From Parcubacteria bacterium GBS-2 (lineage in GTDB: Bacteria > Patescibacteriota > Minisyncoccia > Minisyncoccales > GBS-2), in NCBI GenBank assembly GCA_001443025.1, contig LEKP01000004.1:27560-91559 (forward strand): a DNA stretch of 64,000 nucleotides, given 5' to 3'. The translations under genes were made by a program, and so were the position numbers. Positions 1 through 64,000 of the stretch are shown here, piece after piece. Numbering within the stretch: the stretch's first letter is position 1; the number at the start of each line of letters is the position of its first letter. The notes below the pieces were generated by a model. That model worked only from the letters and a program-made list of their open reading frames with translations, ran no database searches and was not told where the DNA came from.

Positions 1-1314
1 AAAACTGAAAAGAACATTTTAGAAGCAATCGAGTTTGCAAAAAGGTCAAAAGGAAGGTTTCTCTTGGGTGAGATTTTGCCAATAGTAAAAGAGGTTTATG
101 AAAAATTAAAGAATTTAAAAGAAGTTGAAAGGATAGATGTTGTAGGTTCAATTAGAAGAATGAAGGAAACGATTGGGGATGTTGACTTTTTAGTGATTTC
201 AAAAAACCCAGAGCCTATCATGGACTTTTTTGTTTCTCTTCCAGGTGTGATTAAAATTTGGGGGAAAGGAAATACAAAAGCTTCAGTAAGAATGAGGGAA
301 GGTTTTGATATGGATATTAGAGTTTTACCAAAGAGATCCTACGGTGCTGCATTACAATATTTTACCGGTTCAAAAGAGCACAACATAGCTTTGAGAAAAA
401 TTGCTATTGAGAAAGGGTTAAAACTTTCAGAATACGGGCTTTTTAAAGGACCTGAAATGATTGCCGGAGAAGATGAAAAAGAGATTTATGAAAAGTTAGG
501 AATGGACTGGATTCCACCAGAATTAAGAGAAGATAGAGGAGAAATTGAAGCAGCCCTAAATCACAAACTTCCAAAAATCATCGATTACAAAGACATCAAA
601 GGAGACTTGCACGTTCATTCAAAATGGGACGGAGGAAAAAATTCAATAGAAGAAATTGCAGAATATGCAATTAAAATGGGTTATGAATACGTTGGAATCG
701 CAGATCACACCAAGTTTTTGAAAATTGAGCATGGATTGGATGAGAAAAAACTAAGAGAAAGGAATAAAGAAATCGATAAATTAAATACGCAATACGCAAT
801 ACGAAATACGAAATTCCGAATTCTAAAAGGGTGCGAAGCAAACATTTTACCAGATGGGAAAATTGACCTCGATGATGAGTGCTTAAAAGAACAAGATTTT
901 GTGATTGCTGGAGTTCATTCAAAATTTAAAATGTCAAGAGAAGAAATGACAGAAAGAATCATTCGAGCAATGAAAAATCCAAACGTTGATATTATTTCTC
1001 ATCCAACAGGAAGGTTAATTCAAAAAAGAGATGAATACGAGATAGATTTTGATAAAATTTTAAGAGTTGCAAAAGAGACTGGAACGATTTTAGAAATTAA
1101 CTCTTATCCTGAAAGATTAGATTTGAACGATCTTAATATCAAAAAAGCAAAAGAAATGGGAGTGAAAATGGTAATTAACACTGATGCCCACCATGTAGAC
1201 CAAATGAGGTTTATCGAGCTAGGAATTGCTCAAGCAAGGCGGGGTTGGGCTGAAAAAGAAGATATTATAAATTGTTGGTCATTGGAAAAGTTGTTAAAAT
1301 TCCTTAAAAAGTAA
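1..1314 (+). CDS. polX: DNA polymerase X family protein with C-terminal PHP domain; the 5' end runs off the window
   Basis: Frame 1 is open from base 1, with no stop before the Met at 64. It has the GDVDFLV nucleotidyltransferase aspartates, followed by PHP-type metal-ligand motifs HVHSKWDGG, IADH, GVHS, SHPTGR and NTDAHH. Confidence 0.85.
   Translation, partial: KTEKNILEAIEFAKRSKGRFLLGEILPIVKEVYEKLKNLKEVERIDVVGSIRRMKETIGDVDFLVISKNPEPIMDFFVSLPGVIKIWGKGNTKASVRMREGFDMDIRVLPKRSYGAALQYFTGSKEHNIALRKIAIEKGLKLSEYGLFKGPEMIAGEDEKEIYEKLGMDWIPPELREDRGEIEAALNHKLPKIIDYKDIKGDLHVHSKWDGGKNSIEEIAEYAIKMGYEYVGIADHTKFLKIEHGLDEKKLRERNKEIDKLNTQYAIRNTKFRILKGCEANILPDGKIDLDDECLKEQDFVIAGVHSKFKMSREEMTERIIRAMKNPNVDIISHPTGRLIQKRDEYEIDFDKILRVAKETGTILEINSYPERLDLNDLNIKKAKEMGVKMVINTDAHHVDQMRFIELGIAQARRGWAEKEDIINCWSLEKLLKFLKK
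784..825 (+). repeat. Heptanucleotide-periodic tract inside polX
   Basis: AATACGC AATACGC AATACGA AATACGA AATTCCG AATTCTA. 42 nt, in-frame, encodes NTQYAIRNTKFRIL. Confidence 0.85.
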
Positions 1315-1757
1315 TGCCAGTAGAAAAATCAGCTGGGGCAGTAATTTTTAGGAAAGAAAACAATAAAATTTATTATTTGCTTTTGCATTACCCAGGGGCT
1401 TCTCATCGTGCAGAGAAGGATTATTGGGATTTTCCAAAAGGACATATTGAAAAAGGAGAAGAAATTGAGGATACGGTAAAGAGGGAAGTTTTTGAAGAAA
1501 CTGGATTAAAAGATATTAAAATTTTGCCAGGGTTTAAAGAAACAATTAAGTATTTCTTTAAGTTCAAAGGAAAAAACATTTTAAAATTTGTTACTTTTCT
1601 TTTAGCAGAAACAAAAGAAAAAAATGTTCAAATTTCTTTTGAACACATAGGTTATGAGTGGTTACCCTTTGAAAAAGCAATCGAGAAATTAACTTTCCAA
1701 AATGCAAAAGAGATTTTGAAAAAAGCGAACGAATTTTTAAAAACTTTTAATCTTTAA
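1314..1757 (+). CDS. NUDIX hydrolase (Ap4A/8-oxo-dGTP hydrolase-like)
   Basis: Complete Nudix box GHIEKGEEIEDTVKREVFEETGL (G-x5-E-x7-REUxEExGU). It is coupled to polX by a TAATG overlap. Confidence 0.85.
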   Translation: MPVEKSAGAVIFRKENNKIYYLLLHYPGASHRAEKDYWDFPKGHIEKGEEIEDTVKREVFEETGLKDIKILPGFKETIKYFFKFKGKNILKFVTFLLAETKEKNVQISFEHIGYEWLPFEKAIEKLTFQNAKEILKKANEFLKTFNL

Positions 1758-2101
1758 CCCTTTACTTCCTCAACAATTTTCTCAAAAACTTGAGGATGAT
1801 TTTTTGCCAGCTCTGCCAAAATTTTTCTATCCAATTCAATTTTCTTTTCTTTCAATTTTGAAATGAATCTACTGTAGGAAATTCCAAATGGTTTTAGGGC
1901 AGCGCCAATTTGAGTTTGCCACAAAGCTCTCATTTTTCTTTTTTTCTCTTTTCTTCCAACGTAGGCATGTTCTAGAGCATGGTGCAAAGCATCCTTTGCT
2001 AACCTATATTTTGACTTTCTTTTCCATTTAAAACCCTTAACTTTTTTTAAAAGCCTTTCCCTTCTTTTGTGCCTTGTTTTCCCTTTTTTTACCCTTACCA
2101 T
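1754..2101 (-). CDS. rplT: 50S ribosomal protein L20
   Basis: 115 aa basic protein starting MVRVKKGKTRHKRRERLLK..., in the canonical infC-rpmI-rplT order. Confidence 0.95.
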   Translation of the reverse strand: MVRVKKGKTRHKRRERLLKKVKGFKWKRKSKYRLAKDALHHALEHAYVGRKEKKRKMRALWQTQIGAALKPFGISYSRFISKLKEKKIELDRKILAELAKNHPQVFEKIVEEVKG

Positions 2102-2102
2102 T

Positions 2103-2291
2103 TTACGGTCTGCTTAAATATTTTTTAATAATTCTGACCTCAGTTTTAGATAAAGGAACCCACTTTCTGGCTTTTCTTTTTTTCTTTGAAGATTTTTTTG
2201 CCCGGTAGTGGTTTTGTCCACAAACTCTCCTTAAAATTTTTCCAGTTTTTGTAATTTTGAATCTTTTTAGGATTGATTTTCTTGTTTTCAT
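2103..2291 (-). CDS. rpmI: 50S ribosomal protein L35
   Basis: 62 aa protein starting MKTRKSILKRFKITKTGKILRR..., located between infC and rplT. Confidence 0.95.
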   Translation of the reverse strand: MKTRKSILKRFKITKTGKILRRVCGQNHYRAKKSSKKKRKARKWVPLSKTEVRIIKKYLSRP

Positions 2292-2797
2292 TTTTTTGAA
2301 ATTATCATTATAAACCCTCTGGGAACTTTTTTCAAATCTTGTTCCACTTTTATTTGAACTTTACTTTCCAAAATCTCAAGAAATCTTTTGATTTTTTCTT
2401 TTGCAAAATTTGTTAATTCTCTTTCTCTCCCTTTCAGAATCATTTCAATCTGGATTCTATTTCCTTCTTCTAAAAATTCTTTCGCCTGGTTTGCTCTAGT
2501 TTCCATATCATGCTCTGAAATATTAAAACCTAATCTAATCCCTTTAATTTCTTTTCCCTTCTCCTTTCTTTTTTCTTTCTCTTTCTTTTTCATTTGATAA
2601 AGAAACTTTCCGTAATCAAAAATTCTACAAACTGGAGGATCAACTTTCTCTGTAATCTGAATTAAATCTAAATTACGCTCTTTTGCCATTTCGAGTGCTT
2701 CTTCCAAAGAAAAAACCCCCAAATTCTTTCCCTGTTCGTCAATTACCCTGACTTTATTTGCCCTTATTTGATTGTTTATTAAAAATTTCTTTTCCAA
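2288..2797 (-). CDS. infC: Translation initiation factor IF-3, with a non-ATG (TTG) start
   Basis: INNQIRANKVRVIDEQGKNLGV matches the IF-3 N-domain consensus and a C-domain follows. The codon at 2795-2797 is TTG on the coding strand, and there is no in-frame ATG near the N-terminus. Confidence 0.92.
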   Translation of the reverse strand: MEKKFLINNQIRANKVRVIDEQGKNLGVFSLEEALEMAKERNLDLIQITEKVDPPVCRIFDYGKFLYQMKKKEKEKRKEKGKEIKGIRLGFNISEHDMETRANQAKEFLEEGNRIQIEMILKGRERELTNFAKEKIKRFLEILESKVQIKVEQDLKKVPRGFIMIISKK

Positions 2798-2804
2798 AAA
2801 CTTT

Positions 2805-3116
2805 TGGAGATGGGGAGAATTGCACTCCCGTCCGGAAATTCCCCTTTACCAAATCTACGGGCCTAGTCAGTTTAAGGAAAACTGACAACCATCTAGAATA
2901 AATCTAAGATTAATTGTTAACAATCGAAAGTGCTTCCCTCGCTTAATATGACACCTGACACTGCCCGAGCGAGGACAGGCAGGCAGATGGCATTAGCAAT
3001 AAGCTAATGCAAGAGAAGGTTCGTTGGCATTAAATTTTGCTAGAAGTTTAAGGAGATTCTAGCAAACTCCGCCCGCATGGCAAAGGAGAAATTTCCGTCG
3101 ATTCTAATACATCCCC
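2805..3116 (-). ncRNA. ssrA: tmRNA (SsrA), 312 nt, CCA not encoded
   Basis: The minus strand reads 5'-GGGGATGTATTAGAATCGACGGAAAT...GGACGGGAGTGCAATTCTCCCCATCTCCA-3'. The acceptor stem GGGGATG/CATCTCC has the G3:U alanine identity pair. There is a T-arm GGGAG-TGCAATT-CTCCC. A candidate tag ORF GCC AAC GAA ... TAA lies at 3028-2993. The gene is adjacent to smpB. Confidence 0.93.
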
Positions 3117-3120
3117 ATCC

Positions 3121-3205
3121 CTAGCCACCCAGCAAGCCACCCCCCAGCACCCAGAAAACCAGCTAACCAGCACCCAGAAAACCAGATAACCAGCTAACCA
3201 GCAAA
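3121..3205 (-). repeat. CCAG-periodic (7-8 nt) spacer between the smpB stop and the tmRNA 5' end
   Basis: The plus strand reads cacccag|aaaaccag|ctaaccag|cacccag|aaaaccag|ataaccag|ctaaccag. The 15-mer cacccagaaaaccag occurs twice (3148-3162, 3171-3185). The tract is much more C-rich than its surroundings. Confidence 0.8.
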
Positions 3206-3652
3206 CTAATACTCTCTTAGTGCTCTTTGAATTTCTCTTTCTATTTCTCTTTTTTTGATCAATTCCTTCTTTTCAACTTTTTTTCTTACCTTCCCCAATC
3301 CAAATTCCAATTTTATTTTCCCATTTTTAGTATAAACTTTTAATGGTACCAAAGTCAAGCCTTTTTGTTTTGACTTTCCAATTAAATATTTGATTTCAGA
3401 CTTTTTTAGCAAAAGCTTTCTATCCCTTTGCGGGTTATAACTTCCTCCAATGTTTTTTGGTTGCCAAGGCGGAATATTTGCTCCAACCCAGAATGCCTCT
3501 TCCCCTTTTATTACCACATAAGTTCCTGCTAAATTCGTTCCCCAAGCCTTAAGGGACTTTACTTCTTGCCCAAAAAGAGAAATTCCCGCCTCAAATTTTT
3601 CCAAAATTTCAAAATTAAAATGTGCTTTTTTATTTTCTGCCAAAATTCTCAT
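3206..3652 (-). CDS. smpB: SsrA-binding protein SmpB
   Basis: 148 aa with NKKAHFNFEILEKFEAGISLFGQEVKSLK and NPQRDRKLLLKKSEI, both typical SmpB signatures. It lies immediately upstream of ssrA. Confidence 0.95.
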   Translation of the reverse strand: MRILAENKKAHFNFEILEKFEAGISLFGQEVKSLKAWGTNLAGTYVVIKGEEAFWVGANIPPWQPKNIGGSYNPQRDRKLLLKKSEIKYLIGKSKQKGLTLVPLKVYTKNGKIKLEFGLGKVRKKVEKKELIKKREIEREIQRALREY

Positions 3653-3686
3653 TTTTAAATTTTAACAAAAATCTACTAAAATTGAA

Positions 3687-5405
3687 TTGATGAAAGAAAA
3701 AATTAAAAAAACCCTCGAAGATTCAGTTAAGACTCTTTTCCCCGGCATAAAAATTCAAAAATTTCAAATTGAGCACCCAGAGAGAAAAGAGCTAGGAGAT
3801 TACTCGACAAATTTAGCTTTTTTAATTGCTAAAGAGTTAAAAGAAAAACCGATTGAAATAGCAAATCGAATCGCAACCTCGGTTAAGAAAGAAAAAATCT
3901 TTGAAAGAGTTGAAGTTAAAGAACCTGGTTTTATAAATTTTTTCTTTTCTTTAGATTTTTTCTTTAAAGAGTTAAAAAAGATTTTTAAAAAGAAAGAAAA
4001 TTACGGAAAAAGCAAAATTGGAAAAGGAAAAACAGTTATAATTGATTACTCTTCGCCAAACATTGCAAAACCTTTTGGAATCGGACATTTAAGATCCACA
4101 ATCATTGGCCAAGCCCTCTACAACCTTTACAAATTCCTAGGCTATAAAGTTATCGGGGACAATCATTTGGGAGATTGGGGAACCCAATTTGGAAAATTAA
4201 TCTTTGCAATAAAAAAATGGGGAAAAAAGAAAATTGATGATTATTCAGTTAATGAGTTAGAGGAGCTTTACGTGAAATTTCATAAAGAGGCAGAAAAAAA
4301 CCCTCAATTGGAAGAGGAAGGAAGGAAATGGTTTAAAAAATTAGAAGAGGGCGAAAGAGAAGCGAGGAAAATTTGGAAAACTTTAGTTAAAATCTCCTTA
4401 AAGGAATTTGAAAGAATTTATAATCTTTTGGGGGTTAAATTTGATGTAGTTTTGGGAGAGAGCTTTTATGAACCGATGCTAAAAGAAATAATCGAAGAAT
4501 TGAAAAAGAAAAAAATTGCAAAAGAAAGTCAGGGAGCGCTAATAATTGAATTTCCAAATAATGAATTCCCTCCAGTAATTGTTCAAAAATCTGATGGGAC
4601 GACAACTTATTTCACAAGAGATTTAGCAACAATAAAATACAGACTGAAAAGATGGAATCCAGATTTGATAATTTATGAAGTTGGAGTAGATCAGAAATTG
4701 CATTTTCAGCAACTTTTCAAGACAGTAGAGATTTTAAGATGGACTAAAAAAACAAAGTTCGTTCACGTTGCACATGGTTTGTATAGGACCAAAACTGGAA
4801 AATTCTCCACAAGAAAAGGAGAAACTGTCCATTTAGAAGATGTATTAAATGAGGCAATTGAAAGAGCAAGAGAAATCATTGAAAAGTCTGAAACCTCTCG
4901 GGGTTTAACAGAAAAGGAAAAAGAAAAAATTTCCAAAATTGTTGGGATTGGAGCAGTAAAATATAATGATCTTTCTCAGCACCCATCAAAAGACATAGTT
5001 TTTGATTGGGGGAAAGTTTTGAATTTGAAAGGAAATTCCGCTCCTTATTTACAATACACTTTTGTGAGATGCCAGAGCGTTTTGAGGAAGGCTAAAAAAT
5101 CACAAATTGAAAATTGTAAATTGCGAATCGAAAAGTTAAAGAAAGAAGAGATTGAGATTTTAAGAGAGATTTATAAGTTCCCAGAAATAGTCCAAGATGC
5201 AGCAGAAAAATTTTCTCCAAATTTGATTTGTAACTTTGTTTTTGAGTTAGCTAGAAATTATAACTTTTTTTACGATATATACCCTATTTTAAAGGCAGAG
5301 GACAAAGAAATAAAAAATTTTAGACTTCTTTTAACAAAGGCGGTTGCGCAAATTATCCAGAATTCATTATTTCTTTTAGGAATTGAAGTTCCAAAGAGAA
5401 TGTAA
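3687..5405 (+). CDS. argS: Arginyl-tRNA synthetase
   Basis: IDYSSPNIAKPFGIGHLRST (HIGH region), DGTTTYFTRDLA, and a C-terminal DALR-type anticodon-binding region ending in M. The start is probably the ATG at 3690. Confidence 0.95.
   Translation: MMKEKIKKTLEDSVKTLFPGIKIQKFQIEHPERKELGDYSTNLAFLIAKELKEKPIEIANRIATSVKKEKIFERVEVKEPGFINFFFSLDFFFKELKKIFKKKENYGKSKIGKGKTVIIDYSSPNIAKPFGIGHLRSTIIGQALYNLYKFLGYKVIGDNHLGDWGTQFGKLIFAIKKWGKKKIDDYSVNELEELYVKFHKEAEKNPQLEEEGRKWFKKLEEGEREARKIWKTLVKISLKEFERIYNLLGVKFDVVLGESFYEPMLKEIIEELKKKKIAKESQGALIIEFPNNEFPPVIVQKSDGTTTYFTRDLATIKYRLKRWNPDLIIYEVGVDQKLHFQQLFKTVEILRWTKKTKFVHVAHGLYRTKTGKFSTRKGETVHLEDVLNEAIERAREIIEKSETSRGLTEKEKEKISKIVGIGAVKYNDLSQHPSKDIVFDWGKVLNLKGNSAPYLQYTFVRCQSVLRKAKKSQIENCKLRIEKLKKEEIEILREIYKFPEIVQDAAEKFSPNLICNFVFELARNYNFFYDIYPILKAEDKEIKNFRLLLTKAVAQIIQNSLFLLGIEVPKRM
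5102..5136 (+). repeat. Heptanucleotide-periodic tract inside argS
   Basis: ACAAATT GAAAATT GTAAATT GCGAATC GAAAAGT, encoding QIENCKLRIEK. 19/23 identical to the leuS tract. Confidence 0.8.
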
Positions 5406-5569
5406 GGTCTTGACAAGAATTTTTGATTTTCTATAAAATTTTAAGTAGAAAAAAATGACATTAAGAAAAAAAATTTGTTTCGTCTTGATTTTGAGGCCTC
5501 TCGGGCTGGGAGGTTAAGTTGAAATTTTATCTACCCCAAACCTTAGCCTCCCAGCCAGGGAGGCTTTTT
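5403..5569 (+). promoter_or_regulatory. Copy A of a repeated promoter-plus-long-hairpin element (candidate leader or small RNA)
   Basis: TTGACA at 5410-5415 and TATAAAAT at 5432-5439. The 23-bp stem pairs GCCTCTCGGGCTGGGAGGTTAAG (5496-5518) with CTTAGCCTCCCAGCCAGGGAGGC (5542-5564), with 1 mismatch and 2 G:U pairs. A T5 run follows. Homologous to 13688-13870. Confidence 0.7.
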
Positions 5570-5614
5570 AAGTCTCCCTTTAGCACTTTCTATAGTTTTC
5601 TAGGGGGTGTTTTG

Positions 5615-6379
5615 ATGAAGTATTATTGGGGGTTGGAGGAAGCTAAACAAGAGCTTCAGCGAAGGCAGAGAGATGATAAATTGAGAGAAAAAGCAGAAAG
5701 TATACTTAAGGACTGTCCTCTTCCAGAGGGGCAGTATGGATTCTTGGCTAGACATGTTGCTAGTGCTCGATTTGAGGATGTACAGTTTCAGACACGTTGC
5801 AGAGAGAGTGGATTAAAGGCAATATGGCTGGAATTTTCAGAGGATAAATTTGTTACAGTGAATCCATCAAAAATGAGATTAATAAAGATTAGAGTTTACT
5901 GTGGAAAGGGTAAGAGAGGAGGAGACAAGCTTATTTCTGGATACCTGGTTGATCCGAGAAAACTAAATTTTCTAAATGGAGTACCAATGAATCGGATCTA
6001 TTGCAAAAACGGAGAGCCTTTGACAAAAGTTCATCGAGAGATGCGCAACAGTCTCGGACTTAACAATGGAAATGTTTTAGATATCTCCAAGTGGTTGAAA
6101 TCCATAGGGCCAGCAAAACAATATTATCCAAAGTTCTTCATGGCTTTGACCCACAGAGGCATTTTATTTGAAAGCTTTGAAAGTCCAGGATTTCCAACCT
6201 TAGATAAATTCAACGAAGAAGTAGTAATACCAGCGATTGAAGAGACCATAGAAAAACTTGGAGTAGAACCACTGATTGTCTACCATCCAACCTGTATTAG
6301 CTCAGAGGAAGAAGCAAAAATTTTAAATTACTATCCAAAAGAAGTTCTTTCCTACCTCAATACACAAGGGCTCATTTGA
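5615..6379 (+). CDS. Hypothetical protein, no family recognised; visibly higher GC than neighbours
   Basis: 254-aa ORF from the ATG at 5615, preceded by AGGGGG 7 nt upstream. The ORF track starts at the in-frame TTG at 5519, which is preceded by GGGAGG inside the hairpin, so the true start is ambiguous. It has its own terminator at 6387-6413. Confidence 0.7.
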   Translation: MKYYWGLEEAKQELQRRQRDDKLREKAESILKDCPLPEGQYGFLARHVASARFEDVQFQTRCRESGLKAIWLEFSEDKFVTVNPSKMRLIKIRVYCGKGKRGGDKLISGYLVDPRKLNFLNGVPMNRIYCKNGEPLTKVHREMRNSLGLNNGNVLDISKWLKSIGPAKQYYPKFFMALTHRGILFESFESPGFPTLDKFNEEVVIPAIEETIEKLGVEPLIVYHPTCISSEEEAKILNYYPKEVLSYLNTQGLI

Positions 6380-6386
6380 TTTTTTA

Positions 6387-6413
6387 AGGGGTCTTTAATG
6401 ACCCCTATTTTTA
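6387..6413 (+). terminator. Rho-independent terminator
   Basis: AGGGGTC-tttaat-GACCCCT followed by ATTTTTAT. Confidence 0.75.
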
Positions 6414-6429
6414 TACTAAAATTAATCCC

Positions 6430-7386
6430 ATGAGGAGAGAATTTGCTTATTTACTATTCATTAAAAATTTAATTAGCTTTTCTCCTCGACAGCTGGAAGG
6501 CGAACAAAAAGCGGGTGATTTCATTATTTCTTTTTTGGAAAAGTTTAAATTTCAATATAAACTGCAATATTTTTGGACAGAAGTTCCAAAAGTAGAAAAA
6601 GAAATTTTAATAGCTGATGGAAAGAAAATTGCTTGTAAAGGAACTTCTTTTGTTTCTGGAAAAGTAAGGGATAAAAACTATTTAATTAGTTCTTTAATTC
6701 CCTCGCGCTTTTTTCTTGATAAGTCAAATATAAATTTTAACCCAAAATCTCCAGGAATTTCTCTTTCTAATTTTTATTTTGCTCCAGCGATTGCAGTTTG
6801 TAGGGGTGATTTAAATTTGATATTAAAAGCAGAAAAGATCGAAGGAGAAGTGAGAGTGAAACCGGTAAGGTACAAGGCAAGAAACATTTTAGTGGGTAAT
6901 TTAAGAAATCCAAAGGTAATTTGTTTCGCTCATTACGACAGTATTGGAAAAGGAGCAGTTGATAATGCATCGGGAGTAGCAGTACTTTTGAGTACGCTTA
7001 TCTCTCATCCCTTTGTTTTAAAGGAAAATTTATTCGTTTTTTCGGCCAACGAAGAACTTTCCTATGATAAACCCACTTATTGGGGACATGGTTTCCGAGC
7101 TTTTGAAGAAGAATTTTTAAAAACTATGAAAAAAACTAAAAAAATTGTAGTGGTCGATTGTGTTGGCAATGGGAAAGCAAAAATTCTAAAAGACGAAGAA
7201 ATGATCTATTTAGCCTTCCCTATCAAAAATGCAAAGAAATTAAAAAACAAAATATCAATTCTTACAGGCGACCTTGAAAAATTAATGAGCGTTTATCACA
7301 GTGATTTAGATAATCTTAAACAAATTAGCGAAAAATATCTCAGAGAGGCAGAGAGGAAACTTTTAATGTTAATTAAACTGGGATAA
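6430..7386 (+). CDS. M28-family (aminopeptidase-like) zinc peptidase
   Basis: CFAHYDSIGKGAVDNASGVAVLL (His/Asp metal ligands), FSANEELS (Glu-Glu), VVDCVGNG and VYHSDLD together fit the M28 co-catalytic zinc ligand pattern. Confidence 0.65.
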   Translation: MRREFAYLLFIKNLISFSPRQLEGEQKAGDFIISFLEKFKFQYKLQYFWTEVPKVEKEILIADGKKIACKGTSFVSGKVRDKNYLISSLIPSRFFLDKSNINFNPKSPGISLSNFYFAPAIAVCRGDLNLILKAEKIEGEVRVKPVRYKARNILVGNLRNPKVICFAHYDSIGKGAVDNASGVAVLLSTLISHPFVLKENLFVFSANEELSYDKPTYWGHGFRAFEEEFLKTMKKTKKIVVVDCVGNGKAKILKDEEMIYLAFPIKNAKKLKNKISILTGDLEKLMSVYHSDLDNLKQISEKYLREAERKLLMLIKLG

Positions 7387-7407
7387 GGGTGTGATATAAT
7401 TAAGTCT

Positions 7408-10400
7408 ATGGAAATTAATTTTCCAAAACTTGAAGAGAAAATTTTGAGATTTTGGAAGAAAAATAGGATTTTCGAGAAATCGATTGAAAAGAGGAGAAAA
7501 GATTTTGTATTTTATGAAGGTCCTCCGACTGCTAATGCGAAGCCGGGATTACATCATGTATTGAGTAGAGTCTTCAAAGATATAGTTTGCCGTTATAAAA
7601 CAATGGCAGGCTTTAGAGTTTTAAGAAAAGCAGGATGGGATACTCATGGATTGCCAGTTGAATTAGAAATAGAAAAGAAAATTGGAACAAAAACAAAAAA
7701 GGATATTGAAAAATTTGGAATAGAAAAATTCAATTTTTTGTGCAAAAAATCGGTATGGGAATACAAAAAAGATTGGGAAAAATTAACTGAAAGAATTGGT
7801 TTTTGGCTAGATTTGAAAAATCCTTACATTACTTATGAACCGGAATACATTGAATCAGTTTGGTTTTTATTGAAGAAAATTTATGAAAAGGGGCTATTGT
7901 ACGAAGAACTTAAAGTTTCACCCTATTGTCCTCGATGCCAGACAATTTTGTCTTCTCATGAAGTTGCCCAGGGATACAAAAGAATAAAAGAACCTGCAAT
8001 TTATGTAAAATTTAGAGTTTTAAATCCAGAGTACAAAAATTGTTCTCTTTTAGTTTGGACGACAACTCCTTGGACATTGCCAGGAAATGTTGCAATAGCA
8101 GTAAATCCAAATTTTGATTATTTATTTTTAGAAAAAGAGGGAGAAATTTTGATTTTGGCAAAAGAAAGGACAAAGGCATTGGGAATTGAAGGAAAGGTTT
8201 TAAAAGAGGTAAAGGGGAAAGATTTAATTGGTTTGAGATACCAGTCAGTTTTTGATTTTTATCAACCAGATTTTGAAAAAGAAAGAATTTGGGAGGTTTT
8301 GGGAGCAGAGTTTGTATCTTTGGAAGAGGGTACAGGATTGGTTCATATTGCTCCTGCTTTTGGTGAAGAAGATATGGAATTAATAAAAACTCAAAACTCA
8401 AAATTCAAAACTCAAAATCAGAAGAAATTTCCGGTGATTTTGAATGTTGATGAGGAAGGAAGGTTCAAATTAGAGGTTAAAAAGTTTGCGGGCCTTTTTG
8501 TGAAAGATGCAGATTCCCTGATAATTCAAGATCTGAAAGAAAGAGGACTTTTGTTTAAAGAAGAATTATATGAACACGATTATCCATTTTGTTGGAGATG
8601 TAAAACCCCTCTTTTGTATTATGCGAAAAGAAGTTGGTTTATAAGAATGAGTCAAGTAAAAGAAGATTTAATTAAAAACAACGAAAAAATAAATTGGATT
8701 CCAGAGCACATAAAAGAAGGAAGATTCGGTGAATGGTTGAGAGAAATAAAAGATTGGGCTTTATCAAGAGAAAGATATTGGGGTACTCCTTTACCAGTTT
8801 GGAAATGCGCAAACTGTAACAATATAGAAGTAATTGGGTCGATTAAAGAATTGATCTTAAAAAACTCTTCAAAAAACGTTTATTATCTTTTCAGGCACGG
8901 ACACTCTTTAAGACAGGAAATGAAAGTTATCTCTTGTTGGCCAGAAGAAAAACCTCTCACTTTAACTGAAAAAGGAAAAGAAGAGGTAAAAAGAGCAGCG
9001 CTTGAGTTAAAGAAGGAAAAAATTGATTTGATTTTTTCCTCAGATTTAATGAGAACAAAACAAACTGCTGAAATTTTAGCCAAAGAGTTAAAGGTAAGAG
9101 TTATTTTCGATAAGCGATTAAGGGAATTTAATGTTGGAATTTTTAACGGAAAGGATCCTTCTTTGTTTTGGGAGTACATTAAGGACAAAAAAGATCCGCT
9201 TTTTGTAAAAGCGCCGAGAGGAGAAAGCTTGGCTGATGTAAGAAAAAGAATGTATGAATTTTTGAGAAATAAAGAAAAGAAGTTTTCTGGGAAAAAAATT
9301 CTTCTTGTATCTCACGAACTTCCCTTAACTATTCTAGAAGGAACCTTAAAAGGACTTTCGTTGGAAGAAATCTTGGAAAAAAGAAGAAGCGGTAAATTTA
9401 AAACCTTAAAAACTGCTCAATGGAAGAAAGTAGAATTCAAAAGTTTACCTTTCAATGAAAAAGGGGAAATTGATCTTCACCGTCCTTTCATTGATGAAGT
9501 TTCTTTTAAATGTTCAGTTTGTCAAGGCGAAATGAAACGAACTCCAGAAGTAATCGATTGTTGGTTTGATTCTGGAGCAATGCCTTTTGCTCAGTACCAC
9601 TGGCCGTTTTCTGAAATTCCAAAATCCAAGCTCCAAACTCAAAAATTAAAACCGCCAAAGTTATTCCCCGCAGATTACATTTGTGAAGGAATAGATCAAA
9701 CAAGGGGTTGGTTTTATACTCTTTTGGCTATTTCCACCTTAATGGGATTTGGCCCTTCTTATAAAAACGTTATTTCTTTAGGGCACGTTTTGGATGAAAA
9801 AGGGGAAAAAATGTCAAAATCAAAGGGAAATGTGGTTGATCCTTGGTATGTTATTCAGAAGTATGGCACCGAAGCAACAAGATGGTATTTTTTCACTATT
9901 AATCAACCAGGAAATCCCAAACTTTTTTCTGAAAAAGATGTGGCTGAAAGTTTTAAAAGATTTATTTTAACTTTTTGGAACTGTTATTTATTCTTTGATA
10001 CTTACGGAGAAAAGAAAGTTATCGCTACTTCAAGATCGAAGAATGTTTTAGACAGATGGATCATTTCGGAGTTAGAGAGTCTCATTCAAGAAGTATCTGA
10101 AAGTTTGGAAAAATACCACATTACCAAAGCAGCAAGAGTGATTGAAAAATTTGTGGTTGATGATCTTTCGTTGTGGTATATCCGTAGATCAAGAAAAAGA
10201 TTTCAGAAACCAAAAACTCAAAGAGAACTAAAAGAGGCTTCCCAAACTTTGAAATTTGTCTTTTTGAATTTATCAAAAATTTTAGCCCCGTTTTTGCCAT
10301 TTCTATCGGAATTTATTTATCAAAAGATTAAAGGATACAATTTTAAAAGTTCAAATTCTGTCCATTTGGAAAATTGGCCTAAAGTTAATGAAAAACTGAT

Positions 10401-10950
10401 TGATAAAAGGTTAGAAGAAAAGATGGAAAAAGTAAGAAACATTACCTCTTTAGCATTAGCAGAAAGACAAAAAGCAAGAATAAAAGTAAGACAACCATTG
10501 AGCGAATTACAGATTAACGAGACTCAGTTAAAAGATGAAGTAGAGTTGTTAGAGTTAATAAAAGAAGAAGTTAATGTAAAGAAAATAAGCTTTGGAGAGA
10601 AAGTTAAATTAGATACCACAATTACTCCAGAATTAAAAGAAGAAGGAATATTAAGAGAGATAATTCGGCATATTCAGGAAATGAGAAAAGAGTTAAGGTT
10701 AAAACCAAGAGATAAAATTTCAGTTGGGTATTTTGGCGAAGAAGCTATTTCAAAAATTCTAGAAAAAAATAAACAAAATTTCTTGAAAGAGGCGAGGGTT
10801 TTTGATTTAAAAGAACAAGAGGGAGAATACGATTTAGAAAAAGAAATAAAGGTCGACAACAAAAAAATAATCTTGGCAATTAAAAAGATAAATGCAAAAC
10901 ATTCCTCCACCAATTCAACCAAGACCAAAAGCCCCAGAAAGACCTCCTGA
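7408..10950 (+). CDS. ileS: Isoleucyl-tRNA synthetase (type 2-like) carrying an internal ~190 aa extra domain
   Basis: PPTANAKPGLHHV (HIGH), the editing domain WTTTPWTLPGN, zinc knuckles CWRCKTP and CANCNN, KMSKSKGN, and ICEGIDQTRGWFY. At 1180 aa it is about 150-200 aa longer than I expect for this type. Confidence 0.95.
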   Translation: MEINFPKLEEKILRFWKKNRIFEKSIEKRRKDFVFYEGPPTANAKPGLHHVLSRVFKDIVCRYKTMAGFRVLRKAGWDTHGLPVELEIEKKIGTKTKKDIEKFGIEKFNFLCKKSVWEYKKDWEKLTERIGFWLDLKNPYITYEPEYIESVWFLLKKIYEKGLLYEELKVSPYCPRCQTILSSHEVAQGYKRIKEPAIYVKFRVLNPEYKNCSLLVWTTTPWTLPGNVAIAVNPNFDYLFLEKEGEILILAKERTKALGIEGKVLKEVKGKDLIGLRYQSVFDFYQPDFEKERIWEVLGAEFVSLEEGTGLVHIAPAFGEEDMELIKTQNSKFKTQNQKKFPVILNVDEEGRFKLEVKKFAGLFVKDADSLIIQDLKERGLLFKEELYEHDYPFCWRCKTPLLYYAKRSWFIRMSQVKEDLIKNNEKINWIPEHIKEGRFGEWLREIKDWALSRERYWGTPLPVWKCANCNNIEVIGSIKELILKNSSKNVYYLFRHGHSLRQEMKVISCWPEEKPLTLTEKGKEEVKRAALELKKEKIDLIFSSDLMRTKQTAEILAKELKVRVIFDKRLREFNVGIFNGKDPSLFWEYIKDKKDPLFVKAPRGESLADVRKRMYEFLRNKEKKFSGKKILLVSHELPLTILEGTLKGLSLEEILEKRRSGKFKTLKTAQWKKVEFKSLPFNEKGEIDLHRPFIDEVSFKCSVCQGEMKRTPEVIDCWFDSGAMPFAQYHWPFSEIPKSKLQTQKLKPPKLFPADYICEGIDQTRGWFYTLLAISTLMGFGPSYKNVISLGHVLDEKGEKMSKSKGNVVDPWYVIQKYGTEATRWYFFTINQPGNPKLFSEKDVAESFKRFILTFWNCYLFFDTYGEKKVIATSRSKNVLDRWIISELESLIQEVSESLEKYHITKAARVIEKFVVDDLSLWYIRRSRKRFQKPKTQRELKEASQTLKFVFLNLSKILAPFLPFLSEFIYQKIKGYNFKSSNSVHLENWPKVNEKLIDKRLEEKMEKVRNITSLALAERQKARIKVRQPLSELQINETQLKDEVELLELIKEEVNVKKISFGEKVKLDTTITPELKEEGILREIIRHIQEMRKELRLKPRDKISVGYFGEEAISKILEKNKQNFLKEARVFDLKEQEGEYDLEKEIKVDNKKIILAIKKINAKHSSTNSTKTKSPRKTS
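8386..8420 (+). repeat. Heptanucleotide-periodic tract inside ileS (first)
   Basis: AAAACTC AAAACTC AAAATTC AAAACTC AAAATCA, encoding KTQNSKFKTQNQ. Confidence 0.85.
8866..9462 (+). other. Histidine-phosphatase superfamily (PGAM-like, branch 1) domain inserted in-frame within ileS
   Basis: Motifs in order: YYLFRHGHS (RHG), LTEKGKEEV, IFSSDLMRTKQTAEILA, DKRLREFNVGIFNG, APRGESLADVRKRMYEFL, ILLVSHELPLTIL. The insert is flanked by the IleRS segments WKCANCNNIEVIGS and IDLHRPFIDEV...VIDCWFDSG. Confidence 0.8.
9615..9656 (+). repeat. Heptanucleotide-periodic tract inside ileS (second)
   Basis: AATTCCA AAATCCA AGCTCCA AACTCAA AAATTAA AACCGCC, encoding IPKSKLQTQKLKPP. Confidence 0.8.
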
Positions 10951-11281
10951 AAGAAAACCGTCACTTTTTAACTCGAAAGGCTACATAGAGAGAAAATTTT
11001 TTGAAAGAGAATTTCGAGAAGATAAGTATTATGAAAAATGGAGAATTTCTCAAAAAGAAAGAGAAGAAATAGGAAGAACTATAGGGCAGCTTTTTGGAGA
11101 GCTAATAGGAAAGTCGGAAGAGACTAAAATACTTTCTTTGGCAGAAAGACTTCAAAAAGGAGAGTACTATTTACCTCCAGACGAAAAAATTAAAAAAGCA
11201 GCAGACGAAATTATTAAGAAATATGGTCGCGAAAAGGCTCAGGTGATTGGTAAAACTCTAAAAGAACTTCTCGGAAAATAA
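10892..11281 (+). CDS. Hypothetical small charged protein with a Pro-rich N-terminus
   Basis: 129-aa ORF that overlaps the ileS 3' end by 59 nt. No recognisable motif. Confidence 0.45.
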   Translation: MQNIPPPIQPRPKAPERPPERKPSLFNSKGYIERKFFEREFREDKYYEKWRISQKEREEIGRTIGQLFGELIGKSEETKILSLAERLQKGEYYLPPDEKIKKAADEIIKKYGREKAQVIGKTLKELLGK

Positions 11282-11284
11282 GAA

Positions 11285-12007
11285 ATGTTCCTTCGCTATC
11301 GAACTTTAGGATTTGTTTTTAAAAAGGAAGATAAAGGAGAGGCAGACCAGATTTTTAAAATTTTTACAAAAGATTTTGGAAAAGTTGAAGTCCTAGCAAA
11401 AGGAATCAGAAAAATTTCTTCAAAACTAAGGCCTCAAATCGACATTTTTTATCTTTCTGAAATTGAATTTATTCAAGGAAAAATCTATAAAAGATTGATC
11501 GGTGCTTTCTGTGTTGAAAAGTTTAAAAACTTAAGAAGAAGTTTTAAAAGGCTATCAATTGCTTATCAAACTTGCGAAGCTTTGGATAAATTGATAAAAG
11601 GAGAGGAGAAAGATGAAAGAATTTGGAAATTAATCTTGGAAGTTTTCATAAGTTTGGATAAAGAGAAATTTAAGGTTTGTAGTCTTGTTTATTTTTATTT
11701 TTTCTGGAAACTTGCTTCAATTTTAGGTCACAAACCAGAACTTTACTTTTGTTGCGGTTGCCAAAAAAGACCAGAGTTAAAGAAAGTGTATTTTAACCCG
11801 GGAGAAGGAGGTATAATCTGTCAAACTTGCTTTTCAAGAATAAAACAAGGAGAGGAGGTTAGCCAGAATTTAATTAAAATTTTGAGAATAATTTTAGAAA
11901 AAAACCTCGAGTTTCTGAAAAAAGTGAAGGCTAGAGAGAAGGTTGTTGAAGAGTTAAAGGAAATTTCAAATTCTTATTTCTTGTTTTTAACTCAAAACAA
12001 TGTTTAG
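11285..12007 (+). CDS. recO: DNA repair protein RecO
   Basis: OB-fold N-terminus (GFVFKKEDKGEADQIFKIFTKDFGKVEVLAKGIRK) and a Cys4 zinc motif CCGC...CQTC. Confidence 0.85.
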   Translation: MFLRYRTLGFVFKKEDKGEADQIFKIFTKDFGKVEVLAKGIRKISSKLRPQIDIFYLSEIEFIQGKIYKRLIGAFCVEKFKNLRRSFKRLSIAYQTCEALDKLIKGEEKDERIWKLILEVFISLDKEKFKVCSLVYFYFFWKLASILGHKPELYFCCGCQKRPELKKVYFNPGEGGIICQTCFSRIKQGEEVSQNLIKILRIILEKNLEFLKKVKAREKVVEELKEISNSYFLFLTQNNV

Positions 12008-13664
12008 ATTAATTAAAATTTTCATTTTATTTCTGGTCATTGGAGGAATTTTTCTTCTCTGGCAGTTAGAAAAAAATACTTATTCAAAAGAAATTTTGAA
12101 ACTTGAAATTCTAGGCCCGAGTGAAGTTGTTGTTGGTAAAGAAGCAGAGTTTATTGTTAAGTACAAAAATAACGGGAATTTTAGATTGGAAGAGCCAGAG
12201 TTAATTTTTGAGCCTCCTGAAAATTCCTTAAGTGGCGACAAAATTGCTAAAAGAGAGATTTTGAAAGCAGAAAAATTGGGAAATGCTATTTATCCTGGAG
12301 AAGAAAATGCAGTTTCTTTTAAATTAATGATTTTCGGGAAAGAGGGAGAGACAAAAGTGTTAAAAGCTACTTTAAGTTTTAGACCAAAAAATTTGAAAGC
12401 AAGATATTCAGTTTCTACTTCCTTTTCTACTCAGATTAGATCAGTGCCGATTACTTTTGAATTTGATTTACCTTCTAAGATAGAGGTGGGAAAGATTCTT
12501 AATTTCAAAATAGATTATTTTTCAAACGTTGAAAGACCGCTAACTAATTTAAGGGTCCAAGTAGAGTATCCTTCGAGTTTTGAATTTTTTAACTCTAATC
12601 CAAAATCCATTGATAAAACAGATTGGGAGATTCCTCTCTTGAATAAATCAGAAGGAGGAAGAATTGAAATTCAAGGAAAAATTCTTGGAGAAATTGGGAA
12701 AATTGAAATGTTTAGAGCAAAACTGGGAATTTTAAAAGAAAATCAATTCATTGTCTTGAAAGAAATTGAAAAAGGTGTTGAATTGATTAAGCCTTCTATA
12801 TTTTTAAGACAAGAGATTAACGGAAATCCTCAATATGTAGCAGTGCCTGGGGAGTGGTTACACTATACAATCTATTTTAAAAACATTGGTGAAGAAGAAA
12901 TGACGAATCTATTTTTGATTGTCAAACTAGAAGGAGAAGCTTTTGACCTTCAGACCATAAAATCTGATCTCGGAGAATGTAAGCCTGGAGACAACTCTGT
13001 GATTTTTGATTGGAGAAAAGTAACAAAATTGCAATATTTAGCTCCGACCGAAGAAGGAAAAGTTGATTTTTGGGTGAAATTAAAAGACGATCTGGGAAAT
13101 GTAAAAAATCCATATTTAAAAACCAAAGTTTTCATTTCTCACCTAAAGGAGGAATTTGTTACCAGAATTTCTTCAAAAATTGAGGTTGTTCAAAGAGGTT
13201 TTTATTATGATGAAGTGTTTGGCAACTATGGACCAATACCGCCTAAAGTAGGAGAAATAACAACTTACACTATCTTATGGCAAGTAAAAAACTACTATTG
13301 TGATGTAAAAGATGTGAAAGTTAAGGCAAAACTTCCAGAATACGTAAGTTTAACCGGGAAGATTTTTCCAGAAGAAATGGCATCCAAATTTTCTTTTGAC
13401 CAAAATTCAAGAGAAGTTGTTTGGTCGATCGGAAATTTAGAGAGAGGAAAAGGAGTTTTTTCTCAACCCTTGAGCGTTGTTTTTCAAGTTTCTTTTTTAC
13501 CGAAAGAAGATCAAAAAGGGCAAACTCCAGAAATAATTAGCGAAGTGAAGATTTCTGGTGAAGATAGTTGGGCAGAGAAACTTCTTGAAGCAGTTTATCC
13601 AGCGATAAATACTACTTTACCAGATGATCCAATGGTTAAACCGGAGATGGGAATTGTTAATTAA
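12000..13664 (+). CDS. Membrane-anchored hypothetical protein, probably with repeated beta-sandwich domains
   Basis: N-terminal TM helix (IFILFLVIGGIFLLW), then 530 aa of beta-rich sequence. Coupled to recO by an 8-nt overlap. Confidence 0.6.
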   Translation: MFRLIKIFILFLVIGGIFLLWQLEKNTYSKEILKLEILGPSEVVVGKEAEFIVKYKNNGNFRLEEPELIFEPPENSLSGDKIAKREILKAEKLGNAIYPGEENAVSFKLMIFGKEGETKVLKATLSFRPKNLKARYSVSTSFSTQIRSVPITFEFDLPSKIEVGKILNFKIDYFSNVERPLTNLRVQVEYPSSFEFFNSNPKSIDKTDWEIPLLNKSEGGRIEIQGKILGEIGKIEMFRAKLGILKENQFIVLKEIEKGVELIKPSIFLRQEINGNPQYVAVPGEWLHYTIYFKNIGEEEMTNLFLIVKLEGEAFDLQTIKSDLGECKPGDNSVIFDWRKVTKLQYLAPTEEGKVDFWVKLKDDLGNVKNPYLKTKVFISHLKEEFVTRISSKIEVVQRGFYYDEVFGNYGPIPPKVGEITTYTILWQVKNYYCDVKDVKVKAKLPEYVSLTGKIFPEEMASKFSFDQNSREVVWSIGNLERGKGVFSQPLSVVFQVSFLPKEDQKGQTPEIISEVKISGEDSWAEKLLEAVYPAINTTLPDDPMVKPEMGIVN

Positions 13665-13687
13665 AGAACTTTAAAAAGAAATAAAAT

Positions 13688-13870
13688 TAAGGTTAGCTCT
13701 TGACAAACGTTCTTTCTTAAAAATAAAATTAAAGCATGATATCCAAAATAAGAAAAATTCTTGGAGGAGGAAATGGAGGAGCCTCTCGAAGGGAGGCTAG
13801 GTTTAGGTTTGAAAATTTATAGCTTAAAAATTCAATCATTCATTCAACCTAGCCTCCCAAAAGGAGGCTA
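13688..13870 (+). promoter_or_regulatory. Copy B of the repeated promoter-plus-long-hairpin element
   Basis: TAAGGT...CTCTTGACAA (TTGACA at 13700-13705) and ATAAAATT at 13723-13730. The arms AGCCTCTCGAAGGGAGGCTAGGTT (13780-13803) and AACCTAGCCTCCCAAAAGGAGGCT (13846-13869) give 13 bp and 6-7 bp helices around an internal loop. There is a compensatory A-T to G-C change relative to copy A. Confidence 0.7.
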
Positions 13871-13871
13871 A

Positions 13872-14514
13872 ATTTGATTTATTTTAGTATTTATTGCCAA
13901 TCCAAACAATCCCACTGGTTTGTTCGAAGAAAAAGAGAAAATGCTGAACTTAGTGAAAAGATCAAAAAGCATTTTTGTTGTTGATGAAGCAGGAATTGAT
14001 TTTGAAGAAAATTATTCTTTAGTTTACGAAGCTCCCAAACTTAAGAATCTAATTGTTTTAAGGAGTTTATCTAAAGGGTATGGAATGACTGGATTGAGAA
14101 TTGGTTTTTGTGTAAGTTGTGAAAAAATAATCAAAAAATTATCCCTTTATAAAATTCCTTTTTCACTTTCGAGTGTCGCGGTAGAAGCTGGAATTTTAGC
14201 ATTAAATGATGATTTTCATTTGAAAAAAGTAAAAGAATTTTTTAAAAAAGAGAACGAATTTCTATCAGAGAATCTAAAAAAATAGGCCTTGATCCTTGCT
14301 GATTGAAAGTAATTCAATTTTAGCGAAAATAAATCCAATTTTTAGTTCAGCCAAAGAGCTATTAGAAGAATTTTTGAAACATGGAGCAAGTTGTGTAGAC
14401 GGAAGGCATTTTGGCTTACCAAAATTTATTCGAATTTGTCCTAAGGACCACCTTACCAATCAGAAATTTATTGATATAATTACTAAAATAGTAAATCAAA
14501 GGGCCAAAAAATAA
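13872..14514 (+). pseudogene. Decayed class I/II aminotransferase (HisC/CobD-like): 5'-truncated and frameshifted
   Basis: The frame opens right after the TAA at 13869-13871 and reads LIILVFIANPNNPTG, a motif normally about 90-100 aa into the protein. It contains SLSKGYGMTGLRIGF (PLP-Lys region). The frame breaks at the A7 run near 14276. The C-terminal part (SNSILAK...FIRICPKD) continues in another frame at 14296-14514. Confidence 0.8.
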
Positions 14515-14531
14515 AATAAAAGTTAAAAAAT

Positions 14532-15947
14532 ATGGAAAACCTAATGGAAAAAATAATTTCATTATGCAAAAGGAGAGGGTTCGTTTTTTCTTCATCTGAA
14601 ATATACGGCGGTATTCAAGGATTTTATGATTTTGGATCCTTGGGTGTAGAAATGAAAAATAATATTAAAAGACTTTGGTGGCAAAAAGTAGTCCAAGAAA
14701 GAGATGATGTAGTAGGTTTGGATTCTGCAATAATTCAAAATCCAAATATTTGGAAAGCCTCAGGGCATGTTGAAAGGTTTTTCGATCTTTTAACAGAATG
14801 CAAATCTTGCCATAAAAGATTTCGGGCAGACCATTTAGTTGAAGAATTAAAAAATTCGGGTAAGTTAGACGAAGTTGGTCTTTACACCGAAAAAGAAATG
14901 AAAGATATTACAAAGGTTATCGAAAAAATAAAATGTCCAGAATGTGAAGGGAAATTAATTCCTCCAAGGCAATTTAATTTAATGTTTAAAACCTTTGTGG
15001 GACCAGTAGAGGATGAAAGCACTAAAACTTATTTGAGACCAGAAACTGCTCAAGGAATTTTTGTGAATTTCAAAAACGTCCTAGAGACTCAAAGAAAGAA
15101 AATTCCTTTTGGCATTGCTCAGATTGGTAAAGCATTTAGGAATGAAATTACACCAAAAAATTTTCTTTTTAGAACGAGAGAATTTGAGCAAATGGAATTG
15201 GAGTTTTTCGTGAAACCAGGTGAGGATGAGAAATGGTTTGAATATTGGGTGAAAGAAAGGATGAGATGGTATGTAGAAGTTTTAAAAATAAGAAAAGAAA
15301 ATTTAAGAATAAAAGTTCATACAAAAGAGGAATTAGCGCATTACGCGAAAGCCTGTGTTGATATTGAGTATAAATTTCCCTTTGGTTGGGGAGAAATTGA
15401 AGGGATAGCAAACCGCACAGATTTCGATTTGAAACAACATCAAAAATTTTCCGGTCAAAACTTAGAATATTTTGACGAGAAGGAAAATAAAAATTACATT
15501 CCCTATGTGATAGAGCCATCTTGCGGTGTTGAGAGAATATTTTTGGCATTAATGTGCGAAGCATATCAAGAAATAAAAGGGGGAAGAACGAAGACAACAA
15601 AACCTACTAAAGAAGTTGAGGTTTTGCTAAAACTTGATAAGAAAGTAGCTCCCGTTAAAGTAGCGGTACTTCCTTTATTGAAAAGTAAGAAAGAATTAGT
15701 CGAGAAAGCAAAAGAAATTTACCAAACTTTAAAACCTCACTTTGTTTGTCAGTATGATGAAGTAGGATCGATTGGAAGAAGGTATAGGAGACAAGATGAA
15801 ATTGGAACTCCCTACTGTGTTACTGTAGACTTTGATACTCTAAAAGATAGTACGGTAACCATCAGGGACAGGGACACAATGGAGCAAGAAAGAGTTAAGA
15901 TCGAAGAGTTAATAAAAATCTTAAAAGAAAAATTCGAAAATGTTTAA
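14532..15947 (+). CDS. glyQS: Glycyl-tRNA synthetase (dimeric class II, GlyQS type)
   Basis: RRGFVFSSSEIYGG, YLRPETAQGIFVNF, FRNEITPKNFLFRTREFEQMELEFF, and the anticodon-binding domain PYCVTVDFDT. Confidence 0.95.
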   Translation: MENLMEKIISLCKRRGFVFSSSEIYGGIQGFYDFGSLGVEMKNNIKRLWWQKVVQERDDVVGLDSAIIQNPNIWKASGHVERFFDLLTECKSCHKRFRADHLVEELKNSGKLDEVGLYTEKEMKDITKVIEKIKCPECEGKLIPPRQFNLMFKTFVGPVEDESTKTYLRPETAQGIFVNFKNVLETQRKKIPFGIAQIGKAFRNEITPKNFLFRTREFEQMELEFFVKPGEDEKWFEYWVKERMRWYVEVLKIRKENLRIKVHTKEELAHYAKACVDIEYKFPFGWGEIEGIANRTDFDLKQHQKFSGQNLEYFDEKENKNYIPYVIEPSCGVERIFLALMCEAYQEIKGGRTKTTKPTKEVEVLLKLDKKVAPVKVAVLPLLKSKKELVEKAKEIYQTLKPHFVCQYDEVGSIGRRYRRQDEIGTPYCVTVDFDTLKDSTVTIRDRDTMEQERVKIEELIKILKEKFENV

Positions 15948-17196
15948 AAAAATTAGGCTCGAAAACGGGTTAAGGATTATTACCGTTCCTTCCAAAGGCA
16001 CTCAGACAGTGACAGTTTTGGTTTTGGTCGGGACCGGTTCAAAGTATGAAAAAAAGGAAGAAAATGGAATTTCTCATTTCTTAGAGCACATGTACTTTAA
16101 AGGAACAAAAAAAAGGCCTTCTTCCCTTGAGGTTGCGGAGGCTTTAGATAAAGTTGGAGGAATTTATAATGCTTTTACTTCTCAAGAATACACTGGATAC
16201 TTTGCGAAAGTTTCAAAAGAGCATTTTAATTTAGCTTTAGATTGGGTTTCGGATATCTTTTTGAATTCAACTTTGCCAGAAAAAGAAATAGAGAAAGAAA
16301 GAGGGGTAATCATCGAAGAGATCAATATGAGAAAAGATCATCCAATGGAACATGTTCAAGTTTTATGGCAAAAAGTTTTGTATGGCGACCAACCTGCTGG
16401 TTGGGATATTGCGGGGACGGTGGAAACGGTGAGCAGAATTTCAAGAAAAGATTTAATCAAGTATAGAGACACTCATTATGTAGCATCCAATACAATTGTT
16501 TGTTTAGCAGGGAATTTTAACGAAAGATTGGGTGTTGAAAAAGTAAAAAAATACTTCTCAAAAATTAGAATAGGAAAAAGTCGAGAAAAACCAAAAGTAA
16601 TCGAGAAACAAAATAAACCAGAGATTTTATTCGAAAAAAGAGATACTGACCAAACTCATATTTGTCTTGGAGTAAGGGGGTTTAATCTGTTTGATGAGAG
16701 AAGATACGTTCAAGAAATTTTAGGACTAATTTTGGGAGGGATGATGAGCTCGAGGCTGTTTGAGAAGATTAGGACAAAACTAGGCATTGCATATTATATT
16801 GAAACCGAAGCCTTTTCTGATCCCGATACAGGATATTTAGTTACCAGGGCTGGATTGAGTAATGAAAAATTAGAAGAAGGAATTTCAGAAATTTTAAAAG
16901 AGTATAAAAAAATTAAAAGAGATGGAGTATCAAAATATGAGTTAAAAAAGGCAAAAGATTACATAAAAGGAAAAATAAACATTTTATTGGAATCATCTGA
17001 TGCAAAGGCTTCCTTTTTTGCATTTCAAGAGATTTTAGAAAAGAAAATTTCAACGCCAAAGGAAATTTTTGCAAAAATAGACAAAGTTTCTCGAAATGAT
17101 ATTCTAAAATTAGCGCGGGAAATTTTCAAACCGGAAAAATTAAATCTGGCCTTAATTGGTCCTAAAGGAGTTAAACAAGAAATCTTAAAACTATGA
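15940..17196 (+). CDS. M16-family (pitrilysin-like) zinc peptidase
   Basis: Inverted zinc motif GISHFLEHMYFKGT (HxxEH) and a 418-aa two-domain length. Confidence 0.85.
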   Translation: MFKKIRLENGLRIITVPSKGTQTVTVLVLVGTGSKYEKKEENGISHFLEHMYFKGTKKRPSSLEVAEALDKVGGIYNAFTSQEYTGYFAKVSKEHFNLALDWVSDIFLNSTLPEKEIEKERGVIIEEINMRKDHPMEHVQVLWQKVLYGDQPAGWDIAGTVETVSRISRKDLIKYRDTHYVASNTIVCLAGNFNERLGVEKVKKYFSKIRIGKSREKPKVIEKQNKPEILFEKRDTDQTHICLGVRGFNLFDERRYVQEILGLILGGMMSSRLFEKIRTKLGIAYYIETEAFSDPDTGYLVTRAGLSNEKLEEGISEILKEYKKIKRDGVSKYELKKAKDYIKGKINILLESSDAKASFFAFQEILEKKISTPKEIFAKIDKVSRNDILKLAREIFKPEKLNLALIGPKGVKQEILKL

Positions 17197-18200
17197 AAAG
17201 TGAAAGAATTTTAGACCTTTCTTGGGATACAATTTTCAAAATTGGTGCTTTTTTATTTCTGATTTATCTGCTTTTTTTGGTCAAAGATATTCTAATTTTA
17301 GTCCTTTTCGCTTTTCTTCTTTCCTTTTTAGTTGAACCTGCTATTTCATTTTTAGAAAAAAGAGGAATCTCAAGAGGTATTTCCACTCTGTGTATTTATT
17401 TGTCCATTTTTTTTCTTTTTGGTACCTTAACCTTTTTTTTGGTTTCGCCTCTTTTTTCAGAATCACAAAAGTTTATAAAATCTATTCCTGAATATTTCGA
17501 GAAAATTTCTCCTACTCTAAAAACCTTCGGAATTTTGGCATCAGAAAACTTAGAAGATTTATTAAAAACATTTCAGGAATGGTTGATTAGGGCTTCCAAG
17601 AGTATTTTTTCTGCGATTTTTGCAATTTTTGGAGGAATTTTTTCAACTTTAACTGTTTTTTTTCTTTCTGTATTTATTTCTCTTGAAAAAGGAATTGGCG
17701 AAAAGGTGATTAGGTTTTTATTTCCTCAATTAAAAGGAGAAGAATTTTTGGGGGTGTTTGAAAATTGTCAAAAAAAGGTTTCCGCTTGGTTTGGGGCTAA
17801 AATTTTAGGATGTCTTTTTGTGTTCTTTTTGACCTTAATTTCACTCTGGGTCTTTAAGGTTGAATATTCATTTTCTTTAAGTTTATTAGCAGGTTTTTTG
17901 AACCTTATTCCGATCTTAGGTCCACTTTTGGCGGGGGCTCTAATTTTTTTAATTCCTCTTTTAAGCTCTCTTCAAAAAGCAATTTTTTCTCTTTTAGCTT
18001 TCGTTTTGATTCAAATAATTGAAGGAAACATTTTAATGCCGATTTTAACCAAAAAAATCGTTGGTCTATCTCCATTTTTTACTCTTTTGTCTGTACTAAT
18101 TGGAGGGAAAATTTTGGGATTTTGGGGAATGTTTTTTTCAATTCCCTTAACTGCAATGATTATTGAGGTGGCAAAAGAACTATCCAAAAGAAGAGAATAA
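17193..18200 (+). CDS. AI-2E family transporter (PerM/UPF0118-like permease)
   Basis: About 8 predicted TM helices. The overall pattern, and the C-terminal GLSPFFTLLSVLIGGKILGFWGMFFSIPL, are typical of the family. Confidence 0.75.
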   Translation: MKSERILDLSWDTIFKIGAFLFLIYLLFLVKDILILVLFAFLLSFLVEPAISFLEKRGISRGISTLCIYLSIFFLFGTLTFFLVSPLFSESQKFIKSIPEYFEKISPTLKTFGILASENLEDLLKTFQEWLIRASKSIFSAIFAIFGGIFSTLTVFFLSVFISLEKGIGEKVIRFLFPQLKGEEFLGVFENCQKKVSAWFGAKILGCLFVFFLTLISLWVFKVEYSFSLSLLAGFLNLIPILGPLLAGALIFLIPLLSSLQKAIFSLLAFVLIQIIEGNILMPILTKKIVGLSPFFTLLSVLIGGKILGFWGMFFSIPLTAMIIEVAKELSKRRE

Positions 18201-18880
18201 TGCCAAATTTATACGTTGTAGCAACTCCAATCGGGAATTTGGAAGATATAAGTTTAAGAGCCTTAAGGATTTTAAAAGAGGTAGATTTGATTTTATGCGA
18301 AGATACTAGAGTTACAAGAAAATTGCTTGCTCGATATCAAATTAAAAAGATTCTCGTGAGTTATCATCAGCATTCAAAACTTCAAAAATTAGATTACATA
18401 ATTTCGCTTTTAGAAAGTGGAAAAAACTTAGCTTTAGTTTCTGATTCGGGCACGCCTGGGGTGTGTGACCCAGGCAATGAATTAATTAAAGAAGTGATTA
18501 ACAGATTGGGGGAAAAAGTCAAAATTATTCCGATTCCTGGACCTTCTGCTCTAACTTGTGCGATTTCAATCTCTGGCTTTCCAATGGATAGGTTTTTGTT
18601 TCTTGGTTTTTTACCCAAAAAAAGAAAAAGAAAAGAAATTCTAGAAAAAATTACAAAATCCGAGTACCCGGTAGTTTTTTTCGAACCACCTTATCGAATC
18701 CTAAAAACGCTCAAAGAAATAGAAAGCTTAGAAAAAAATTTGGAAATAGTGGTTTGCAAAGAATTGACTAAAAAATTTGAAACAGTTTATCGGGGAAAAA
18801 TTGGGAAAGTAATTGAAGAAATGAAGAAAAATCCGATAAAAGGAGAATTTGTAGTAATTATCAGAAATTTATTAGAATAA
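18200..18880 (+). CDS. rsmI: 16S rRNA (cytidine1402-2'-O)-methyltransferase
   Basis: LYVVATPIGNLEDISLRALRIL and SDSGTPGVCDPG, with the tetrapyrrole-methylase fold typical of RsmI. Confidence 0.9.
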   Translation: MPNLYVVATPIGNLEDISLRALRILKEVDLILCEDTRVTRKLLARYQIKKILVSYHQHSKLQKLDYIISLLESGKNLALVSDSGTPGVCDPGNELIKEVINRLGEKVKIIPIPGPSALTCAISISGFPMDRFLFLGFLPKKRKRKEILEKITKSEYPVVFFEPPYRILKTLKEIESLEKNLEIVVCKELTKKFETVYRGKIGKVIEEMKKNPIKGEFVVIIRNLLE

Positions 18881-18898
18881 AAAATTAGAAGAACAAAA

Positions 18899-20329
18899 AT
18901 GAAAAGAAAATTTTATGTTACAACTGCGATAGATTACGTAAACGATAGAGTTCATTTGGGTCATTCTTTAGAAAAAATTCAGGCTGATGTTTTAGCAAGA
19001 TATCATCGGATATTAGACGATGACGTTTTTTTCTTAACAGGGACAGATGAAAATGCTCAAAAGAATGTTTTGGCAGCTGAAAAGGAAGGAATTTCACCCA
19101 AAGAATTTGTTGACCAAAACGCAAATTTTGCAAAAACACTTTGGAAAAAATTTAACATTTCTTTTAACTATTTTGTTCGAACTACCAACAAACGAATCCA
19201 TTGGCCAGGGGTAAAAAAACTTTGGTTAAAATGCAAAGAAAGTGGGGATATTTACAAAAAAAATTACACTGGATTTTATTGCTTAGGTTGTGAAGCCTTT
19301 TTAAGAGAAACAGATTTAAAAAATGGTCTTTGCCCTTATCATCTTAAAAAACCAGAAATAATTTCAGAAGAAAACTATTTTTTTCGACTTTCAAGGTATC
19401 AAAAGGATTTAGAAAAAATAATCGAGAAAGACGAAATTGAAATTTTCCCTAGAGAAAGGAAAAATGAAATTTTAAATTTCGTTAAGTCGGGGTTGGAGGA
19501 CTTTAGTATTTCAAGACCGAGAGAAAGAATGAGAGGATGGGGAATTCCAGTGCCAAACGACAAATCTCAGATAATTTATGTTTGGTTTGACGCTTTAACA
19601 AATTATATTTCAGCAATAGGCTATGGAAGAGATGAAAAGCTTTTTAAGAAATATTGGCCAGCAGACTTACACATTATTGGAAAAGATATTTTGAAGTTTC
19701 ATGCAGTCTATTGGCCTGCAATGCTTCTTTCTGCAAAACTTGAACTTCCAAGAAAAATTTTAGTTCACGGATTTATCACTGTCGCAGGGCAAAAAATGTC
19801 AAAAAGCTTAGGAAATGTTATTAATCCTTTAGAGATAATTGAAAAATATGGAACAGATTCCTTAAGGTATTTTCTTTTGAGAGAATCTCCTCCTTTCGAA
19901 GATTTAGATTTTACCTTAGAAAAATTTAAAAAAAGATATAATTCAGATTTAGCCACAGGAATTGGGAATTTGGTGTTGAGAGTAATAGGTTTAGCAAACA
20001 AACTTAAATTTTCAAACTCAAAACCGAAAATCAAGGATCAAAAATTAAAATCAGAAATTGCGAAAACAAAAAGGGCATGGAAAAAATCTTTAGAAGAATT
20101 TAGATTCAACGAATCTTTGGCGATTGTTTGGAGTTTAATTTCTTTCTGTGACAAATTTCTTCAAGAAAAGAAACCATGGGAAACAAAAGAAAAAAAAGTT
20201 GTTTCTGATTTAATAACCGCATTGGCAGAGATTGCAAAATTAATTGAGCCATTTCTGCCAGAAACTTCAGAAAAAATTTTGAAACAAATAAAGAATAAAA
20301 AACCAATAGTTCTCTTTCCAAAAGCTTGA
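18899..20329 (+). CDS. metG: Methionyl-tRNA synthetase (short form, without the C-terminal tRNA-binding domain)
   Basis: YVTTAIDYVNDRVHLGHSLE (HIGH-like), zinc knuckle CLGC...CPYH, and GQKMSKSLGN. Confidence 0.93.
   Translation: MKRKFYVTTAIDYVNDRVHLGHSLEKIQADVLARYHRILDDDVFFLTGTDENAQKNVLAAEKEGISPKEFVDQNANFAKTLWKKFNISFNYFVRTTNKRIHWPGVKKLWLKCKESGDIYKKNYTGFYCLGCEAFLRETDLKNGLCPYHLKKPEIISEENYFFRLSRYQKDLEKIIEKDEIEIFPRERKNEILNFVKSGLEDFSISRPRERMRGWGIPVPNDKSQIIYVWFDALTNYISAIGYGRDEKLFKKYWPADLHIIGKDILKFHAVYWPAMLLSAKLELPRKILVHGFITVAGQKMSKSLGNVINPLEIIEKYGTDSLRYFLLRESPPFEDLDFTLEKFKKRYNSDLATGIGNLVLRVIGLANKLKFSNSKPKIKDQKLKSEIAKTKRAWKKSLEEFRFNESLAIVWSLISFCDKFLQEKKPWETKEKKVVSDLITALAEIAKLIEPFLPETSEKILKQIKNKKPIVLFPKA
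20014..20055 (+). repeat. Heptanucleotide-periodic tract inside metG
   Basis: AAACTCA AAACCGA AAATCAA GGATCAA AAATTAA AATCAGA, encoding NSKPKIKDQKLKSE. Confidence 0.75.
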
Positions 20330-20344
20330 GATTAAAATATAAAC

Positions 20345-22822
20345 ATGAAATACTCTCCTCAAAAAATTGAAAGAAAGTGGCAAAAAATTTGGGAGAGAAA
20401 GAAAATTTATAAAACCAAAGATGTCCAAAAAAAGTCAAAGTTTTATTGTTTGGACATGTTTCCCTATCCTTCAGGGGCAGGTCTTCATGTTGGCCATTTG
20501 CGAGGTTACATTGCTACCGATGTAATTTCGAGGATGAAAATGATGCAAGGTTTTAACGTTTTGCATCCAATGGGTTGGGATGCTTTTGGATTGCCAGCTG
20601 AAAACTATGCAATTCAACACAAAATTCACCCCGAAGTTGCAGTAAGGCGGAACATCAAAAATTTTAAAAAACAACTTTCAAAAATTGGATTCACTTACGA
20701 TTGGGAAAGGGAAATTAATACTACTGACCCTACTTATTACAAATGGACCCAATGGATTTTTTTACAGCTGTTTAAAGCAGGTTTAGTTTATGAAAGCTTC
20801 GAACCTATAAATTGGTGTCCTTCTTGCAAAACGGGTTTGGCAAACGAAGATCTAGAAAGGGGAAGATGCGAAAGATGTGGATCAAGGGTTGAAAAAAGAC
20901 CGCTTAGGCAATGGGTAATAAAAATTACAAAGTATGCTGATAGGCTTTTAAAAGATTTAAAGTATTTGAATTGGCCAGAACACATTGTAAAAATGCAAAA
21001 AGATTGGATTGGGAAATCTGAGGGAGTTGAATTTGAAATGAAGGTTTTCAAAGGAAAAAGAGAACTCAAAGAAAAAATCAAAATTTTCACAACCAGGATC
21101 GATACTGTTTTCGGAATGACTTATGTCGTTTTAGCTCCAGAAAATAAGATTTTGGAAAAGATAAAAGATAAAATTGAAAACTGGAAGGAAATTGAAAAGT
21201 ACAAAAAAGAAGTAGAGGCAAAACTGGTTGAAGAAAGAGAAAAAGAGAAAACTGGAATTAAAATTAAAGGAATTTTAGCCGAAAATCCTTTTAATAAAGA
21301 AAAGGTTCCAATTTTTGTCTCAGAGTATGTCCTGGCAGATTATGCAACAGGATCGGTAATGGGAGTCCCTGCCCATGATAAAAGAGATTTTGAATTTGCA
21401 AAAAAATTCAATCTGCCAATAAGGAAAGTAATTGAGGGAGGGCAAAAAGAAGGGGAATGTTATGAAGGGGAAGGAATTTTGGTAAATTCTGGAGAGTTTT
21501 CAGGATTGAACTCAACTCAGGCAAAAGAGAAAATGGCTCAATGGTTAAAAGAAAGAAAAATTGGAGGAAAAAAGGTTTATTACAAAATCAGAGATTGGGT
21601 TTTTGCAAGACAAAGATACTGGGGAGAGCCATTTCCATTAGTTTTTTGCGAAAATTGTAAAAAGAAAATTTTAGAAGGGAAATATAAAAAAGGAGAATTC
21701 AACAAAGGAGAATTATTAAACCCTGGCTGGATTTGCGTTCCAGAAAAAGAGCTTCCGGTTAAGCTTCCAAAAGTTAAATATTATGAGCCCACTGGGACTG
21801 GAGAATCCCCTCTAGCAAAAATTGAAAAATGGGTAAAAACAAAATGTCCAAAATGCGGTTTTGTTGCAAGAAGGGAAACAAACACAATGCCACAGTGGGC
21901 AGGATCTTGTTGGTACTATTTGAGATATATTGATCCTAAGAATAAGAGAGAATTAATTTCAAAGAAAAAAGAAAAGTATTGGATGCCAGTTGATTTATAT
22001 GTTGGGGGAGTAGAACACGCCACTAGACATTTAATCTACGCCAGATTTTGGCATAAATTCTTGTACGATATTGGAGTAATTTCAACAAAAGAGCCCTTTC
22101 TGAGATTAAGATCGGTTGGCGTGATTTTGGGCCCAGATGGAAGAAAAATGTCAAAAAGATATGGTAACGTTGTTAATCCAGACGATGTTTGTAAAAAACT
22201 CGGAGCAGATTCCCTGAGAGTTTACGAAATGTTTATGGGACCTTTTGATCAAGAAATCACTTGGCAAGAAAGAGGAGTAGTTGGAGCTAGGAGATTTTTA
22301 GAAAAGATTTGGAAATTAAAATCAAAGATTGTGAATTGTAAATTGCAAATTGATAAAAGAAAGGAGATTTTGAAAATCTTACATCAAACCATAAAGAAAG
22401 TAACTGAAGATATTGAAACTTTTAAATTTAATACCGCAATTTCTCAATTAATGGTTTGTGCAAATAGAATTGAAAAAGAAGAGAAAATAGAAAAAGAAAT
22501 TTTTGAAAACTATTTGAAACTTTTAGCACCATTTGCTCCTCATATTGCAGAAGAAATCTGGCAAATTTTAGGACATAAAAAGTCGATATTTTTAAGTCCG
22601 TGGCCAAAATGGAATAAGAAGTTGGTGAAAGAAGAAATGATTACTTTAATAATTCAAGTTAATGGAAAGGTGAGAGATAAAATTGAAGTCGAAGCTAGCG
22701 TTTCAGAAGAAAAGGCGAAAGAATTAGCCTTTTCTAGTGAAAAAATCAAAAAGTGGATAGAAGGAAAAGAAATAAAAAAAGTCGTTTTTGTTCCTGGGAA
22801 ATTGATTAACCTAGTTGTATGA
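20345..22822 (+). CDS. leuS: Leucyl-tRNA synthetase
   Basis: FPYPSGAGLHVGHLRGY, zinc motifs CPSC...CERCGS, the CP1 editing domain, and GRKMSKRYGN. Confidence 0.96.
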   Translation: MKYSPQKIERKWQKIWERKKIYKTKDVQKKSKFYCLDMFPYPSGAGLHVGHLRGYIATDVISRMKMMQGFNVLHPMGWDAFGLPAENYAIQHKIHPEVAVRRNIKNFKKQLSKIGFTYDWEREINTTDPTYYKWTQWIFLQLFKAGLVYESFEPINWCPSCKTGLANEDLERGRCERCGSRVEKRPLRQWVIKITKYADRLLKDLKYLNWPEHIVKMQKDWIGKSEGVEFEMKVFKGKRELKEKIKIFTTRIDTVFGMTYVVLAPENKILEKIKDKIENWKEIEKYKKEVEAKLVEEREKEKTGIKIKGILAENPFNKEKVPIFVSEYVLADYATGSVMGVPAHDKRDFEFAKKFNLPIRKVIEGGQKEGECYEGEGILVNSGEFSGLNSTQAKEKMAQWLKERKIGGKKVYYKIRDWVFARQRYWGEPFPLVFCENCKKKILEGKYKKGEFNKGELLNPGWICVPEKELPVKLPKVKYYEPTGTGESPLAKIEKWVKTKCPKCGFVARRETNTMPQWAGSCWYYLRYIDPKNKRELISKKKEKYWMPVDLYVGGVEHATRHLIYARFWHKFLYDIGVISTKEPFLRLRSVGVILGPDGRKMSKRYGNVVNPDDVCKKLGADSLRVYEMFMGPFDQEITWQERGVVGARRFLEKIWKLKSKIVNCKLQIDKRKEILKILHQTIKKVTEDIETFKFNTAISQLMVCANRIEKEEKIEKEIFENYLKLLAPFAPHIAEEIWQILGHKKSIFLSPWPKWNKKLVKEEMITLIIQVNGKVRDKIEVEASVSEEKAKELAFSSEKIKKWIEGKEIKKVVFVPGKLINLVV
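22325..22359 (+). repeat. Heptanucleotide-periodic tract inside leuS
   Basis: AAGATTG TGAATTG TAAATTG CAAATTG ATAAAAG, encoding KIVNCKLQIDK. Confidence 0.8.
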
Positions 22823-23157
22823 AGCTTAAACAACTTTAAATTTAACTTAAAACAATGAAGTTGGGTAAAAATATATTCGGGGTTATGAGATTAAAAAATC
22901 GGGTTTGAAAAGTCAAAAAGTTTTAATTTAGTATATTGTAAATTCAGAACTTTGTATTATTGATAAGTAGAATTCTATAATGGTCAGAGAAACTAAAGGA
23001 AATTAATCCTTTAATTTTCAAAAATGAAATTTATCAGCCATAAAAAATAAAAAAATATTTCCAAAAAGAGACTCAAAGTTATCTAAAAAGAAAAATAAAA
23101 TGAGATGAAACCTCTTTTTTATTTTTGAAATTTTTGCTAATATAAAAAAGTATTTCC

Positions 23158-24966
23158 ATGTGTGGGATTGTTGGATACATCGGAGACAAAGAAGTCTTGC
23201 CTATTTTAATTGAAGGTTTAAGAAGGGAAAGCTACAGAGGATACGATTCTAGCGGTGTTTTTATTTTAAAAGGTAAAGAGGGGATTTTAGTTAGATCTGT
23301 TGGTAAATTGGAAAATTTGGAAAAAAAATTAGAAGGAATAAAAATCGAAGGAAACATTGGCATAGGGCACATAAGATGGGCAACCCATGGTGGAGTAACA
23401 GAAGACAATGCCCATCCCCATTTTGATTGCAAAAAAGAGGTTTTTTTAGTTCATAATGGGATAATTGAAAATTATAAAGAGTTAAAGGAAAAACTGATCG
23501 AAGAAGGACATAATTTTACCTCAGAAACAGACACTGAAGTGATGTGCCATTTAATTGAGAAATATTTTAATGGAAACTTAGAAGAAACTGTCAGAAAAAT
23601 GATAAAAGAAATTAGGGGAGCTTATGCGATTGCAGTAATTTCAAAAAAAGATCCTCAAAAAATTGTCGCTGCAAGAATGTCTTCTCCTTTGCTTTTGGGG
23701 ATAAACAAAGATGAGTTTTTGGTTGCTTCTGATCCTGCAGCGATTTTAATCAGGACAAGACAGGTTATAAATTTGGACGATGGAGAAATTGCAGTTTTAA
23801 AACCTAACGATTTTTTCATTCTGAAAGAAAAACCAATCCAACTAATTGAATGGACGCCAGAGGAAGCAGAAAAAGGAGGATACCCTCACTTTATGCTAAA
23901 AGAAATCTTTGAAGAACCTGAAGCAATAGAAAATGCAATTCGAGGAAGGTTAATACCTGAAGAGGGAAATGTGAAATTGGGAGGACTAGAGAACGTGGAA
24001 GATAGACTGAGAGAAATTAAGCGTCTGTTTTTAGTAGCTTGCGGGACCTCTTTTTATGCTGCAAAAGTTGGAGAAATAATGTTTCAAGAATATGCTGGTA
24101 TAGATGCCAAAGCAGAAGTTGCTTCAGAATTCAGGTACAAAAAGCAAGCTTTGGATGAAAATACTGCTGCAATTTTCATTTCTCAATCTGGGGAAACTGC
24201 AGATACTTTAGCAGCTCTAAGAGAAATGAAGAAAAAGGGAATTTTGTGCTTGGGGATTACAAACGTAGTTGGATCTTCTCAGGCAAGGGAAACAGATGCT
24301 GGTGTTTACACGAGATCTGGTCCTGAAGCAGCAGTTGCAGCGACAAAATCCTTTTTGGGGCAAATTTCTGTTTTAGCAATGATGACAGTGTTTTTTGGAA
24401 GACAAAGGGAAATGAGTTTGGTGATGGGAAAAAGAATTGTTACTGAATTGGCAAAAATTCCAGTTTTGGCAAAAGAAGTTTTAAAAAAGGCTCCAGAAAT
24501 TGAAAAATTGGCAAAAAAATATAAAGAGTTTAAAAATTTTTGGTTTATCGGAAGAAAATACAATTTTCCGATTGCCCTAGAGGGAGCCTTAAAATTAAAA
24601 GAAATTTCTTATTTACATGCAGAAGGAATTTGCGGTGGAGAATTAAAACATGGCTCTTTAGCTCTAGTCGATGAAAATTTTCCAACCGTTGCTATTTGTC
24701 CTTCAGATTCTGTATATGATAAAATGGTTTCAAACATTCAGGAGGTTAAGGCGAGAAATGGGCCAGTAATAGCGGTTGCCACAGAGGGTAATGAAGAAAT
24801 TAAAAAATTGGTTGACGATGTAATTTATATCCCAAAAACTTTAGAAATGTTAACTCCGATGCTTTCTGTAATGCCACTTCACCTGTTCGCTTATTACATG
24901 GCAGTTTTACTAGGCCATGATGTCGATAAACCAAGGAATTTAGCCAAATCAGTCACCGTGGAATGA
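23158..24966 (+). CDS. glmS: Glutamine--fructose-6-phosphate aminotransferase
   Basis: N-terminal MCGIVGYIG (Ntn Cys), two SIS domains, and a C-terminal KPRNLAKSVTVE. Confidence 0.97.
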   Translation: MCGIVGYIGDKEVLPILIEGLRRESYRGYDSSGVFILKGKEGILVRSVGKLENLEKKLEGIKIEGNIGIGHIRWATHGGVTEDNAHPHFDCKKEVFLVHNGIIENYKELKEKLIEEGHNFTSETDTEVMCHLIEKYFNGNLEETVRKMIKEIRGAYAIAVISKKDPQKIVAARMSSPLLLGINKDEFLVASDPAAILIRTRQVINLDDGEIAVLKPNDFFILKEKPIQLIEWTPEEAEKGGYPHFMLKEIFEEPEAIENAIRGRLIPEEGNVKLGGLENVEDRLREIKRLFLVACGTSFYAAKVGEIMFQEYAGIDAKAEVASEFRYKKQALDENTAAIFISQSGETADTLAALREMKKKGILCLGITNVVGSSQARETDAGVYTRSGPEAAVAATKSFLGQISVLAMMTVFFGRQREMSLVMGKRIVTELAKIPVLAKEVLKKAPEIEKLAKKYKEFKNFWFIGRKYNFPIALEGALKLKEISYLHAEGICGGELKHGSLALVDENFPTVAICPSDSVYDKMVSNIQEVKARNGPVIAVATEGNEEIKKLVDDVIYIPKTLEMLTPMLSVMPLHLFAYYMAVLLGHDVDKPRNLAKSVTVE

Positions 24967-24968
24967 AG

Positions 24969-24997
24969 CTCCACTGCTACGTAGCAATGGAGTTTTT
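24969..24997 (+). terminator. Rho-independent terminator after glmS
   Basis: CTCCACTGCTAC/GTAGCAATGGAG inverted repeat with one mismatch, followed by T5. Confidence 0.75.
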
Positions 24998-25006
24998 ATC
25001 AAATTT

Positions 25007-26722
25007 ATGAAGGAAATTCTTTTAAACAAATCTGGTAAAAAAATTATCTTGTTAGGGAATGAAGCAGTTTGTCGGGGAGCCATTGAAGCTGGTGTTGACT
25101 TTGTTTCAACTTATCCTGGAACCCCTGCCTCAGAAATTGGTAATACCTTTTGGCAAATTAAAGAAGATTTCAAAAAAATAAATCCAAAATTTCATTTTGA
25201 ATTTTCAACTAATGAAAAGGTAGCGATGGAAGCAGCAGCTGGGGCTGCTATTTCTGGCTTTAAATCATTGGTTGCAATGAAGAATTTTGGCTTGAACGTT
25301 GCTTCAGATTTTTTATGCACTCTAATGTACTCTGGTATAGAGGGATCGATGGTAATTTTTGTTGCCGACGATCCTTCTTGCTGGAGCTCTGCTCAGTCTG
25401 AACAAAACACTAGATTTTATTCTTTGATGGCTCACATTCCAACTTTAGAACCTTCCGAACCTCAAGAATTCAAAGATTTTACAAAGTTTGCTTTCAACCT
25501 CTCTGCCCAATTTAAAATTCCAGTAATGATTAGATCTACTACCAGAGCCTCTCATCAATCAGGACCAGTCACCTTAGGGGAAATTCCAAATTCCAAATTC
25601 CAAATTCCAAAATTTGTTAAAGATCCAAAAAAATTCTCAACGATGCCTCCAAGGGTCTTGGAAATGAAAAAAGAGCTTTTTGAAAAAATTGAGAAAATTA
25701 AAAAACAATTTGAAAAATCTAATTTAAACAAGATAATTTACGGAAATTCAAGAGAAAAACTCGGAATTTTAACTTCAGGGGTTTCTTTCTTGTATGTAAT
25801 GGAGGCATTAAAGAAATTGAATTTAAAATTGCCGGTTTTAAAATTGGGATTTATCTATCCTTTACCAGAAAGAAAAATATTGAATTTTTTGAAAAAATTA
25901 AAATCTGTTTTAATTGTCGAAGAACTAGAGCCTTATTTAGAAAGGGAAATTGCAATTTTGGCAAAAAAAGAAAATTTAAAGATCAAAATCTTTGGGAAAG
26001 GAGAAAAAATTGAGGGAGGAAGAATTTGGAAAGAGAGAAAGGCAATTTTACCTCAAATTGGAGAGTTAAAACCTGAATATGTTGAGATCGCGATTTCAAA
26101 AATTTTGAACAAAAAACCATCCTTCAACTATCAATTGCATTTGAAAAAATTCGAAAAATTAAAAATACCAGCAAGACCTCCAATTTTGTGTCCAGGATGT
26201 CCCTATTGGGCAGTTGTTAATGCGATCAAAAAAGTTGTCGATCTTCAGAAAGTGATTTTTGGTGGAGAAATTGGTTGCTATATGCTTTTTTCTCACAAAG
26301 TAATTAACCTTCAAGATTATCTATATTGTATGGGTTCTTCGACTAGTATTGCCCACGGAATTTCAAAAACATCCAAACAAAAAGTCATCACTTTCATTGG
26401 CGATTCATCTTTTTTCCATGCTGGGATTCCTGCATTGATTAATACTGTTTTTAATCAATCAAATCCTTTAATCATTATTCTTGAAAATCAGACGACCGCG
26501 ATGACCGGCCATCAACCCCATCCTGGGGTAGGAGACGGTCGGGTAGTCAAAGTTGAAGAAATTGTTAGGGCTTGTGGAATAAAGAATGTTAAAGTAATAG
26601 ATCAAGTTAAAAATCCAGAAGAATTTGAGAAAGGATTAAAGGAGTTTTTAGAAAAAGACGAAGCTTCAGTAATTATTGCTAGGCACATTTGCGCTCTATT
26701 AGAAAAAAAGAAAAAAACATGA
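25007..26722 (+). CDS. iorA: Indolepyruvate (2-oxoacid):ferredoxin oxidoreductase, alpha subunit-like
   Basis: GNEAVCRGAIEAGVDFVSTYPGTPASEI, the TPP-binding region GDSSFFHAG...ENQTTAMTGHQP, and CPGCPY. Confidence 0.8.
   Translation: MKEILLNKSGKKIILLGNEAVCRGAIEAGVDFVSTYPGTPASEIGNTFWQIKEDFKKINPKFHFEFSTNEKVAMEAAAGAAISGFKSLVAMKNFGLNVASDFLCTLMYSGIEGSMVIFVADDPSCWSSAQSEQNTRFYSLMAHIPTLEPSEPQEFKDFTKFAFNLSAQFKIPVMIRSTTRASHQSGPVTLGEIPNSKFQIPKFVKDPKKFSTMPPRVLEMKKELFEKIEKIKKQFEKSNLNKIIYGNSREKLGILTSGVSFLYVMEALKKLNLKLPVLKLGFIYPLPERKILNFLKKLKSVLIVEELEPYLEREIAILAKKENLKIKIFGKGEKIEGGRIWKERKAILPQIGELKPEYVEIAISKILNKKPSFNYQLHLKKFEKLKIPARPPILCPGCPYWAVVNAIKKVVDLQKVIFGGEIGCYMLFSHKVINLQDYLYCMGSSTSIAHGISKTSKQKVITFIGDSSFFHAGIPALINTVFNQSNPLIIILENQTTAMTGHQPHPGVGDGRVVKVEEIVRACGIKNVKVIDQVKNPEEFEKGLKEFLEKDEASVIIARHICALLEKKKKT
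25582..25609 (+). repeat. Perfect (AATTCCA)x4 inside iorA
   Basis: Four exact tandem copies encoding IPNSKFQIP. The same 28-mer occurs at 48169-48196. Confidence 0.95.
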
Positions 26723-27291
26723 AAAAAGATTTCAACTTAATAATAGTTGGAGTTGGAGGACAAGGACAAATTACTTTATTAAGAATTTTGGAAGAGGCTG
26801 CTTTGGCTGAAAATAAAGATTTTAAAGGATCAGAACTTCATGGATTATCTCAAAGAGGAGGCTCTGTTGAGGTCCATTTTAGAATGGGAAAGAATATTCT
26901 CTCTCCGTTAGTTTCTCAAGGAGATGCTGATTTAATTTTGGCTTTAGAAATGCAAGAATCTCTTAGGTCGCTTTATTATGCTTCTCCGAAAACTCAATTT
27001 CTATTAAATAAATTAATTATCCCAATTCCTGGAGAAAATATTGTTCCAGAAGATCAGATTATAAATTCCATAAAAAACTTTACAAAAAAAATTGAAATTG
27101 TTGAAGCTTCAAAAATCTGCAAAGAGAAATTCCAAAAAGAGGTTTTAGCGGGAGTTTATCTTTTGGGATATGCTCAAAAGAGAAAACTTCTTCCCCTAAG
27201 AAAAGAAAGCTTAGAAGAAGGAATAAAGAAGGTAGTGCCAGAAAAATATTTAGTCGAAAACTTAGAAGCTCTTAAACTCTCTCAATCTTAG
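26719..27291 (+). CDS. iorB: Indolepyruvate:ferredoxin oxidoreductase, beta subunit-like
   Basis: FNLIIVGVGGQGQITL, typical of the gamma/IorB domain. ATGA overlap with iorA (start at 26719 preferred over the track start at 26689). Confidence 0.8.
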   Translation: MKKDFNLIIVGVGGQGQITLLRILEEAALAENKDFKGSELHGLSQRGGSVEVHFRMGKNILSPLVSQGDADLILALEMQESLRSLYYASPKTQFLLNKLIIPIPGENIVPEDQIINSIKNFTKKIEIVEASKICKEKFQKEVLAGVYLLGYAQKRKLLPLRKESLEEGIKKVVPEKYLVENLEALKLSQS

Positions 27292-28528
27292 CTCCCAATT
27301 TCCTCAATTTCTCATCAAAATTTTCATACCCTCTTTCTATTTGTTCTATTCCTTCAACTATTGATTCTCCTTTTGCTGCCAATGCTGCCAAAACTAAAGC
27401 TGCTCCAGACCTAATGTCAGTTGAGTTTATTTTATTTCCAAATAATTCAGTTTTTCCAAAAATTAAGGCCCTATGGGGATCGGTGATTTCAATATCTGCC
27501 CCCATTTTCTTTAACTCATGCAAGTGTTGAAATCTGTTTTCATAAAGTGGTTCGTGAATCAGAGATTTCCCTTGAGCCTGGGTAAGCAAAACAGAAGTCA
27601 TTGGTTGAAAATCAGTTGGAAAACCAGGGTAAGGCAAAGTTTGAATTTTTGTCGCTCTTAAATTTTCTGACTTTTTTATTAAAATTTCCCTTCTCTTTAC
27701 CTTAAAATTTACGCCCACTTCTTTCATTTTTCTCAAAAAAATTGTTAAGTGGTCAGGATTTACATTTTTAATTTTTCCTCTTCCTTTGCTAATGGCAAAG
27801 GCAATAAAAAAAGTAACTGCCTCAATTGGGTCTGGTGAAATTTTAAAAGTACCTCCTCTCAGTTGTTTTCTTCCTTCAATTTCAATGGTATGAGTACCCA
27901 ATCCTTTTGTTCTTGTTCCCATTTTTTCCAAGAACCTTCCTAAATCTTGAACTTGAGGCTCAGCAGCTGCAATTTCAATTTTAGTTTTTCCCTCAGCTAC
28001 TGCTGCCAACATCATTGCATTTTCTGTTGCGGTTACCGAAAATTCTTTCAAAACAATTCTTTTCCCCCTCAATTTCTTTGGAGCCTCAAAACAATAAAAC
28101 CTCCCTCTTTCTTCAACCTTTATTCCAAAATCTTCAAATGCTTCCAAGTGGGTAGTAATTGGTCTTAAGCCTATTTTGTCTCCTCCTGGATGGGGAACTT
28201 TTATTTTTTTAAAGTGATGCAAAAGCGGAGGAATTAGCAAAACAGAAATTCTCATTTTTTCAAACAAATCAAAAGGAATTTTTTCAGGATCGATATTCTT
28301 TGGAATTATTTTAATTTTCTTTCCATCCAGCCAAATTACTTTTGCTCCTATTTTTTCTAAAATTTCAATTTCATTTAAAATGTCAGCACACTTTGGCAAA
28401 TTATCAATAACCGAAGGCTCTTTAGTTAATAAAGCCGCAGCTAGAATTGCTCCGGCAGAATTTTTATAGCCTTGAATTTCAACCTCTCCAGAAAGTGAAC
28501 TACCTCCTTTAATAAAAAACTTTTTCAT
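27272..28528 (-). CDS. murA: UDP-N-acetylglucosamine 1-carboxyvinyltransferase, with Asp at the fosfomycin-target position
   Basis: FFIKGGSSLSGEVEIQGYKNSA and PHPGGDKIGLRPI (E. coli has PGGCxIGARPV). An EPSP-synthase-fold repeat runs throughout. The start is taken at MKKFF (28528). Confidence 0.93.
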   Translation of the reverse strand: MKKFFIKGGSSLSGEVEIQGYKNSAGAILAAALLTKEPSVIDNLPKCADILNEIEILEKIGAKVIWLDGKKIKIIPKNIDPEKIPFDLFEKMRISVLLIPPLLHHFKKIKVPHPGGDKIGLRPITTHLEAFEDFGIKVEERGRFYCFEAPKKLRGKRIVLKEFSVTATENAMMLAAVAEGKTKIEIAAAEPQVQDLGRFLEKMGTRTKGLGTHTIEIEGRKQLRGGTFKISPDPIEAVTFFIAFAISKGRGKIKNVNPDHLTIFLRKMKEVGVNFKVKRREILIKKSENLRATKIQTLPYPGFPTDFQPMTSVLLTQAQGKSLIHEPLYENRFQHLHELKKMGADIEITDPHRALIFGKTELFGNKINSTDIRSGAALVLAALAAKGESIVEGIEQIERGYENFDEKLRKLGAKIERV

Positions 28529-28617
28529 ATTTCTATCATGAAACAAATTTTTACTTTTAGCAAGCTTTTCCAAAGAATTCTTCTAAATAAAAAATTCCGA
28601 GCATTCTATCTCGGGTG

Positions 28618-29259
28618 TTATTTTAATAGTTCTCCAATACTTTTTCTATTGGTAAGAAGTTCTCGGATTTTATCTACTGGCCATTGCTTTCCAGCCCTGG
28701 GAACTGAATAGTACTGACACACTTTTTCAATTCCGGTTTCACCCTCCAACGCAATCAAGTCTTCTGCAAAAAGTGGTTCCACTTCCAAACCAATTTTCCT
28801 GAAAATGGGCAATGCCTTTTCCATGTGATAAATCAAAGTTAAAACTCCAATTCTTTGGGCAAAATCGAAGGTGGATTTCCTTTTGAGCAAGATTTTCACA
28901 AACTCAGCGTTTTCTTCTGTTGTGGCCGAAAGCTCTTCCAAGTACATTGCTTCTAAGGGAACATTATATTCTCTATAAAGAAATTCGGCAATTACTTCTG
29001 CCTCTGATTTTTCTTGCCTTGTTCTTGCAAGTGCCTCGAAGGAAAAATCTGGGTTTTTTAAGATTTCGCGTTCATTGTACCTTACTCCAAAGTTATATCC
29101 ACCAGAGATAATGAATCGCTTAGCAATTCCCTTTTTCCAAGCTATTCCGGCTGCCTCTGCTTTCACTCTTGTGTGCGGTGCCAAAGTGTATTTGCTCCCC
29201 TCTTTTTTTATTTGCGAGCCTAATACAATTACCAAATCATAGGTTTTAAAAGAGCTCAA
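28618..29259 (-). CDS. DUF218/YdcF-like (ElyC/SanA family) protein
   Basis: DLVIVLGSQ..., FIISGGYNFG, and SATTEENAEFVKILL match the DUF218 pattern. Confidence 0.65.
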   Translation of the reverse strand: MSSFKTYDLVIVLGSQIKKEGSKYTLAPHTRVKAEAAGIAWKKGIAKRFIISGGYNFGVRYNEREILKNPDFSFEALARTRQEKSEAEVIAEFLYREYNVPLEAMYLEELSATTEENAEFVKILLKRKSTFDFAQRIGVLTLIYHMEKALPIFRKIGLEVEPLFAEDLIALEGETGIEKVCQYYSVPRAGKQWPVDKIRELLTNRKSIGELLK

Positions 29260-29351
29260 TTAGATCACCTCTCCTAAAATGTCTACCAATTTAGCAATTT
29301 TTTGTCAAGTTTAATTGCTTAGAAAGAGAAAATATTCTAAAATATTAAAAT

Positions 29352-30719
29352 ATGAAAATTAACCCGCTTATTTTCAGAGCTTACGATATCAGGGGAATTT
29401 ATAAAAAAGATATCGACGAAAGTATTTTCAAAAAAATTGGTTTTGTTTTGGGAAAGAAAAATCAAAAATTTTTGGTTGGGCACGATATTAGAAAATCTGG
29501 AAGAAAATTGGCGATGGCATTGATTGAGGGATTGGTTACTACTGGATCAAGAGTTTTCTTTTGTGGAAAGTCTTCTTTTGGGCTCTGCTTTTTTTCAGGT
29601 TTTAAATTAAAAGTTGATAAAACTCTTTTTGTTACTGCCTCCCATTTACCAAAAGAGTGGAACGGCTTGAAAATAAATTATGGCGATGGAGAACCAGTTT
29701 CTTCAAAGGAAATCGAAAAAATAAGGGATAAAGTTTTGAAAATTGAAAAAAAAGAAATTAAATTTAAAAAACCAAAATTTAAAAAAGTTAACCTCAAAAG
29801 AGAATATTTTGAAACTCTTCTTGAAAAGTTCCCGCTCTTGAAAGAAAAAAAATTGAAAATTGTCTTAGATTGCGGAAACGGAGCTACTTCTCTGGTTGCT
29901 CCTCAAATATTTAAAAAATTCGGCTTTGAGGTTATTGAACTTTTTTGTCAACCTGATTCAAATTTCCCGAATAGAAATCCAGAACCTACTTTTGAGGCAA
30001 CCAGATTTTTAAGAGAAAGAGTTTTAAAAGAAAAAGCAGATTTTGGAGTAGCTTTTGATGGAGATGGAGACAGAGGAGTAATAATCGATGATAAAGGAAG
30101 ATATTTGAGTGGAAATCAAATCGGAATTATTTTGGGAAGGGATATTTTAAAGGAAACGAAAAATAAAAAAGTTGTTAGAACCGTTTCTTGCTCAATGGCG
30201 ATCGATGAGGAACTTAAAAGGTATGGATCAAAAATAATTGAGGTGCCGGTAGGCCATACTTTTGTAATTTCTGCGGTCAAAAGAAAAAAAGCAATTTTGG
30301 GGATTGAAGAATCAAGCCACATTGTTCTTCCTCGTTACTTTCTTTTTGATGATGCAATTTTAATCCCTCTTAGGATCGCTGAGATTTTAATAAAAGAAAA
30401 AAAGAAACTTTCAAAAATCGTTGATAAAATTAAAATTTATCCTTTTGAAGAAATCATTTTTGGATGTCCCGACGAGAAGAAATTTGAAGTTGTCAAAAGT
30501 TTAGCCAAAAAATTCAAAAAAGAATACAAAAATGTTAATACTTTAGACGGAGTAAAAGTAATTTTTAATTTTGGTTGGATTTTAATAAGAGCTTCCAATA
30601 CTTCTCCTAAAATTCGTCTCTACATTGAAGCGAAAAACGAAGGAAGGCTTAAATTCTTGAAGGAGAAATTTTCAGATATTTTAGGAGACTGGATAGCAAA
30701 AAATAGCAATCAAACATAA
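29352..30719 (+). CDS. Alpha-D-phosphohexomutase (phosphomannomutase/phosphoglucosamine mutase, archaeal-like)
   Basis: FRAYDIRG, phosphoserine loop VTASHLPKEWNGLK, metal loop GVAFDGDGDRGVI, GIEESSH, and RASNTSPKIR. Confidence 0.88.
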   Translation: MKINPLIFRAYDIRGIYKKDIDESIFKKIGFVLGKKNQKFLVGHDIRKSGRKLAMALIEGLVTTGSRVFFCGKSSFGLCFFSGFKLKVDKTLFVTASHLPKEWNGLKINYGDGEPVSSKEIEKIRDKVLKIEKKEIKFKKPKFKKVNLKREYFETLLEKFPLLKEKKLKIVLDCGNGATSLVAPQIFKKFGFEVIELFCQPDSNFPNRNPEPTFEATRFLRERVLKEKADFGVAFDGDGDRGVIIDDKGRYLSGNQIGIILGRDILKETKNKKVVRTVSCSMAIDEELKRYGSKIIEVPVGHTFVISAVKRKKAILGIEESSHIVLPRYFLFDDAILIPLRIAEILIKEKKKLSKIVDKIKIYPFEEIIFGCPDEKKFEVVKSLAKKFKKEYKNVNTLDGVKVIFNFGWILIRASNTSPKIRLYIEAKNEGRLKFLKEKFSDILGDWIAKNSNQT

Positions 30720-30994
30720 TCTTGCAATAGGCGTTGTTTCATTCTTTCAATATTGGACAAGATCGCACCCAAATTCACATGGGAAAAGGAGGAATTAAGA
30801 AAAAATTGTTCTTTCAATAAGAGAGCGAACAATTGAAGAAAAGAGAAAAGAAGAGGAGGGAGAATTAAAAATGCAAAAAATTATTTGATCCATCTTCAGT
30901 ATTTACTTTAATTTCTTTACTCTTTAGCCAATTTTTTTATCTCGCACAGTTTGTACGTTTTTTTATTTTTAAAAAGCAGATAAAATTAAATATT

Positions 30995-31915
30995 ATGAAA
31001 AAAACAGAAAACTACTTTGTCATTGGTATAGATGGTGGAGGAACAAAAACCGTTGGAGCATTGGCAAACCTAGAAGGAGAAATTTTAAGAGAAATTTACT
31101 CTTCTTCTACCAACCCAAACAAAATTGGCTTTGAATTAGCAATTTCAAGACTGAAAAATTTAATTTCAAAAATCTCAAAAAATAAAAAAATTAAAATTGC
31201 TTATTTAGGATTAGCGGGAGGATTAGAAAGGGACGAAGAAAAAAGAGAAAAGATAAAAAAAGAACTTCAAAAATTTTTTAATTTTCCAATTGTTATTGAT
31301 GGAGATCAAAGAATTGCTTTTAGAGCAGGAACTGATGAGAGAGATGGTGTAGTAGTGATTGCAGGAACTGGATCGATTGCTATGGGATGGAAAGAAAAAA
31401 AAGAAGCAATTTCTGGTGGTTGGGATTGGTTGTTTGGAGATCAAGGATCTGCTTTTTGGGTAGGGAAAGAAGTTCTAGAAGAAATTGGAAAAGCCTTAGA
31501 TGGACGAAGAAAAAGTTTTAGATTGAAGGATTTCGTTTTGAAAAGATTTAAAATTAAACAAGAAAAAGATCTCTACAATAAATTTTATTCCCAAAACTTT
31601 ATAACTCAGGTGGCCTCGATTTCAAAAATCGTCGATGAACTAGCAAGGAGAGGAGACTTTTTTTCGAAAAAAATTCTAATTGATGCAGGAAAACAAGTTT
31701 CGGAAATGGCGATTGCAGTAATCAAAAAATTAAAACTTGAAAACGAAACATTCCCAGTAGTTTTAGTTGGCGGGATGTTTGAATCGCAAATTTTCAAGAA
31801 AAAAGTAGAAAAGGAAATTAAACGAATAGTAAAAAAAGCAAAATTTATCTTATTGAGGAAAAAACCAGTGATTGGAGCAGTAAAGTTAGCGTTTGAGTTT
31901 CTTTACAAAGAATGA
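30995..31915 (+). CDS. BadF/BadG/BcrA/BcrD-type ATPase (N-acetylglucosamine kinase-like)
   Basis: IGIDGGGTKTVGAL, VVIAGTGSIAMG, and GWDWLFGDQGSAFWVG are ASKHA-fold phosphate motifs. Confidence 0.8.
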   Translation: MKKTENYFVIGIDGGGTKTVGALANLEGEILREIYSSSTNPNKIGFELAISRLKNLISKISKNKKIKIAYLGLAGGLERDEEKREKIKKELQKFFNFPIVIDGDQRIAFRAGTDERDGVVVIAGTGSIAMGWKEKKEAISGGWDWLFGDQGSAFWVGKEVLEEIGKALDGRRKSFRLKDFVLKRFKIKQEKDLYNKFYSQNFITQVASISKIVDELARRGDFFSKKILIDAGKQVSEMAIAVIKKLKLENETFPVVLVGGMFESQIFKKKVEKEIKRIVKKAKFILLRKKPVIGAVKLAFEFLYKE

Positions 31916-31946
31916 AAAATTTGCTAAATTTCAGGCGGTGATAAAA

Positions 31947-32195
31947 ATGGAGGGGGAAGAGAAAGTTCTTAAGGCAGTTCTTATTCATTTTTTCGGAAAG
32001 TATCCTTACTTACTCCAATACATTTCTCTTCCAGAAATATCTAAGCGAACTACTGTTGATCTTGAAATCGTCGAAAAAATTTTGAACACGATCTGGAAAG
32101 AAGCGCAGGAAGAAGAAAAAAAAGAATTGAAAAGGAGAGGAAAAAGATTGTTTGAAGAAGAGGAAGAATGCTACCTTTGCTTTCTCTATGAATAA
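31947..32195 (+). CDS. Hypothetical small acidic protein
   Basis: ORF with its likely start at MEGEEK. The track start at 31893 overlaps the previous gene. No motif recognised. Confidence 0.35.
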   Translation: MEGEEKVLKAVLIHFFGKYPYLLQYISLPEISKRTTVDLEIVEKILNTIWKEAQEEEKKELKRRGKRLFEEEEECYLCFLYE

Positions 32196-32207
32196 ATTTT
32201 TTTTACT

Positions 32208-32240
32208 AAAAGGGCTCTTTGCCCCTTTTTTATTTTTTTA
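32208..32240 (+). terminator. Rho-independent terminator
   Basis: AAAAGGGC-tctt-GCCCCTTTTTTATTTTTTT. Confidence 0.7.
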
Positions 32241-32420
32241 TTAATAACCGATTATATACTCGCAAGGGGGAATTTAAATCCTTCTTATCAAATAAACCTA
32301 TCAGCAAATTTCCTTATCCGTTTTAAACAAGGGATATTTTGAGATAAAATCCAATTATGTAGGCGAGTTAGGTATTCATTTAAAAGTCCCATCTGATAAT
32401 TTATTTTTTTGGCATAAATG

Positions 32421-32505
32421 TGCCCGGGGAGGGACTTGCACCCTCAAGGGGTTAAACCCCATGCGATTTTGAGTCGCACGCGTCTTCTAATTCCGCCACC
32501 CGGGC
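32421..32505 (-). tRNA. tRNA-Leu (anticodon CAA), type II with a long variable arm; CCA not encoded
   Basis: The minus strand reads GCCCGGGTGGCGGAATTAGAAGACGCGTGCGACTCAAAATCGCATGGGGTTTAACCCCTTGAGGGTGCAAGTCCCTCCCCGGGCA. Acceptor GCCCGGG/CCCGGGC, anticodon loop CT-CAA-AA, variable arm GGGGTTTAACCCC, T-arm GAGGG-TGCAAGT-CCCTC. Confidence 0.93.
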
Positions 32506-32630
32506 TTTTTCACTACTAGTGTATTATAAAATTTTAAAAAGTCAATGGATTAAAGTTTAGAGTTTTATTGGATTAAAACTAGTTGCAAAATAGAGCGACC
32601 GTTGGAAATTGTACCAGGTGCGTCCTCCTT

Positions 32631-34670
32631 TTATTTTTTGAGATAATCACAATTTTTATTTGAACATTTTATTTTTTTGTTTTCTTTTATTAAAAGTGAT
32701 TCACATCTTGGACATTTTTCTTCAGTAGGTTTTTCCCACAAAACAAAATCACATTTTGGATAATTTGAGCAACCCCAAAAGACTTTCCCTTTTTTGCTTT
32801 TTCTTTTCATCATTTCTCCCTTTTTGCATTTTGGGCATAAAATTCCAGTTGAGTTTTCCAAATCAAAAGTGTATTTACACTTTGGATAATTAGAACAAGC
32901 TAAAAACCTCCCGTATTTTGAAACTCTAATTAAAAGTTGAGCTCCGCACTTTGGGCATTTCTTTTCAGTTTTTTCCAAAATTCCAGCTCCTTTTATTTCT
33001 TTGTATTTTTTATTTAAATTTTCATTAAATGGTATATAAAATTCTTTTAAAGTTTCTACCCAATTCTTTTGACCATTGGCAATTTTATCCAAATCATCCT
33101 CCATTTTTGCGGTAAAACTTATATCAACAATTTCTGGAAAGTGTTTTACCAAAAGATCATTCACTAAAATTCCTACCGCAGTCGGATAAAACCTCTTTTT
33201 CTCATCTTTTTTAACATAATTTCTCTCTTGGATTGTTGCCAAAATGGGAGCGTAGGTTGAAGGCCTTCCAATTCCGTGTTTTTCAAGTTCTTTTATTAAA
33301 GTTGCCTCAGTATATCTTGGTGGAGGTTGGGTGAAATGCTGCAAGGGTAGAATTTTTACCACTTCTAAAATTTCTCCCTTTTCTAATTCTGGTAATTCTT
33401 CCTCCTCAAACTTCATTGGATAAACCTTTAAGAATCCATCAAACTTTAAAATTTGCCCTCTTGCCAAAAACCCATAATTTTTTGCTAAAATTTCAACTTC
33501 TGTTTTGTCAAAAATTGCTTGCGTCATTTGGGAAGCCAAAAACCTTCTCCAAATTAAATCATAAAGCTTCAATTGCTGTTCATTCAATTTTTCACTTAAA
33601 ACTTCAGGGGTTTTTTCAACATCTGTTGGCCTAATTGCTTCATGGGCTTCTTGAGCAACCTTAGATTTTGTTTTATAAACTCTTTGCTGGTAATAATTTT
33701 TACCGAAATTCTTCAGAATAAAATCCTCTGCCATTTTTAAGGCCAGCTCAGATAAATTCAAAGAATCCGTCCTATGGTAAGTAATGTATCCCATTTCATA
33801 AATTTGCTGGGCAATCTGCATTGTTTTTTCTGCAGACCAAGAAAATTTTTGCCAGGCAGTTTGTTGCATTGTTGAGGTTGTGAAAGGCTCTGGTGGATTT
33901 CTCTTTGCCTCTTTTCTTTCAATTTTTAAAACTTTAAATTTCGCATCTTTTAAATCCTCAACAATTTTTTTCGCCTCTTTTTCATTCTTTATTGCGAATT
34001 GATCCAACTTTTTTCCATCTTTCTTTACCAATACTGCCTTAAATTCCCCTTGGGATTTGGAATTTGGTGCTTGGAATTTCTTTAATGTTGCTTCTATCGT
34101 CCAGTATTCTTTCGGTTTAAAATTTTGAATCTCTCTTTCTCTTTCAACAATCAATCTTAAAGCAACAGACTGAACCCTTCCAGCAGAAAGTCCCTTTGCT
34201 ACCTTTCTCCAAAGTAGGGGAGAAAGCTTGTAACCTACGATTCTGTCTAAAATTCTTCTTGCTTGTTGAGCATTGACCAAATTCATGTCGATTTTTCTTG
34301 GATTTTTTAACGCCTCTTTTATTGCCTGTTCAGTTATTTCATGAAAAACAATTCTCCAATAAGGCTTTTTCTTTCCGAGTTTTAAAAGACATGCTAAGTG
34401 ATAGGCAATTGCCTCCCCCTCCCTATCAGGATCAGTAGACAAAATTACCAATTTTGCCTTTTTTGCCTCTTTTTCAATCTCTTTTATCCTTTCTTTTGCT
34501 CTTGGAGTAATTACATAAGTCGGTTTAAAGTTATTTTTAATATCAACTCCAAATTTGTGTTCTGGCAAATCTCTTACATGACCAAAAGAAGCAACGATTT
34601 TGAATTCCTTACCCAAGAACCTACTGATGGTTTTGGCCTTAGTTGGACTTTCAACGATTACCAATTGCAT
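32631..34670 (-). CDS. topA: DNA topoisomerase I with C-terminal Cys4 zinc ribbons
   Basis: MQLVIVESPTKAKTI (Toprim), DPDREGEAIA, ITYHRTDS (active-site Tyr region), and three CPKC/CPRC zinc-ribbon repeats. Confidence 0.96.
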   Translation of the reverse strand: MQLVIVESPTKAKTISRFLGKEFKIVASFGHVRDLPEHKFGVDIKNNFKPTYVITPRAKERIKEIEKEAKKAKLVILSTDPDREGEAIAYHLACLLKLGKKKPYWRIVFHEITEQAIKEALKNPRKIDMNLVNAQQARRILDRIVGYKLSPLLWRKVAKGLSAGRVQSVALRLIVEREREIQNFKPKEYWTIEATLKKFQAPNSKSQGEFKAVLVKKDGKKLDQFAIKNEKEAKKIVEDLKDAKFKVLKIERKEAKRNPPEPFTTSTMQQTAWQKFSWSAEKTMQIAQQIYEMGYITYHRTDSLNLSELALKMAEDFILKNFGKNYYQQRVYKTKSKVAQEAHEAIRPTDVEKTPEVLSEKLNEQQLKLYDLIWRRFLASQMTQAIFDKTEVEILAKNYGFLARGQILKFDGFLKVYPMKFEEEELPELEKGEILEVVKILPLQHFTQPPPRYTEATLIKELEKHGIGRPSTYAPILATIQERNYVKKDEKKRFYPTAVGILVNDLLVKHFPEIVDISFTAKMEDDLDKIANGQKNWVETLKEFYIPFNENLNKKYKEIKGAGILEKTEKKCPKCGAQLLIRVSKYGRFLACSNYPKCKYTFDLENSTGILCPKCKKGEMMKRKSKKGKVFWGCSNYPKCDFVLWEKPTEEKCPRCESLLIKENKKIKCSNKNCDYLKK
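34052..34079 (-). repeat. Heptanucleotide-periodic tract inside topA
   Basis: The coding strand reads AAATTCC AAGCACC AAATTCC AAATCCC, encoding FQAPNSKSQ. Confidence 0.8.
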
Positions 34671-35523
34671 AAATTCCTCCTCCTAAATTCTTTATTTTAC
34701 CTTCAATTTCCAAAATTGAAAGAAGAGATGCCACCTTTGAAGGCGAAAGCTTTGTTTTCTCAATTATCTTTTCAATATCTAAAGCCCCCTCTTTCAACAC
34801 TTCCAAAATCAAATTTTCCTCTGGCGTTTTTCCTTTAATTTCTTTTTCTCTCAATTTTGCTTTTTCAATTCCTAATTCCTCTAAAATATCTTTCGCACTC
34901 TCTACCAACTTTGCTCCATTTTTTATCAAAAAATGACATCCCTTTGAAGTTTGAGAGAAAACAGATCCAGGAACCGCAAAAATTTTTCTTCCTTGTTCTT
35001 TAGCGTAATTTGCAGTGATTAAAGATCCTGATCCCATTCTTGCTTCAACAACCAAAACTCCAAACGATAACCCAGAAATTATTCTATTTCTCTGAGGGAA
35101 AGTGTATTTTGTTCCATGAGTCCCTGGTTCAAATTCAGAAATTAAGCATCCTCCATTTTCTAAAATTTTATCAATTAATTTTAAATTTGATTTTGGATAA
35201 ATTGCCTTTTCATCAAGACCTGTGCCCAAAACCGCAATCGTCCTTTTTCCTCTTTCAATTGTCGCTTTGTGGGCTATTGTATCAATTCCTGGAGCAAAAC
35301 CAGAGACTATTGTTAAACCAGCCTCTGCCAGATCAGCTGAAATTTGGTAGGCAATCTCTTTACCGTAATTTGTGCACTTTCTTGTTCCGACAATAGCAAA
35401 ACAGTTTTCGTGGGATTTAATTTCCCCTAAAAAATAAAGAATCTTTGGTGGGTTTTGGATTTTTTTTAAAAGCTTTGGATAATTTTTGTCTTCAATTGAA
35501 ATAGATTTGACTTCAAACATCAA
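34651..35523 (-). CDS. dprA: DNA processing protein DprA (Smf)
   Basis: AIVGTRKCTNYGKEIA, SGFAPGIDTIAHKATIE, RNRIISGLS, and a C-terminal winged-helix-like tail. Confidence 0.9.
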   Translation of the reverse strand: MMFEVKSISIEDKNYPKLLKKIQNPPKILYFLGEIKSHENCFAIVGTRKCTNYGKEIAYQISADLAEAGLTIVSGFAPGIDTIAHKATIERGKRTIAVLGTGLDEKAIYPKSNLKLIDKILENGGCLISEFEPGTHGTKYTFPQRNRIISGLSFGVLVVEARMGSGSLITANYAKEQGRKIFAVPGSVFSQTSKGCHFLIKNGAKLVESAKDILEELGIEKAKLREKEIKGKTPEENLILEVLKEGALDIEKIIEKTKLSPSKVASLLSILEIEGKIKNLGGGIYAIGNR

Positions 35524-35524
35524 C

Positions 35525-35797
35525 TTAGGTTTTTTTCCAGTTCGTTAGAAGCTCAAGCATAGTCATTGTTTTTTCTCTCCTTTTTTGGGGTTTAATCTTT
35601 ATTTCTTTGTAAAAAATTCTTTCAAAAAAAAGCAATAGCAAAATATACTTTGCCAATTTCTTTTTCAGGATAATTTGGATCTTTTCTTGACAAAAATCCA
35701 GTGATCCCCATTCCAATTTGAGAATTGAATTTTTTTGGGCGATTTTTACCATCTCTTTGCTATAAACTGAATACTTATTAATCTTTTTCTTTGGCAC
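35525..35797 (-). CDS. Doubtful 90-aa ORF in the nadE-dprA gap
   Basis: This is the only long ORF in a 345-bp gap. It is low-complexity, has no motif, and a second short ORF (MGKKIEKEIAELL...) abuts the nadE stop in another frame. It may be a gene remnant. Confidence 0.2.
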   Translation of the reverse strand: MPKKKINKYSVYSKEMVKIAQKNSILKLEWGSLDFCQEKIQIILKKKLAKYILLLLFFERIFYKEIKIKPQKRREKTMTMLELLTNWKKT

Positions 35798-35868
35798 TCC
35801 AAAAAAATCTTTTGTTGTGGAGAATAAGCAACAATTCCGCTATTTCTTTTTCAATTTTCTTTCCCATT

Positions 35869-36732
35869 TTAGTATTTTAATTCATAAGGAAGAGAATTTT
35901 TAATCTGCCCAATTTTTGCCCTTTCTAAAATTTTTCTGATTTTTCTCTTTGGAATTTTAAAACTTTTTGAAATTTCATTTTTTGACATTTTTAAATCTTC
36001 TTTTGCTGACAAAACAATATCCGCTTCGAAATAATTAATTTCCAATTCTTTTTCCGCAAAATGTCCTTTCCAAAGTTCTGGCGACGGAGCTTTTGCTAAA
36101 ATTTCAGTCGGAATTTCTTTTAAGTAACTCGCTAATTGATGGACCTGAGTTTTCCAAAGATCTCTGATTGGTTCAATTCCTGAAGCGTTATCCCCCCAAA
36201 GAGTAAAATAGCCAAGAGCTTTTTCAGTTTTATCTTCACTTCCGACCACAATCGCGTTTAATGCTTTCGACAAATCAAACAAAATTTTCATTCTCTCTCT
36301 TGCCATCAAATTCCCTTTTCTAAGTTTTTGTTTACTTCCTTTAAACTTTTTGAGAAGATTCCAGCTCGCGTCCACTGGTTTGTTTATAAAAATTGTAATT
36401 AAATTTTTTTGTGGAATTTTTAGATTTTTAGCTAATTTTTCAACATCTTTTAAACTTTTCCTTGAAGTTACTCCCCGATAAGGAAGTCTTACTAAATAAA
36501 CATTTTTTGGCCCTAAGGCTTTAACTGTCAAAAGTGCAGATACTGACGAATTCAATCCTCCAGAAACTCCGAGAATTGCTTTTTTAAATCCGAATTTCTT
36601 AAAGTAGCTTTTCATTTCTTTTATTTTTGCCCTCAAGATTTTTTCTGCCTTTTTCTCATCCAGTTTTAAATGCAATGGAATTTTTTCAAGATTAAAGTAA
36701 ATTTTTTTATTCATACAATCTTCTTTTTTCAA
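35869..36732 (-). CDS. nadE: NH3-dependent NAD+ synthetase
   Basis: PP-loop GVSGGLNSSV and the NAD synthase pattern (GSEDKTEKALGYFTLWGD). The real start may be the Met at 36714. Confidence 0.88.
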   Translation of the reverse strand: MKKEDCMNKKIYFNLEKIPLHLKLDEKKAEKILRAKIKEMKSYFKKFGFKKAILGVSGGLNSSVSALLTVKALGPKNVYLVRLPYRGVTSRKSLKDVEKLAKNLKIPQKNLITIFINKPVDASWNLLKKFKGSKQKLRKGNLMARERMKILFDLSKALNAIVVGSEDKTEKALGYFTLWGDNASGIEPIRDLWKTQVHQLASYLKEIPTEILAKAPSPELWKGHFAEKELEINYFEADIVLSAKEDLKMSKNEISKSFKIPKRKIRKILERAKIGQIKNSLPYELKY

Positions 36733-37333
36733 TATACCTTAAGACTTTTTTTGGCAAAAATTTATCAACTTTCTCTCCCTTTTTAATTTTTTCTCTGATT
36801 TCGCTTGCTGAAATAGGAATTTTTCTTTTGATCAAAATTACTTTTTTAAGAACATTCCTCTTTTTCTTTTCGAGTTCTTTTGGAAGAGTTTTTAGATTAA
36901 ACTGAGAGTTTGGGCGAAGGAAAACAACAAAATTTGCCAAATCTAAGACTTTCAATTTTCCTTTCCATTTTCCTTCGATTATTTCTCTGAGAGAATCTTC
37001 CCCTATTATCCAGTAAATTTCAGAATTTTTATATTTTTTCTTTAAATATTTGATCGTCTCTATGGTATAGGATTTTCCTTTTTTCTTGACCTCGTAATCT
37101 GAGACTTTAAACCCTCCAACTCCTTCTATCAGCAGAGAAACCATTTTTAATCTATCTTCTGCCTTTGCCAAGCCAATTTTTTTTAACGGAGGCTTACCAT
37201 AGGGAATAAAAATAATCTCATCTAATTTCAACTTTTCTTTCGCAATTTGAGCAATTTTTAAGTGACCAAAATGAGGAGGGTTGAAAGCGCCTCCTAAAAC
37301 TCCAATTTTTATCTTTTTAAGGTTATTTCTCAT
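36707..37333 (-). CDS. nadD: Nicotinate-nucleotide adenylyltransferase
   Basis: IGVLGGAFNPPHFGHL (the (T/H)xGH motif) and ISASEIREKI (ISSTxxR-like). Confidence 0.9.
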   Translation of the reverse strand: MRNNLKKIKIGVLGGAFNPPHFGHLKIAQIAKEKLKLDEIIFIPYGKPPLKKIGLAKAEDRLKMVSLLIEGVGGFKVSDYEVKKKGKSYTIETIKYLKKKYKNSEIYWIIGEDSLREIIEGKWKGKLKVLDLANFVVFLRPNSQFNLKTLPKELEKKKRNVLKKVILIKRKIPISASEIREKIKKGEKVDKFLPKKVLRYIEKRRLYE

Positions 37334-37473
37334 TAGATGCTTTATTTTACGAAGAAAAAGAAAATAAAACTAGATGGATTTGACTTTTTGATTTGTTGAT
37401 AACATTTTAATGTAGAGGGGAAGAGAAATGATGAAAAGGGAGCAGTGGGCGATTTTCTTCGTTCTATCCAATC

Positions 37474-39456
37474 TTAATTTATCTTTTCAAGTTTTTTGTT
37501 CTTTAATTTTTCAATCGCTTCGAGAATCATTTGGCAATAAAGATTCAGTCCTACTTTATTTACATTTCCTGACTGTTCTTTTCCCAAAATGTTTCCCGCA
37601 CCTCTTATTTCTAAATCTTTTAAAGCAATCTTATATCCAGACCCCAATTCTTCAGCTTCTCTAAGGGCTTCTAATCTTTCTTTCATTGAAGGAGTTAATT
37701 TTTGAGGATAAAAAAAGTAAGCAAAGGATTGAACATTCGATCTTCCAATTCTTCCTTTAATCTGGTATGCCTGGGAAAGTCCTAACTTGGTAGAATCTGC
37801 CACGATTAAAGTATTACTATTTGGCAGATCTAGCCCCGCTTCGATTATTGTTGTTGCCACTAAAACGTCAATTCTTTTTCTTTGGAAGTTTTCTATTACT
37901 TTTATTAATTCTCTCTCTTTTAATCTTCCGTGGGCAATTCCAAATTTCACATTTGGCAAAAGAGCTTCCAAAAAACTTTTTACCGAAGAAATATTTTCGA
38001 TTTTATTGTGTAAATAGTAAACTTGTCCTCCTCTTTCAATTTCTTTTGCAATTGCTTCCTTTATTGTTTTTTCTGAAAAAGGCAAAATAAAGATTTTCGT
38101 TGGAATTCTTCCAACAGGGGGAGTTTGAATCAAAGAAATTTCCCTCAATCCAGAAAGAGAAAGATAAAGAGTTCTTGGAATTGGGGTTGCAGAAAGGGAC
38201 AAAACATCAATTTCAGCCCTCAATTTTTTTAGTTTTTCTTTTTGTCTTACTCCAAATTTATGTTCATCGTCAATCACCAAAAGCCCAAGTTTTTTAAATT
38301 CGACATCGCTTGATAAGATTCTGTGAGTTCCAACTAAAATATCGATTTTTCCTTCTTTCAATTTTTTAATCGTTTCCTTTTGCTCTTTTTTTGTTTGAAT
38401 TCTTGTTAAAATTTCTATTTCAATTGGCAAATCTTTCAACCTCTTTTTAAAATTTTGATAATGTTGATTTGCCAAAATCGTTGTCGGACAAAGCATTACA
38501 GCTTGATATCCAGACTCAACAACCCTGACCATTGCTCTCAAGGCAACTTCAGTTTTCCCAAATCCAACATCTCCACAAACCAATCTATCCATTGGTTTTT
38601 CTCCTCCTAAATCTTTTTCAATCTCTTCAATTGCTTTTTCTTGATCTGGAGTTTCTTCAAACGGAAAAGTTTCCTTTAAATACTTGACCATTTCGCTTTT
38701 TGAGTAAGGCGGACGAGTGACAATTTCCCTTTTTGCATAAATTTTCAAGAGTTCTCTGGCAAACTTTTCAGCTTCTTCTTTAACCTTCCTTTTAGTTTTT
38801 ATCCATGTTAAAGTTCCCAACCTTGAAATTTTTGGTTTTGAAAAACCAACATAACGAGAAAGCTTTCTTTCAAGACCAAAAGGCACATAAAGTTTATCTC
38901 CTTGAGCATATTCAATCTCATAATACTTTCTTGTTATTTCACGATCGTGAATTAATTCAACATCTTTGAAAATTCCAATTCCGTGGTCCAAATGAACTAA
39001 ATAATCTCCTGGTTTTAAACCTTTAAGGTCAGAAAAAATTTTCTGAGATTTTAATTTCTTTTTTAAAACTTCTTTCTCTCTTTTTTCATCTTCAATTTCA
39101 ATTGGCAATCTGAAAATGTTTTCAATTCTGTTACCCAAAAACTCAATTTTGATTGCAAAATTTAAATTTATTGGAAAAACATCAACAACTCCCCCTCTTT
39201 GTGAGAACTCTCCAATTTGAGAGACCTGCCAAACTTTTTCATATCCCATTTCATCCAATTTTCTCAACAAAAAAGAAAATGGAATTTTTAAATTCTTTTC
39301 TAAAAATAAAGTATTCTCTTGCCAGAAAATTTGAGTTTTTCGTGCCTCCAAGATTTTCTTTAAATTTTTTTCAAACCAAAAATTTTCCCTTTCTAAAAAA
39401 TAGGGGATGATAGAGACAATCAAAACTTTATCGATTTCTCTTGACAAATCCATCAA
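37474..39456 (-). CDS. mfd: Transcription-repair coupling factor, minimal form (RNAP-interacting domain plus translocase only)
   Basis: CarD/TRCF domain LKPGDYLVHLDHGIGIF...YAQGDKLYVP. SF2 helicase motifs GDVGFGKTEVA, DDEHKFG, SATPIPRT and GRIGRS. TRG motif LEIRGAGNILGKEQSG. Only 660 aa. Confidence 0.88.
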   Translation of the reverse strand: MMDLSREIDKVLIVSIIPYFLERENFWFEKNLKKILEARKTQIFWQENTLFLEKNLKIPFSFLLRKLDEMGYEKVWQVSQIGEFSQRGGVVDVFPINLNFAIKIEFLGNRIENIFRLPIEIEDEKREKEVLKKKLKSQKIFSDLKGLKPGDYLVHLDHGIGIFKDVELIHDREITRKYYEIEYAQGDKLYVPFGLERKLSRYVGFSKPKISRLGTLTWIKTKRKVKEEAEKFARELLKIYAKREIVTRPPYSKSEMVKYLKETFPFEETPDQEKAIEEIEKDLGGEKPMDRLVCGDVGFGKTEVALRAMVRVVESGYQAVMLCPTTILANQHYQNFKKRLKDLPIEIEILTRIQTKKEQKETIKKLKEGKIDILVGTHRILSSDVEFKKLGLLVIDDEHKFGVRQKEKLKKLRAEIDVLSLSATPIPRTLYLSLSGLREISLIQTPPVGRIPTKIFILPFSEKTIKEAIAKEIERGGQVYYLHNKIENISSVKSFLEALLPNVKFGIAHGRLKERELIKVIENFQRKRIDVLVATTIIEAGLDLPNSNTLIVADSTKLGLSQAYQIKGRIGRSNVQSFAYFFYPQKLTPSMKERLEALREAEELGSGYKIALKDLEIRGAGNILGKEQSGNVNKVGLNLYCQMILEAIEKLKNKKLEKIN

Positions 39457-39477
39457 AATTTGTTATTTTATTGTAAA

Positions 39478-39565
39478 CTGCGAGTGGCAAGGGATGCTCA
39501 CCTCCCATCCCTTGTCTTGAATGCGGGGAGGTCCGAGTGACTAACCTCGCGGCTCGCAGTTTTTT
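39478..39565 (+). ncRNA. Candidate small structured RNA of unknown class, with its own promoter and terminator
   Basis: TTGACA at 39441-39446, a 17-nt spacer, and TGtTATTTT (extended -10). Closing helix CTGCGAG (39478-39484)/CTCGCAG (39553-39559) followed by T6. Internal perfect 9-bp hairpin CAAGGGATG-ctcacctcc-CATCCCTTG. A second GC-rich hairpin GCGGGGAGGTC...GACTAACCTCGC. The loop ACCTCC is complementary to the downstream GGAGGT. The element is GC-rich in an AT-rich genome. Confidence 0.55.
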
Positions 39566-40136
39566 ATTTGTTAAATTCACTCATTGACTTCTCAGCTCCT
39601 TCTTTTATTGAAATCTCAATTGCTTTACACGTTAAATCAATTACCTTCTTTAAAATTTTTTCCTCTTTTTTACTAAATTTTTGAAGCACTAAATTTTTCT
39701 TATTGCTCTTTGCCCTATTGTTGGCTGTTCCAATTCCAACTCTAACCCTAACAAAATCTTTTGTTCCAATTTCATCAATTATTGATTGAACTCCTTTGTG
39801 GCCAGCAGATCCTCTGCCAAAAGAAATTTTAATTTTCCCAAATGGAATGTCCAAATCATCGTGAACCACTATTAAATTTTCACTTTTCAATTTCCAATTT
39901 TCAATTAAAAACTTTACCGATTTACCAGAATTGTTCATAAAAGTTTGAGGTTTTGCTAGAACAATCTTTTTTTCTCCAATTTTCTTTTCAGAAATCATTG
40001 CTAAAAACTCTTTTTTCAGTTTAAATTTTGGGAATTTTTTCTTCTTTGCAAACTCATCTAAAACCATAAATCCAAGGTTATGCCTCGTTTTTTCAAACTT
40101 TCTTCCTGGATTTCCAAGACCGACGATTAACTTCAT
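39564..40136 (-). CDS. pth: Peptidyl-tRNA hydrolase
   Basis: MKLIVGLGNPG..., TRHNLGF, and VVHDDLDIPFGKIK. Confidence 0.95.
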   Translation of the reverse strand: MKLIVGLGNPGRKFEKTRHNLGFMVLDEFAKKKKFPKFKLKKEFLAMISEKKIGEKKIVLAKPQTFMNNSGKSVKFLIENWKLKSENLIVVHDDLDIPFGKIKISFGRGSAGHKGVQSIIDEIGTKDFVRVRVGIGTANNRAKSNKKNLVLQKFSKKEEKILKKVIDLTCKAIEISIKEGAEKSMSEFNK

Positions 40137-40173
40137 CTTTTAATTTTATCGGTTTTTTGTTATAATTTTAACC

Positions 40174-40707
40174 ATGAAAATTTTAGACTTTTTCAAGGAA
40201 ATCTTGCAAACCGTTGTTTTGGCGCTTCTAATCGTTTTACCAATTCGTTTTTTTATTTTTCAACCCTTTATTGTTAAAGGACAATCAATGGAGCCAAATT
40301 TTGAGGACGGTGATTATTTAATTATTGATGAACTAACTTATAGATTCAGAGAACCAAAGAGGGGTGAAGTAATAGTTTTTAAAAACCCAATGAATGAACG
40401 TCAAAGGTTTATAAAAAGAATCATTGGTTTGCCAGGGGAAACTGTAGAAATCTCTGAAGGAAAAATTTTTATTTCAAATGGAGAAAAAAGAATTTTAAAC
40501 GAGCCTTATTTAAATTCTTCTTTTACCGTTGGGGATCTTCAAATAGCTCTTGGGAAAGATGAATACTTTGTTTTAGGAGACAATCGTCAATTTTCTTTGG
40601 ATTCAAGAAGGTTCGGTCCTATAAAAAGAAAAGAAATTGTGGGAAGGGTTTTGCTGAGGCTGTGGCCGATTTACTCTTTTGCAAAATTCGAAGCCCCAGC
40701 TTATTAA
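40174..40707 (+). CDS. lepB: Signal peptidase I
   Basis: N-terminal TM helix, catalytic Ser box VKGQSMEPNF, Lys box KRIIGLPGE, and GDNRQFSLDSR. Confidence 0.92.
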   Translation: MKILDFFKEILQTVVLALLIVLPIRFFIFQPFIVKGQSMEPNFEDGDYLIIDELTYRFREPKRGEVIVFKNPMNERQRFIKRIIGLPGETVEISEGKIFISNGEKRILNEPYLNSSFTVGDLQIALGKDEYFVLGDNRQFSLDSRRFGPIKRKEIVGRVLLRLWPIYSFAKFEAPAY

Positions 40708-40708
40708 A

Positions 40709-41983
40709 ATGCCAAAACCAAAATTTCAAACTCCAAAAGGAATGCACGACATTTTTGGTGAAAATTGGAAGTACTTTGATAAGATTTTCGAGGTAGTTAA
40801 ATCTTTTGCTAAATTTTACAATTTTGAAAGAATTGAGACCCCGGTTTTGGAAGAAGCTGAACTTTTTACAAAAGGAATAGGATTGGCCACAGACATAGTC
40901 CAAAAAGAAATGTTTCTTTTGAAAACAAAAGGAGGCGATTATTTAGCTTTAAGGCCAGAAGGAACTGCCCCGGTTGTGCGAGCTTACATTCAACACGGAA
41001 TGCAAAACCTTCCACAGCCTGTTAAGCTTTGGTATTTTTCTCAATTTTTTAGGTACGAGCATCCCCAAGCTGGAAGATTTAGACAATTTTGGCAATTTGG
41101 ATTTGAGATTTTAGGAAAACAAGCTCCAGCACTAGACACGCAGATCATTTTAATTTTTTACAATATTTTAAAAGAATTAGGCTTTGAAGCCCTGGCTATT
41201 AAAATAAACAGCATCGGCGACAGTTTTTGTCGGCCATACTACAAAAAAACCCTGATTTCTTATTTGAAGCATAGATCTTATGCTTTATGCCCAGATTGCA
41301 AAAGAAGACTGAAAGAGAATCCTTTGAGAATTTTAGATTGCAAAGAGGAAAAATGCAGGCAGATTATTTCTGAAGCCCCTCAGATTTTGAATCATTTATG
41401 CGAAAATTGTAAAAACCATTTAAAGACAGTTTTAGAATTTTTAGACGATCTTCAACTTCCTTATCATTTAGACCCTTATTTAGTCAGAGGATTAGATTAT
41501 TACACAAAAACAGTTTTTGAAATTTCCGAAGAAACTGAAAAAGGAAAAGCAGTTGGAGCATTGGTCGGAGGAGGAAGGTACGACAACTTGGCAAAAATTT
41601 TGGGAGGCCTAGAAATGCCAGGAGTTGGAGGGGCGGGAGGGGTTGAAAGAATTATTGAGTTATTAAAAGAAAAGCGAATTAAAATTTACAAAGAAAAAAA
41701 ACCAAAAATATTTCTTGCTCAAATTGGTGATTTAGCAAAAAGAAAAGCTTTAAAGATAGTAGAAGAATTTAGGAAAGAAAATTTACCAATATACGAATCA
41801 ATCGAGAAAGATTCGCTAAAATCACAGATGAAATTAGCAGATAAACTTGGCGTCAAGTATGTTCTAATTTTAGGCCATCAGGAAGCGTTAAACGAGGAAA
41901 TTTTATTAAGAGATATGGAAACCGGGAAACAAAAGAAAATAAGGTTGAAAAATTTAATAAAAGAGGTTAAAAAATATTTGTAA
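40709..41983 (+). CDS. hisS: Histidyl-tRNA synthetase
   Basis: PKGMHDI, class II motifs LRPEGTAPVVRAY, FRYEHPQAGRFRQFWQFGFE and GGGRYD, plus an anticodon-binding domain. The ATG at 40709 follows the lepB stop and is preferred over the track start at 40679. Confidence 0.95.
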   Translation: MPKPKFQTPKGMHDIFGENWKYFDKIFEVVKSFAKFYNFERIETPVLEEAELFTKGIGLATDIVQKEMFLLKTKGGDYLALRPEGTAPVVRAYIQHGMQNLPQPVKLWYFSQFFRYEHPQAGRFRQFWQFGFEILGKQAPALDTQIILIFYNILKELGFEALAIKINSIGDSFCRPYYKKTLISYLKHRSYALCPDCKRRLKENPLRILDCKEEKCRQIISEAPQILNHLCENCKNHLKTVLEFLDDLQLPYHLDPYLVRGLDYYTKTVFEISEETEKGKAVGALVGGGRYDNLAKILGGLEMPGVGGAGGVERIIELLKEKRIKIYKEKKPKIFLAQIGDLAKRKALKIVEEFRKENLPIYESIEKDSLKSQMKLADKLGVKYVLILGHQEALNEEILLRDMETGKQKKIRLKNLIKEVKKYL

Positions 41984-41984
41984 C

Positions 41985-42206
41985 ATGCCAGTTAAAGTTG
42001 TCAAAAGAGAAAAAGAAACAGTAGCAAGTTTGATTAGAAGGTTTCAAAAAGCAGTTCAAAAAAGCGGAATTTTAGTACGGGCGAGAGAAAAAATGTATCG
42101 AGATAGAAATTTATCTGAGGAAAAGAAAAAAAGAAAGGCGTTAAGGAGGGAGCAGTTGAAAAAGTATTACGAAAAATTGGACAAAATGGGTTTATTAGAA
42201 AAATGA
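41985..42206 (+). CDS. rpsU: 30S ribosomal protein S21
   Basis: MPVKVVKREKETVASLIRRFQKAVQKSGIL..., 73 aa and basic. Confidence 0.9.
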   Translation: MPVKVVKREKETVASLIRRFQKAVQKSGILVRAREKMYRDRNLSEEKKKRKALRREQLKKYYEKLDKMGLLEK

Positions 42207-42706
42207 TCCTGAAAGAAAAAATTGAAAAAGATTTGGCAGAGGCAATAAAGAGTAGAAAAGAAAGAGAAATTTCTGTTTTGAGGTTACTTAAAGACGCAAT
42301 TTTTTTAAAAGAAAAGGAAAAAAGATATAAAATCTTTACTCAGAAAAAGGGAATAAGTGAAAAAGAATTAGAAAAAGAAAGCCAGCTTTCAGATGAAGAA
42401 ATAATTCAAGTTATTTCCTCTGAAATAAAGAAAAGAAAAGAGGCAATTTTGGAATTTGAAAAGGGAAAAAGAAGTGATTTAGTTAAAAAAGAAAGTGAAG
42501 AAATTGAGATTTTGAGGAGGTATTTGCCAGAACAACTTTCGGAAGAAGAGATAAGAAAAATGGCAAAAGAAATAATAGACAAAGTTAAAGCAGGAAATTT
42601 AAAGGACATGGGAAAAGTGATGCAAGAATTAATGCCTAAAGTGAAGGGGAGAGCTGATGGAGCTTTAGTTTCGAAAGTTGTTAGAGAATTATTATCAACA
42701 CAATGA
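42203..42706 (+). CDS. GatB/YqeY domain protein
   Basis: LKEKIEKDLAEAIKSRKEREISVLRLLKDAI and a C-terminal MGKVMQELMPKVKGRADGALVSKVV, matching the YqeY pattern. Confidence 0.85.
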   Translation: MILKEKIEKDLAEAIKSRKEREISVLRLLKDAIFLKEKEKRYKIFTQKKGISEKELEKESQLSDEEIIQVISSEIKKRKEAILEFEKGKRSDLVKKESEEIEILRRYLPEQLSEEEIRKMAKEIIDKVKAGNLKDMGKVMQELMPKVKGRADGALVSKVVRELLSTQ

Positions 42707-43893
42707 AAGACTTAATTTGTGCAATCGATATTGGGAGTTCAAAGATTAGGATTTTAGTCGTGAAAAAGGAAAAAGAAAATTTGGAGGCAATTTTTAAATC
42801 AGAACAAAATTCTGAAGGAGTAAAAAAAGGAGTGATTACTGAGCCTGAAAGAGCATCTAAGATTTTAAAGGAATTAATTTTTTCCGCGACTCAGAATATA
42901 CGAAAAAAAATAAATTCTGCTCTAGTGAATCTTGGTGGTATCCATTTGTTTGCAGTGCCTACTCGAGCCTTAATCTCTGTGTCCAGAGCAGATCAAACAG
43001 TTTCTGAGGAAGACTTGAATAGAGTTTTGCAAGAAGCAAAAATAATTAACGTGGGGCAAAACAAAGAAATTTTTGATTTGTCTGTTAAGGAATTTATCCT
43101 TGATGGAGAGCGAGGGATAAAAGATCCAGTTGGGTTGAAAGGGTCGAGATTAGAAGTTGAAGCTTTAGGTCTTGGCTATTTTTCTCCCTGTTTGGAGAAT
43201 TTAAAAAAAACTCTTTTAAATTCTGGGCTTGAAGTTTTTGAACTAATTCCTGCCCCGATAGCTTGTTCTCTTGCAGTTTTGACCGAGCAACAAAAAAACT
43301 TGGGAGTTTGTCTTTTGGATATTGGAGCTCAAACTACTTCGATTTCAGTTTTTGAAGATGGAAATTTGACTTTCTTTTCGGTTTTACCAATTGGGGCTCA
43401 AGAAATTACTAACAAAATCGCAATTCAGATGCAAATCGATCCGGAGCTGGCAGAGAGATTAAAAGTAGAATTCGGAAGTTGTTATTTTAAGGGTAAGAAT
43501 AAAAGAGAAAAGATTGAATTTGAAGATGAAGACCCTTTAATCTTTTATCCAAGATCTTTAGCAAGAATTATCAGAGAAGGATATTCGGCAATCTTTGATT
43601 CAGTTTTAAAGGAATTAAAAAAGGCCTCAAAAGACAGAAGGTTGCCAGCTGGAATAGTTTTGACAGGAGGAGGAGCAAAAGTACCCAAAATTTTAGAATT
43701 AGCAAAATTGAAATTCAAATTAAATTGCAAAATTGGCAAGCCAAAAGGAATTTTGAATTTAGAAGAAAATCCTTCTCTTTCAACCTTAGTTGGGCTTGTT
43801 TTGAGCTCCTTAGAGTTAGAAGAAGAAAAAGAAACTCAAAAGTTTGGATTTTTTTCGAAAATTAAAAAGTTCCTCAGAATTTTTCTTCCATGA
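42703..43893 (+). CDS. ftsA: Cell division protein FtsA
   Basis: AIDIGSSKIRILV, LLDIGAQTTSISVF, and GIVLTGGGAKVP are actin-fold phosphate motifs with FtsA domain order. Confidence 0.88.
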   Translation: MKDLICAIDIGSSKIRILVVKKEKENLEAIFKSEQNSEGVKKGVITEPERASKILKELIFSATQNIRKKINSALVNLGGIHLFAVPTRALISVSRADQTVSEEDLNRVLQEAKIINVGQNKEIFDLSVKEFILDGERGIKDPVGLKGSRLEVEALGLGYFSPCLENLKKTLLNSGLEVFELIPAPIACSLAVLTEQQKNLGVCLLDIGAQTTSISVFEDGNLTFFSVLPIGAQEITNKIAIQMQIDPELAERLKVEFGSCYFKGKNKREKIEFEDEDPLIFYPRSLARIIREGYSAIFDSVLKELKKASKDRRLPAGIVLTGGGAKVPKILELAKLKFKLNCKIGKPKGILNLEENPSLSTLVGLVLSSLELEEEKETQKFGFFSKIKKFLRIFLP

Positions 43894-44498
43894 TTCCAAT
43901 TTCGGATGAGAGAGAAAGTGGTAAGTTTCCTATTTTAACAATTACTCTAATTTTAATAAACGCGGTCGTTTTTCTTTTTATTTTTTTTAATCTCGATTTT
44001 TTCATTCAAGAATTCGGTTTTATACCAGAGAAAGTTAAAAACGGAGAAAGGCTCTACACTTTTTTATCTTCTCTTTTCATTCATGCAAGTTTTTCACATT
44101 TAATTGGTAATCTTTGGTTTTTATGGATTTTTGGAGATAACGTTGAGGCAAAAATTGGAAGAATTAAATTCTTAATTTTGTACTTTCTTTCAGGCCTTGG
44201 ATCTTTGATTTTATTTTCTTTCACAACTTCAAACAAAACAATTCCAGTGGTTGGAGCTTCTGGAGCTATCTCTGGAATTTTAGGGGCATATTTGGTTTTG
44301 TTTCCAAAAAATAAAATCAAAGCCATAGTGCCATTTTTTTATTTTTATAGAATCGTTTCCATTCCAGCTCTTTTTTATATCGGGATTTGGTTTTTGTATC
44401 AATTTTTATACATGTCTGTTGATCCTTTTGTAGCTTATTGGGGACACATTGGTGGATTTTTAACGGGGCTTTTCCTTATAAAAATTTTTTCAAAATAA
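43890..44498 (+). CDS. Rhomboid-family intramembrane serine protease
   Basis: FIHASFSHLIGNLWFLWIFG, catalytic GASGAISGILGAY, and HIGGFLTG, with 6 TM helices. Confidence 0.88.
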   Translation: MIPISDERESGKFPILTITLILINAVVFLFIFFNLDFFIQEFGFIPEKVKNGERLYTFLSSLFIHASFSHLIGNLWFLWIFGDNVEAKIGRIKFLILYFLSGLGSLILFSFTTSNKTIPVVGASGAISGILGAYLVLFPKNKIKAIVPFFYFYRIVSIPALFYIGIWFLYQFLYMSVDPFVAYWGHIGGFLTGLFLIKIFSK

Positions 44499-44574
44499 AA
44501 AAGCCAAAAGTTACATTTTTGTTGAATTTCAAAATCGATTTTGTAAAGTTTTATACATTAATTAAAATCTTCTA

Positions 44575-46023
44575 ATGACTTTTTCAAAGATTCTTTTTTA
44601 TTTTTGCCTTTCTTTCATCGGAGGAATTTTTATTGCTTCCTTTTTCAAAGTTTCCCTTCCTTTTTCCCTTTCAATTTTAATTTTGGCTTTGTTTATAATT
44701 TCAGTTTTTCCAAAATCTCAAAACCTTTTAGTTTTAGGATTTTGCGTTTTATTTTTTGCTTTTGGAATTTTCAGGTTTCAAAATTATTTTTCAAAAATTC
44801 AAAGTCAAGAAATCAAAAATTTTGTCGGAAAAGAAATTTCAATTTTTGGGACAATTGAAGAGGAACCTGTAATAAGAGAAAAATCGATCGTTTTTCCAGT
44901 AAAAACTGAAATTGGAAAAATCTTAATCAAAGCAAAAAGGTATCCAGAATTTGAATATGGAGAGAAGGTAAAAATTACTGGGATCTTAAAGGAACCAGAG
45001 ACTAAAGATTCATTCAATTGGAAAAATTATTTGCTCAAAGATGGAATTTTGGTTGAGATGGATTTTCCAGAAATTAAGGAAACTGGAGAAAAATTTGGAA
45101 ATCCAATAAAAAGGTTTTCTATATTTTTAAAAAAGAAAATTGAAGAAGCAATAAAACAAAACCTTCCGCCTTTGCATTCTGCACTTTTGAAATCTCTTTT
45201 ATTTGGCGAAGAACAAGATCTTCCTTTTGAATGGAAAGAGAAACTAAACCAAACTGGAGTAAGACACATTGCTGCAGTTTCTGGAATGAACATTACAATA
45301 ATTTCTTCTTTAATTTTAAGTTTTCTTTTATTTTTAGGTCTTTGGCGCCATCATGCTTTTTATCTCTCAATTTTTTTAATTTCCTTTTATGTTTTAATGA
45401 TCGGTGCTCCTTCTTCTGCAATCAGAGCAGCGATTATGGGGATTTTGTTCTTGACAGCCCAGCATTTTGGAAGAATAGCAAGCGGAGAAAGGTCAGTAGT
45501 TTTTTCCGCAACCTTGATGCTCCTTTTCAATCCATTGCTTTTGAGATACGACATTGGCTTTCAGCTTTCATTTTTGGCAATTTTAGGAATAATTTATTTT
45601 TATCAGTTTTTCTTTGAAAAACTCAGAAAATTTCCAAAAACAATCAGAGAAGGGTTATCGTCAACTTTGTCTGCCCAAATTTTTACTTTCCCAATTTTAA
45701 TTTACAACTTTGGTCAAATTTCTTTGATTTCTCCTTTAACCAACCTTTTAATTTTGCCACTCTTACCGGTCATTACAATTTTGGGATTTGTCTTTTCCTT
45801 TTTTGGGACAATCCTTCAACCAATCGGCTCTTTTCTCTCTTTTCCTTCTTGGTTTTTATTAAGTTATCTTTTAAAAGTCGTCGATCTCTTTTCAAAAATT
45901 CCCTTTTCATTTTTGGCTCTTAAAGTCAATTTTCTCTTTCTCTTAGTTTCTTATTCACTCTTGGTTTTCCTTGCTCTTCATTTGAACAAAAAATTTTCCC
46001 AACCTATATTTTTGAGGCAGTAG
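44575..46023 (+). CDS. comEC: ComEC/Rec2-family competence channel (DUF4131 plus Competence domains, no C-terminal metallo-beta-lactamase domain)
   Basis: N-terminal TM helices plus an OB-like segment (ISIFGTIEEEPVIREKSIVFPV). Competence-domain motifs GVRHIAAVSGMNITII and SFLAILGI. The ORF ends after the last TM helices. Confidence 0.8.
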   Translation: MTFSKILFYFCLSFIGGIFIASFFKVSLPFSLSILILALFIISVFPKSQNLLVLGFCVLFFAFGIFRFQNYFSKIQSQEIKNFVGKEISIFGTIEEEPVIREKSIVFPVKTEIGKILIKAKRYPEFEYGEKVKITGILKEPETKDSFNWKNYLLKDGILVEMDFPEIKETGEKFGNPIKRFSIFLKKKIEEAIKQNLPPLHSALLKSLLFGEEQDLPFEWKEKLNQTGVRHIAAVSGMNITIISSLILSFLLFLGLWRHHAFYLSIFLISFYVLMIGAPSSAIRAAIMGILFLTAQHFGRIASGERSVVFSATLMLLFNPLLLRYDIGFQLSFLAILGIIYFYQFFFEKLRKFPKTIREGLSSTLSAQIFTFPILIYNFGQISLISPLTNLLILPLLPVITILGFVFSFFGTILQPIGSFLSFPSWFLLSYLLKVVDLFSKIPFSFLALKVNFLFLLVSYSLLVFLALHLNKKFSQPIFLRQ

Positions 46024-46447
46024 CGATTTTTATGAAAGATTCACTTCTTTTTACTAACATTTAGAAATTTGCTATTATTAAAAGCGGTGAGATGAATGAT
46101 AGGAGGAGAAATGTACGTAGAGATAATTATTAGATTTGTTCAAGAGGGGGGGTCGAAAGAGAGCTGAGAATCGAAGGGATTCTCATTGACCATCATGCAC
46201 GAAATTCTAAACTTCTGAACCAAGGAAGCATCAGCGACAATCTATTGGCTCCTTTGATGATTTTTCTAAATAGGGGGAGATTCTCTTACAAGTTTCTGCT
46301 AAAGATTCAGGAGAGACAAAAATGGATAAAGAAGAAGGTGAAGGTCAATCAGGTATTGGTGACTCTTCGTCCAAAGTCCCTTTTAGTTCCTTAGTTCCCT
46401 CCTTTATTTTTTTCAGCCCATAATTTTTGTGGCCTGAAAAAGCAGAA

Positions 46448-46474
46448 ACACCCCAAAAGGAATGGGGTGTTTTT
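46448..46474 (+). terminator. Rho-independent terminator closing an unannotated ~400-bp unit
   Basis: ACACCCC-aaaaggaat-GGGGTGT followed by TTTT. It overlaps the track's ATG at 46462, which argues for the downstream start at 46513. Confidence 0.6.
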
Positions 46475-46512
46475 GGTTGGGAAAAAAAGTGAAAATAACA
46501 TATAATGAATTA

Positions 46513-47802
46513 ATGAAAAATTTTTGGCTAATTTCAGTCAACATGGGATATGGACATCAAAGGACCGCTTTTCCTTTGAGAAATTTTGCAAAAGATTGGA
46601 TTCAGGCAAACGATTATCAAGGAATTCCAAAGAGAGATAGGGACATTTGGGAATGGAGTAGAAGAGGATATGAATTCGTTTCTCGTTTCAAAAAAGTTCC
46701 GATAATCGGAGAATTTACTTTTTCTGTTTTTGATATTTTCCAAAGAATTTATTATTTTTATCCCAAAAGAGATTTATCTCAACCAAATTTTGCAATAGAA
46801 AGGCAATACTCTCTTTTCAAAAGTGGCTGGGGAAAACACTTGATAGAAAATTTGAAAATAAAAAATGGAAATTTGCCGATCGTTTCAACTTTCTTTACTC
46901 CTGCCTTCATGGCAGAGTATTTTGAATATCCAGGGGAAATTTTTTGTATAGTTTGTGATGCCGATGTTTCAAGATCTTGGGCACCTTTAAAACCAAAGGA
47001 ATCAAAAATAAAATATTTTGTACCAAACGAAAGAGTTTTTGAGAGATTACAACTTTATGGAGTCAAAAAAGAAAACATTTTTTTGACAGGATACCCTCTT
47101 CCAATAGAAAACATCGGATCTGAAAATATGGAAAAATTAAAAGAAGATTTAAAGTTTCGACTTTTGAATTTAGATCCAGAATTTGTTTATTTTGCAAAAT
47201 ACCGAGAATTAGTTCTCTCAAAACTAGGAACTTTGCCAGAAAAATCAGATCATCCATTAACAATTTTGTTTTCGGTTGGGGGAGCGGGAGCTCAAAGAGA
47301 AATCGGAGCAAAAATTTTATGGAGACTAAAAGATCAAATAAGAGAGAAAAAAATAAAAGTGATTTTGTCAGCGGGGATTAAAAAATGGGTCAGGGATTAT
47401 TTTTTAAATTGCATTAAGTATTTGAAAATTGAAAAATTTTTGGGAGAGAGCATTGAGATAATTTTTGAAGAAAAAATCGAAGATTACTTTGAAAAATTCA
47501 ACAAGGCATTGAGAAAAACAGACATTTTATGGACAAAACCATCTGAGCTTTCTTTTTATTCTGCCTTAGGAATTCCGCTCATCATTGCTCCACCAATTGG
47601 TTCTCAAGAGGAATTTAATATGAGGTATCTTTTAAAATCTGGATTTGGGATTTTACAGGAAAACCCGAGTTATTTAGAACAGTGGCTCTTTGATTGGCTA
47701 AAAAAGGGATATTTGGCAGAATCAGCAATGCAGGGATTTGTTGAAGGAGAAAAACTCGGGGTATTTAAAATTTTGGAGATAATCGAGAAATCTTTAAAAT
47801 GA
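46513..47802 (+). CDS. Putative GT-B glycosyltransferase (MGDG-synthase/UgtP-like)
   Basis: N-terminal WLISVNMGYGHQRTAF resembles the G-x-GH motif of GT28/MGDG synthase N-domains. The later FSVGGAGAQ segment fits a GT-B C-domain. The family assignment is tentative. Confidence 0.5.
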   Translation: MKNFWLISVNMGYGHQRTAFPLRNFAKDWIQANDYQGIPKRDRDIWEWSRRGYEFVSRFKKVPIIGEFTFSVFDIFQRIYYFYPKRDLSQPNFAIERQYSLFKSGWGKHLIENLKIKNGNLPIVSTFFTPAFMAEYFEYPGEIFCIVCDADVSRSWAPLKPKESKIKYFVPNERVFERLQLYGVKKENIFLTGYPLPIENIGSENMEKLKEDLKFRLLNLDPEFVYFAKYRELVLSKLGTLPEKSDHPLTILFSVGGAGAQREIGAKILWRLKDQIREKKIKVILSAGIKKWVRDYFLNCIKYLKIEKFLGESIEIIFEEKIEDYFEKFNKALRKTDILWTKPSELSFYSALGIPLIIAPPIGSQEEFNMRYLLKSGFGILQENPSYLEQWLFDWLKKGYLAESAMQGFVEGEKLGVFKILEIIEKSLK

Positions 47803-48797
47803 GAAAAATTTTAAAATATTTTTCCATTTTTCTTTCTTTTTTCATTATTTTTTTCTTTTGTTTTTTCTTCGTGGGGAAGCCAAAACCTGCAGAAAAAATT
47901 GAGTGGGGAGTAGTTTTTTCCCAAAAACACTCTAAACTTTTAGGATTGGACTGGAGAGAAAATTATCTTGCGATTTTGGATGATTTGAAAGTTAAAAATT
48001 TAAAAATCATTGTCCATTGGGATTTGATAGAACCGAAAGAAAATGAATACTTTTTTGAAGATCTCGATTGGCAAATAAAAGAAGCAGAAGAGAAGAATGC
48101 AAAGTTAATTTTGGTGATTGGAATGAAAACAGGAAGATGGCCAGAATGTCACATTCCAGAATGGGTAAAATTCCAAATTCCAAATTCCAAATTCCAAAAT
48201 TATGAAAAATTTCTCTTGGATTACCTAAAAACAGTGATTGAAAGATACAAAAATTCAAAAGCAATTTGGGCATGGCAATTAGAAAACGAGCCATTTTTTC
48301 CTTTTGGAGAATGCCCAAAAATTAAAAAAGATTTAGTAAAGAAAGAGATAGAATTAGTAAGATCTTTAGATTCAAGGCCAATAATTTTCACAGACAGCGG
48401 AGAATTTTCTCTTTGGATAAACGCAGCAAAATTCGGAGATATTGTGGGAACAACTTTACATAGAAAAGTTTATTTCAAGGAAATCAAAAAATATATCACT
48501 TATCCATTTCCCCCTGTTTATTACTGGCGAAAAGCAAAGTTGATTGATTTTTTCTTTGGCAAAAAAGTGATCATCGCAGAACTTCAGGCAGAACCTTGGT
48601 GCAAAAATTTGATTTACAATTGTCCTTTGGAGGAGCAAAAAATTACAATGAATTTTGAACAGTTTAAAAAGAATGTTAATTTTGCAAGAAATACCGGAAT
48701 AGATACAATTTACTTTTGGGGAGTGGAATGGTGGTATTGGATGAAAGAAAAAGGAGAAGATCCAAGGTTTTGGGAAAATGTAAAAACCTTTTTTTAA
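47799..48797 (+). CDS. Membrane-anchored clan GH-A (GH5-like) glycoside hydrolase
   Basis: N-terminal TM helix. WAWQLENEPF (Asn-Glu acid/base motif) and ELQAEPW (candidate nucleophile strand) fit a TIM-barrel pattern. Confidence 0.6.
   Translation: MRKILKYFSIFLSFFIIFFFCFFFVGKPKPAEKIEWGVVFSQKHSKLLGLDWRENYLAILDDLKVKNLKIIVHWDLIEPKENEYFFEDLDWQIKEAEEKNAKLILVIGMKTGRWPECHIPEWVKFQIPNSKFQNYEKFLLDYLKTVIERYKNSKAIWAWQLENEPFFPFGECPKIKKDLVKKEIELVRSLDSRPIIFTDSGEFSLWINAAKFGDIVGTTLHRKVYFKEIKKYITYPFPPVYYWRKAKLIDFFFGKKVIIAELQAEPWCKNLIYNCPLEEQKITMNFEQFKKNVNFARNTGIDTIYFWGVEWWYWMKEKGEDPRFWENVKTFF
48169..48196 (+). repeat. Perfect (AATTCCA)x4 inside the GH5-like gene
   Basis: Four exact tandem copies encoding KFQIPNSKFQ. 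Identical to 25582-25609. Confidence 0.95.
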
Positions 48798-48798
48798 T

Positions 48799-49527
48799 AT
48801 GCCAACTTTATCAATCATCATTCCAACCTTAAATGAAGAGAAATATTTGCCGATTTTGCTTTCTCAAATTAAAAAGCAAAATTTTACTGATTATGAAATC
48901 ATTGTTGCTGATGCTGGATCAAAAGATAAAACCGTAGAAATTGCAAAAAGTTTTGGTTGCAAGATTGTTAAAGGAGGGTTACCAGCAAGAGGAAGAAACG
49001 AAGGAGCGAAAGTGGCAAAAGGAGAGATGTTTTTATTTATGGATGCAGACAATATTTATTTACCAGATGGATTTTTAGAAAAATTAATTTCTGAATTTAA
49101 AAGAAGGAATCTGGGAGTGGCATCCTTTCCAATTTATCCCAAAGGAAATTTTATAGACAAAATTTGCTATTTTTTCTACAACAAATTCGTTGAAATTTTT
49201 CAAAGATGGACCGCCTTTGCCACAAATTCCGTATTAATAAAGAGAGAGATCTTTGAGCGAATTGGAGGATTTGATGAAGAAATTTTAATTGGAGAAGACC
49301 ATGATTTAGCAAAAAGAGCCTCAAAAATTTCAAAATTTGGATTTATAAAAACAGAACCAGTTTTAACCTCTCCAAGAAGGTTTGAAATCGAGGGAAGGCT
49401 GAAAACTTATGGGAAATACTTATTAGCCGGTCTTTACATGCTTTTTTTTGGACCAGTCAAAAAGAAAATTTTTGAATACAGGTTCAACGATTTGAAAAAC
49501 TCAAAGAATAAAATAAAATCAAATTAG
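48799..49527 (+). CDS. Family 2 glycosyltransferase
   Basis: LSIIIPTLNEEKYLP, IIVADAGSKD, and FMDADN (DxD). Confidence 0.85.
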   Translation: MPTLSIIIPTLNEEKYLPILLSQIKKQNFTDYEIIVADAGSKDKTVEIAKSFGCKIVKGGLPARGRNEGAKVAKGEMFLFMDADNIYLPDGFLEKLISEFKRRNLGVASFPIYPKGNFIDKICYFFYNKFVEIFQRWTAFATNSVLIKREIFERIGGFDEEILIGEDHDLAKRASKISKFGFIKTEPVLTSPRRFEIEGRLKTYGKYLLAGLYMLFFGPVKKKIFEYRFNDLKNSKNKIKSN

Positions 49528-49528
49528 G

Positions 49529-50833
49529 ATGGAACTTCCAAGGCCACAATTTCAAATGGAATATCCGAAATTGGAAGAGCCCAAAAGAAGAAAGGGTTTT
49601 AATTTTTTCTTTCTGCTTTTAATTTTGATCGCTTTTGTAGGAGGAGCGATTGGGGGATTTTTTATTTCCACTTATTATTACAAAGAAGTAGAAAAAATTT
49701 TTTCGAAATTGAAAATTGAAATACCAGAAAAGAAAATTGGAAAACCTGAGAAATCTGAAGAAAGTGCTCCATACTCACCCCAAACCTCCCAAGAAGAAGC
49801 AATAATCAAAGTAGTAAAAGAAGCATCGCCAGCAGTAGTTTCAGTAATTATCACTAAAGATATTCCAAAATTAAAGCTTTATTATGAAGAGCCCTTCAAA
49901 GAATTTGAAGAATTTTTCGGAATTCCTTTTGAATTTAAAATCCCTCAGTGGAAACAAGAAGGATATGAGAAACAAGAAATCGGAGGAGGCACTGCATTTT
50001 TCATTTCAGAAGATGGGATGCTTTTGACCAATGCCCATGTCGTTTCAGACAAAAATGCAGAATACACTGTTTTAACAAACGATGGAAGGAAATATCCAGC
50101 TAAGGTTTTAGCAAGAGATACTGCTCGCGATTTAGCAATTTTAAAAGTTGAAGGAGGACCATTTCCAACTTTAAAGCTTGGAGATTCAGATAAATTGCAA
50201 ATTGGTCAAACAGTAATTGCAATTGGAAATGCTCTTGGAGAATTTAGAAACACTGTCTCTGTCGGAGTAATTTCTGGTTTGGGGCGGACAATTACTGCTT
50301 CTGGAGGAGGGATTATCGAAACAATCGAAGATGTAATTCAAACTGATGCTGCAATAAACAGGGGAAATTCTGGAGGACCACTTTTAAATTTAAAAGGAGA
50401 AGTTATCGGAGTAAACTTTGCGATGGCAGTCGGGGCTGAAAACATTGGTTTTGCGATTCCAATAAATAAAGCAAAAAAGGCGATTGAACAAGTAAAAACT
50501 TTAGGAAAGATTGTCTATCCATTTTTAGGGGTAAGATACGTAATAATTAATGATCAAATTCAGAAAGAAAGAAACCTTCCAGTAAATTATGGCGCCTTGA
50601 TTGTAAAAGGAGAAAGAGGAGAATCAGCGATTTTTCCAGGATCTGCAGCAGAAAAAGTTGGATTGAAAGAGGGGGATATAATTTTAGAATTTAACGGAGA
50701 GAAAATTACCAGCGAAAATCCATTGGCAAAAATCATAATGAAGTACAATCCCGGAGATAAAGTTTCCCTTAAAATTTTAAGGGAAAATAAAGAATTTTCT
50801 GTTGAAGTTGTTTTGGGAGAAAGAAGCGAATAA
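49529..50833 (+). CDS. htrA: HtrA/DegP-family serine protease with a PDZ domain
   Basis: TM anchor, catalytic triad contexts LLTNAHVV, RDLAILKV and GNSGGPLLN, and a C-terminal PDZ (GLKEGDIILEFNGEKI). Confidence 0.92.
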   Translation: MELPRPQFQMEYPKLEEPKRRKGFNFFFLLLILIAFVGGAIGGFFISTYYYKEVEKIFSKLKIEIPEKKIGKPEKSEESAPYSPQTSQEEAIIKVVKEASPAVVSVIITKDIPKLKLYYEEPFKEFEEFFGIPFEFKIPQWKQEGYEKQEIGGGTAFFISEDGMLLTNAHVVSDKNAEYTVLTNDGRKYPAKVLARDTARDLAILKVEGGPFPTLKLGDSDKLQIGQTVIAIGNALGEFRNTVSVGVISGLGRTITASGGGIIETIEDVIQTDAAINRGNSGGPLLNLKGEVIGVNFAMAVGAENIGFAIPINKAKKAIEQVKTLGKIVYPFLGVRYVIINDQIQKERNLPVNYGALIVKGERGESAIFPGSAAEKVGLKEGDIILEFNGEKITSENPLAKIIMKYNPGDKVSLKILRENKEFSVEVVLGERSE

Positions 50834-50870
50834 AATTGATTTCCCTCTATTTTTTGTTAAAATTTAGAGT

Positions 50871-53558
50871 ATGAACGGCTCTCAATTCACTCACAAAGCT
50901 CAAGATGCGATTTTATCTGCTCAAGATTTAGCAAGAGAGTTGGGGCAGCAACAGATAGATGCCCTCCATTTGCTTTACGCCCTTTTGAATCAAGAGGGAA
51001 GCATTGTTTTGAATGTCTTGGAAAGACTAGGCGTTGACATTGAAGCGCTAAAAAGAAGGACAAGATATTATTTGGGAAAGATTCCAACTATTATTACTCC
51101 TCAGTCTTTCGGTCAATTTTATTTGACTCAAGACATGGCAAAAGTTTTGGATGTCGCAAGACAAGAAATGAGGAGGATGGGAGATGAATACATTTCGGTT
51201 GAGCATTTATTTTTAGCACTGCTTTCAACTGACACAAAAGCAAAAGAAGTTTTAGAAGAGGCAAGATTTTTGCAACCTGGAGGAGTTTCTTCGATTGAGT
51301 TTGGGAAATTAGATTATCAAACTTTCTTGAAAGAGGTAATGAAAATTAGAGGAGGACAAAAAGTCACTGATGTTGAGCCTGAAACAAAGTATCAAGTTAT
51401 TGAAAAATACGCAGTCAATTTAACAACTTTGGCAAAGCAAGGAAAATTGGATCCAGTAATCGGTAGAGAAGAAGAAATAAAAAGAGTAATGGAGATTTTA
51501 ACAAGAAGGAAAAAGAACAATCCTGTTTTAATTGGTGAAGCTGGAGTTGGAAAAACCGCAATCGTTGAAGGGTTAGCTCAAAGAATTGTAAAAGGCGAAG
51601 TGCCAGAGAGTTTGAAAGGGAAGGAGTTGATTTCTTTGGATTTGGGAGCTTTGATTGCTGGAACAAAATACCGAGGAGAATTTGAAGAAAGAATAAAAGC
51701 ATTACTCAGAGAACTCAAAAGGGCAGAAGGAAAATATTTGTTATTTATTGACGAACTTCACACTCTAGTTGGAGCTGGAGCCGCAGAGGGAGCAGTTGAT
51801 GCATCGAATTTATTAAAGCCAGCCTTGGCAAGGGGGGAATTAAGATGTATTGGAGCTACCACTTTAAAGGATTATCAAAAATACATTGAGAGAGATCCTG
51901 CTCTAGAAAGGAGATTCCAGCCAGTTTATGTTACAGAACCATCGATTGAAGAAACAATCGCAATTCTGAGGGGAGTTAAAGAAAAATATGAACTCCATCA
52001 TGGAGTAAAAATTACAGATGAGGCAATCAGAGCTTGCGCTCAGCTTGCAGCAAGATACATTACTGACAGATTTTTACCAGACAAAGCAGTGGATTTGATG
52101 GACGAAGCAATGTCTTCTTTGAGGTTAGAAATTGAATCAGAACCAGAGGAACTAGCAAAGATTAAAGAAGAAATTAAAAAACTTGAAATTGAATTGGAAG
52201 CAATAAAGAAAGAAAAAAAGAAAAGTCAAAGAGAAAAGGCAATTTTGAGGCAAATTGCAGACTTAAAAGAAAAACAAACAGAAATCGAATCTAAATTTAA
52301 GACAGAAAAAGAGCTGATAGAAAAAATCAAAAATTTGAAAAAGGAAATCGAAATTTTAAGGAATGAAGCTGAGAGAGAAAGTGCTTGGGGTAACTTACAA
52401 AAAGTTGCTGAGATAAAATATGGAAAAATACCCCAGTTGCAAAAAGAACTTTGGAACGCAGAAAAAAAATTAAAAAATATTCAGAAAAAGAAAGCACTTT
52501 TAAAAGGAGAAGTCGGACCTGAAGAAGTTGCAAAGGTTGTTTCAAGATGGACAGGAATTCCAGTAACAAAACTTTTAGAAGAAGAAGCAAAGAAATTAGA
52601 AAGAATGGAAGAAGAATTACACAAAAGAGTTGTAGATCAAGATGAAGCAATAAAAGCAATCGCGAACGCAATCAGAAGAGCAAGAGCAGGAATTTCAGAA
52701 GAAAAAAGACCTTTGGGAAGCTTTCTCTTTTTAGGCCCAACTGGAGTTGGAAAAACTGAAACTGCAAAAGCTCTTGCAGAATTTCTCTTTAACGATGAGA
52801 ACGCAATGATTAGACTGGATATGTCAGAATACATGGAAGAACATTCTGTCGCAAAAATGATCGGTTCTCCCCCAGGCTATGTTGGTTATGAAGAAGGAGG
52901 ACAATTGACTGAGAAGATTAGGAGAAGACCTTATTCTGTTGTGTTGCTAGATGAAATCGAAAAAGCTCATCCTAGAGTTTTCAACATTTTGTTGCAAATT
53001 TTAGAAGATGGAAGATTGACTGACGCCAAAGGAAGGGTTGCTTCTTTCAAAAACGCAATTTTGATTATGACTTCAAACATTGGAAGTGATATTATTGCTA
53101 GAGAAGCTCCTTTGGGGTTTATTGCAGGCGAAGAAAAAAAAGAAAAGATGAAGTCTGTAAAAGAAAAAGTTTTTGCAGTCCTAAAGGAATACTTCAGACC
53201 AGAATTTTTAAACAGAATAGATGAGATAATCATATTCAATTACCTCGGAAAGGAAGAAATCAGAAAGATCGTCGATTTGGAATTAAAGAAAGTTGAAAAC
53301 CGACTTTTAGAGAAAAATATTAAGATTGAAGTTACTCCAAAGGCAAGAGAATATTTGGCAGAAAAAGGATTTGATCCGAATTTGGGGGCAAGACCATTAA
53401 AAAGGGTAATTCAAAAAGAAGTTTTAGATCCTTTAGCGTTGAAAATTGTTTCTGAAGAGGTGAAAGAAGGAGATAAAGTTAGAGTTGATTTTGAAAATGG
53501 AAAGATCATCTTGATTGGCCCAAAGGATATTTTGAAATCAAGAAAAAAGAAAGAATAG
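50871..53558 (+). CDS. clpB: ATP-dependent chaperone ClpB
   Basis: Clp N-domain repeats, two AAA+ modules ([21 protein letters not shown]), and a long coiled-coil middle domain. Confidence 0.96.
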
Positions 53559-53573
53559 GTTATAGTTTAAGGC

Positions 53574-54290
53574 ATGGCAAAAAATATTCTGAAAATTTTG
53601 GCACTTTTCATTGTTGGAATGATAGGCGGAATTTTTGCAGAAGAAATTTTTTGGCCTTACTTTGTCGAAAGACCACTTTTTTATAAATACAGACTGGAAA
53701 AAGCCCCAATTTATGTAACAGAAAAAAAAGAAATTAAAATTCAAGAAAACACCGCCTTGAAAGATGCAATTTCACAAGTGGAAAAAACTGTTGTTTTTAT
53801 AAGAAGTAAAACAAAAACGGGGAAAATCCTAGAAGGATCAGGTTTCATTCTAACATCTGATGGTTTGATAATTACCTTAGCAGAATTGATCCCAGAAGGA
53901 TCGAAAATTAGTTTGTTTGTTGAGAGAGAAATTTTCTCCCCTCAAGTTTTAAAAAGAGATTTAAACAAAAATTTAGCTTTACTCAAAATTGAAAAAAAGA
54001 ACCTTTCAACTGCAGGTTTTTTTAATTTCGAAAAGCTAAAACTCGGAGAAAGAGTTTTTTTGATCGGAATCTCTTTTGAAAACGGAAACATTAAAAATTT
54101 TGTCGATGAAGGAATTGTCAAAAGTTTTGACGAAAACAAAATTGAAACAAACATTCAAGGTTCAAAAGAATTTTTAGGAACACCACTTTTTGATATTGAA
54201 GGAAGAGCTTTGGGGATCAACTATCTGAGCAAAGAAGGAAAATTAATTTCAATTCCTATCACTCATATTCGTTCATTCGCAAGCATTTAG
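53574..54290 (+). CDS. Membrane-anchored trypsin-fold (HtrA-like) protein with all three catalytic residues substituted
   Basis: It aligns by eye to the htrA protease domain. GSGFILTSDGLIITLAELI matches GTAFFISEDGMLLTNAHVV (His to Glu). KNLALLKIE matches RDLAILKVE (Asp to Asn). GSKEFLGTPLFDIEGRALGI matches GNSGGPLLNLKGEVIGV (Ser lost). Confidence 0.65.
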   Translation: MAKNILKILALFIVGMIGGIFAEEIFWPYFVERPLFYKYRLEKAPIYVTEKKEIKIQENTALKDAISQVEKTVVFIRSKTKTGKILEGSGFILTSDGLIITLAELIPEGSKISLFVEREIFSPQVLKRDLNKNLALLKIEKKNLSTAGFFNFEKLKLGERVFLIGISFENGNIKNFVDEGIVKSFDENKIETNIQGSKEFLGTPLFDIEGRALGINYLSKEGKLISIPITHIRSFASI

Positions 54291-54367
54291 TTACGTGCTA
54301 TTGCTCGAACGCGAAATAATGAGTAAATATATTTGATATATCTTTCGGTGTTTAGTAAATTTTAAAA

Positions 54368-56065
54368 ATGCAAAAGGAAATAGTAATTGGATTTTTGGCT
54401 TCTTTGGCGACTGTTATTTCTTTGGGCTTGTTTTTTACTTTTTCAAATACAAATCTTTATTTGGGACAAATTTCCTCCTTCTTGAATGCCTTCAAAGATT
54501 TAAACTCTGAAGTCCAAAATTTAAAGAAAGAAATTTCAAATTTAAAGGAGGAATTAGAAAATGAAAGAAAAGAAAGGAGAGAAATTCAAGAAAAATTTCT
54601 ATCTTTTTTGGAAAATCCTATTCCAAAATTGGAAAGTTCAAAAGAAAAAATTGAAAAACCAGAAGAGATGATAATTTGCCAAAAGAAAGAAAACGATTTT
54701 GCCCGGCATCGAGTTATTTTTAATGAAATTTGTTGGATGGGAGACGAAGAGTCTCCAGCGAGTGAGTGGGTTGAAATAAAAAACATTTCCCAAGAAGAGA
54801 TTGACCTTTCTGGTTGGCAAATTTTAAACAAAAATCAAAAAATAAAAATTATTTTTGAAGAAGGAACAAAAGTTTTACCAAACCAAATTTTAATTTTAAA
54901 AAGAGGAGATGATTTTTCAGGGGCGATTAAAAATTCGGGAGAAGCCCTATTTTTATTTGATAAAAATTGCAACTTAGAGGATGAAGTTTTTGCAGAGGAA
55001 AATTGGCCAGCAGGAGATAACTTCTCAAAAAGAACGATGGAAAGAAAATCAGATCTCTCTTGGCAAACAAGTTTGAACCCTGGCGGAACTCCAGGAAAAG
55101 AAAATAGTTCAGGTTTTGTTGAAAGCGAAGAAGAGGAAAAAGAACCAAAAATTTCACTTTCTTTTCCAAAAGAAATTTTCTCAAATCAAGAATTCAAAGT
55201 TTCCCTTTTAGTTTCAGATTTAGAAAATGAAACTTACGATGTTAAAATTTCAATTTTAAAAATTTCAGATGAATCAGAACAAAAAAAGACGATTTCTGAA
55301 ATTTCACTAATAGAGGAAGAGTGGCAAAGTTCTTACAAATATTTGACAAAAGTTTTCAGCGGGACCTCATTTTCTGGAGATTTCAAACTAAGAATTTCTT
55401 CAAAATACCAAGACTTCGAAGGCCAAGCAGAAATTTTAGCCAAGGTGAGACAATCGGATAATAAAAGTGTTGTCGCTGAGTTTAGAGATAGGATAAAAAT
55501 AAAAGAACCAGAAATAACAGTTGCTACCTCATCTCAATCCATAGAGGAAACACAACCTTCTAGCCCACCAATTCCATCAAATCTTCTTTCTAACGAATTT
55601 TTTGAAAATTGGTCACGAGGAACTTTTGAGGTTCCCCCTGATAATTGGTTGTGGAATGGAGCTGCTTCAAGGATTGCACAGTCTTCCGACGCACTAATAG
55701 GAAATTATTCAGTAGAACTAACTTTAACGACTTTGGAAGGCAAAGAATTCTATCAAATTGGCAAAACAATGAACTCTCAAATGACTTATTATGCTGTCAT
55801 GTGGTTGAAAGGAAAGGGAGTTGTTAAATTGGGGATAAAATATCCTGGAAGTAATTATGTGTATTACGGTGATGAAATAGTTATCGACACTTCTGAATGG
55901 ACAAAGATAGAAATTTCTCGAAAGCCTGCTAATAGCGGTGAGGACGGAGGAATTAAATTGAGTGTCAGATATGATAATAATAAAAATATTCCTTCTGGCT
56001 CAAAGTTAATAATTGGTGCCGCTTGGTTAGGTGAGACTCTTCCCCCTTCAAATTGGCCAAAATGA
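54368..56065 (+). CDS. Membrane-anchored protein with coiled coil, lamin-tail domain (LTD) and a C-terminal beta-jelly-roll-like region
   Basis: TM helix. The LTD signature is VIFNEICWMGDEESPASEWVEIKNISQEEIDLSGWQIL. The C-terminal ~170 aa is beta-rich and visibly higher in GC. Confidence 0.7.
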   Translation: MQKEIVIGFLASLATVISLGLFFTFSNTNLYLGQISSFLNAFKDLNSEVQNLKKEISNLKEELENERKERREIQEKFLSFLENPIPKLESSKEKIEKPEEMIICQKKENDFARHRVIFNEICWMGDEESPASEWVEIKNISQEEIDLSGWQILNKNQKIKIIFEEGTKVLPNQILILKRGDDFSGAIKNSGEALFLFDKNCNLEDEVFAEENWPAGDNFSKRTMERKSDLSWQTSLNPGGTPGKENSSGFVESEEEEKEPKISLSFPKEIFSNQEFKVSLLVSDLENETYDVKISILKISDESEQKKTISEISLIEEEWQSSYKYLTKVFSGTSFSGDFKLRISSKYQDFEGQAEILAKVRQSDNKSVVAEFRDRIKIKEPEITVATSSQSIEETQPSSPPIPSNLLSNEFFENWSRGTFEVPPDNWLWNGAASRIAQSSDALIGNYSVELTLTTLEGKEFYQIGKTMNSQMTYYAVMWLKGKGVVKLGIKYPGSNYVYYGDEIVIDTSEWTKIEISRKPANSGEDGGIKLSVRYDNNKNIPSGSKLIIGAAWLGETLPPSNWPK

Positions 56066-56071
56066 CATTTT

Positions 56072-56089
56072 CACATTTGCGCAAATGTG
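56072..56089. promoter_or_regulatory. Perfect 18-bp palindrome at the -35 position of an extended -10 promoter
   Basis: CACATTTGC|GCAAATGTG, with TGGTATAAT at 56104-56112 downstream. Confidence 0.5.
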
Positions 56090-56212
56090 CAAATATCAAA
56101 AAAATGGTATAATTAAATAATAATAAGGAGGTAGCTCTTTTTCGGTCTCTACAAGTTTGAAATTTTAGTTAGTTCTTTGAAAATTGAATATTAAAAACTC
56201 TCTCTCAAAACT

Positions 56213-56737
56213 ATGAACCCAATAACTGTTACTCTGACAAAAATTAGAACAAAAAGAAGAATTCTTAACCTGGGGGTTCTTTTAGTATTCATTTTGATGC
56301 TGATTGGTGGGTATTTTTTGGTTTTTAAAGGGGGCCCTAGTTGGAGAGTGGCTCAAGTTTTTCCTGAAAAGAAAGTGGAAGAAGAACTGCCAGAAGTTGT
56401 GATAACTCCTCCTGAAAAAATTGAAGTCCCAGTTCAATCTAAAATTTATGAGGAAGTTGCACAACCAGGTGAAGGTATTACTCATTTGGCAAGAAAAGTG
56501 CTCAAAGAATACTTACAGGAAAAAGGAGGGGGATTGAATTTAACACCAGAACATAAAATCTATATCGAAGATTATTTACAGAAAAAGACTGGAGATTATT
56601 GGCTTCAAGTAGGACAAAAATTGACCTTCTCTGAAGAATTGATCAAGGAAGCCATCGAAAAAGCTCAAACCCTGAGTGAAGAACAACTTCAAAATTTGTC
56701 CCAATATGCAAAACTTGTCCCAGAACTGAATTATTGA
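56213..56737 (+). CDS. Hypothetical membrane-anchored protein
   Basis: 174-aa ORF with one TM helix (LGVLLVFILMLIGGYFLVF). No motif recognised. Confidence 0.5.
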   Translation: MNPITVTLTKIRTKRRILNLGVLLVFILMLIGGYFLVFKGGPSWRVAQVFPEKKVEEELPEVVITPPEKIEVPVQSKIYEEVAQPGEGITHLARKVLKEYLQEKGGGLNLTPEHKIYIEDYLQKKTGDYWLQVGQKLTFSEELIKEAIEKAQTLSEEQLQNLSQYAKLVPELNY

Positions 56738-56749
56738 TAGAATGTCCTA

Positions 56750-57253
56750 ATGTCCTACCTCAAGGAGAAATTAATCGAACTCACTAAAAAAATTTATCGT
56801 TTGACCCTACTTTTTCCCAAAAAAGAACCCCTTAGGTACAAAATCAGGGAAATCGCAGATGAAATTTTGGCGAATCTCTTAAAAGAAATTAAAAACCCAA
56901 CCATGAAAGATTGGGAGATTTTGGATTCTTTTTTTGAAATTGCAAAAGAGCAAAATTGGGTTTCTCCAAAAGAGATTTCTCAAATTCAAGAGGATTACAA
57001 AAAATTAATTCTCGAAATTCAACCCTCCAGTGAAGTAATTAAAATTCGACCCCGCGTGAGCGAGAGACAAGAGAAAATTTTAGAAATTTTAAAAGAAAAA
57101 GGAAAAATTCAGGTAGGACAAATTAAAGAATTTTTTCCTAATGTGAGTAAGAGAACTTTGCGAAGGGATTTTCAAAGTTTATTGAAAAAAGGTATAATCG
57201 AAAGAGTCGGCGAAAAGAACAAAACTTTTTATAAATTAAAAGAAAATGGATAA
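56750..57253 (+). CDS. Fusion of a four-helix-bundle (S23-IVS/Avd-like) domain and a DeoR-type winged-helix HTH
   Basis: The N-terminal LTKKIYRLTLLFPKKEPLRYKIREIADEILANL matches the four-helix-bundle family pattern (fPk.E...l..Q.rRaa.Si..Ni). The C-terminal SERQEKILEILKEKGKIQVGQIKEFFPNVSKRTLRRDFQSLLKKGIIERVG is DeoR-like. Confidence 0.6.
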   Translation: MSYLKEKLIELTKKIYRLTLLFPKKEPLRYKIREIADEILANLLKEIKNPTMKDWEILDSFFEIAKEQNWVSPKEISQIQEDYKKLILEIQPSSEVIKIRPRVSERQEKILEILKEKGKIQVGQIKEFFPNVSKRTLRRDFQSLLKKGIIERVGEKNKTFYKLKENG

Positions 57254-57749
57254 ATTAAAAAAAGAATTTAGCAAAATTTACGACCAATACGTTGAGAAAA
57301 TTTTTCGTTTTGTTTTTTTAAAAGTAAATTCAAAAGAAATCGCGGAAGATTTAACCTCTGAAACCTTTTTGAGAACTTGGGAAGTTTTCCGTCAAGGAAA
57401 TCCAAAAATTGGAAATGTTTCAGCTTTTTTATATCAAACTGCAAGAAATTTAATTACCGATTATTATAGGGAAAAGGGAAAAGTTCAAACAATCTCTCCA
57501 GAAGCTCGTCCTATCGCTGATCCAAGAGAAAATTTGGAAAAGCAGGCGATTTTAAATTCTGAAATGGAAAGAATACAAAAAGCCCTCTCCCAACTAAACG
57601 AAGATTATCAAAACGCAATAATCTGGTACTATTTGGAAGAAATGTCAATCCAAGAAGTGGCGAGTCTTTTAGAAAGAACAGTTCCTGCCACTAGGGTTCT
57701 TGTTTCAAGAGCGATTAAGGCTTTAAGGGAAAAATTGGAAAAAGCATAA
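57246..57749 (+). CDS. ECF-type RNA polymerase sigma-70 family factor
   Basis: Region 2 (IFRFVFLKV...AEDLTSETFLRTWE) and region 4 HTH (YLEEMSIQEVASLLERTVPATRVLVSRAIKALRE). 8-nt overlap with the upstream gene. Confidence 0.88.
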   Translation: MDKLKKEFSKIYDQYVEKIFRFVFLKVNSKEIAEDLTSETFLRTWEVFRQGNPKIGNVSAFLYQTARNLITDYYREKGKVQTISPEARPIADPRENLEKQAILNSEMERIQKALSQLNEDYQNAIIWYYLEEMSIQEVASLLERTVPATRVLVSRAIKALREKLEKA

Positions 57750-57765
57750 CATCTTTTTGACTATA

Positions 57766-57786
57766 AAGTTGTGAATTTCACAACTT
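57766..57786 (+). terminator. Hairpin after the sigma factor gene (terminator or operator)
   Basis: AAGTTGTGA-att-TCACAACTT, a perfect 9-bp stem with only a weak T tract after it. Confidence 0.45.
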
Positions 57787-57858
57787 TCTATACAATAAAT
57801 ATAATAAAAGAACGACAAAGGTGAGAAATTTTCAAATTTTATATTTTGCCAAAAAACT

Positions 57859-58827
57859 ATGCCAAGAAGCGAGAAAAAGATTGTTTGTTTTGGAGGAGGA
57901 AATGCGGTTCCAAAATTAATTGAAGAACTTAAAAAATATCCAATTCAAATTACCGGAGTTACTTCAATGGTTGATAATGGAGGATCAACCGGACAGTTAA
58001 GAGAAGACTTTAACGTATTACCCCCGGGAGATATTCGTCGCCATATCTTAGCTTTATCAGATGCTCCAAAGTGGAAAAAGGAATTGTTTAAATTCCGATT
58101 TGGGAGAGAAGAGTTTGCAGGCGGACATAAAGGCCACAATTTTGCCAATGTTTTCATCGCGGGGTTGGAATATATTTTAAAGGATTATCGAAAAGTCTTA
58201 AAAATTGTTCATGAATTCATGGAAGTAAAAAAACATAAGGCACTACCAGCAACGATCGATAAAGTTCAATTGGTTGCCGAATTAGAAAATGGAGAAATTG
58301 TTGAAGGCGAAGATGAGATCGATGTACCAAAAAAACACGATCCAAAATTGAGAATTAAAAAACTCTATTTAAAACCCCAGGCTAGAATTTTTCCACCAAC
58401 AAAGAAAGCAATTTTAGAAGCTGATTTACTTACCTTCGGACCAGGCGATCTTTATTCGAGTGTTATCCCTTGTTTTTTACCAGAAGGAATGAGCCAAGCA
58501 ATAAAAAGATCTAAGGCAAAAAAAGTTTACATTTGCAATGCGATGACAAAATTGGGAGAAACGAACAACTTTTCAGTTTTGGATTTTGCAAACGAAATTG
58601 AAAAATACCTGAATTGTCAGCTTGATTTTGTAATTTACAACATTGAAATTCCAGATCAGCAGAGAATACAAGAATACAAAAAAACAGAACCTTTACTCTT
58701 AGATTTAGTAAAAATCAATCCTGGTTTAGACAAAAAGAAATTTATTGGAAAAAATCTTCTGGTAAAATCAGGCCCAATAGTTCATGATTTCAAAAAAGTA
58801 GCCAAGATTTTAATGAGACTAATTTAA
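57859..58827 (+). CDS. YvcK/CofD-family (UPF0052, gluconeogenesis factor-like) protein
   Basis: IVCFGGGNAVPKL, MVDNGGSTGQLR, and LPPGDIRRHI. Confidence 0.82.
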   Translation: MPRSEKKIVCFGGGNAVPKLIEELKKYPIQITGVTSMVDNGGSTGQLREDFNVLPPGDIRRHILALSDAPKWKKELFKFRFGREEFAGGHKGHNFANVFIAGLEYILKDYRKVLKIVHEFMEVKKHKALPATIDKVQLVAELENGEIVEGEDEIDVPKKHDPKLRIKKLYLKPQARIFPPTKKAILEADLLTFGPGDLYSSVIPCFLPEGMSQAIKRSKAKKVYICNAMTKLGETNNFSVLDFANEIEKYLNCQLDFVIYNIEIPDQQRIQEYKKTEPLLLDLVKINPGLDKKKFIGKNLLVKSGPIVHDFKKVAKILMRLI

Positions 58828-58833
58828 TTTTCT

Positions 58834-60096
58834 ATGAACCAAGCAGTAATTTTATCTGCGGGAGAATCCTCCAGATTTTGGCCTTTAAACTACCAACATA
58901 AAAGCCTTCAAAAGATAATGGGTAAACCTTTAATTTGGTACACTATCGAAGGATTAAGAAGATCAAAGGTAAAAGAAGTCATTGTTGTTCAGTCCCAAAA
59001 AAGAGATGTAGAGAGAGAACTAGAGAAGTACAAATTTCCAAATCTAAAGCTCAAATATGTAATCCAAAAAGAACCAAAAGGGATGGGAAATGGATTGTGG
59101 CAGGCAAGGGAGTTATTAAAAGGAAGATTTTTAGTTTTGAATGCAGAGAGAGTTGATGTTGAGGAAATAGTGAAAAGTTTACAAAATCAAAAACAAAACT
59201 TAAAAACCAAAAGCATCCTCTTTGGCCAAAAAACAAAAAACCCACAACTTTACGGAATAGCGAAAATAAAAGGAGACAGAATCTTGGAGATAGTGGAGAA
59301 GCCAGAAAAAGGAAAAGAACCCTCTGACATCAGAGTAGTGGGAGTTTATTTTTTAGAGCCGAGGTTCTTTGAAATATATCAAAAAGTAAAAAAACACATG
59401 TACGATTTTGAAGAAGCCCTTTCAATCTACATGAAAAAAAACGATGTTAAAATTGTGATTTTAAAAAGGGAAGAAAAAGACACTCCCTCTTTAAAATATC
59501 CTTGGCATCTTTTTGAAGTCGAAAAATACCTTTTTAATAAATTTTTGAAGGAAAAAATTGAAAAAACTGCTGAAATTTCAAAAAAAGCAATAATTCAAGG
59601 AAAAGTTTACATTGGAGAAAACACTAAAATTTTTGAAGGAGCAATCATCAAAGGACCGTGCTACATTGGTAAAGATTGCATAGTTGGAAACTACTCTTTA
59701 ATTAGAGAATATGTCAATTTAGAAGATAAAGTTTTAATCGGGGCATATGCGGAGATAGTTCGATCGATTTTCCAAGAAAATGTTCATTGCCATTCAGGTT
59801 ACTTTGGAGATTCAATTATAGGGGAAGGATGTAGGTTTGGAGCGGGAACAATTACCGCAAACGTGAGAATTGATCGGGGAGAGATAAAACCGATTGTTAA
59901 AGGGAAAAAAGTAAATTCTGGTTTAACACATTTGGGGGTAATAATTGGCAAAAATACTAAAACTGGAATCCACTGCTCTTTTATGCCAGGAAAATTAATC
60001 GGTTCAAATTGCATAATCGGTCCTAGGTCGGTAGTTTTTGAAAATGTCCCAGACAACACTGTTTTCTTTACCGAATTTAAGCAAATATCAACCTAA
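58834..60096 (+). CDS. Sugar-1-phosphate nucleotidyltransferase with a C-terminal left-handed beta-helix (GlmU-like, archaeal type)
   Basis: [15 protein letters not shown]...KPL (nucleotidyltransferase G-loop), and hexapeptide repeats in the last 170 aa ([26 protein letters not shown]...). Confidence 0.8.
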
Positions 60097-60177
60097 AGCC
60101 TTGAGAGCAACACAATTATTTTCAATAAAAACCCTCAAATAGTGTAACAAAATTATCGGTTTTACGTCATAAATTAT

Positions 60178-60846
60178 ATGAGGACAGAAAAAGAAATTAT
60201 CAAGAAAATTAAACTTTTAAAACAAATAAAGCCCGAAAAAAAATGGGTTTTTTTAACTAAAGAGAAGATCTTGGGAAAAGAACCCTTATTTTTCCCATTT
60301 TTAAAGCCTGCTTTTGCCGGGCTTTTATTTGTTTTGATTTTGTTTGGCCTTTCCTTTACTTCCTTGCCTGGAGAACCCTTTTATCTTATAAAGAAATTAG
60401 CAGAGCGAGGCCAAACGGTTTTTATCCCAGACGAGCAAAAGCCGAAATTGGAATTGGAATTGGCAAATAAAAGATTGGAAGAATTGTCAAAGATTGCAGA
60501 AAAGAACGATGTTAAAAAATTGGCACCAGCAATTAATGAAGCAAAAGAGAGCGTTGCCCAAGCAACAAAAAATTTAGTAAAATCTAAGAAAGTAGATAAA
60601 GAAATTGTTCAAAAAACTCTTCAGCTTGAAAAGAAAAAGCAAGAAGTTGAAAAAGTTTTGGGTACAAAAATAACAGAGGAAGAAACAGAGAATCCAACAA
60701 AGTTGGTGGCAAAATATTTGATGGAAGATTTGGAAAACAGAACGCTTACTGAAGAACAAAAACAAATTTTAGAAAAAGCAAAAGAATATTTTGAAAACGG
60801 AGATTTTGCAAAGGTTTTAGAATTACTTTTGACAATAGGTCAATAA
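60178..60846 (+). CDS. Membrane-anchored DUF5667-like protein
   Basis: One TM helix followed by LPGEPFYLIKKLAERGQTVF and a helical, Lys/Glu-rich ectodomain. This architecture is common next to sigma factor loci in CPR genomes. The family call is made from memory of the motif. Confidence 0.5.
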   Translation: MRTEKEIIKKIKLLKQIKPEKKWVFLTKEKILGKEPLFFPFLKPAFAGLLFVLILFGLSFTSLPGEPFYLIKKLAERGQTVFIPDEQKPKLELELANKRLEELSKIAEKNDVKKLAPAINEAKESVAQATKNLVKSKKVDKEIVQKTLQLEKKKQEVEKVLGTKITEEETENPTKLVAKYLMEDLENRTLTEEQKQILEKAKEYFENGDFAKVLELLLTIGQ

Positions 60847-60913
60847 TCGCGCAAATGGGCAAAAGCCCAAAAGGTCGGCGCGATAAAAAACAATAAGCAA
60901 TAAACAAAGAACA

Positions 60914-62689
60914 ATGACAAAGAAATTATTAGGAGCGCTGAGCACCTTGGCCGCAATAGCAGTTGCTGGGGTTGCTTTGGCTGATGTTCCAGCAGCTTGT
61001 ACTGGGATTACCTTTACCAGAAACTTGTATTATGGAATCTCAGGGGCTGATGTCAAATGTCTGCAGGCATTACTCAACCAGGATTCTGACACTCAAGTAG
61101 CAGCAACAGGACCTGGTTCTCCTGGAAATGAAACAACCTACTTTGGTCCATTGACCAGAGCAGCAGTAATTAAATTCCAGGAGAAATATGCTGCAGACGT
61201 TTTGGCACCCCTTGGTTTGAGCGCTGGAACTGGGTTTGTTGGTCCAAAGACCAGAGCAAAATTGAATGAATTACTTACTACTCCTACTCAACCAACACAA
61301 CCCACTCAGCCAACGGAACCTACCCAACCGACTCAGCCTGAAGAGGAAGAAGTAATTCCAGAAGAAGGAACTTTGGAATTGAAAAGAGCTGTTACTCCTT
61401 ATGGTGTAGAGGTTAAGGCAGGAGATCAGAATGTCGCGGTGACTGCTTTCACCCTTAAGGCAATAGATTCAGCCATTACCGTACAAAGGATTGATGCTAA
61501 ATTACCCACCGATATTGGTGGAAACAAACCATATAAAGTTTTAAGTTATCTTGCTCTATATGAGGGAGAGAATGCCCTAAAAGGAGTGACTCTTTCCAAA
61601 GATACAGTTAGCACTGAAGGAGTAGTCAGATTCAGTGGCTTGAATCTTAAAATTGCCAAGGGTGAAACCAAAACAATCAACATAAAAGTAAGTCTTGCTT
61701 CTACATTACCTTCTGGGGCTGAGGGCGAGACAGTAACTATAACCATTCCTAAAGATGGAGTAAGAGGAGTTGATACCGCAGGACTCAATGTCTATGCACC
61801 AAGCACTTCTACTGAACTAAATTCATTCAAGATCGTCTCTGTGCCAACACCTGTAGCAAAAATTTCCCTTGCTTCTGATACTCCAAAAGAAGGTGTGGTA
61901 ATAGCGAGTAAAGAAAGCGAAACCGAGGTTGAATTGGCAAGATATGTTCTCAAAGTTGAAAAGGCAGAAACAAAAGTTGTTGGATTTGAAGTTGGAGTAG
62001 AAGAATCTACCACTACAATTCTTGAAACCAGAATTTACGATGGCGACAATTTACTTTGCATAGTGGGTGAAAACTGCAACGAAATAGACGTTGCAATGGC
62101 AAAAGATGCCTCAAAGACCTTTACGATTAAAGCATTAGTAAAGAAAGCCCCAGTAGAAGGAGCAACTCTAAAAGTCACCGCGGTCACCTCTACTTACTAC
62201 TCAGACCTCGAAGAAGAGACAGAAGCTTATGCAACGACTACAACTGCCAGCAATCCAATCCATCTCTACACTATAGCTCCAATAATCAGCAACGTTTCAG
62301 CTTATGCTGAAGCAAAAGATTTGAATGCTACTACAGGAGCAGAATCATTGGTTGGAAGAATCACCTTCAGCGTCACTGCAAAGGGGGGTGATGTATGGGT
62401 TAGCAGCACAATAGATATGATGATCGAAAAATCAGATGGAAGCACAAGTTTTGCCATCACTGACTACGTAATTACCACTTCTGCTCCAAAAGAAGCTAAT
62501 GGATACAAAGTAGCTGAGAATCAAACTGTTTCCTTCACGATAAACTTCACAAAAGCAGGAGGAAGTGCTGGTTATTGGAGAGTGGTTATTACAAAGCTCA
62601 ACTGGCACAATGGAACCGATGTTCAGAATTACTCTGGTGCGCTCGTTGAAGAACTCAAGACAGATTACGTCTACCTGACAGCAGATTAA
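60914..62689 (+). CDS. Secreted surface protein: signal peptide, PG_binding_1-like domain, (T-Q-P)n linker, long beta-rich region
   Basis: Signal-like N-terminus LGALSTLAAIAVAGVALA. GISGADVKCLQALLN...FGPLTRAAVIKFQEKY matches the peptidoglycan-binding domain pattern. The gene is markedly higher in GC and has different codon usage from its neighbours, and a strong terminator follows. Confidence 0.75.
   Translation: MTKKLLGALSTLAAIAVAGVALADVPAACTGITFTRNLYYGISGADVKCLQALLNQDSDTQVAATGPGSPGNETTYFGPLTRAAVIKFQEKYAADVLAPLGLSAGTGFVGPKTRAKLNELLTTPTQPTQPTQPTEPTQPTQPEEEEVIPEEGTLELKRAVTPYGVEVKAGDQNVAVTAFTLKAIDSAITVQRIDAKLPTDIGGNKPYKVLSYLALYEGENALKGVTLSKDTVSTEGVVRFSGLNLKIAKGETKTINIKVSLASTLPSGAEGETVTITIPKDGVRGVDTAGLNVYAPSTSTELNSFKIVSVPTPVAKISLASDTPKEGVVIASKESETEVELARYVLKVEKAETKVVGFEVGVEESTTTILETRIYDGDNLLCIVGENCNEIDVAMAKDASKTFTIKALVKKAPVEGATLKVTAVTSTYYSDLEEETEAYATTTTASNPIHLYTIAPIISNVSAYAEAKDLNATTGAESLVGRITFSVTAKGGDVWVSSTIDMMIEKSDGSTSFAITDYVITTSAPKEANGYKVAENQTVSFTINFTKAGGSAGYWRVVITKLNWHNGTDVQNYSGALVEELKTDYVYLTAD
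61286..61339 (+). repeat. 9-nt tandem repeat encoding (TQP)6 linker
   Basis: actcaacca acacaaccc actcagcca acggaacct acccaaccg actcagcct. Confidence 0.9.
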
Positions 62690-62733
62690 GTGATTCGATA
62701 AAATAACTTTTTGCCTCTCCTTGTGGGCGCAAA

Positions 62734-62766
62734 AGGGGTAGGGCTTTCCCTGCCTCTTTTGTTTTT
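62734..62766 (+). terminator. Rho-independent terminator
   Basis: AGGGGTAGGG-cttt-CCCTGCCTCT (10 bp including 2 G:U pairs) followed by TTTGTTTTT. Confidence 0.8.
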
Positions 62767-62792
62767 GAAAAAGCCTTTGCTAAAATTAAAAA

Positions 62793-64000
62793 ATGAGTTT
62801 AGTTTTCAAAAAATCAATTTTTTTTCTTATTTTATTTTCTTTTTTACCTTCTTTAGTTTTTGCGGATGAATACGGTGAAAAAAAGATTTTTAACGTCGAT
62901 CCAAATTATGATCATTTGGGAAGAGAAAGAATTTTTGCAATTTTAATTAAAGTTTCTCAAAATGGTTACTTTTATATTGAAGACGATTGGTGGCAAAATT
63001 TATCAAGTTTTGAGAAAGAAAAATATGCAAAAATTGTTTCCGATTTGGCAAAGGAATTTGACACAAAGATTTATCCAACCTTAACTTCGAGCTTGGGATC
63101 TGAATGGAAGCCTGGAATCGACAAAGATGAAAAAATTACGATTTTACTTCACCGAATGAAAAGCGAAATAGGAGGATATTTTAGAGAAGCAGATCAATAT
63201 GACAAAAAAATTTCTCCAACTTCAAACCAAAGGGAAATGATTTATTTGAATTTGAAATTTTTAGAAGATCCAGCAATAAAACCCTATCTCGCCCATGAAT
63301 TCACTCATTTAATTACTTTTAACCAAAAAAACAGAATTTTAAATATTAGAGAAGAAACTTGGCTGACTGAATTGAGAAGTGAAGGAGCTCCTGCAATTTT
63401 AGGTTATACAGAGCACTTGGAAGCAAGAAAAAATCTATTTTTAAAAAATGTCAAAGATAGTTTGGTCGAATGGCAGAATACTGGAGCAGATTATGGAATA
63501 ATTTCAATGCTCGCAAATTATCTTTACGACCATTACGGACCAAAAATTTTTTCAGATACTCTTTATTCAACAGGAATTTCAATTTCAGCAATTGAGGAAT
63601 CATTAAAGAAAAACAACCTCAAAGAAGATTTCTCTCAGATTTTTAGAAATTGGTTAATTGCAGTTTTGGTCCAAGATTGCAACCTTGGGGAAAAATATTG
63701 TTACAAAAACGAAGCCCTCAAAAGCTTAAAAATTTTACCAGAAACCAATTTTTTGCCACTCAATAGCGAAAGTTCTTTGGTGATTTTTAGGAATTTAAAG
63801 GATTGGGAAGGGGATTGGCAAAGATTTATAGGAGGTTATGGAAATTTATCTTTAGAGTTTAACGGTCAAGACAATGCCATTTTCGACGTTTCCTATTTAA
63901 TTTGCGACAAACTCAACAATTGCCAAATTGGATTTTTAAAATTAGATCAAAACCAAGATGGAAAAATTTTCTTTCAAGATTTCGACAAAAACTATTCTTT
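62793..64000 (+). CDS. Secreted putative zinc metallopeptidase (HExxH); the 3' end runs off the window
   Basis: Not in the ORF track because no stop is reached. ATG at 62793. Signal peptide MSLVFKKSIFFLILFSFLPSLVFA. The in-frame LAHEFTHLI at 63288-63314 is an HExxH motif. The frame is open to base 64000. Confidence 0.65.
   Translation, partial: MSLVFKKSIFFLILFSFLPSLVFADEYGEKKIFNVDPNYDHLGRERIFAILIKVSQNGYFYIEDDWWQNLSSFEKEKYAKIVSDLAKEFDTKIYPTLTSSLGSEWKPGIDKDEKITILLHRMKSEIGGYFREADQYDKKISPTSNQREMIYLNLKFLEDPAIKPYLAHEFTHLITFNQKNRILNIREETWLTELRSEGAPAILGYTEHLEARKNLFLKNVKDSLVEWQNTGADYGIISMLANYLYDHYGPKIFSDTLYSTGISISAIEESLKKNNLKEDFSQIFRNWLIAVLVQDCNLGEKYCYKNEALKSLKILPETNFLPLNSESSLVIFRNLKDWEGDWQRFIGGYGNLSLEFNGQDNAIFDVSYLICDKLNNCQIGFLKLDQNQDGKIFFQDFDKNYS

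Follow-up and report, generated by a model that had tools for sequence, protein, structure and literature searches.

Heptanucleotide arrays in housekeeping genes of a Parcubacterium: probably locally arisen simple sequence repeats in a frame-preserving coding form

The window analysed here, i.e., the whole stretch of 64,000 nucleotides from Parcubacteria bacterium GBS-2 (contig LEKP01000004.1, positions 27,560 to 91,559), a small bacterium of the candidate phyla with AT-rich DNA, contains roughly ten arrays of period 7, of ~4.4 units each, inside ordinary housekeeping genes. Two of them are perfect and identical. One lies in an iorA-like open reading frame (ORF) at 25007-26722 on the plus strand, which has the domains POR_N and TPP_enzyme_C and is named indolepyruvate ferredoxin oxidoreductase alpha by the sources. 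The other lies in a glycosidase-like ORF at 47799-48797, also on the plus strand, with matches to GH42, GH5, and GH10 that are all weak or faint. The first-pass annotation of this DNA had listed three of the arrays given below.

783 to 814, plus strand: (AAATACG/CAATACG)x4.6 array in ORF 64-1314, with an AAATTCC unit directly after the array
5104 to 5134, plus strand: AAATTGA-type array in the ArgRS-like ORF 3687-5405; TGT stands where the unit would place an in-frame TGA
8386 to 8417, plus strand: (AAAACTC)x4.6 array with one mismatch, IleRS site 1, peptide KTQNSKFKTQN
9614 to 9644, plus strand: degenerate AAATTCC-type array (AAATTCC AAAATCC AAGCTCC AAACTCA AAA), site 2 of IleRS (7408-10950)
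22328 to 22357, plus strand: AAATTGT/AAATTGC-type array, site 2 of LeuRS (20345-22822)
25581 to 25611, plus strand: perfect (AAATTCC)x4.4 array in the iorA-like ORF 25007-26722, peptide EIPNSKFQIPK
34050 to 34079, minus strand: degenerate array in topA (32631-34670, minus strand), coding strand AAATTCC AAGCACC AAATTCC AAATCCC AA, peptide FQAPNSKSQ
39866 to 39906, minus strand: AAATTGA-type array of ~5 units in the Pth-like ORF 39564-40136 (minus strand); the would-be TGA reads TGG
48168 to 48198, plus strand: perfect (AAATTCC)x4.4 array in the glycoside-hydrolase-like ORF 47799-48797, peptide KFQIPNSKFQ(N), residues 124-135
59183 to 59212, plus strand: weak period-7 array (AAAATCA-like, 70% match) in ORF 58834-60096, the weakest member, which could be of chance origin

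The exact 28-mer AATTCCAAATTCCAAATTCCAAATTCCA, reported in the first-pass annotation for the iorA-like and the glycosidase-like gene, occurs on the plus strand at 25582-25609 and 48169-48196; its coordinates and peptides were confirmed, as was the degenerate copy in topA. The perfectly periodic run at both loci measures 31 nt (4.4 copies and 100% match in TRF), and the sequence common to both loci amounts to 34 nt, i.e., AAATTCC x4 and then AAAATT. Codon phases differ, with GAA ATT CCA... in iorA and AAA TTC CAA... in the glycosidase-like gene, and the two arrays are identical at third codon positions as well; their identity is therefore one of DNA and not of peptide, as had been claimed. The 14-mer, allowing at most one mismatch, occurs nine times in the window where 0.33 occurrences are expected, a count that none of 100 shuffles reaches. 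An assembly artefact was rejected, as the same array is present in the independent assemblies L156 (99% identity) and L126 (87% amino-acid identity).

Period 7 is in clear excess in this DNA. Under a strict filter the window has seven period-7 arrays, whereas codon-order shuffles, a comparison proposed with the original observation, gave a mean of 0.18 and did not reach seven in any of 200 runs, so that a by-product of codon usage is rejected. Periods 4, 5, 8, 10, and 11 stay at shuffle level. In 620 kb of related Patescibacteria loci, a score of 40 or more is reached by 51 arrays of period 7, but by 6 of period 8 and 6 of period 9. The commonest length is 31 nt: among the 98 period-7 rows that TRF reports in these 620 kb, 18 are exactly 31 nt and 32 fall at 30-33 nt, with a second cluster at 54-62 nt and one array of 75 nt, and among distinct arrays within ORFs (n=28) the corresponding numbers are 12 and 21. 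Most distinct arrays (28 of 32, ~88%) are situated inside long ORFs, every focal array is coding, and 25 of the 28 ORF arrays have more A than T on the coding strand.

The arrays occupy loops and linkers that tolerate change. In the iorA-like protein the array lies in a linker between conserved "LG" and "FVKDP" motifs, which is variable in all 120 homologues (~10-13 aa), and in an AlphaFold model of the glycosidase-like protein the array residues form a coil whose pLDDT (72-80) is the lowest anywhere in the protein (mean 91.7). Array edges fall on conserved codons that contain AAATT or GGAAG; for AAATT these are G-E/K-I and K-F in iorA and K-F/L in topA and the glycosidase-like gene. The presence of AAATT in conserved edge codons fits a local seed, and edges of this kind, together with unrelated units at the same sites in relatives, speak against a discrete element.

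Where relatives differ in array length at IleRS site 2, they differ in exact steps of three units. They possess either an array of ~4.4 units or a ~1.4-unit state, and the array is a clean insertion of 7 aa. L172 and L173 differ by an indel of exactly 21 nt, and so do L174 and L175: the L173 sequence corresponds to that of L172 plus 21 nt, and that of L175, which has a perfect (AAAAATC)4, to L174 plus three perfect AAAAATC units. IleRS indels of 7 aa were also found in P0265/P0282 and P0248/P0243. In this comparison no single-unit differences were seen, all length differences being multiples of 21 nt, which is the expectation because the arrays sit inside ORFs. The earlier argument that a 7-nt unit restricts frame-preserving change to steps of three units is thus borne out by the relatives at IleRS site 2, whereas at the two focal arrays copy-number polymorphism was not found among ~25 close homologues, in which linker length is constant.

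The length added by an array depends on the site. The topA array is an insertion of 7-8 aa relative to orthologues L130 and L146, so that the proposal that orthologue alignments would reveal insertions holds for topA and for IleRS site 2. It fails for iorA, where the array adds a single residue relative to array-less orthologues, and for Pth, where there is no length difference to orthologues L167 and L141 and the array thus overlies ancestral residues and is not inserted. ArgRS site A gains 2 aa and the glycosidase-like site 3-5 aa overall, the array-less L176 protein being 5 aa shorter, and array-less homologues at IleRS site 1 are ~10 aa shorter. Array-less orthologues are frequent at the iorA, topA, glycosidase-like, and IleRS sites.

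It is noteworthy that the unit itself turns over at constant sites. In iorA, L126 and L156 have the identical array and L001 one with a single mismatch. In L163, L127, L002, and L128 this site is occupied by GGAAGTT arrays, in which the TGG (Trp) phase reads TCG, TCC, or TTG. At LeuRS site 2, the array type of the window recurs in L126 and L163, a GGAAGAA/GGAAGTA array takes its place at an unchanged offset in L001, L002, and L127, and L130 has no array. At the topA site, L002 shows a GGAAGAA/GGAAGTA array and L141 an independent AAAATCA array of ~8 units. In ArgRS, GGAAG-type arrays (L174, L175) and AAAGTCA arrays (L172, L173) occur, and TAGGTTC and AAATCTC occupy the same site at the same length in sister lineages. 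IleRS site 1 has heptamer-coded peptides across homologues of 60-100% identity, among them a perfect (AAAATGC)x4.9 in L175. Many homologues of the glycosidase-like protein have peptides coded by other heptamers and others have none; L178 with (AAATCCC)3+AAATTCC and L177 with alternating AAATCTC/AAATTTC are equal in length and, compared with the window, point to a concerted change of unit without change of length. In AAATTGA arrays the TGA phase reads TGT, TGG, GGC, or GTC depending on the lineage. The GGAAG family occurs at four to five loci in a sister clade, i.e., in iorA, leuS, topA, and dprA of L002 and in argS of L174/L175. L126 and L163 are 96.4% identical in leuS and 90.6% in iorA, where their array types differ, which suggests from sequence comparison that recombination may account for part of this mosaic; for that part these identities favour recombination over repeated independent conversion to GGAAG, which had been considered as its cause. 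The idea that GGAAGTT is an inverted copy of AAATTCC (reverse complement AACTTCC, one base off) fits iorA and not leuS or argS, and was dropped as a general rule.

The best reading of these observations, to which we assign a probability of roughly 55%, is that the arrays are heptanucleotide simple sequence repeats (SSRs) which arose by slipped misalignment from local seeds and were filtered by selection for being in frame, stop-free, and located in tolerant loops. They would represent a known class of microsatellites in an unusual frame-preserving coding form and not an inserted mobile element. The arrays would be made locally by slipped or misaligned DNA synthesis and not be imported. A seed would consist of one 7-nt unit plus ~3 nt of microhomology, typically AAAnnnnAAA, as is abundant in AT-rich coding DNA, and would be extended when the nascent strand re-anneals out of register. 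Within an essential ORF only changes by three units (21 nt, 7 codons) would keep the frame, which limits visible states to ~1.4, 4.4, and 7.4 units (10, 31, and 52 nt), and the 31-nt array of 4.4 copies, a seed plus three units, would be the commonest product. Support for such a slippage origin comes from the length quantum of 31 nt and from the exactness of the 21-nt steps. Survival would be possible only in loops or linkers that accept any hydrophilic peptide, and only for orientations that give an acceptable peptide and no stop codon, AAATTGA probably being kept with its TGA phase broken.

According to the same slippage reading, repeated misalignment between neighbouring units would lead to templated substitution without change of length, with occasional losses and gains of 21 nt. 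As a consequence of both, arrays would stay periodic, a variant unit could take over, and old arrays could seed new ones, so that the same loops bear arrays in many lineages. Array alleles may in addition be shuffled when related populations recombine homologously. A perfect block of 4.4 units beside decayed units in L136 (609-664) is an intermediate expected under slippage. For the two identical copies of the window, we propose that they are independent products of similar AAATT-containing seeds and not one element inserted twice. The enzymology, i.e., why the unit has 7 nt, how several units could slip per event, and how substitution would be templated, is what we infer from these patterns.

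Several observations count against slippage. We know of no documentation of the gain of three copies of one unit per event as a common outcome, and single-unit intermediates would be lethal in topA or in aminoacyl-tRNA synthetases. Simple expansion alone is insufficient where little or no length is added, as in iorA, Pth, ArgRS site A, and the glycosidase-like gene. Unrelated units at the same site and length (in ArgRS, and AAATTCC vs GGAAGTT in iorA), the spread of the GGAAG family over separate sister-clade loci, and the constant copy number of the focal arrays are also adverse. So is the choice of unit, which does not track background frequency: AAATTCC ranks 85th among background heptamers (0.18%) and yet makes up ~4 of the 10 window arrays. 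The preference for 7 nt and the origin of the sister-clade GGAAG arrays are left unaccounted for by slippage.

An unlikely alternative holds that the arrays are selected cis-acting DNA or RNA elements within ORFs, to whose four tandem 7-nt sites a factor of several subunits or domains would bind. Candidates are proteins of the nucleoid, of DNA uptake, or of regulation, and RNA binders of the OB-fold or Csp/S1 type that would place one domain on each heptamer. The periodicity and the ~4 copies would then be under selection, and the unit would co-evolve with its reader in each lineage. Among the window, L001, L127, and L163, four lineages that differ at 23.5% of the sites compared, the topA array ranks first in conservation among the 2017 30-nt windows of its gene, and the iorA array lies at the 1.5th percentile of variability within its gene, so that a constraint on nucleotides fits better than a fast-slipping neutral tract; this test was post hoc and covered 6 arrays in a small number of taxa. 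In iorA, the window and L126 are identical over at most 53 nt in a row, and this run spans the array although third positions are only 65% identical. In addition, arrays persist at the same sites in homologues of 60-100% identity and keep ~4.4 units when the unit is replaced, each genome has its unit families, with AAATTCC and AAATTGA dominating the window and GGAAGnn occurring at 4-5 sister-clade loci, and unit usage is out of proportion to heptamer frequency. A four-unit preference is seen as well in intergenic GGGAATC arrays of Xanthomonas (PMC4692102), and each Csp protein binds one heptamer, as cited in PMC4679880. However, no motif is common to the units (AAATTCC, AAAACTC, AAATACG, AAATTGA, CAATTAT, AATCAGC, TAGGTTC, and others), array-less orthologues at every site indicate that the arrays are dispensable, and LeuRS and GGAAGTT arrays evolve at average or above-average rates, variability of the LeuRS array being average to high. 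The orientation bias is accounted for by the encoded peptide, no RNA structure was predicted, and Rfam covariance models run over the window matched only the tmRNA at 2802-3116 and nothing at the arrays.

A broader proposal, which we consider rather improbable, is that four-unit heptamer arrays of Patescibacteria are maintained, rewritable nucleic-acid elements in loops of essential genes. Either selection or a dedicated templated process would preserve their period and number of copies. Replacement of the unit would be wholesale, lineage-specific, and spread over many loci (AAATTnn to GGAAGnn), and the arrays would serve as landing sites for GC-rich hairpin inserts.

Palindromic elements of Rickettsia (RPEs) are dispersed, measure roughly 100-150 bp, and have a sequence in common. 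Like the arrays, they are DNA-level repeats in unrelated, often essential ORFs that are tolerated via surface loops; in contrast to them, the arrays are 31 nt long, non-palindromic, and unstructured, have only the unit in common, and seem locally seeded. Spread of an RPE-like element had been suggested at first. On this view the arrays would belong to a small element, mobile or prone to insertion, as its footprints, its targets, or its ends; in a fuller form of the idea, the element would have a GC-rich hairpin core and two heptamers per side, a plain four-unit array being the empty or excised site. Distant relatives do have GC-rich, hairpin-forming in-frame inserts of 18-48 nt in the middle of arrays, with ~2 units per side, at the same hot spots: in iorA (L004, L005, L149, L153), in topA and leuS (L147), and also in the glycoside hydrolase (P0180) and IleRS (P0287). 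Hairpins adjoin AAATTCC arrays in genomes of other lineages (L021, L033, L034, L049, L114), the topA and IleRS arrays are clean insertions, and two window genes have identical copies. Nevertheless, no GC-rich hairpin core was found in or beside any window array, the identical copies have nothing in common beyond the periodic run, and inverted repeats or a recognisable target-site duplication were not found at the arrays. The AAATTCC unit is not self-complementary, and the array shows no palindrome or secondary structure (RNA fold -7.1 kcal/mol, z = +1.3 vs shuffles). Units vary by site and match the conserved codons beside them, neither the iorA nor the Pth array is an insertion, and core sequences differ between loci, so that a single mobile family is not evident. 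The suggestion of an inserted RPE-like element is therefore not upheld, and we regard the mobile-element explanation as having a slim chance.

It is very improbable that the arrays are contingency loci in which slippage by single units switches genes off and on, although every single-unit change of a 7-nt unit shifts the frame and 7-bp repeats drive phase variation of the hmw adhesins in Haemophilus, as far as described in PMC8262952. The hosts (iorA, topA, IleRS, LeuRS, ArgRS, and Pth) are not surface, restriction-modification, or virulence genes and include essential housekeeping genes (topA, IleRS, LeuRS, ArgRS, Pth), the tracts are short with four units, and every difference in length that was found is a multiple of 21 nt. 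The idea of phase variation, raised at first, also conflicts with the constant linker length and with the retention of the same iorA array in L156, L126, and the strain-level protein variants P0361, P0121, and P0368. Convergence by protein-level selection for a peptide motif, e.g., a flexible linker or binding epitope, is scarcely credible: surface loops and linkers with hydrophilic peptides would suit it, but EIPNSKFQIPK and KFQIPNSKFQN are read in different phases from DNA identical even at third positions, which contradicts it, and relatives accept unrelated peptides at the same sites.

Returning to heptanucleotide SSRs, similar repeats are known from other systems. Coding repeats of Borgs have unit lengths divisible by three, whereas with the 7-nt unit found here it takes groups of three units to preserve the frame. 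Borg perfect tandem repeats are likewise recent, fast-evolving perfect nucleotide repeats in ORFs, where they add low-complexity loops and give rise to disordered protein regions (PMC9879509). In most bacterial genomes, no class of long SSRs is more abundant than the heptanucleotide repeats, and polymerase slippage was proposed as their origin (Mrazek, Guo & Shah 2007, as cited in PMC4679880 and PMC4692102). According to these citing papers, those SSRs resemble the window arrays in being short head-to-tail heptamers scattered across phyla, with period 7 in excess over neighbouring periods. They are described there as mainly intergenic, with multiples of 3 favoured in ORFs, in contrast to the ~88% of arrays found here in housekeeping ORFs, and the 31-nt quantum and the recurrence at the same protein loops across lineages also distinguish the arrays from the SSRs as cited. 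The initial expectation that repeats with a period not divisible by 3 are purged from coding DNA stands as a general rule; heptamers are nevertheless over-represented in bacteria according to the same citing papers (PMC4679880, PMC4692102) and common inside ORFs in this lineage.

GGGAATC/GGGGAYT repeats of Xanthomonas and Nostoc (Rehm et al. 2015, PMC4692102) and cyanobacterial STRR heptamers have the same G(n)A(m)T(k)-type unit as GGAATTT, the complement of AAATTCC. These repeats also show a preference for about four units, occasional inverted pairs, and variation in length and sequence at conserved positions in close relatives, but they are G-rich, capable of forming G-quadruplexes, and under-represented in coding DNA (PMC4692102). 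AAATTCC arrays are coding, and in AAATTCC/GGAATTT the longest G run is 2, so that the G-tracts for a four-stranded structure are absent. TAACTGA repeats of Beggiatoaceae, Cyanobacteria, and Bacteroidetes (MacGregor 2015, PMC4679880) are tandem heptamers of 2-6 copies, with the same unit in distant phyla, adjoining arrays of other heptamers, and a coding compatibility set by stops in the unit. In contrast to the stop-free, ORF-internal arrays described here, they contain stops, lie just upstream of start codons, and have a proposed regulatory role (PMC4679880). The 7-bp repeats of the Haemophilus hmw promoters are similarly slippage-prone, but, in the account of PMC8262952, they are long, polymorphic among isolates, and regulatory, whereas the arrays are short, fixed in number, and located in essential ORFs. 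Coding heptamer arrays were not described for candidate-phyla bacteria in any paper that our literature search brought up.

The excess of 7-nt repeats in bacteria was recognised by 2007 and, to our knowledge, still lacks an accepted cause. The genomes studied here have almost no intergenic DNA and offer a natural experiment in which such repeats are forced into essential ORFs and the reading frame acts as a ruler, leaving only three-unit events visible; rates of expansion, loss, and unit conversion could be estimated from comparative data. The misfits, i.e., unit replacement at constant length, families across loci, conserved arrays, and mid-array hairpins, are testable hints of a reader or writer of heptamers. 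If the rewritable-element proposal were true, this trans-acting factor would be a binding protein, a repeat-synthesising polymerase, or a reverse transcriptase, and it could account for the long-noted 7-nt excess across bacteria. For candidate-phyla proteins the arrays are a source of rapid loop evolution and the likely cause of low-complexity peptides of the "KSKIQNP / KFQIPNS" type in annotations, and they are potential frameshift traps in assembly and gene calling.

The same AAATTCC arrays were found in many phyla, with arrays of other units as neighbours. As evidence of horizontal spread this was set aside as uninformative, with only ~2,300 cyclic heptamer classes and 596 Gb searched for this single unit. 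Perfect runs at these loci show a broad length spectrum of 24-37 nt, which speaks neither for nor against a frame filter, as ORF calling is unreliable there because the unit is stop-free in all six frames. Molecular drive of the kind known for DNA uptake sequences, pausing at GGAAG arrays that act like internal Shine-Dalgarno sites, binding of Rho or Csp, and the footprint size of SSB are further conceivable factors. As a separate observation, AAATTC fits the RAATTY methylation-site pattern.

Exact copies of the 28-mer AATTCCAAATTCCAAATTCCAAATTCCA are present at 25582-25609 and 48169-48196 of the window, within perfect period-7 runs of AAATTCC of 31 nt each (25581-25611 and 48168-48198; 4.4 copies and 100% match in TRF), and the two loci share 34 identical nt, beyond which the flanks differ. 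The first run lies in ORF 25007-26722, encoding a protein with POR_N and TPP_enzyme_C domains (called indolepyruvate ferredoxin oxidoreductase alpha in sources; iorA-like), and the second in ORF 47799-48797, encoding a membrane-anchored, glycosidase-like TIM-barrel protein. A degenerate array in topA (34050-34079) reads AAATTCC AAGCACC AAATTCC AAATCCC on the coding strand. The two identical arrays differ in codon phase (EIPNSKFQIPK in the iorA-like protein, KFQIPNSKFQN in the glycosidase-like protein) and their identity is therefore a matter of DNA and not of peptide, as the first-pass annotation had maintained. Its description of two identical arrays and a topA variant is correct and the repetition is non-random: besides the 28-mer present twice, a 14-mer with at most one mismatch occurs 9 times in the window, where 0.33 occurrences are expected, and the same arrays are found in independent assemblies and strain variants. 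The 14-mer excess and this recurrence in independent assemblies rule out chance as the source of the focal repeats.

TRF and our own scans detect about ten arrays of period 7 in the window, each with 4.0-4.6 units.

Period-7 arrays in the window (position, unit, host)
783, AAATACG, ORF 64-1314
5104, AAATTGA-type, ArgRS-like
8386, AAAACTC, IleRS site 1
9614, AAATTCC-like, IleRS site 2
22328, AAATTGT-type, LeuRS
25581, AAATTCC, iorA-like
34050, AAATTCC-like, topA
39866, AAATTGA-type, Pth
48168, AAATTCC, glycosidase-like
59183, weak period-7 array, ORF 58834-60096

Heptamer arrays are a genome-wide trait rather than a peculiarity of three sites. In the window (33% G+C, about 92% coding, and assignable by the names of homologues to Patescibacteria, Parcubacteria group), 7 arrays pass a strict filter, as compared with a mean of 0.18 in codon-order shuffles, none of 200 reaching 7; periods 4, 5, 8, 10, and 11 stay at shuffle level. 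Related DNA loci (620 kb; L-numbers) contain 51 period-7 arrays scoring at least 40 and 6 each of periods 8 and 9. Lengths are concentrated sharply at 31 nt, form a further cluster at 54-62 nt, and reach 75 nt in a single array. Long ORFs harbor 28 of 32 distinct arrays, and among these 28, 12 measure exactly 31 nt, 21 fall within 30-33 nt, and 25 have an A-rich coding strand. Other units, many in perfect arrays, are AAATCCA, AAAGTCA, AAACTCA, AATTTCC, CAATTAT, AATCAGC, AAGAATC, AAAATGC, and TTCATCG. The sole period-7 array of the window outside an ORF (60888-60915; AAACAAT-like, 76% match) is situated just upstream of ORF 60914-62689.

Comparison of orthologues shows that the iorA tract falls, in 120 of 120 homologues, within a variable linker (10-13 aa) flanked by conserved LG and FVKDP, and that the array lengthens the protein by only about one residue. 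Among close relatives, the AAATTCC type at this site is perfect in L126 and L156, has one mismatch in L001, and is present as 2+2 AAATTCC/AAATCCC in L129; L163, L127, L002, and L128 have GGAAGTT arrays, and more distant relatives possess other units or no array. At the topA site, the array is an insertion of 7-8 aa relative to L130 and L146, L002 carries a GGAAG-type array, and in L141 about 8 AAAATCA units make up an independent array. A net insertion, which the first-pass annotation proposed to show by orthologue alignment, is seen in topA, but not in iorA, nor in Pth, where the array overlies ancestral residues and length is unchanged. LeuRS, ArgRS, and IleRS have one or two array sites per gene, with units varying by lineage. 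In the glycosidase-like loop, heptamer-coded peptides of many unit types are present in about one third of 120 homologues, and the DNA at this site is of equal length in the window, (AAATTCC)4, in L178, (AAATCCC)3 plus AAATTCC, and in L177, alternating AAATCTC/AAATTTC; the nearest relative without an array (L176) is 5 aa shorter. Residues 124-135 of this protein are predicted to be coil and have the lowest confidence of its AlphaFold model (mean pLDDT 91.7). The window IleRS (7408-10950; 1180 aa) has an embedded domain of the histidine-phosphatase family (PF00300, His_Phos_1) inside the synthetase, an architecture common to all 120 listed homologues from Patescibacteria.

In the best-supported account, the arrays are heptanucleotide microsatellites that arose from local seeds and passed a filter of reading frame and protein tolerance. 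Slippage under such a frame filter accounts for the 31-nt mode as the sum of one unit, roughly 3 nt of microhomology, and three added units. Three-unit steps are its expected signature, and a difference of exactly 21 nt separates the members of each of two independent sister pairs at IleRS site 2, L175 (GCTCAAAATCAAAAATCAAAAATCAAAAATCAAAAATTG) equaling L174 (GCTCAAGATCAAAAATTG) plus three AAAAATC units and L173 equaling L172 plus 21 nt, which bears out the three-unit constraint formulated in the first-pass annotation. Likewise, the topA array minus 21 nt gives the length of array-less orthologues. In AAATTGA arrays the TGA phase is exchanged for TGT, TGG, GGC, or GTC, depending on the lineage, and in GGAAGTT arrays the TGG phase for TCG, TCC, or TTG, replacements which suggest selection. 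The glycosidase-like arrays of the window, L177, and L178 display concerted unit change at constant length, which we infer to arise by templated substitution through transient misalignment of neighboring units. Recombination probably accounts for part of the array-type mosaic among close relatives; identity between L126 and L163 is 96.4% in leuS and 90.6% in iorA, the gene in which they carry different array types.

It seems improbable to us that the arrays constitute a functional or "written" element, an alternative suggested by several points concerning length, unit replacement, unit choice, the GGAAG family, conservation, and hairpins that simple slippage leaves unexplained. Arrays in iorA, Pth, and ArgRS site A add almost no length. 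In the ArgRS N-terminal domain, L172 (2618-2651, TAGGTTC x4.9) and L173 (3466-3496, AAATCTC x4.4) have unrelated arrays of the same length at the same site, and these sister lineages show 87% identity in the adjacent IleRS gene; this site is array-less in the window, L174, and L175, which are only 2 aa shorter. Unit choice does not track background heptamer frequency: AAATTCC ranks 85th, with 0.18% of coding heptamers, yet it is the type of about 4 of the 10 window arrays. The sister clade of the window employs GGAAGnn arrays (GGAAGTT, GGAAGAA, GGAAGTA) at iorA, leuS, topA, dprA, and argS (L002 7081-7111, 10573-10598, 20373-20397, and 21164-21195; L175 345-382, 772-799, and 6850-6884; L174 4986-5012), which looks like a lineage-specific unit family across unlinked sites; in the window, four of these genes bear AAATTnn arrays, and at dprA none is detected. 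Conservation across arrays is bimodal: among four lineages, the array of topA ranks first in conservation of the 2017 windows of 30 nt in its gene, and the iorA array lies at the 1.5th percentile of variability of its gene, whereas leuS and GGAAGTT arrays are of average or higher variability. Between the window and L126, an identical run of 53 nt covers the iorA array, the next longest being 26 nt; identity at third positions is 65%.

Distant relatives have in-frame inserts, GC-rich, hairpin-forming, and 18-48 nt long, that lie mid-array between flanks of about two units each (L004 9129-9186; L005 about 560-640; L149 10147-10199, equal to L148 554-606; L153 1816-1891; topA and leuS sites of L147; proteins P0180, P0287, P0067, P0110, and P0088); window arrays contain none. 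They share loops with heptamer arrays in iorA, topA, LeuRS, IleRS, and the glycosidase-like protein, and several include GCGAAGC-type mini-hairpins, with core sequences varying between loci.

Import of an inserted or spreading element resembling the Rickettsia palindromic element, as envisaged in the first-pass annotation, is unsupported. AAATTCC arrays run from GAA-ATT of G-E-I to AAA-TTT of K-F, and GGAAGTT arrays begin at GGG-AAG-TT of G-K-F/L; these edges are conserved codons already holding the unit start and point to local seeds, not to import. Phase variation, also raised there, is unlikely.

According to Mrazek et al. (2007), as cited in PMC4679880, no class of long simple-sequence repeats is more abundant than the heptanucleotide one in most bacterial genomes, polymerase slippage was proposed as their origin, and repeats within ORFs usually have units divisible by three. 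Intergenic GGGAATC and GGGGAYT heptamers are described for Xanthomonas and Nostoc (Rehm et al., PMC4692102). In a scan of 185,579 species genomes for (AAATTCC)3.4, Patescibacteria, Bacteroidota (including cultured Flavobacterium and Salinimicrobium), Acidobacteriota, Calditrichota, Nostocales, and others are among the matches listed, and among these matches the arrays often lie beside arrays of other heptamers or in inverted pairs. Literature and multi-phylum matches together indicate that the class is known and widespread; no description of coding, frame-quantised heptamer arrays in essential genes of candidate-phyla bacteria was found in the literature searched. With several properties that are still unexplained, these arrays are well suited to the long-standing problem of the bacterial preference for 7-nt repeats.

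Elsewhere, in further lineages and phyla, (AAATTCC)n is often paired with an inverted (GGAATTT)n on the other side of a short loop; the hairpins that result are long, and T runs come after some of them (L028 about 3150-3260; L024, L035, L105, L115, and L116). In L125 (about 3575-3640), an (AAATTCC)n array directly abuts (CCCTAAA)n, the plant-type telomere unit. Near arrays of L175, positions 378-2294 encode a 638-aa protein with 23S_rRNA_IVP and bAvd domains, the fold of accessory proteins in diversity-generating retroelements. At leuS site 2 of L149 (within 7513-9994), a 27-nt tandem repeat of high GC content encoding SLPEGRELR three times is inserted in the LeuRS loop where other lineages have heptamer arrays. 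In the window, a tmRNA gene (2802-3116, minus strand) is identified by Rfam (115.6 bits) and not reported by ARAGORN, and directly 5' of it, in an intergenic stretch of unusually high GC, lies a C-rich 23-nt tandem repeat, CCAGCACCCAGAAAACCAGATAA x2.7 (3144-3206).

Follow-up and report, generated by a model that had tools for sequence, protein, structure and literature searches.

The question raised by this locus is whether the gap between pth and mfd in an ultra-small bacterium of the Patescibacteria/CPR holds a gene of its own and, if it does, what kind of RNA that gene makes. A sequence-only reading of the window, by which we mean the whole stretch of 64,000 nucleotides analysed, had proposed a stand-alone structured RNA gene of the plus strand with its own promoter and terminator. 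This proposal is upheld by the promoter, by a closing helix (P1) followed by a U tract, by the fold and by homologues, and the gap holds what we take to be a real and separate gene for a Y-shaped RNA of about 85-90 nt with predicted transcription of its own. The analysis shows that 39476-39565 of the plus strand encodes a small stable RNA and that this gene is conserved and present in a single copy; its independent transcription is predicted.

Results

Both flanking genes lie on the minus strand, with the mfd ORF starting at 39456 (TTG) or 39453 (ATG) and the pth ORF, stop codon included, ending at 39564. On the plus strand the -35 hexamer TTGACA (39441-39446) falls within mfd codons 3-4 of the opposite strand and is separated by a 17-nt spacer from an extended -10, TGtTATTTT (39461-39469), in which the TG occupies 39461-39462 and TATTTT 39464-39469. 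This near-consensus arrangement, TTGACA-17-TGtTATTTT, scored 10/12 with the TG present in a promoter scan. The whole RNA (39476-39565, about 85-90 nt) is delimited at its 5' end by promoter geometry and at its 3' end by the U tract; it would start 23 nt upstream of the mfd start codon, without overlap with that codon. The U6 tract (39560-39565), which overlaps the final bases of the oppositely oriented pth, forms together with P1 an end resembling an intrinsic terminator, and this end was not listed by the consensus terminator scan because the scan is limited to loops of 3-8 nt. Promoter, closing helix, hairpins and T6 were thus all found in place, and the claim that the RNA is far richer in GC than its surroundings is borne out by its being the highest 80-nt GC peak of a 33% GC window (0.625 against a mean of 0.33), above tRNA-Leu and tmRNA. 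It had also been said that no gene lies downstream in cis, and indeed pth, which comes next, is read from the opposite strand, which makes a trans-acting role a reasonable default.

The predicted minimum free energy of the RNA is -43.7 kcal/mol (z = -5.3), and none of 200 shuffles folds equally well. Folding and covariation together confirm the proposed three-way junction and show the following predicted architecture: the 5' and 3' ends pair to form P1, which doubles as the terminator stem, and hairpins 1 and 2 abut P1 without spacer nucleotides. The P1 5' strand AACUGCGAGU (39476-39485) pairs with the 3' strand GCUCGCAGUU (39552-39561), with 100% of cells paired across the alignment, and contains the closing helix CTGCGAG/CTCGCAG (39478-39484 with 39553-39559). 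Hairpin 1 (39486-39516) has an 11-bp stem, including the 9-bp stem CAAGGGATG/CATCCCTTG, and an apical loop, loop 1, of sequence CUCACCUCC (39497-39505; CTCACCTCC as DNA) that ends in an invariant CCUCC at 39501-39505. The strand UUGAA (39517-39521; consensus UURAA) links it to hairpin 2 (39522-39551), which has a purine-rich 5' strand UGCGGGGAGGUC and the loop CGAGU. The helices were therefore as first described, except that the pairs U10-G77 and U47-G76 had been missed; with these included, UUGAA is the sole unpaired segment of the junction, whose strands measure 0, 5 (UURAA) and 0 nt.

Eighteen distinct homologues were found in contigs of related Patescibacteria, and both structure and promoter are kept in these genomes with compensatory changes. 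Across the 18 sequences 97.7% of pair cells are paired, against 42-50% when the partners are slid, and 14 of the 32 pairs are altered on both sides (58 cells), a number reached by none of 500 shuffles. Each homologue, taken alone, folds to the same junction (z -8 to -14). In P1 the pair A2-U85 becomes C-G in three sequences and U10-G77 becomes C-G in two. Both sides have changed in eight of the 11 pairs of hairpin 1, 99% of its cells being paired, and in five of the 11 pairs of hairpin 2. The closing pair of the latter, U47-G76, covaries as UG, UA, CG and GC, its base GCGG/YYGC is replaced by CAUG/CAUG in locus L056, and its apex is variable (CGAGU, CAAGU, UUAAU, UAAU, UUUU, UAAAU), the UUUU loop capping a perfect 13-bp helix in L016.

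The alignment also tells which strand carries the selected fold. There are 82 G-U cells against three A-C cells, and 97.7% of cells are paired on the plus strand versus 84.0% on the other; therefore it is the plus strand that is under selection, and the G-U and A-C counts exclude that the selected fold is one of the minus strand, whether a 5' UTR of mfd or a terminator of pth. Coding explanations fared no better. A small ORF within the RNA, with a GUG after GGAGG, was rejected since its frame is not conserved, T5 versus T6 shifting the frame, and a 50-aa minus-strand ORF (39428-39580) crosses compensating stems and is therefore not conserved as coding sequence.

Within the family the junction-proximal sequence and the CCUCC of loop 1 are conserved, and the stems vary freely by compensation. 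The conserved junction reads GCGAG-U-GG...CC-UURAA...CUCGC. For 12 of the 18 sequences the invariance of P1 and junction was imposed by the search pattern; UURAA is invariant in all 18, though the pattern scan required it, and is also kept in six variants found by synteny alone, with UUAAA in L056. This degree of sequence conservation in P1 and the junction exceeds what a purely base-pairing sRNA would need and may point to tertiary folding or to binding by a protein. The promoter is equally persistent: TTGACA is retained in 17 of the 18 distinct homologues, including those at loci without an adjacent mfd (TTGGCA in L011), and an extended -10 (TGnTATTAT, TATAAT or TATCAT) with a 17-nt spacer and a constant distance to P1 is found in all. 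The U tract is T5-T6 in the short forms.

The RNA usually lies between mfd and pth, and insertions may part it from either gene. Toxin-antitoxin genes have entered between pth and the RNA in L011 and L015; in L021, L024 and L044 the RNA is parted from mfd by the insertion of a Zn-ribbon ORF together with a duplicated promoter; and in L039 the RNA is found between ppa and tmk. Taken together, these arrangements suggest that the RNA behaves as an autonomous gene. A covariance model scored the element at 103.7 bits, found it as a single copy in the window and found one copy per locus. Its single copy in the window and its syntenic position exclude a mobile element, and a phage origin was set aside on finding no match in IMG/VR. 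With a strict pattern there was one real match among 185,579 GTDB species representatives, and no homologue was seen near pth in the relatives L010 and L013/L014. The place near pth is taken by an 86-aa ORF in L010 and by a tRNA with a transposase fragment in L013. In more distant relatives P1, the closing helix, is lengthened by 15-17 bp of unrelated sequence, giving an RNA of about 125 nt, or the RNA is expanded to about 370 nt, with P1-like helices occurring three times. The size evolution of the family is thus unusual, with forms of 85, about 125 and about 370 nt built around one core.

Known RNA families

Running cmscan with Rfam 15 gave no credible match to a described family. In the window, at the gathering thresholds and at E <= 0.5, only tmRNA and tRNA-Leu were reported, both elsewhere, the remainder being noise from microRNA and snoRNA models, and at E <= 10 the region 39380-39640 matched neither SRP RNA nor RsaE nor any other family. 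The L016 form (E <= 10), the L054 form (E <= 5) and 147 kb of relatives likewise gave no credible family match. ARAGORN found only the tRNA-Leu at 32420-32505 in the window, where the sole match of the Rfam tRNA model also lies, and hairpin 2 carries no T-loop sequence. Text searches of the literature found no description of such an RNA. Our verdict is that the RNA matches no described family and represents a new one, though its kind is known: it has the generic features of a trans-acting sRNA gene, namely a promoter, a terminator, no conserved ORF, a conserved structure and a conserved motif predicted to be unpaired.

The 4.5S SRP RNA (RF00169) is comparable in that its gene likewise has a promoter and a terminator to itself and encodes a small, stable, GC-rich RNA whose ends meet in a closing helix that varies in length. 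A divergent SRP RNA, which the sequence-only reading had itself named as the finding that would overturn it, is nevertheless opposed by covariance model scores and motifs alike, the RNA described here being a three-way junction and not a single hairpin, and having neither the GNAR tetraloop nor the symmetric and asymmetric internal loops of helix 8. The suggested resemblance to small riboswitches or ribozymes did not survive either: the Rfam scans gave no match and no expression platform lies in cis, P1 being followed directly by U6, pth lying on the other strand and the contexts differing among loci. As regards self-cleaving ribozymes (hammerhead, twister, twister-sister, pistol, hatchet), there is no Rfam match and the junction strands measure 0/5/0 nt.

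Two sRNA families offer closer comparisons. RsaE/RoxS (RF01820) is a stand-alone sRNA of about 100 nt with its own promoter and terminator, whose conserved unpaired C-rich motifs pair with G-rich or Shine-Dalgarno (SD) regions of mRNAs, and the RNA described here shares with it a conserved C-rich CCUCC motif predicted to be unpaired. RsaE is also the only sRNA family that cmscan places nearby, and this for L016 alone (19.7 bits, E 0.28, gathering threshold 79). The two are not homologous: RsaE/RoxS belongs to a different phylum (Firmicutes) and has several UCCC motifs and no three-way junction, whereas in the present RNA the junction is conserved in sequence as well. Yfr1 of cyanobacteria is a short sRNA in which a conserved single-stranded pyrimidine-rich motif, ACUCCUCACAC, is held by GC-rich stems. 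By description the present RNA can be set beside it, since here too GC-rich stems present such a motif; in Yfr1, however, the motif lies between two hairpins and not in the apical loop of a three-way junction, and no sequence relation is apparent, the Rfam scans of the element having given no credible match to any family.

Loop 1 and its possible partners

None of the 18 sequences departs from CCUCC, nor do the L056 and L054 forms, and the motif has outlasted several complete replacements of the stem beneath it. The loop varies in length from 7 to 15 nt, always with CCUCC, and takes the form (G/C)UCACCUCC or AUCCCUCCUU; the loops of L015, L016, L054 and L056 carry CCCUCC, and CACCUCC is the form in other clades. 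For 19 of 20 sequences the folding prediction leaves the loop fully open at P > 0.95. The motif resembles the 16S rRNA 3' tail, that is, the anti-SD sequence. Pairing of loop 1 with hairpin 2, as a pseudoknot or an alternative fold, had been considered possible, and ACCUCC is indeed complementary to GGAGGU of hairpin 2 in the window, but the comparison lends this pairing no support: 82.5% of its cells are paired, the average over shuffles being 82.4%, and 361 of 500 shuffles equal or exceed it. The GGAGG partner in hairpin 2 is absent in L056 and degenerate (GGAGAGA) in L016, and in the alignment the loops of hairpin 2 show no complementarity that tracks loop 1. Triple-helix or loop-loop contacts were discarded for want of a consistent register when the alignment was inspected by eye.

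The suggestion that the RNA forms one family with hairpin elements at 5403 and 13688 has to be abandoned, as the covariance model finds no further copy in the window; those elements are nested long hairpins of another architecture. The shared -35 context TCTTGACA, which had been offered as the link, is plain promoter consensus, with six copies in the window, a number reached in nine of 100 shuffles. A segment of the RNA, ACCUCCCA, could pair along its full length with UGGGAGGU (5507-5514), which belongs to the 5403 leader, and candidate targets are the GGGAGG boxes in two leader hairpins (5484-5576 and 13776-13872).

GGAGG occurs 122 times in the window against 32 expected, an excess which is compositional. 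The motif is found upstream of one of 16 called genes nearby and is not enriched before start codons, and the genome is accordingly regarded as SD-poor. A seed of 5-8 nt occurs many times by composition. A general anti-SD role was rejected on the grounds that the GGAGG excess is compositional and that the genes here are mostly without SD sequences, and topA was rejected as a conserved SD target because GGAGG is absent there in L015, which has the RNA.

Discussion

As our best guess on function, which we infer and favour only tentatively, the RNA acts in trans, its loop pairing with G-rich sites of the GGAGG type. The junction would serve as a rigid, nuclease-resistant scaffold displaying loop 1, which may copy the 16S rRNA 3' tail and would pair with GGAGG-type sequences of other transcripts, so blocking ribosome access or remodelling leader structures. 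Such a mode of action would have its precedent in sRNAs with C-rich loops, such as RsaE/RoxS. The target set would be small because the genome hardly uses SD sequences.

The same scarcity of SD usage makes a copy of the anti-SD sequence hard to explain by SD pairing alone, and speaks for another, rather unlikely reading, in which loop 1, perhaps together with the 5' strand of P1, is a mimic of the 16S tail GAUCACCUCCUU next to helix 45 and serves as a decoy or regulator of a protein. The factor so bound could be an Era-like GTPase with a KH domain, a nuclease that matures the 3' end (YbeY, for example), bS21, or a toxin cleaving the anti-SD sequence. The likeness extends beyond CCUCC, as seen in UUCACCUCCUUA of L027, GAUCCCUCCUUA of L056, GAUCCCUCCUAA of L015 and CUCACCUCC of the window, the loop copying 8-12 nt of GAUCACCUCCUUA at the 16S 3' end (the 3' strand of helix 45 and the anti-SD tail, the site of the Era KH domain). 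The P1 5' strand and junction, CCUGCGAGUGG, appear to resemble CCUGCGGCUGG, which precedes the tail in the 16S rRNA of E. coli and B. subtilis; the host 16S rRNA lies outside the window and all loci. Conservation of P1 and junction at the level of sequence would fit a protein site, as would the threefold P1-like helices of the expanded form. Against this, the resemblance was noticed post hoc, and the 16S tail follows directly on helix 45 as a free 3' end, whereas here the tail-like sequence sits in a hairpin loop and a stem of 9-11 bp parts it from the helix-45-like strand. That the RNA is a molecular copy of the 16S 3' end mounted on a three-way junction, which titrates or regulates a tail-reading factor in an SD-avoiding lineage, we consider improbable. 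If true, it would be an RNA decoy of a site of ribosome biogenesis or ribosome attack, a mechanism which to our knowledge has not been described for bacterial sRNAs.

We likewise doubt that the RNA is a protein-bound housekeeping or scaffold RNA, or a catalytic one, with the three-way junction as its functional centre and the loop as a secondary contact. Its strong promoter of constitutive type, single copy and housekeeping neighbourhood would suit such a role, as would an invariant junction amid freely varying stems and a growth about a constant core that recalls the RNase P, SRP and tmRNA families. A housekeeping RNA sits poorly, however, with so narrow a distribution (the single real match of the strict pattern among the GTDB representatives), with absence near pth in L010 and L013, and with the lack of similarity to any Rfam family.

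Quite improbable is a cis element of the pth-mfd locus, acting as an antisense to read-through pth-mfd transcripts, by occlusion of a weak mfd promoter that overlaps the strong promoter of the RNA, or as a bidirectional terminator or insulator. In most loci the RNA is antisense to the pth-mfd junction, and most variants have the -35 in mfd codons 3-4 and a U tract overlapping the end of pth. A -10-like box on the mfd strand, 11-13 nt before the mfd ATG, overlaps the -10 of the RNA (AATAAA in the window, TATAAT in relatives such as L006), and a fold is predicted for the reverse complement as well (-37.1 kcal/mol, z -4.1). The module nevertheless persists elsewhere, with promoter, structure and loop kept away from mfd, away from pth, or at ppa/tmk; selection acts on the plus-strand fold; neither occlusion nor termination needs an invariant loop or junction; and the RNA starts clear of the mfd start codon.

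Extremely improbable, and largely refuted, is a divergent member of a known family (SRP RNA, a tRNA-like RNA, an orphan riboswitch aptamer or a small self-cleaving ribozyme), for which there speak the likeness to 4.5S RNA in size, GC richness, promoter, terminator and variable closing helix, the lack of an SRP RNA in the 64-kb window and the 147 kb of relatives (a fraction of a genome), and a 7-bp helix followed by U-G-G that recalls a tRNA acceptor stem and U8, and against which stand the negative Rfam and ARAGORN results, a hairpin 2 without SRP motifs that in L016 is one perfect helix, and the want of a T-loop, a hammerhead or twister core and a cis platform.

If the RNA, as we tentatively favour, is merely another base-pairing sRNA, it would be a useful and ordinary addition to RNA family databases. 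Text searches of the literature found almost nothing described on regulatory or structural RNAs in the Patescibacteria/CPR, and the present gene offers a clean case backed by covariation: it is present in single copy, has a consensus promoter, and conserves both its junction and a copy of the ribosomal anti-SD sequence, in a genome where most translation seems to begin without SD sequences. It may thus offer a concrete way into the ribosome biology or post-transcriptional control of ultra-small bacteria.

Results

The three-way-junction RNA lies at positions 39476-39565 (+ strand) of the window, flanked by pth (39564-40136, minus strand) and an mfd-like gene (37474-39456, minus strand, ATG at 39453). 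All of the sequence features listed for it by the sequence-only reading were found, each on the + strand: a -35 box TTGACA (39441-39446), an extended -10 box TG-n-TATTTT ending at 39469 after a 17-nt spacer, the closing helix P1 (CTGCGAG/CTCGCAG), a 9-bp hairpin 1 with the loop CTCACCTCC, a second hairpin, and a T6 tract (39560-39565). The promoter scan gave 10/12 matches with the TG present. The window has 33% GC, and its highest 80-nt GC peak (39460-39580, 0.625) falls on this element and exceeds the tRNA-Leu and tmRNA genes; the latter gene (2802-3116, minus strand) is adjoined by short GCTGGTT-like tandem repeats (3120-3200). The folding energy of the + strand RNA is -43.7 kcal/mol (z = -5.3), and the opposite strand gives a weaker fold (-37.1). 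A 50-aa ORF with a GTG start (39428-39580, minus strand) spans the whole element on that opposite strand, and is most likely spurious, being unconserved and crossing stems that vary by compensatory change. Back-to-back overlapping promoters are found at 39454-39475, where a minus-strand -10-like box for mfd, placed 11-13 nt before its ATG, overlaps the RNA's own -10; this box reads AATAAA in the window and TATAAT in relatives such as locus L006, and mfd has no Shine-Dalgarno (SD) sequence. The mfd-like protein (659 aa; UvrB_inter, CarD_TRCF_RID, DEAD and Helicase_C domains) is a shortened form, a typical Mfd being about 1100-1200 aa, and is shortened in all relatives as well.

The Pth of the window occurs on metagenomic contigs and has homologues labelled Patescibacteria. 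Among loci fetched purely by Pth synteny, the same element was present in the pth-mfd gap of L005, L006/L008, L011, L015 and L016, and absent near pth in the relatives L010 and L013/L014; in L010 (4636-4896, minus strand), which lacks mfd here, a TCTCTTGACA promoter at the same position drives an 86-aa ORF. A DNA pattern was used which fixed CTGCGAG, TTRAANGCGG and GCTCGCAG and left the stems free. Its strict form gave one real and one chance match in GTDB species genomes, a slightly looser form gave 32 loci in metagenomes, about 19 of them real (AT-rich surroundings and an identical fold, the others being chance matches in GC-rich DNA), and a scan of viral contigs gave none. One genome match carries the label “uncultured Candidatus Saccharibacteria”. 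In total 18 distinct sequences were obtained; invariance of the fixed segments is imposed in the 12 derived from the pattern, and the same invariance is seen in the six variants known from synteny alone.

A covariance model was built from 15 sequences and all 18 were aligned to it. Standard pairs make up 97.7% of the 574 pair cells, and shifting the partners by 1-3 columns lowers this share to 42-50%. Changes on both sides occur in 14 of the 32 pairs (58 cells), and none of 500 shuffles attained any of these measures. Hairpin 1 is built from at least seven stems unrelated in sequence (CAAGGGAUG, GUGAAGGUG, UAUAAUGAG, UAUAACGGG, ACAAGAAAG, UAAGGGGUG and, in L056, AGAAUAGG), and the pair closing hairpin 2, U47-G76, occurs as UG, UA, CG and GC. 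P1 (1-10 with 77-86) stands directly against hairpin 1 (11-41) and hairpin 2 (47-76), leaving only the junction strand UURAA (42-46) unpaired. The alignment holds 82 G-U cells against three A-C cells, and pairing drops to 84.0% when the other strand is taken as the RNA, so that the selected fold is that of the window's + strand, the strand of the promoter and the U tract.

Hairpin 2 is variable at its apex, with two architectures and six different loops, and the GGAGG in its 5' strand is not conserved. The pseudoknot which had been proposed between loop 1 and this GGAGGU is feasible in the window, and the comparison lends it no support, since 82.5% of cells are paired in the alignment and 82.4% on average in the shuffles. 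P1 is longer by 15-17 bp of unrelated sequence in L015, L016 and L027 (z from -9 to -14), and hairpin 2 of L016 forms an uninterrupted 13-bp helix capped by a UUUU loop. The covariance model failed to detect two further Pth-syntenic clades, which are recognisable by eye. The first (L056-58; z = -8.8) shares the promoter and has a 23-bp closing helix whose inner part is CCUGCGA/UCGCGGG, the loop GAUCCCUCCUUAAAA, the junction UUAAAA, and a hairpin 2 base in which CAUG/CAUG replaces GCGG/YYGC with full compensation. The second (L052-55; e.g., L054:2870-3262, minus strand) is a highly structured RNA of ~370 nt at the same pth-mfd position behind the same promoter (z = -11.6), with zero Rfam matches. 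It contains a AUCCCUCCUAA motif and three P1-like helices in all: an outer CUGCGAG/CUCGCAG, an inner unit GGGCGAG-UGG...CUCGCCC with the two outer P1 pairs compensated, and a third hairpin CUGCGAG-CGAA-CUCGCUG. This longer form is plausibly homologous to the RNA and may be a relative that expanded through duplication of internal parts.

The elements at 5403 and 13688, for which a common regulon or family with the RNA had been suggested, form a family of their own: they are related to each other and not to the RNA, whose covariance model has a single match in the window. The -35 context TCTTGACA taken as their link is a general promoter consensus, with six copies and no enrichment. Both loci (5400-5580 and 13690-13880, + strand) carry this promoter and a short ORF ahead of nested long hairpins (5484-5576, z = -6.8; 13776-13872, z = -5.4) which share the boxes GGGAGGYUARG, YUAGCCUCCC and GGAGGCU. 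Since the first hairpin ends in U5 and precedes the ORF 5519-6379, it resembles an attenuator, a terminator or a leader. A possible link to the RNA is its ACCUCCCA, a perfect complement of UGGGAGGU on the 5' arm of the hairpin at 5403.

Discussion

The comparison establishes an autonomous and conserved gene on the + strand for a three-way-junction RNA which presents an invariant unpaired CCUCC. Loop 1 reads (G/C)UCACCUCC in the clade of the window and AUCCCUCCU(U/A)A or CUCCCUCCU in more distant clades, with CCUCC predicted as fully unpaired (P > 0.95) in 19 of 20 sequences. Our tentative reading is that the RNA would act in trans by base pairing with a limited number of GGAGG-type sites. Heavy SD use, which an excess of GGAGG would suggest, was rejected as the called gene starts show the opposite: GGAGG lies upstream of only one of 16 called genes near the RNA locus (29565-46560) and is no commoner before ORF starts than control 5-mers. 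The genome is SD-poor, and -10-like boxes 7-15 nt before many ATGs suggest leaderless or very short-leader mRNAs. Loop 1 would thus reproduce the 16S anti-SD within a genome which hardly uses SD sequences.

That the RNA serves as a 16S 3'-end decoy for a factor that binds this tail is unlikely; in favour of this role, 11-12 nt of L027 and L056 resemble the tail, and the similarity may extend to the helix 45 strand (by comparison with the 16S sequences of E. coli and B. subtilis). Conservation extends beyond loop 1 to junction-proximal P1 (GCGAG/CUCGC), the U-GG...CC at the base of hairpin 1, and the UURAA strand, and a protein-bound scaffold centred on the junction is a still less likely alternative.

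A cis role at pth-mfd, by antisense pairing, promoter occlusion or termination, seems improbable. In most loci the -35 box falls within codons 3-4 of mfd and the U tract shares sequence with the end of pth; toxin-antitoxin genes lie between pth and the intact module in L011 and L015, an ORF for a ~60-aa Zn-ribbon protein with two CPKC motifs, equipped with a terminator of its own and a duplicate of the TTGACA promoter, separates mfd from the RNA in L021, L024 and L044 (e.g., L024:4190-4450), and in L039 the RNA sits between ppa and tmk. Promoter and spacing to P1 (TTGACA, 17-nt spacer, TGnTATTAT or a close variant) are kept in 18/18 sequences, which places the expected transcript start of the short forms 1-2 nt ahead of CUGCGAG. 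The core proposal of a stand-alone structured sRNA is supported, and these arrangements show the RNA to be an autonomous gene.

Membership of a known family as a divergent form is highly improbable: Rfam 15 gave nothing credible for the RNA or its relatives at any threshold used, ARAGORN gave no match, and an SRP RNA, named beforehand as an identity that would refute the proposal, fails the covariance model and every helix 8 motif. A ribozyme or a riboswitch finds no support either, the RNA having no hammerhead, twister or pistol core and no cis platform. The nearest sRNA model, RsaE/RoxS, whose gathering score is 79, reaches 19.7 bits and does so only in L016; it is alike in style (a C-rich unpaired motif) and not in family. 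Text searches of the literature found no such RNA described in Patescibacteria. The RNA represents a new family among the stand-alone structured sRNAs of bacteria and is restricted, as far as sampled, to one lineage of the Patescibacteria.
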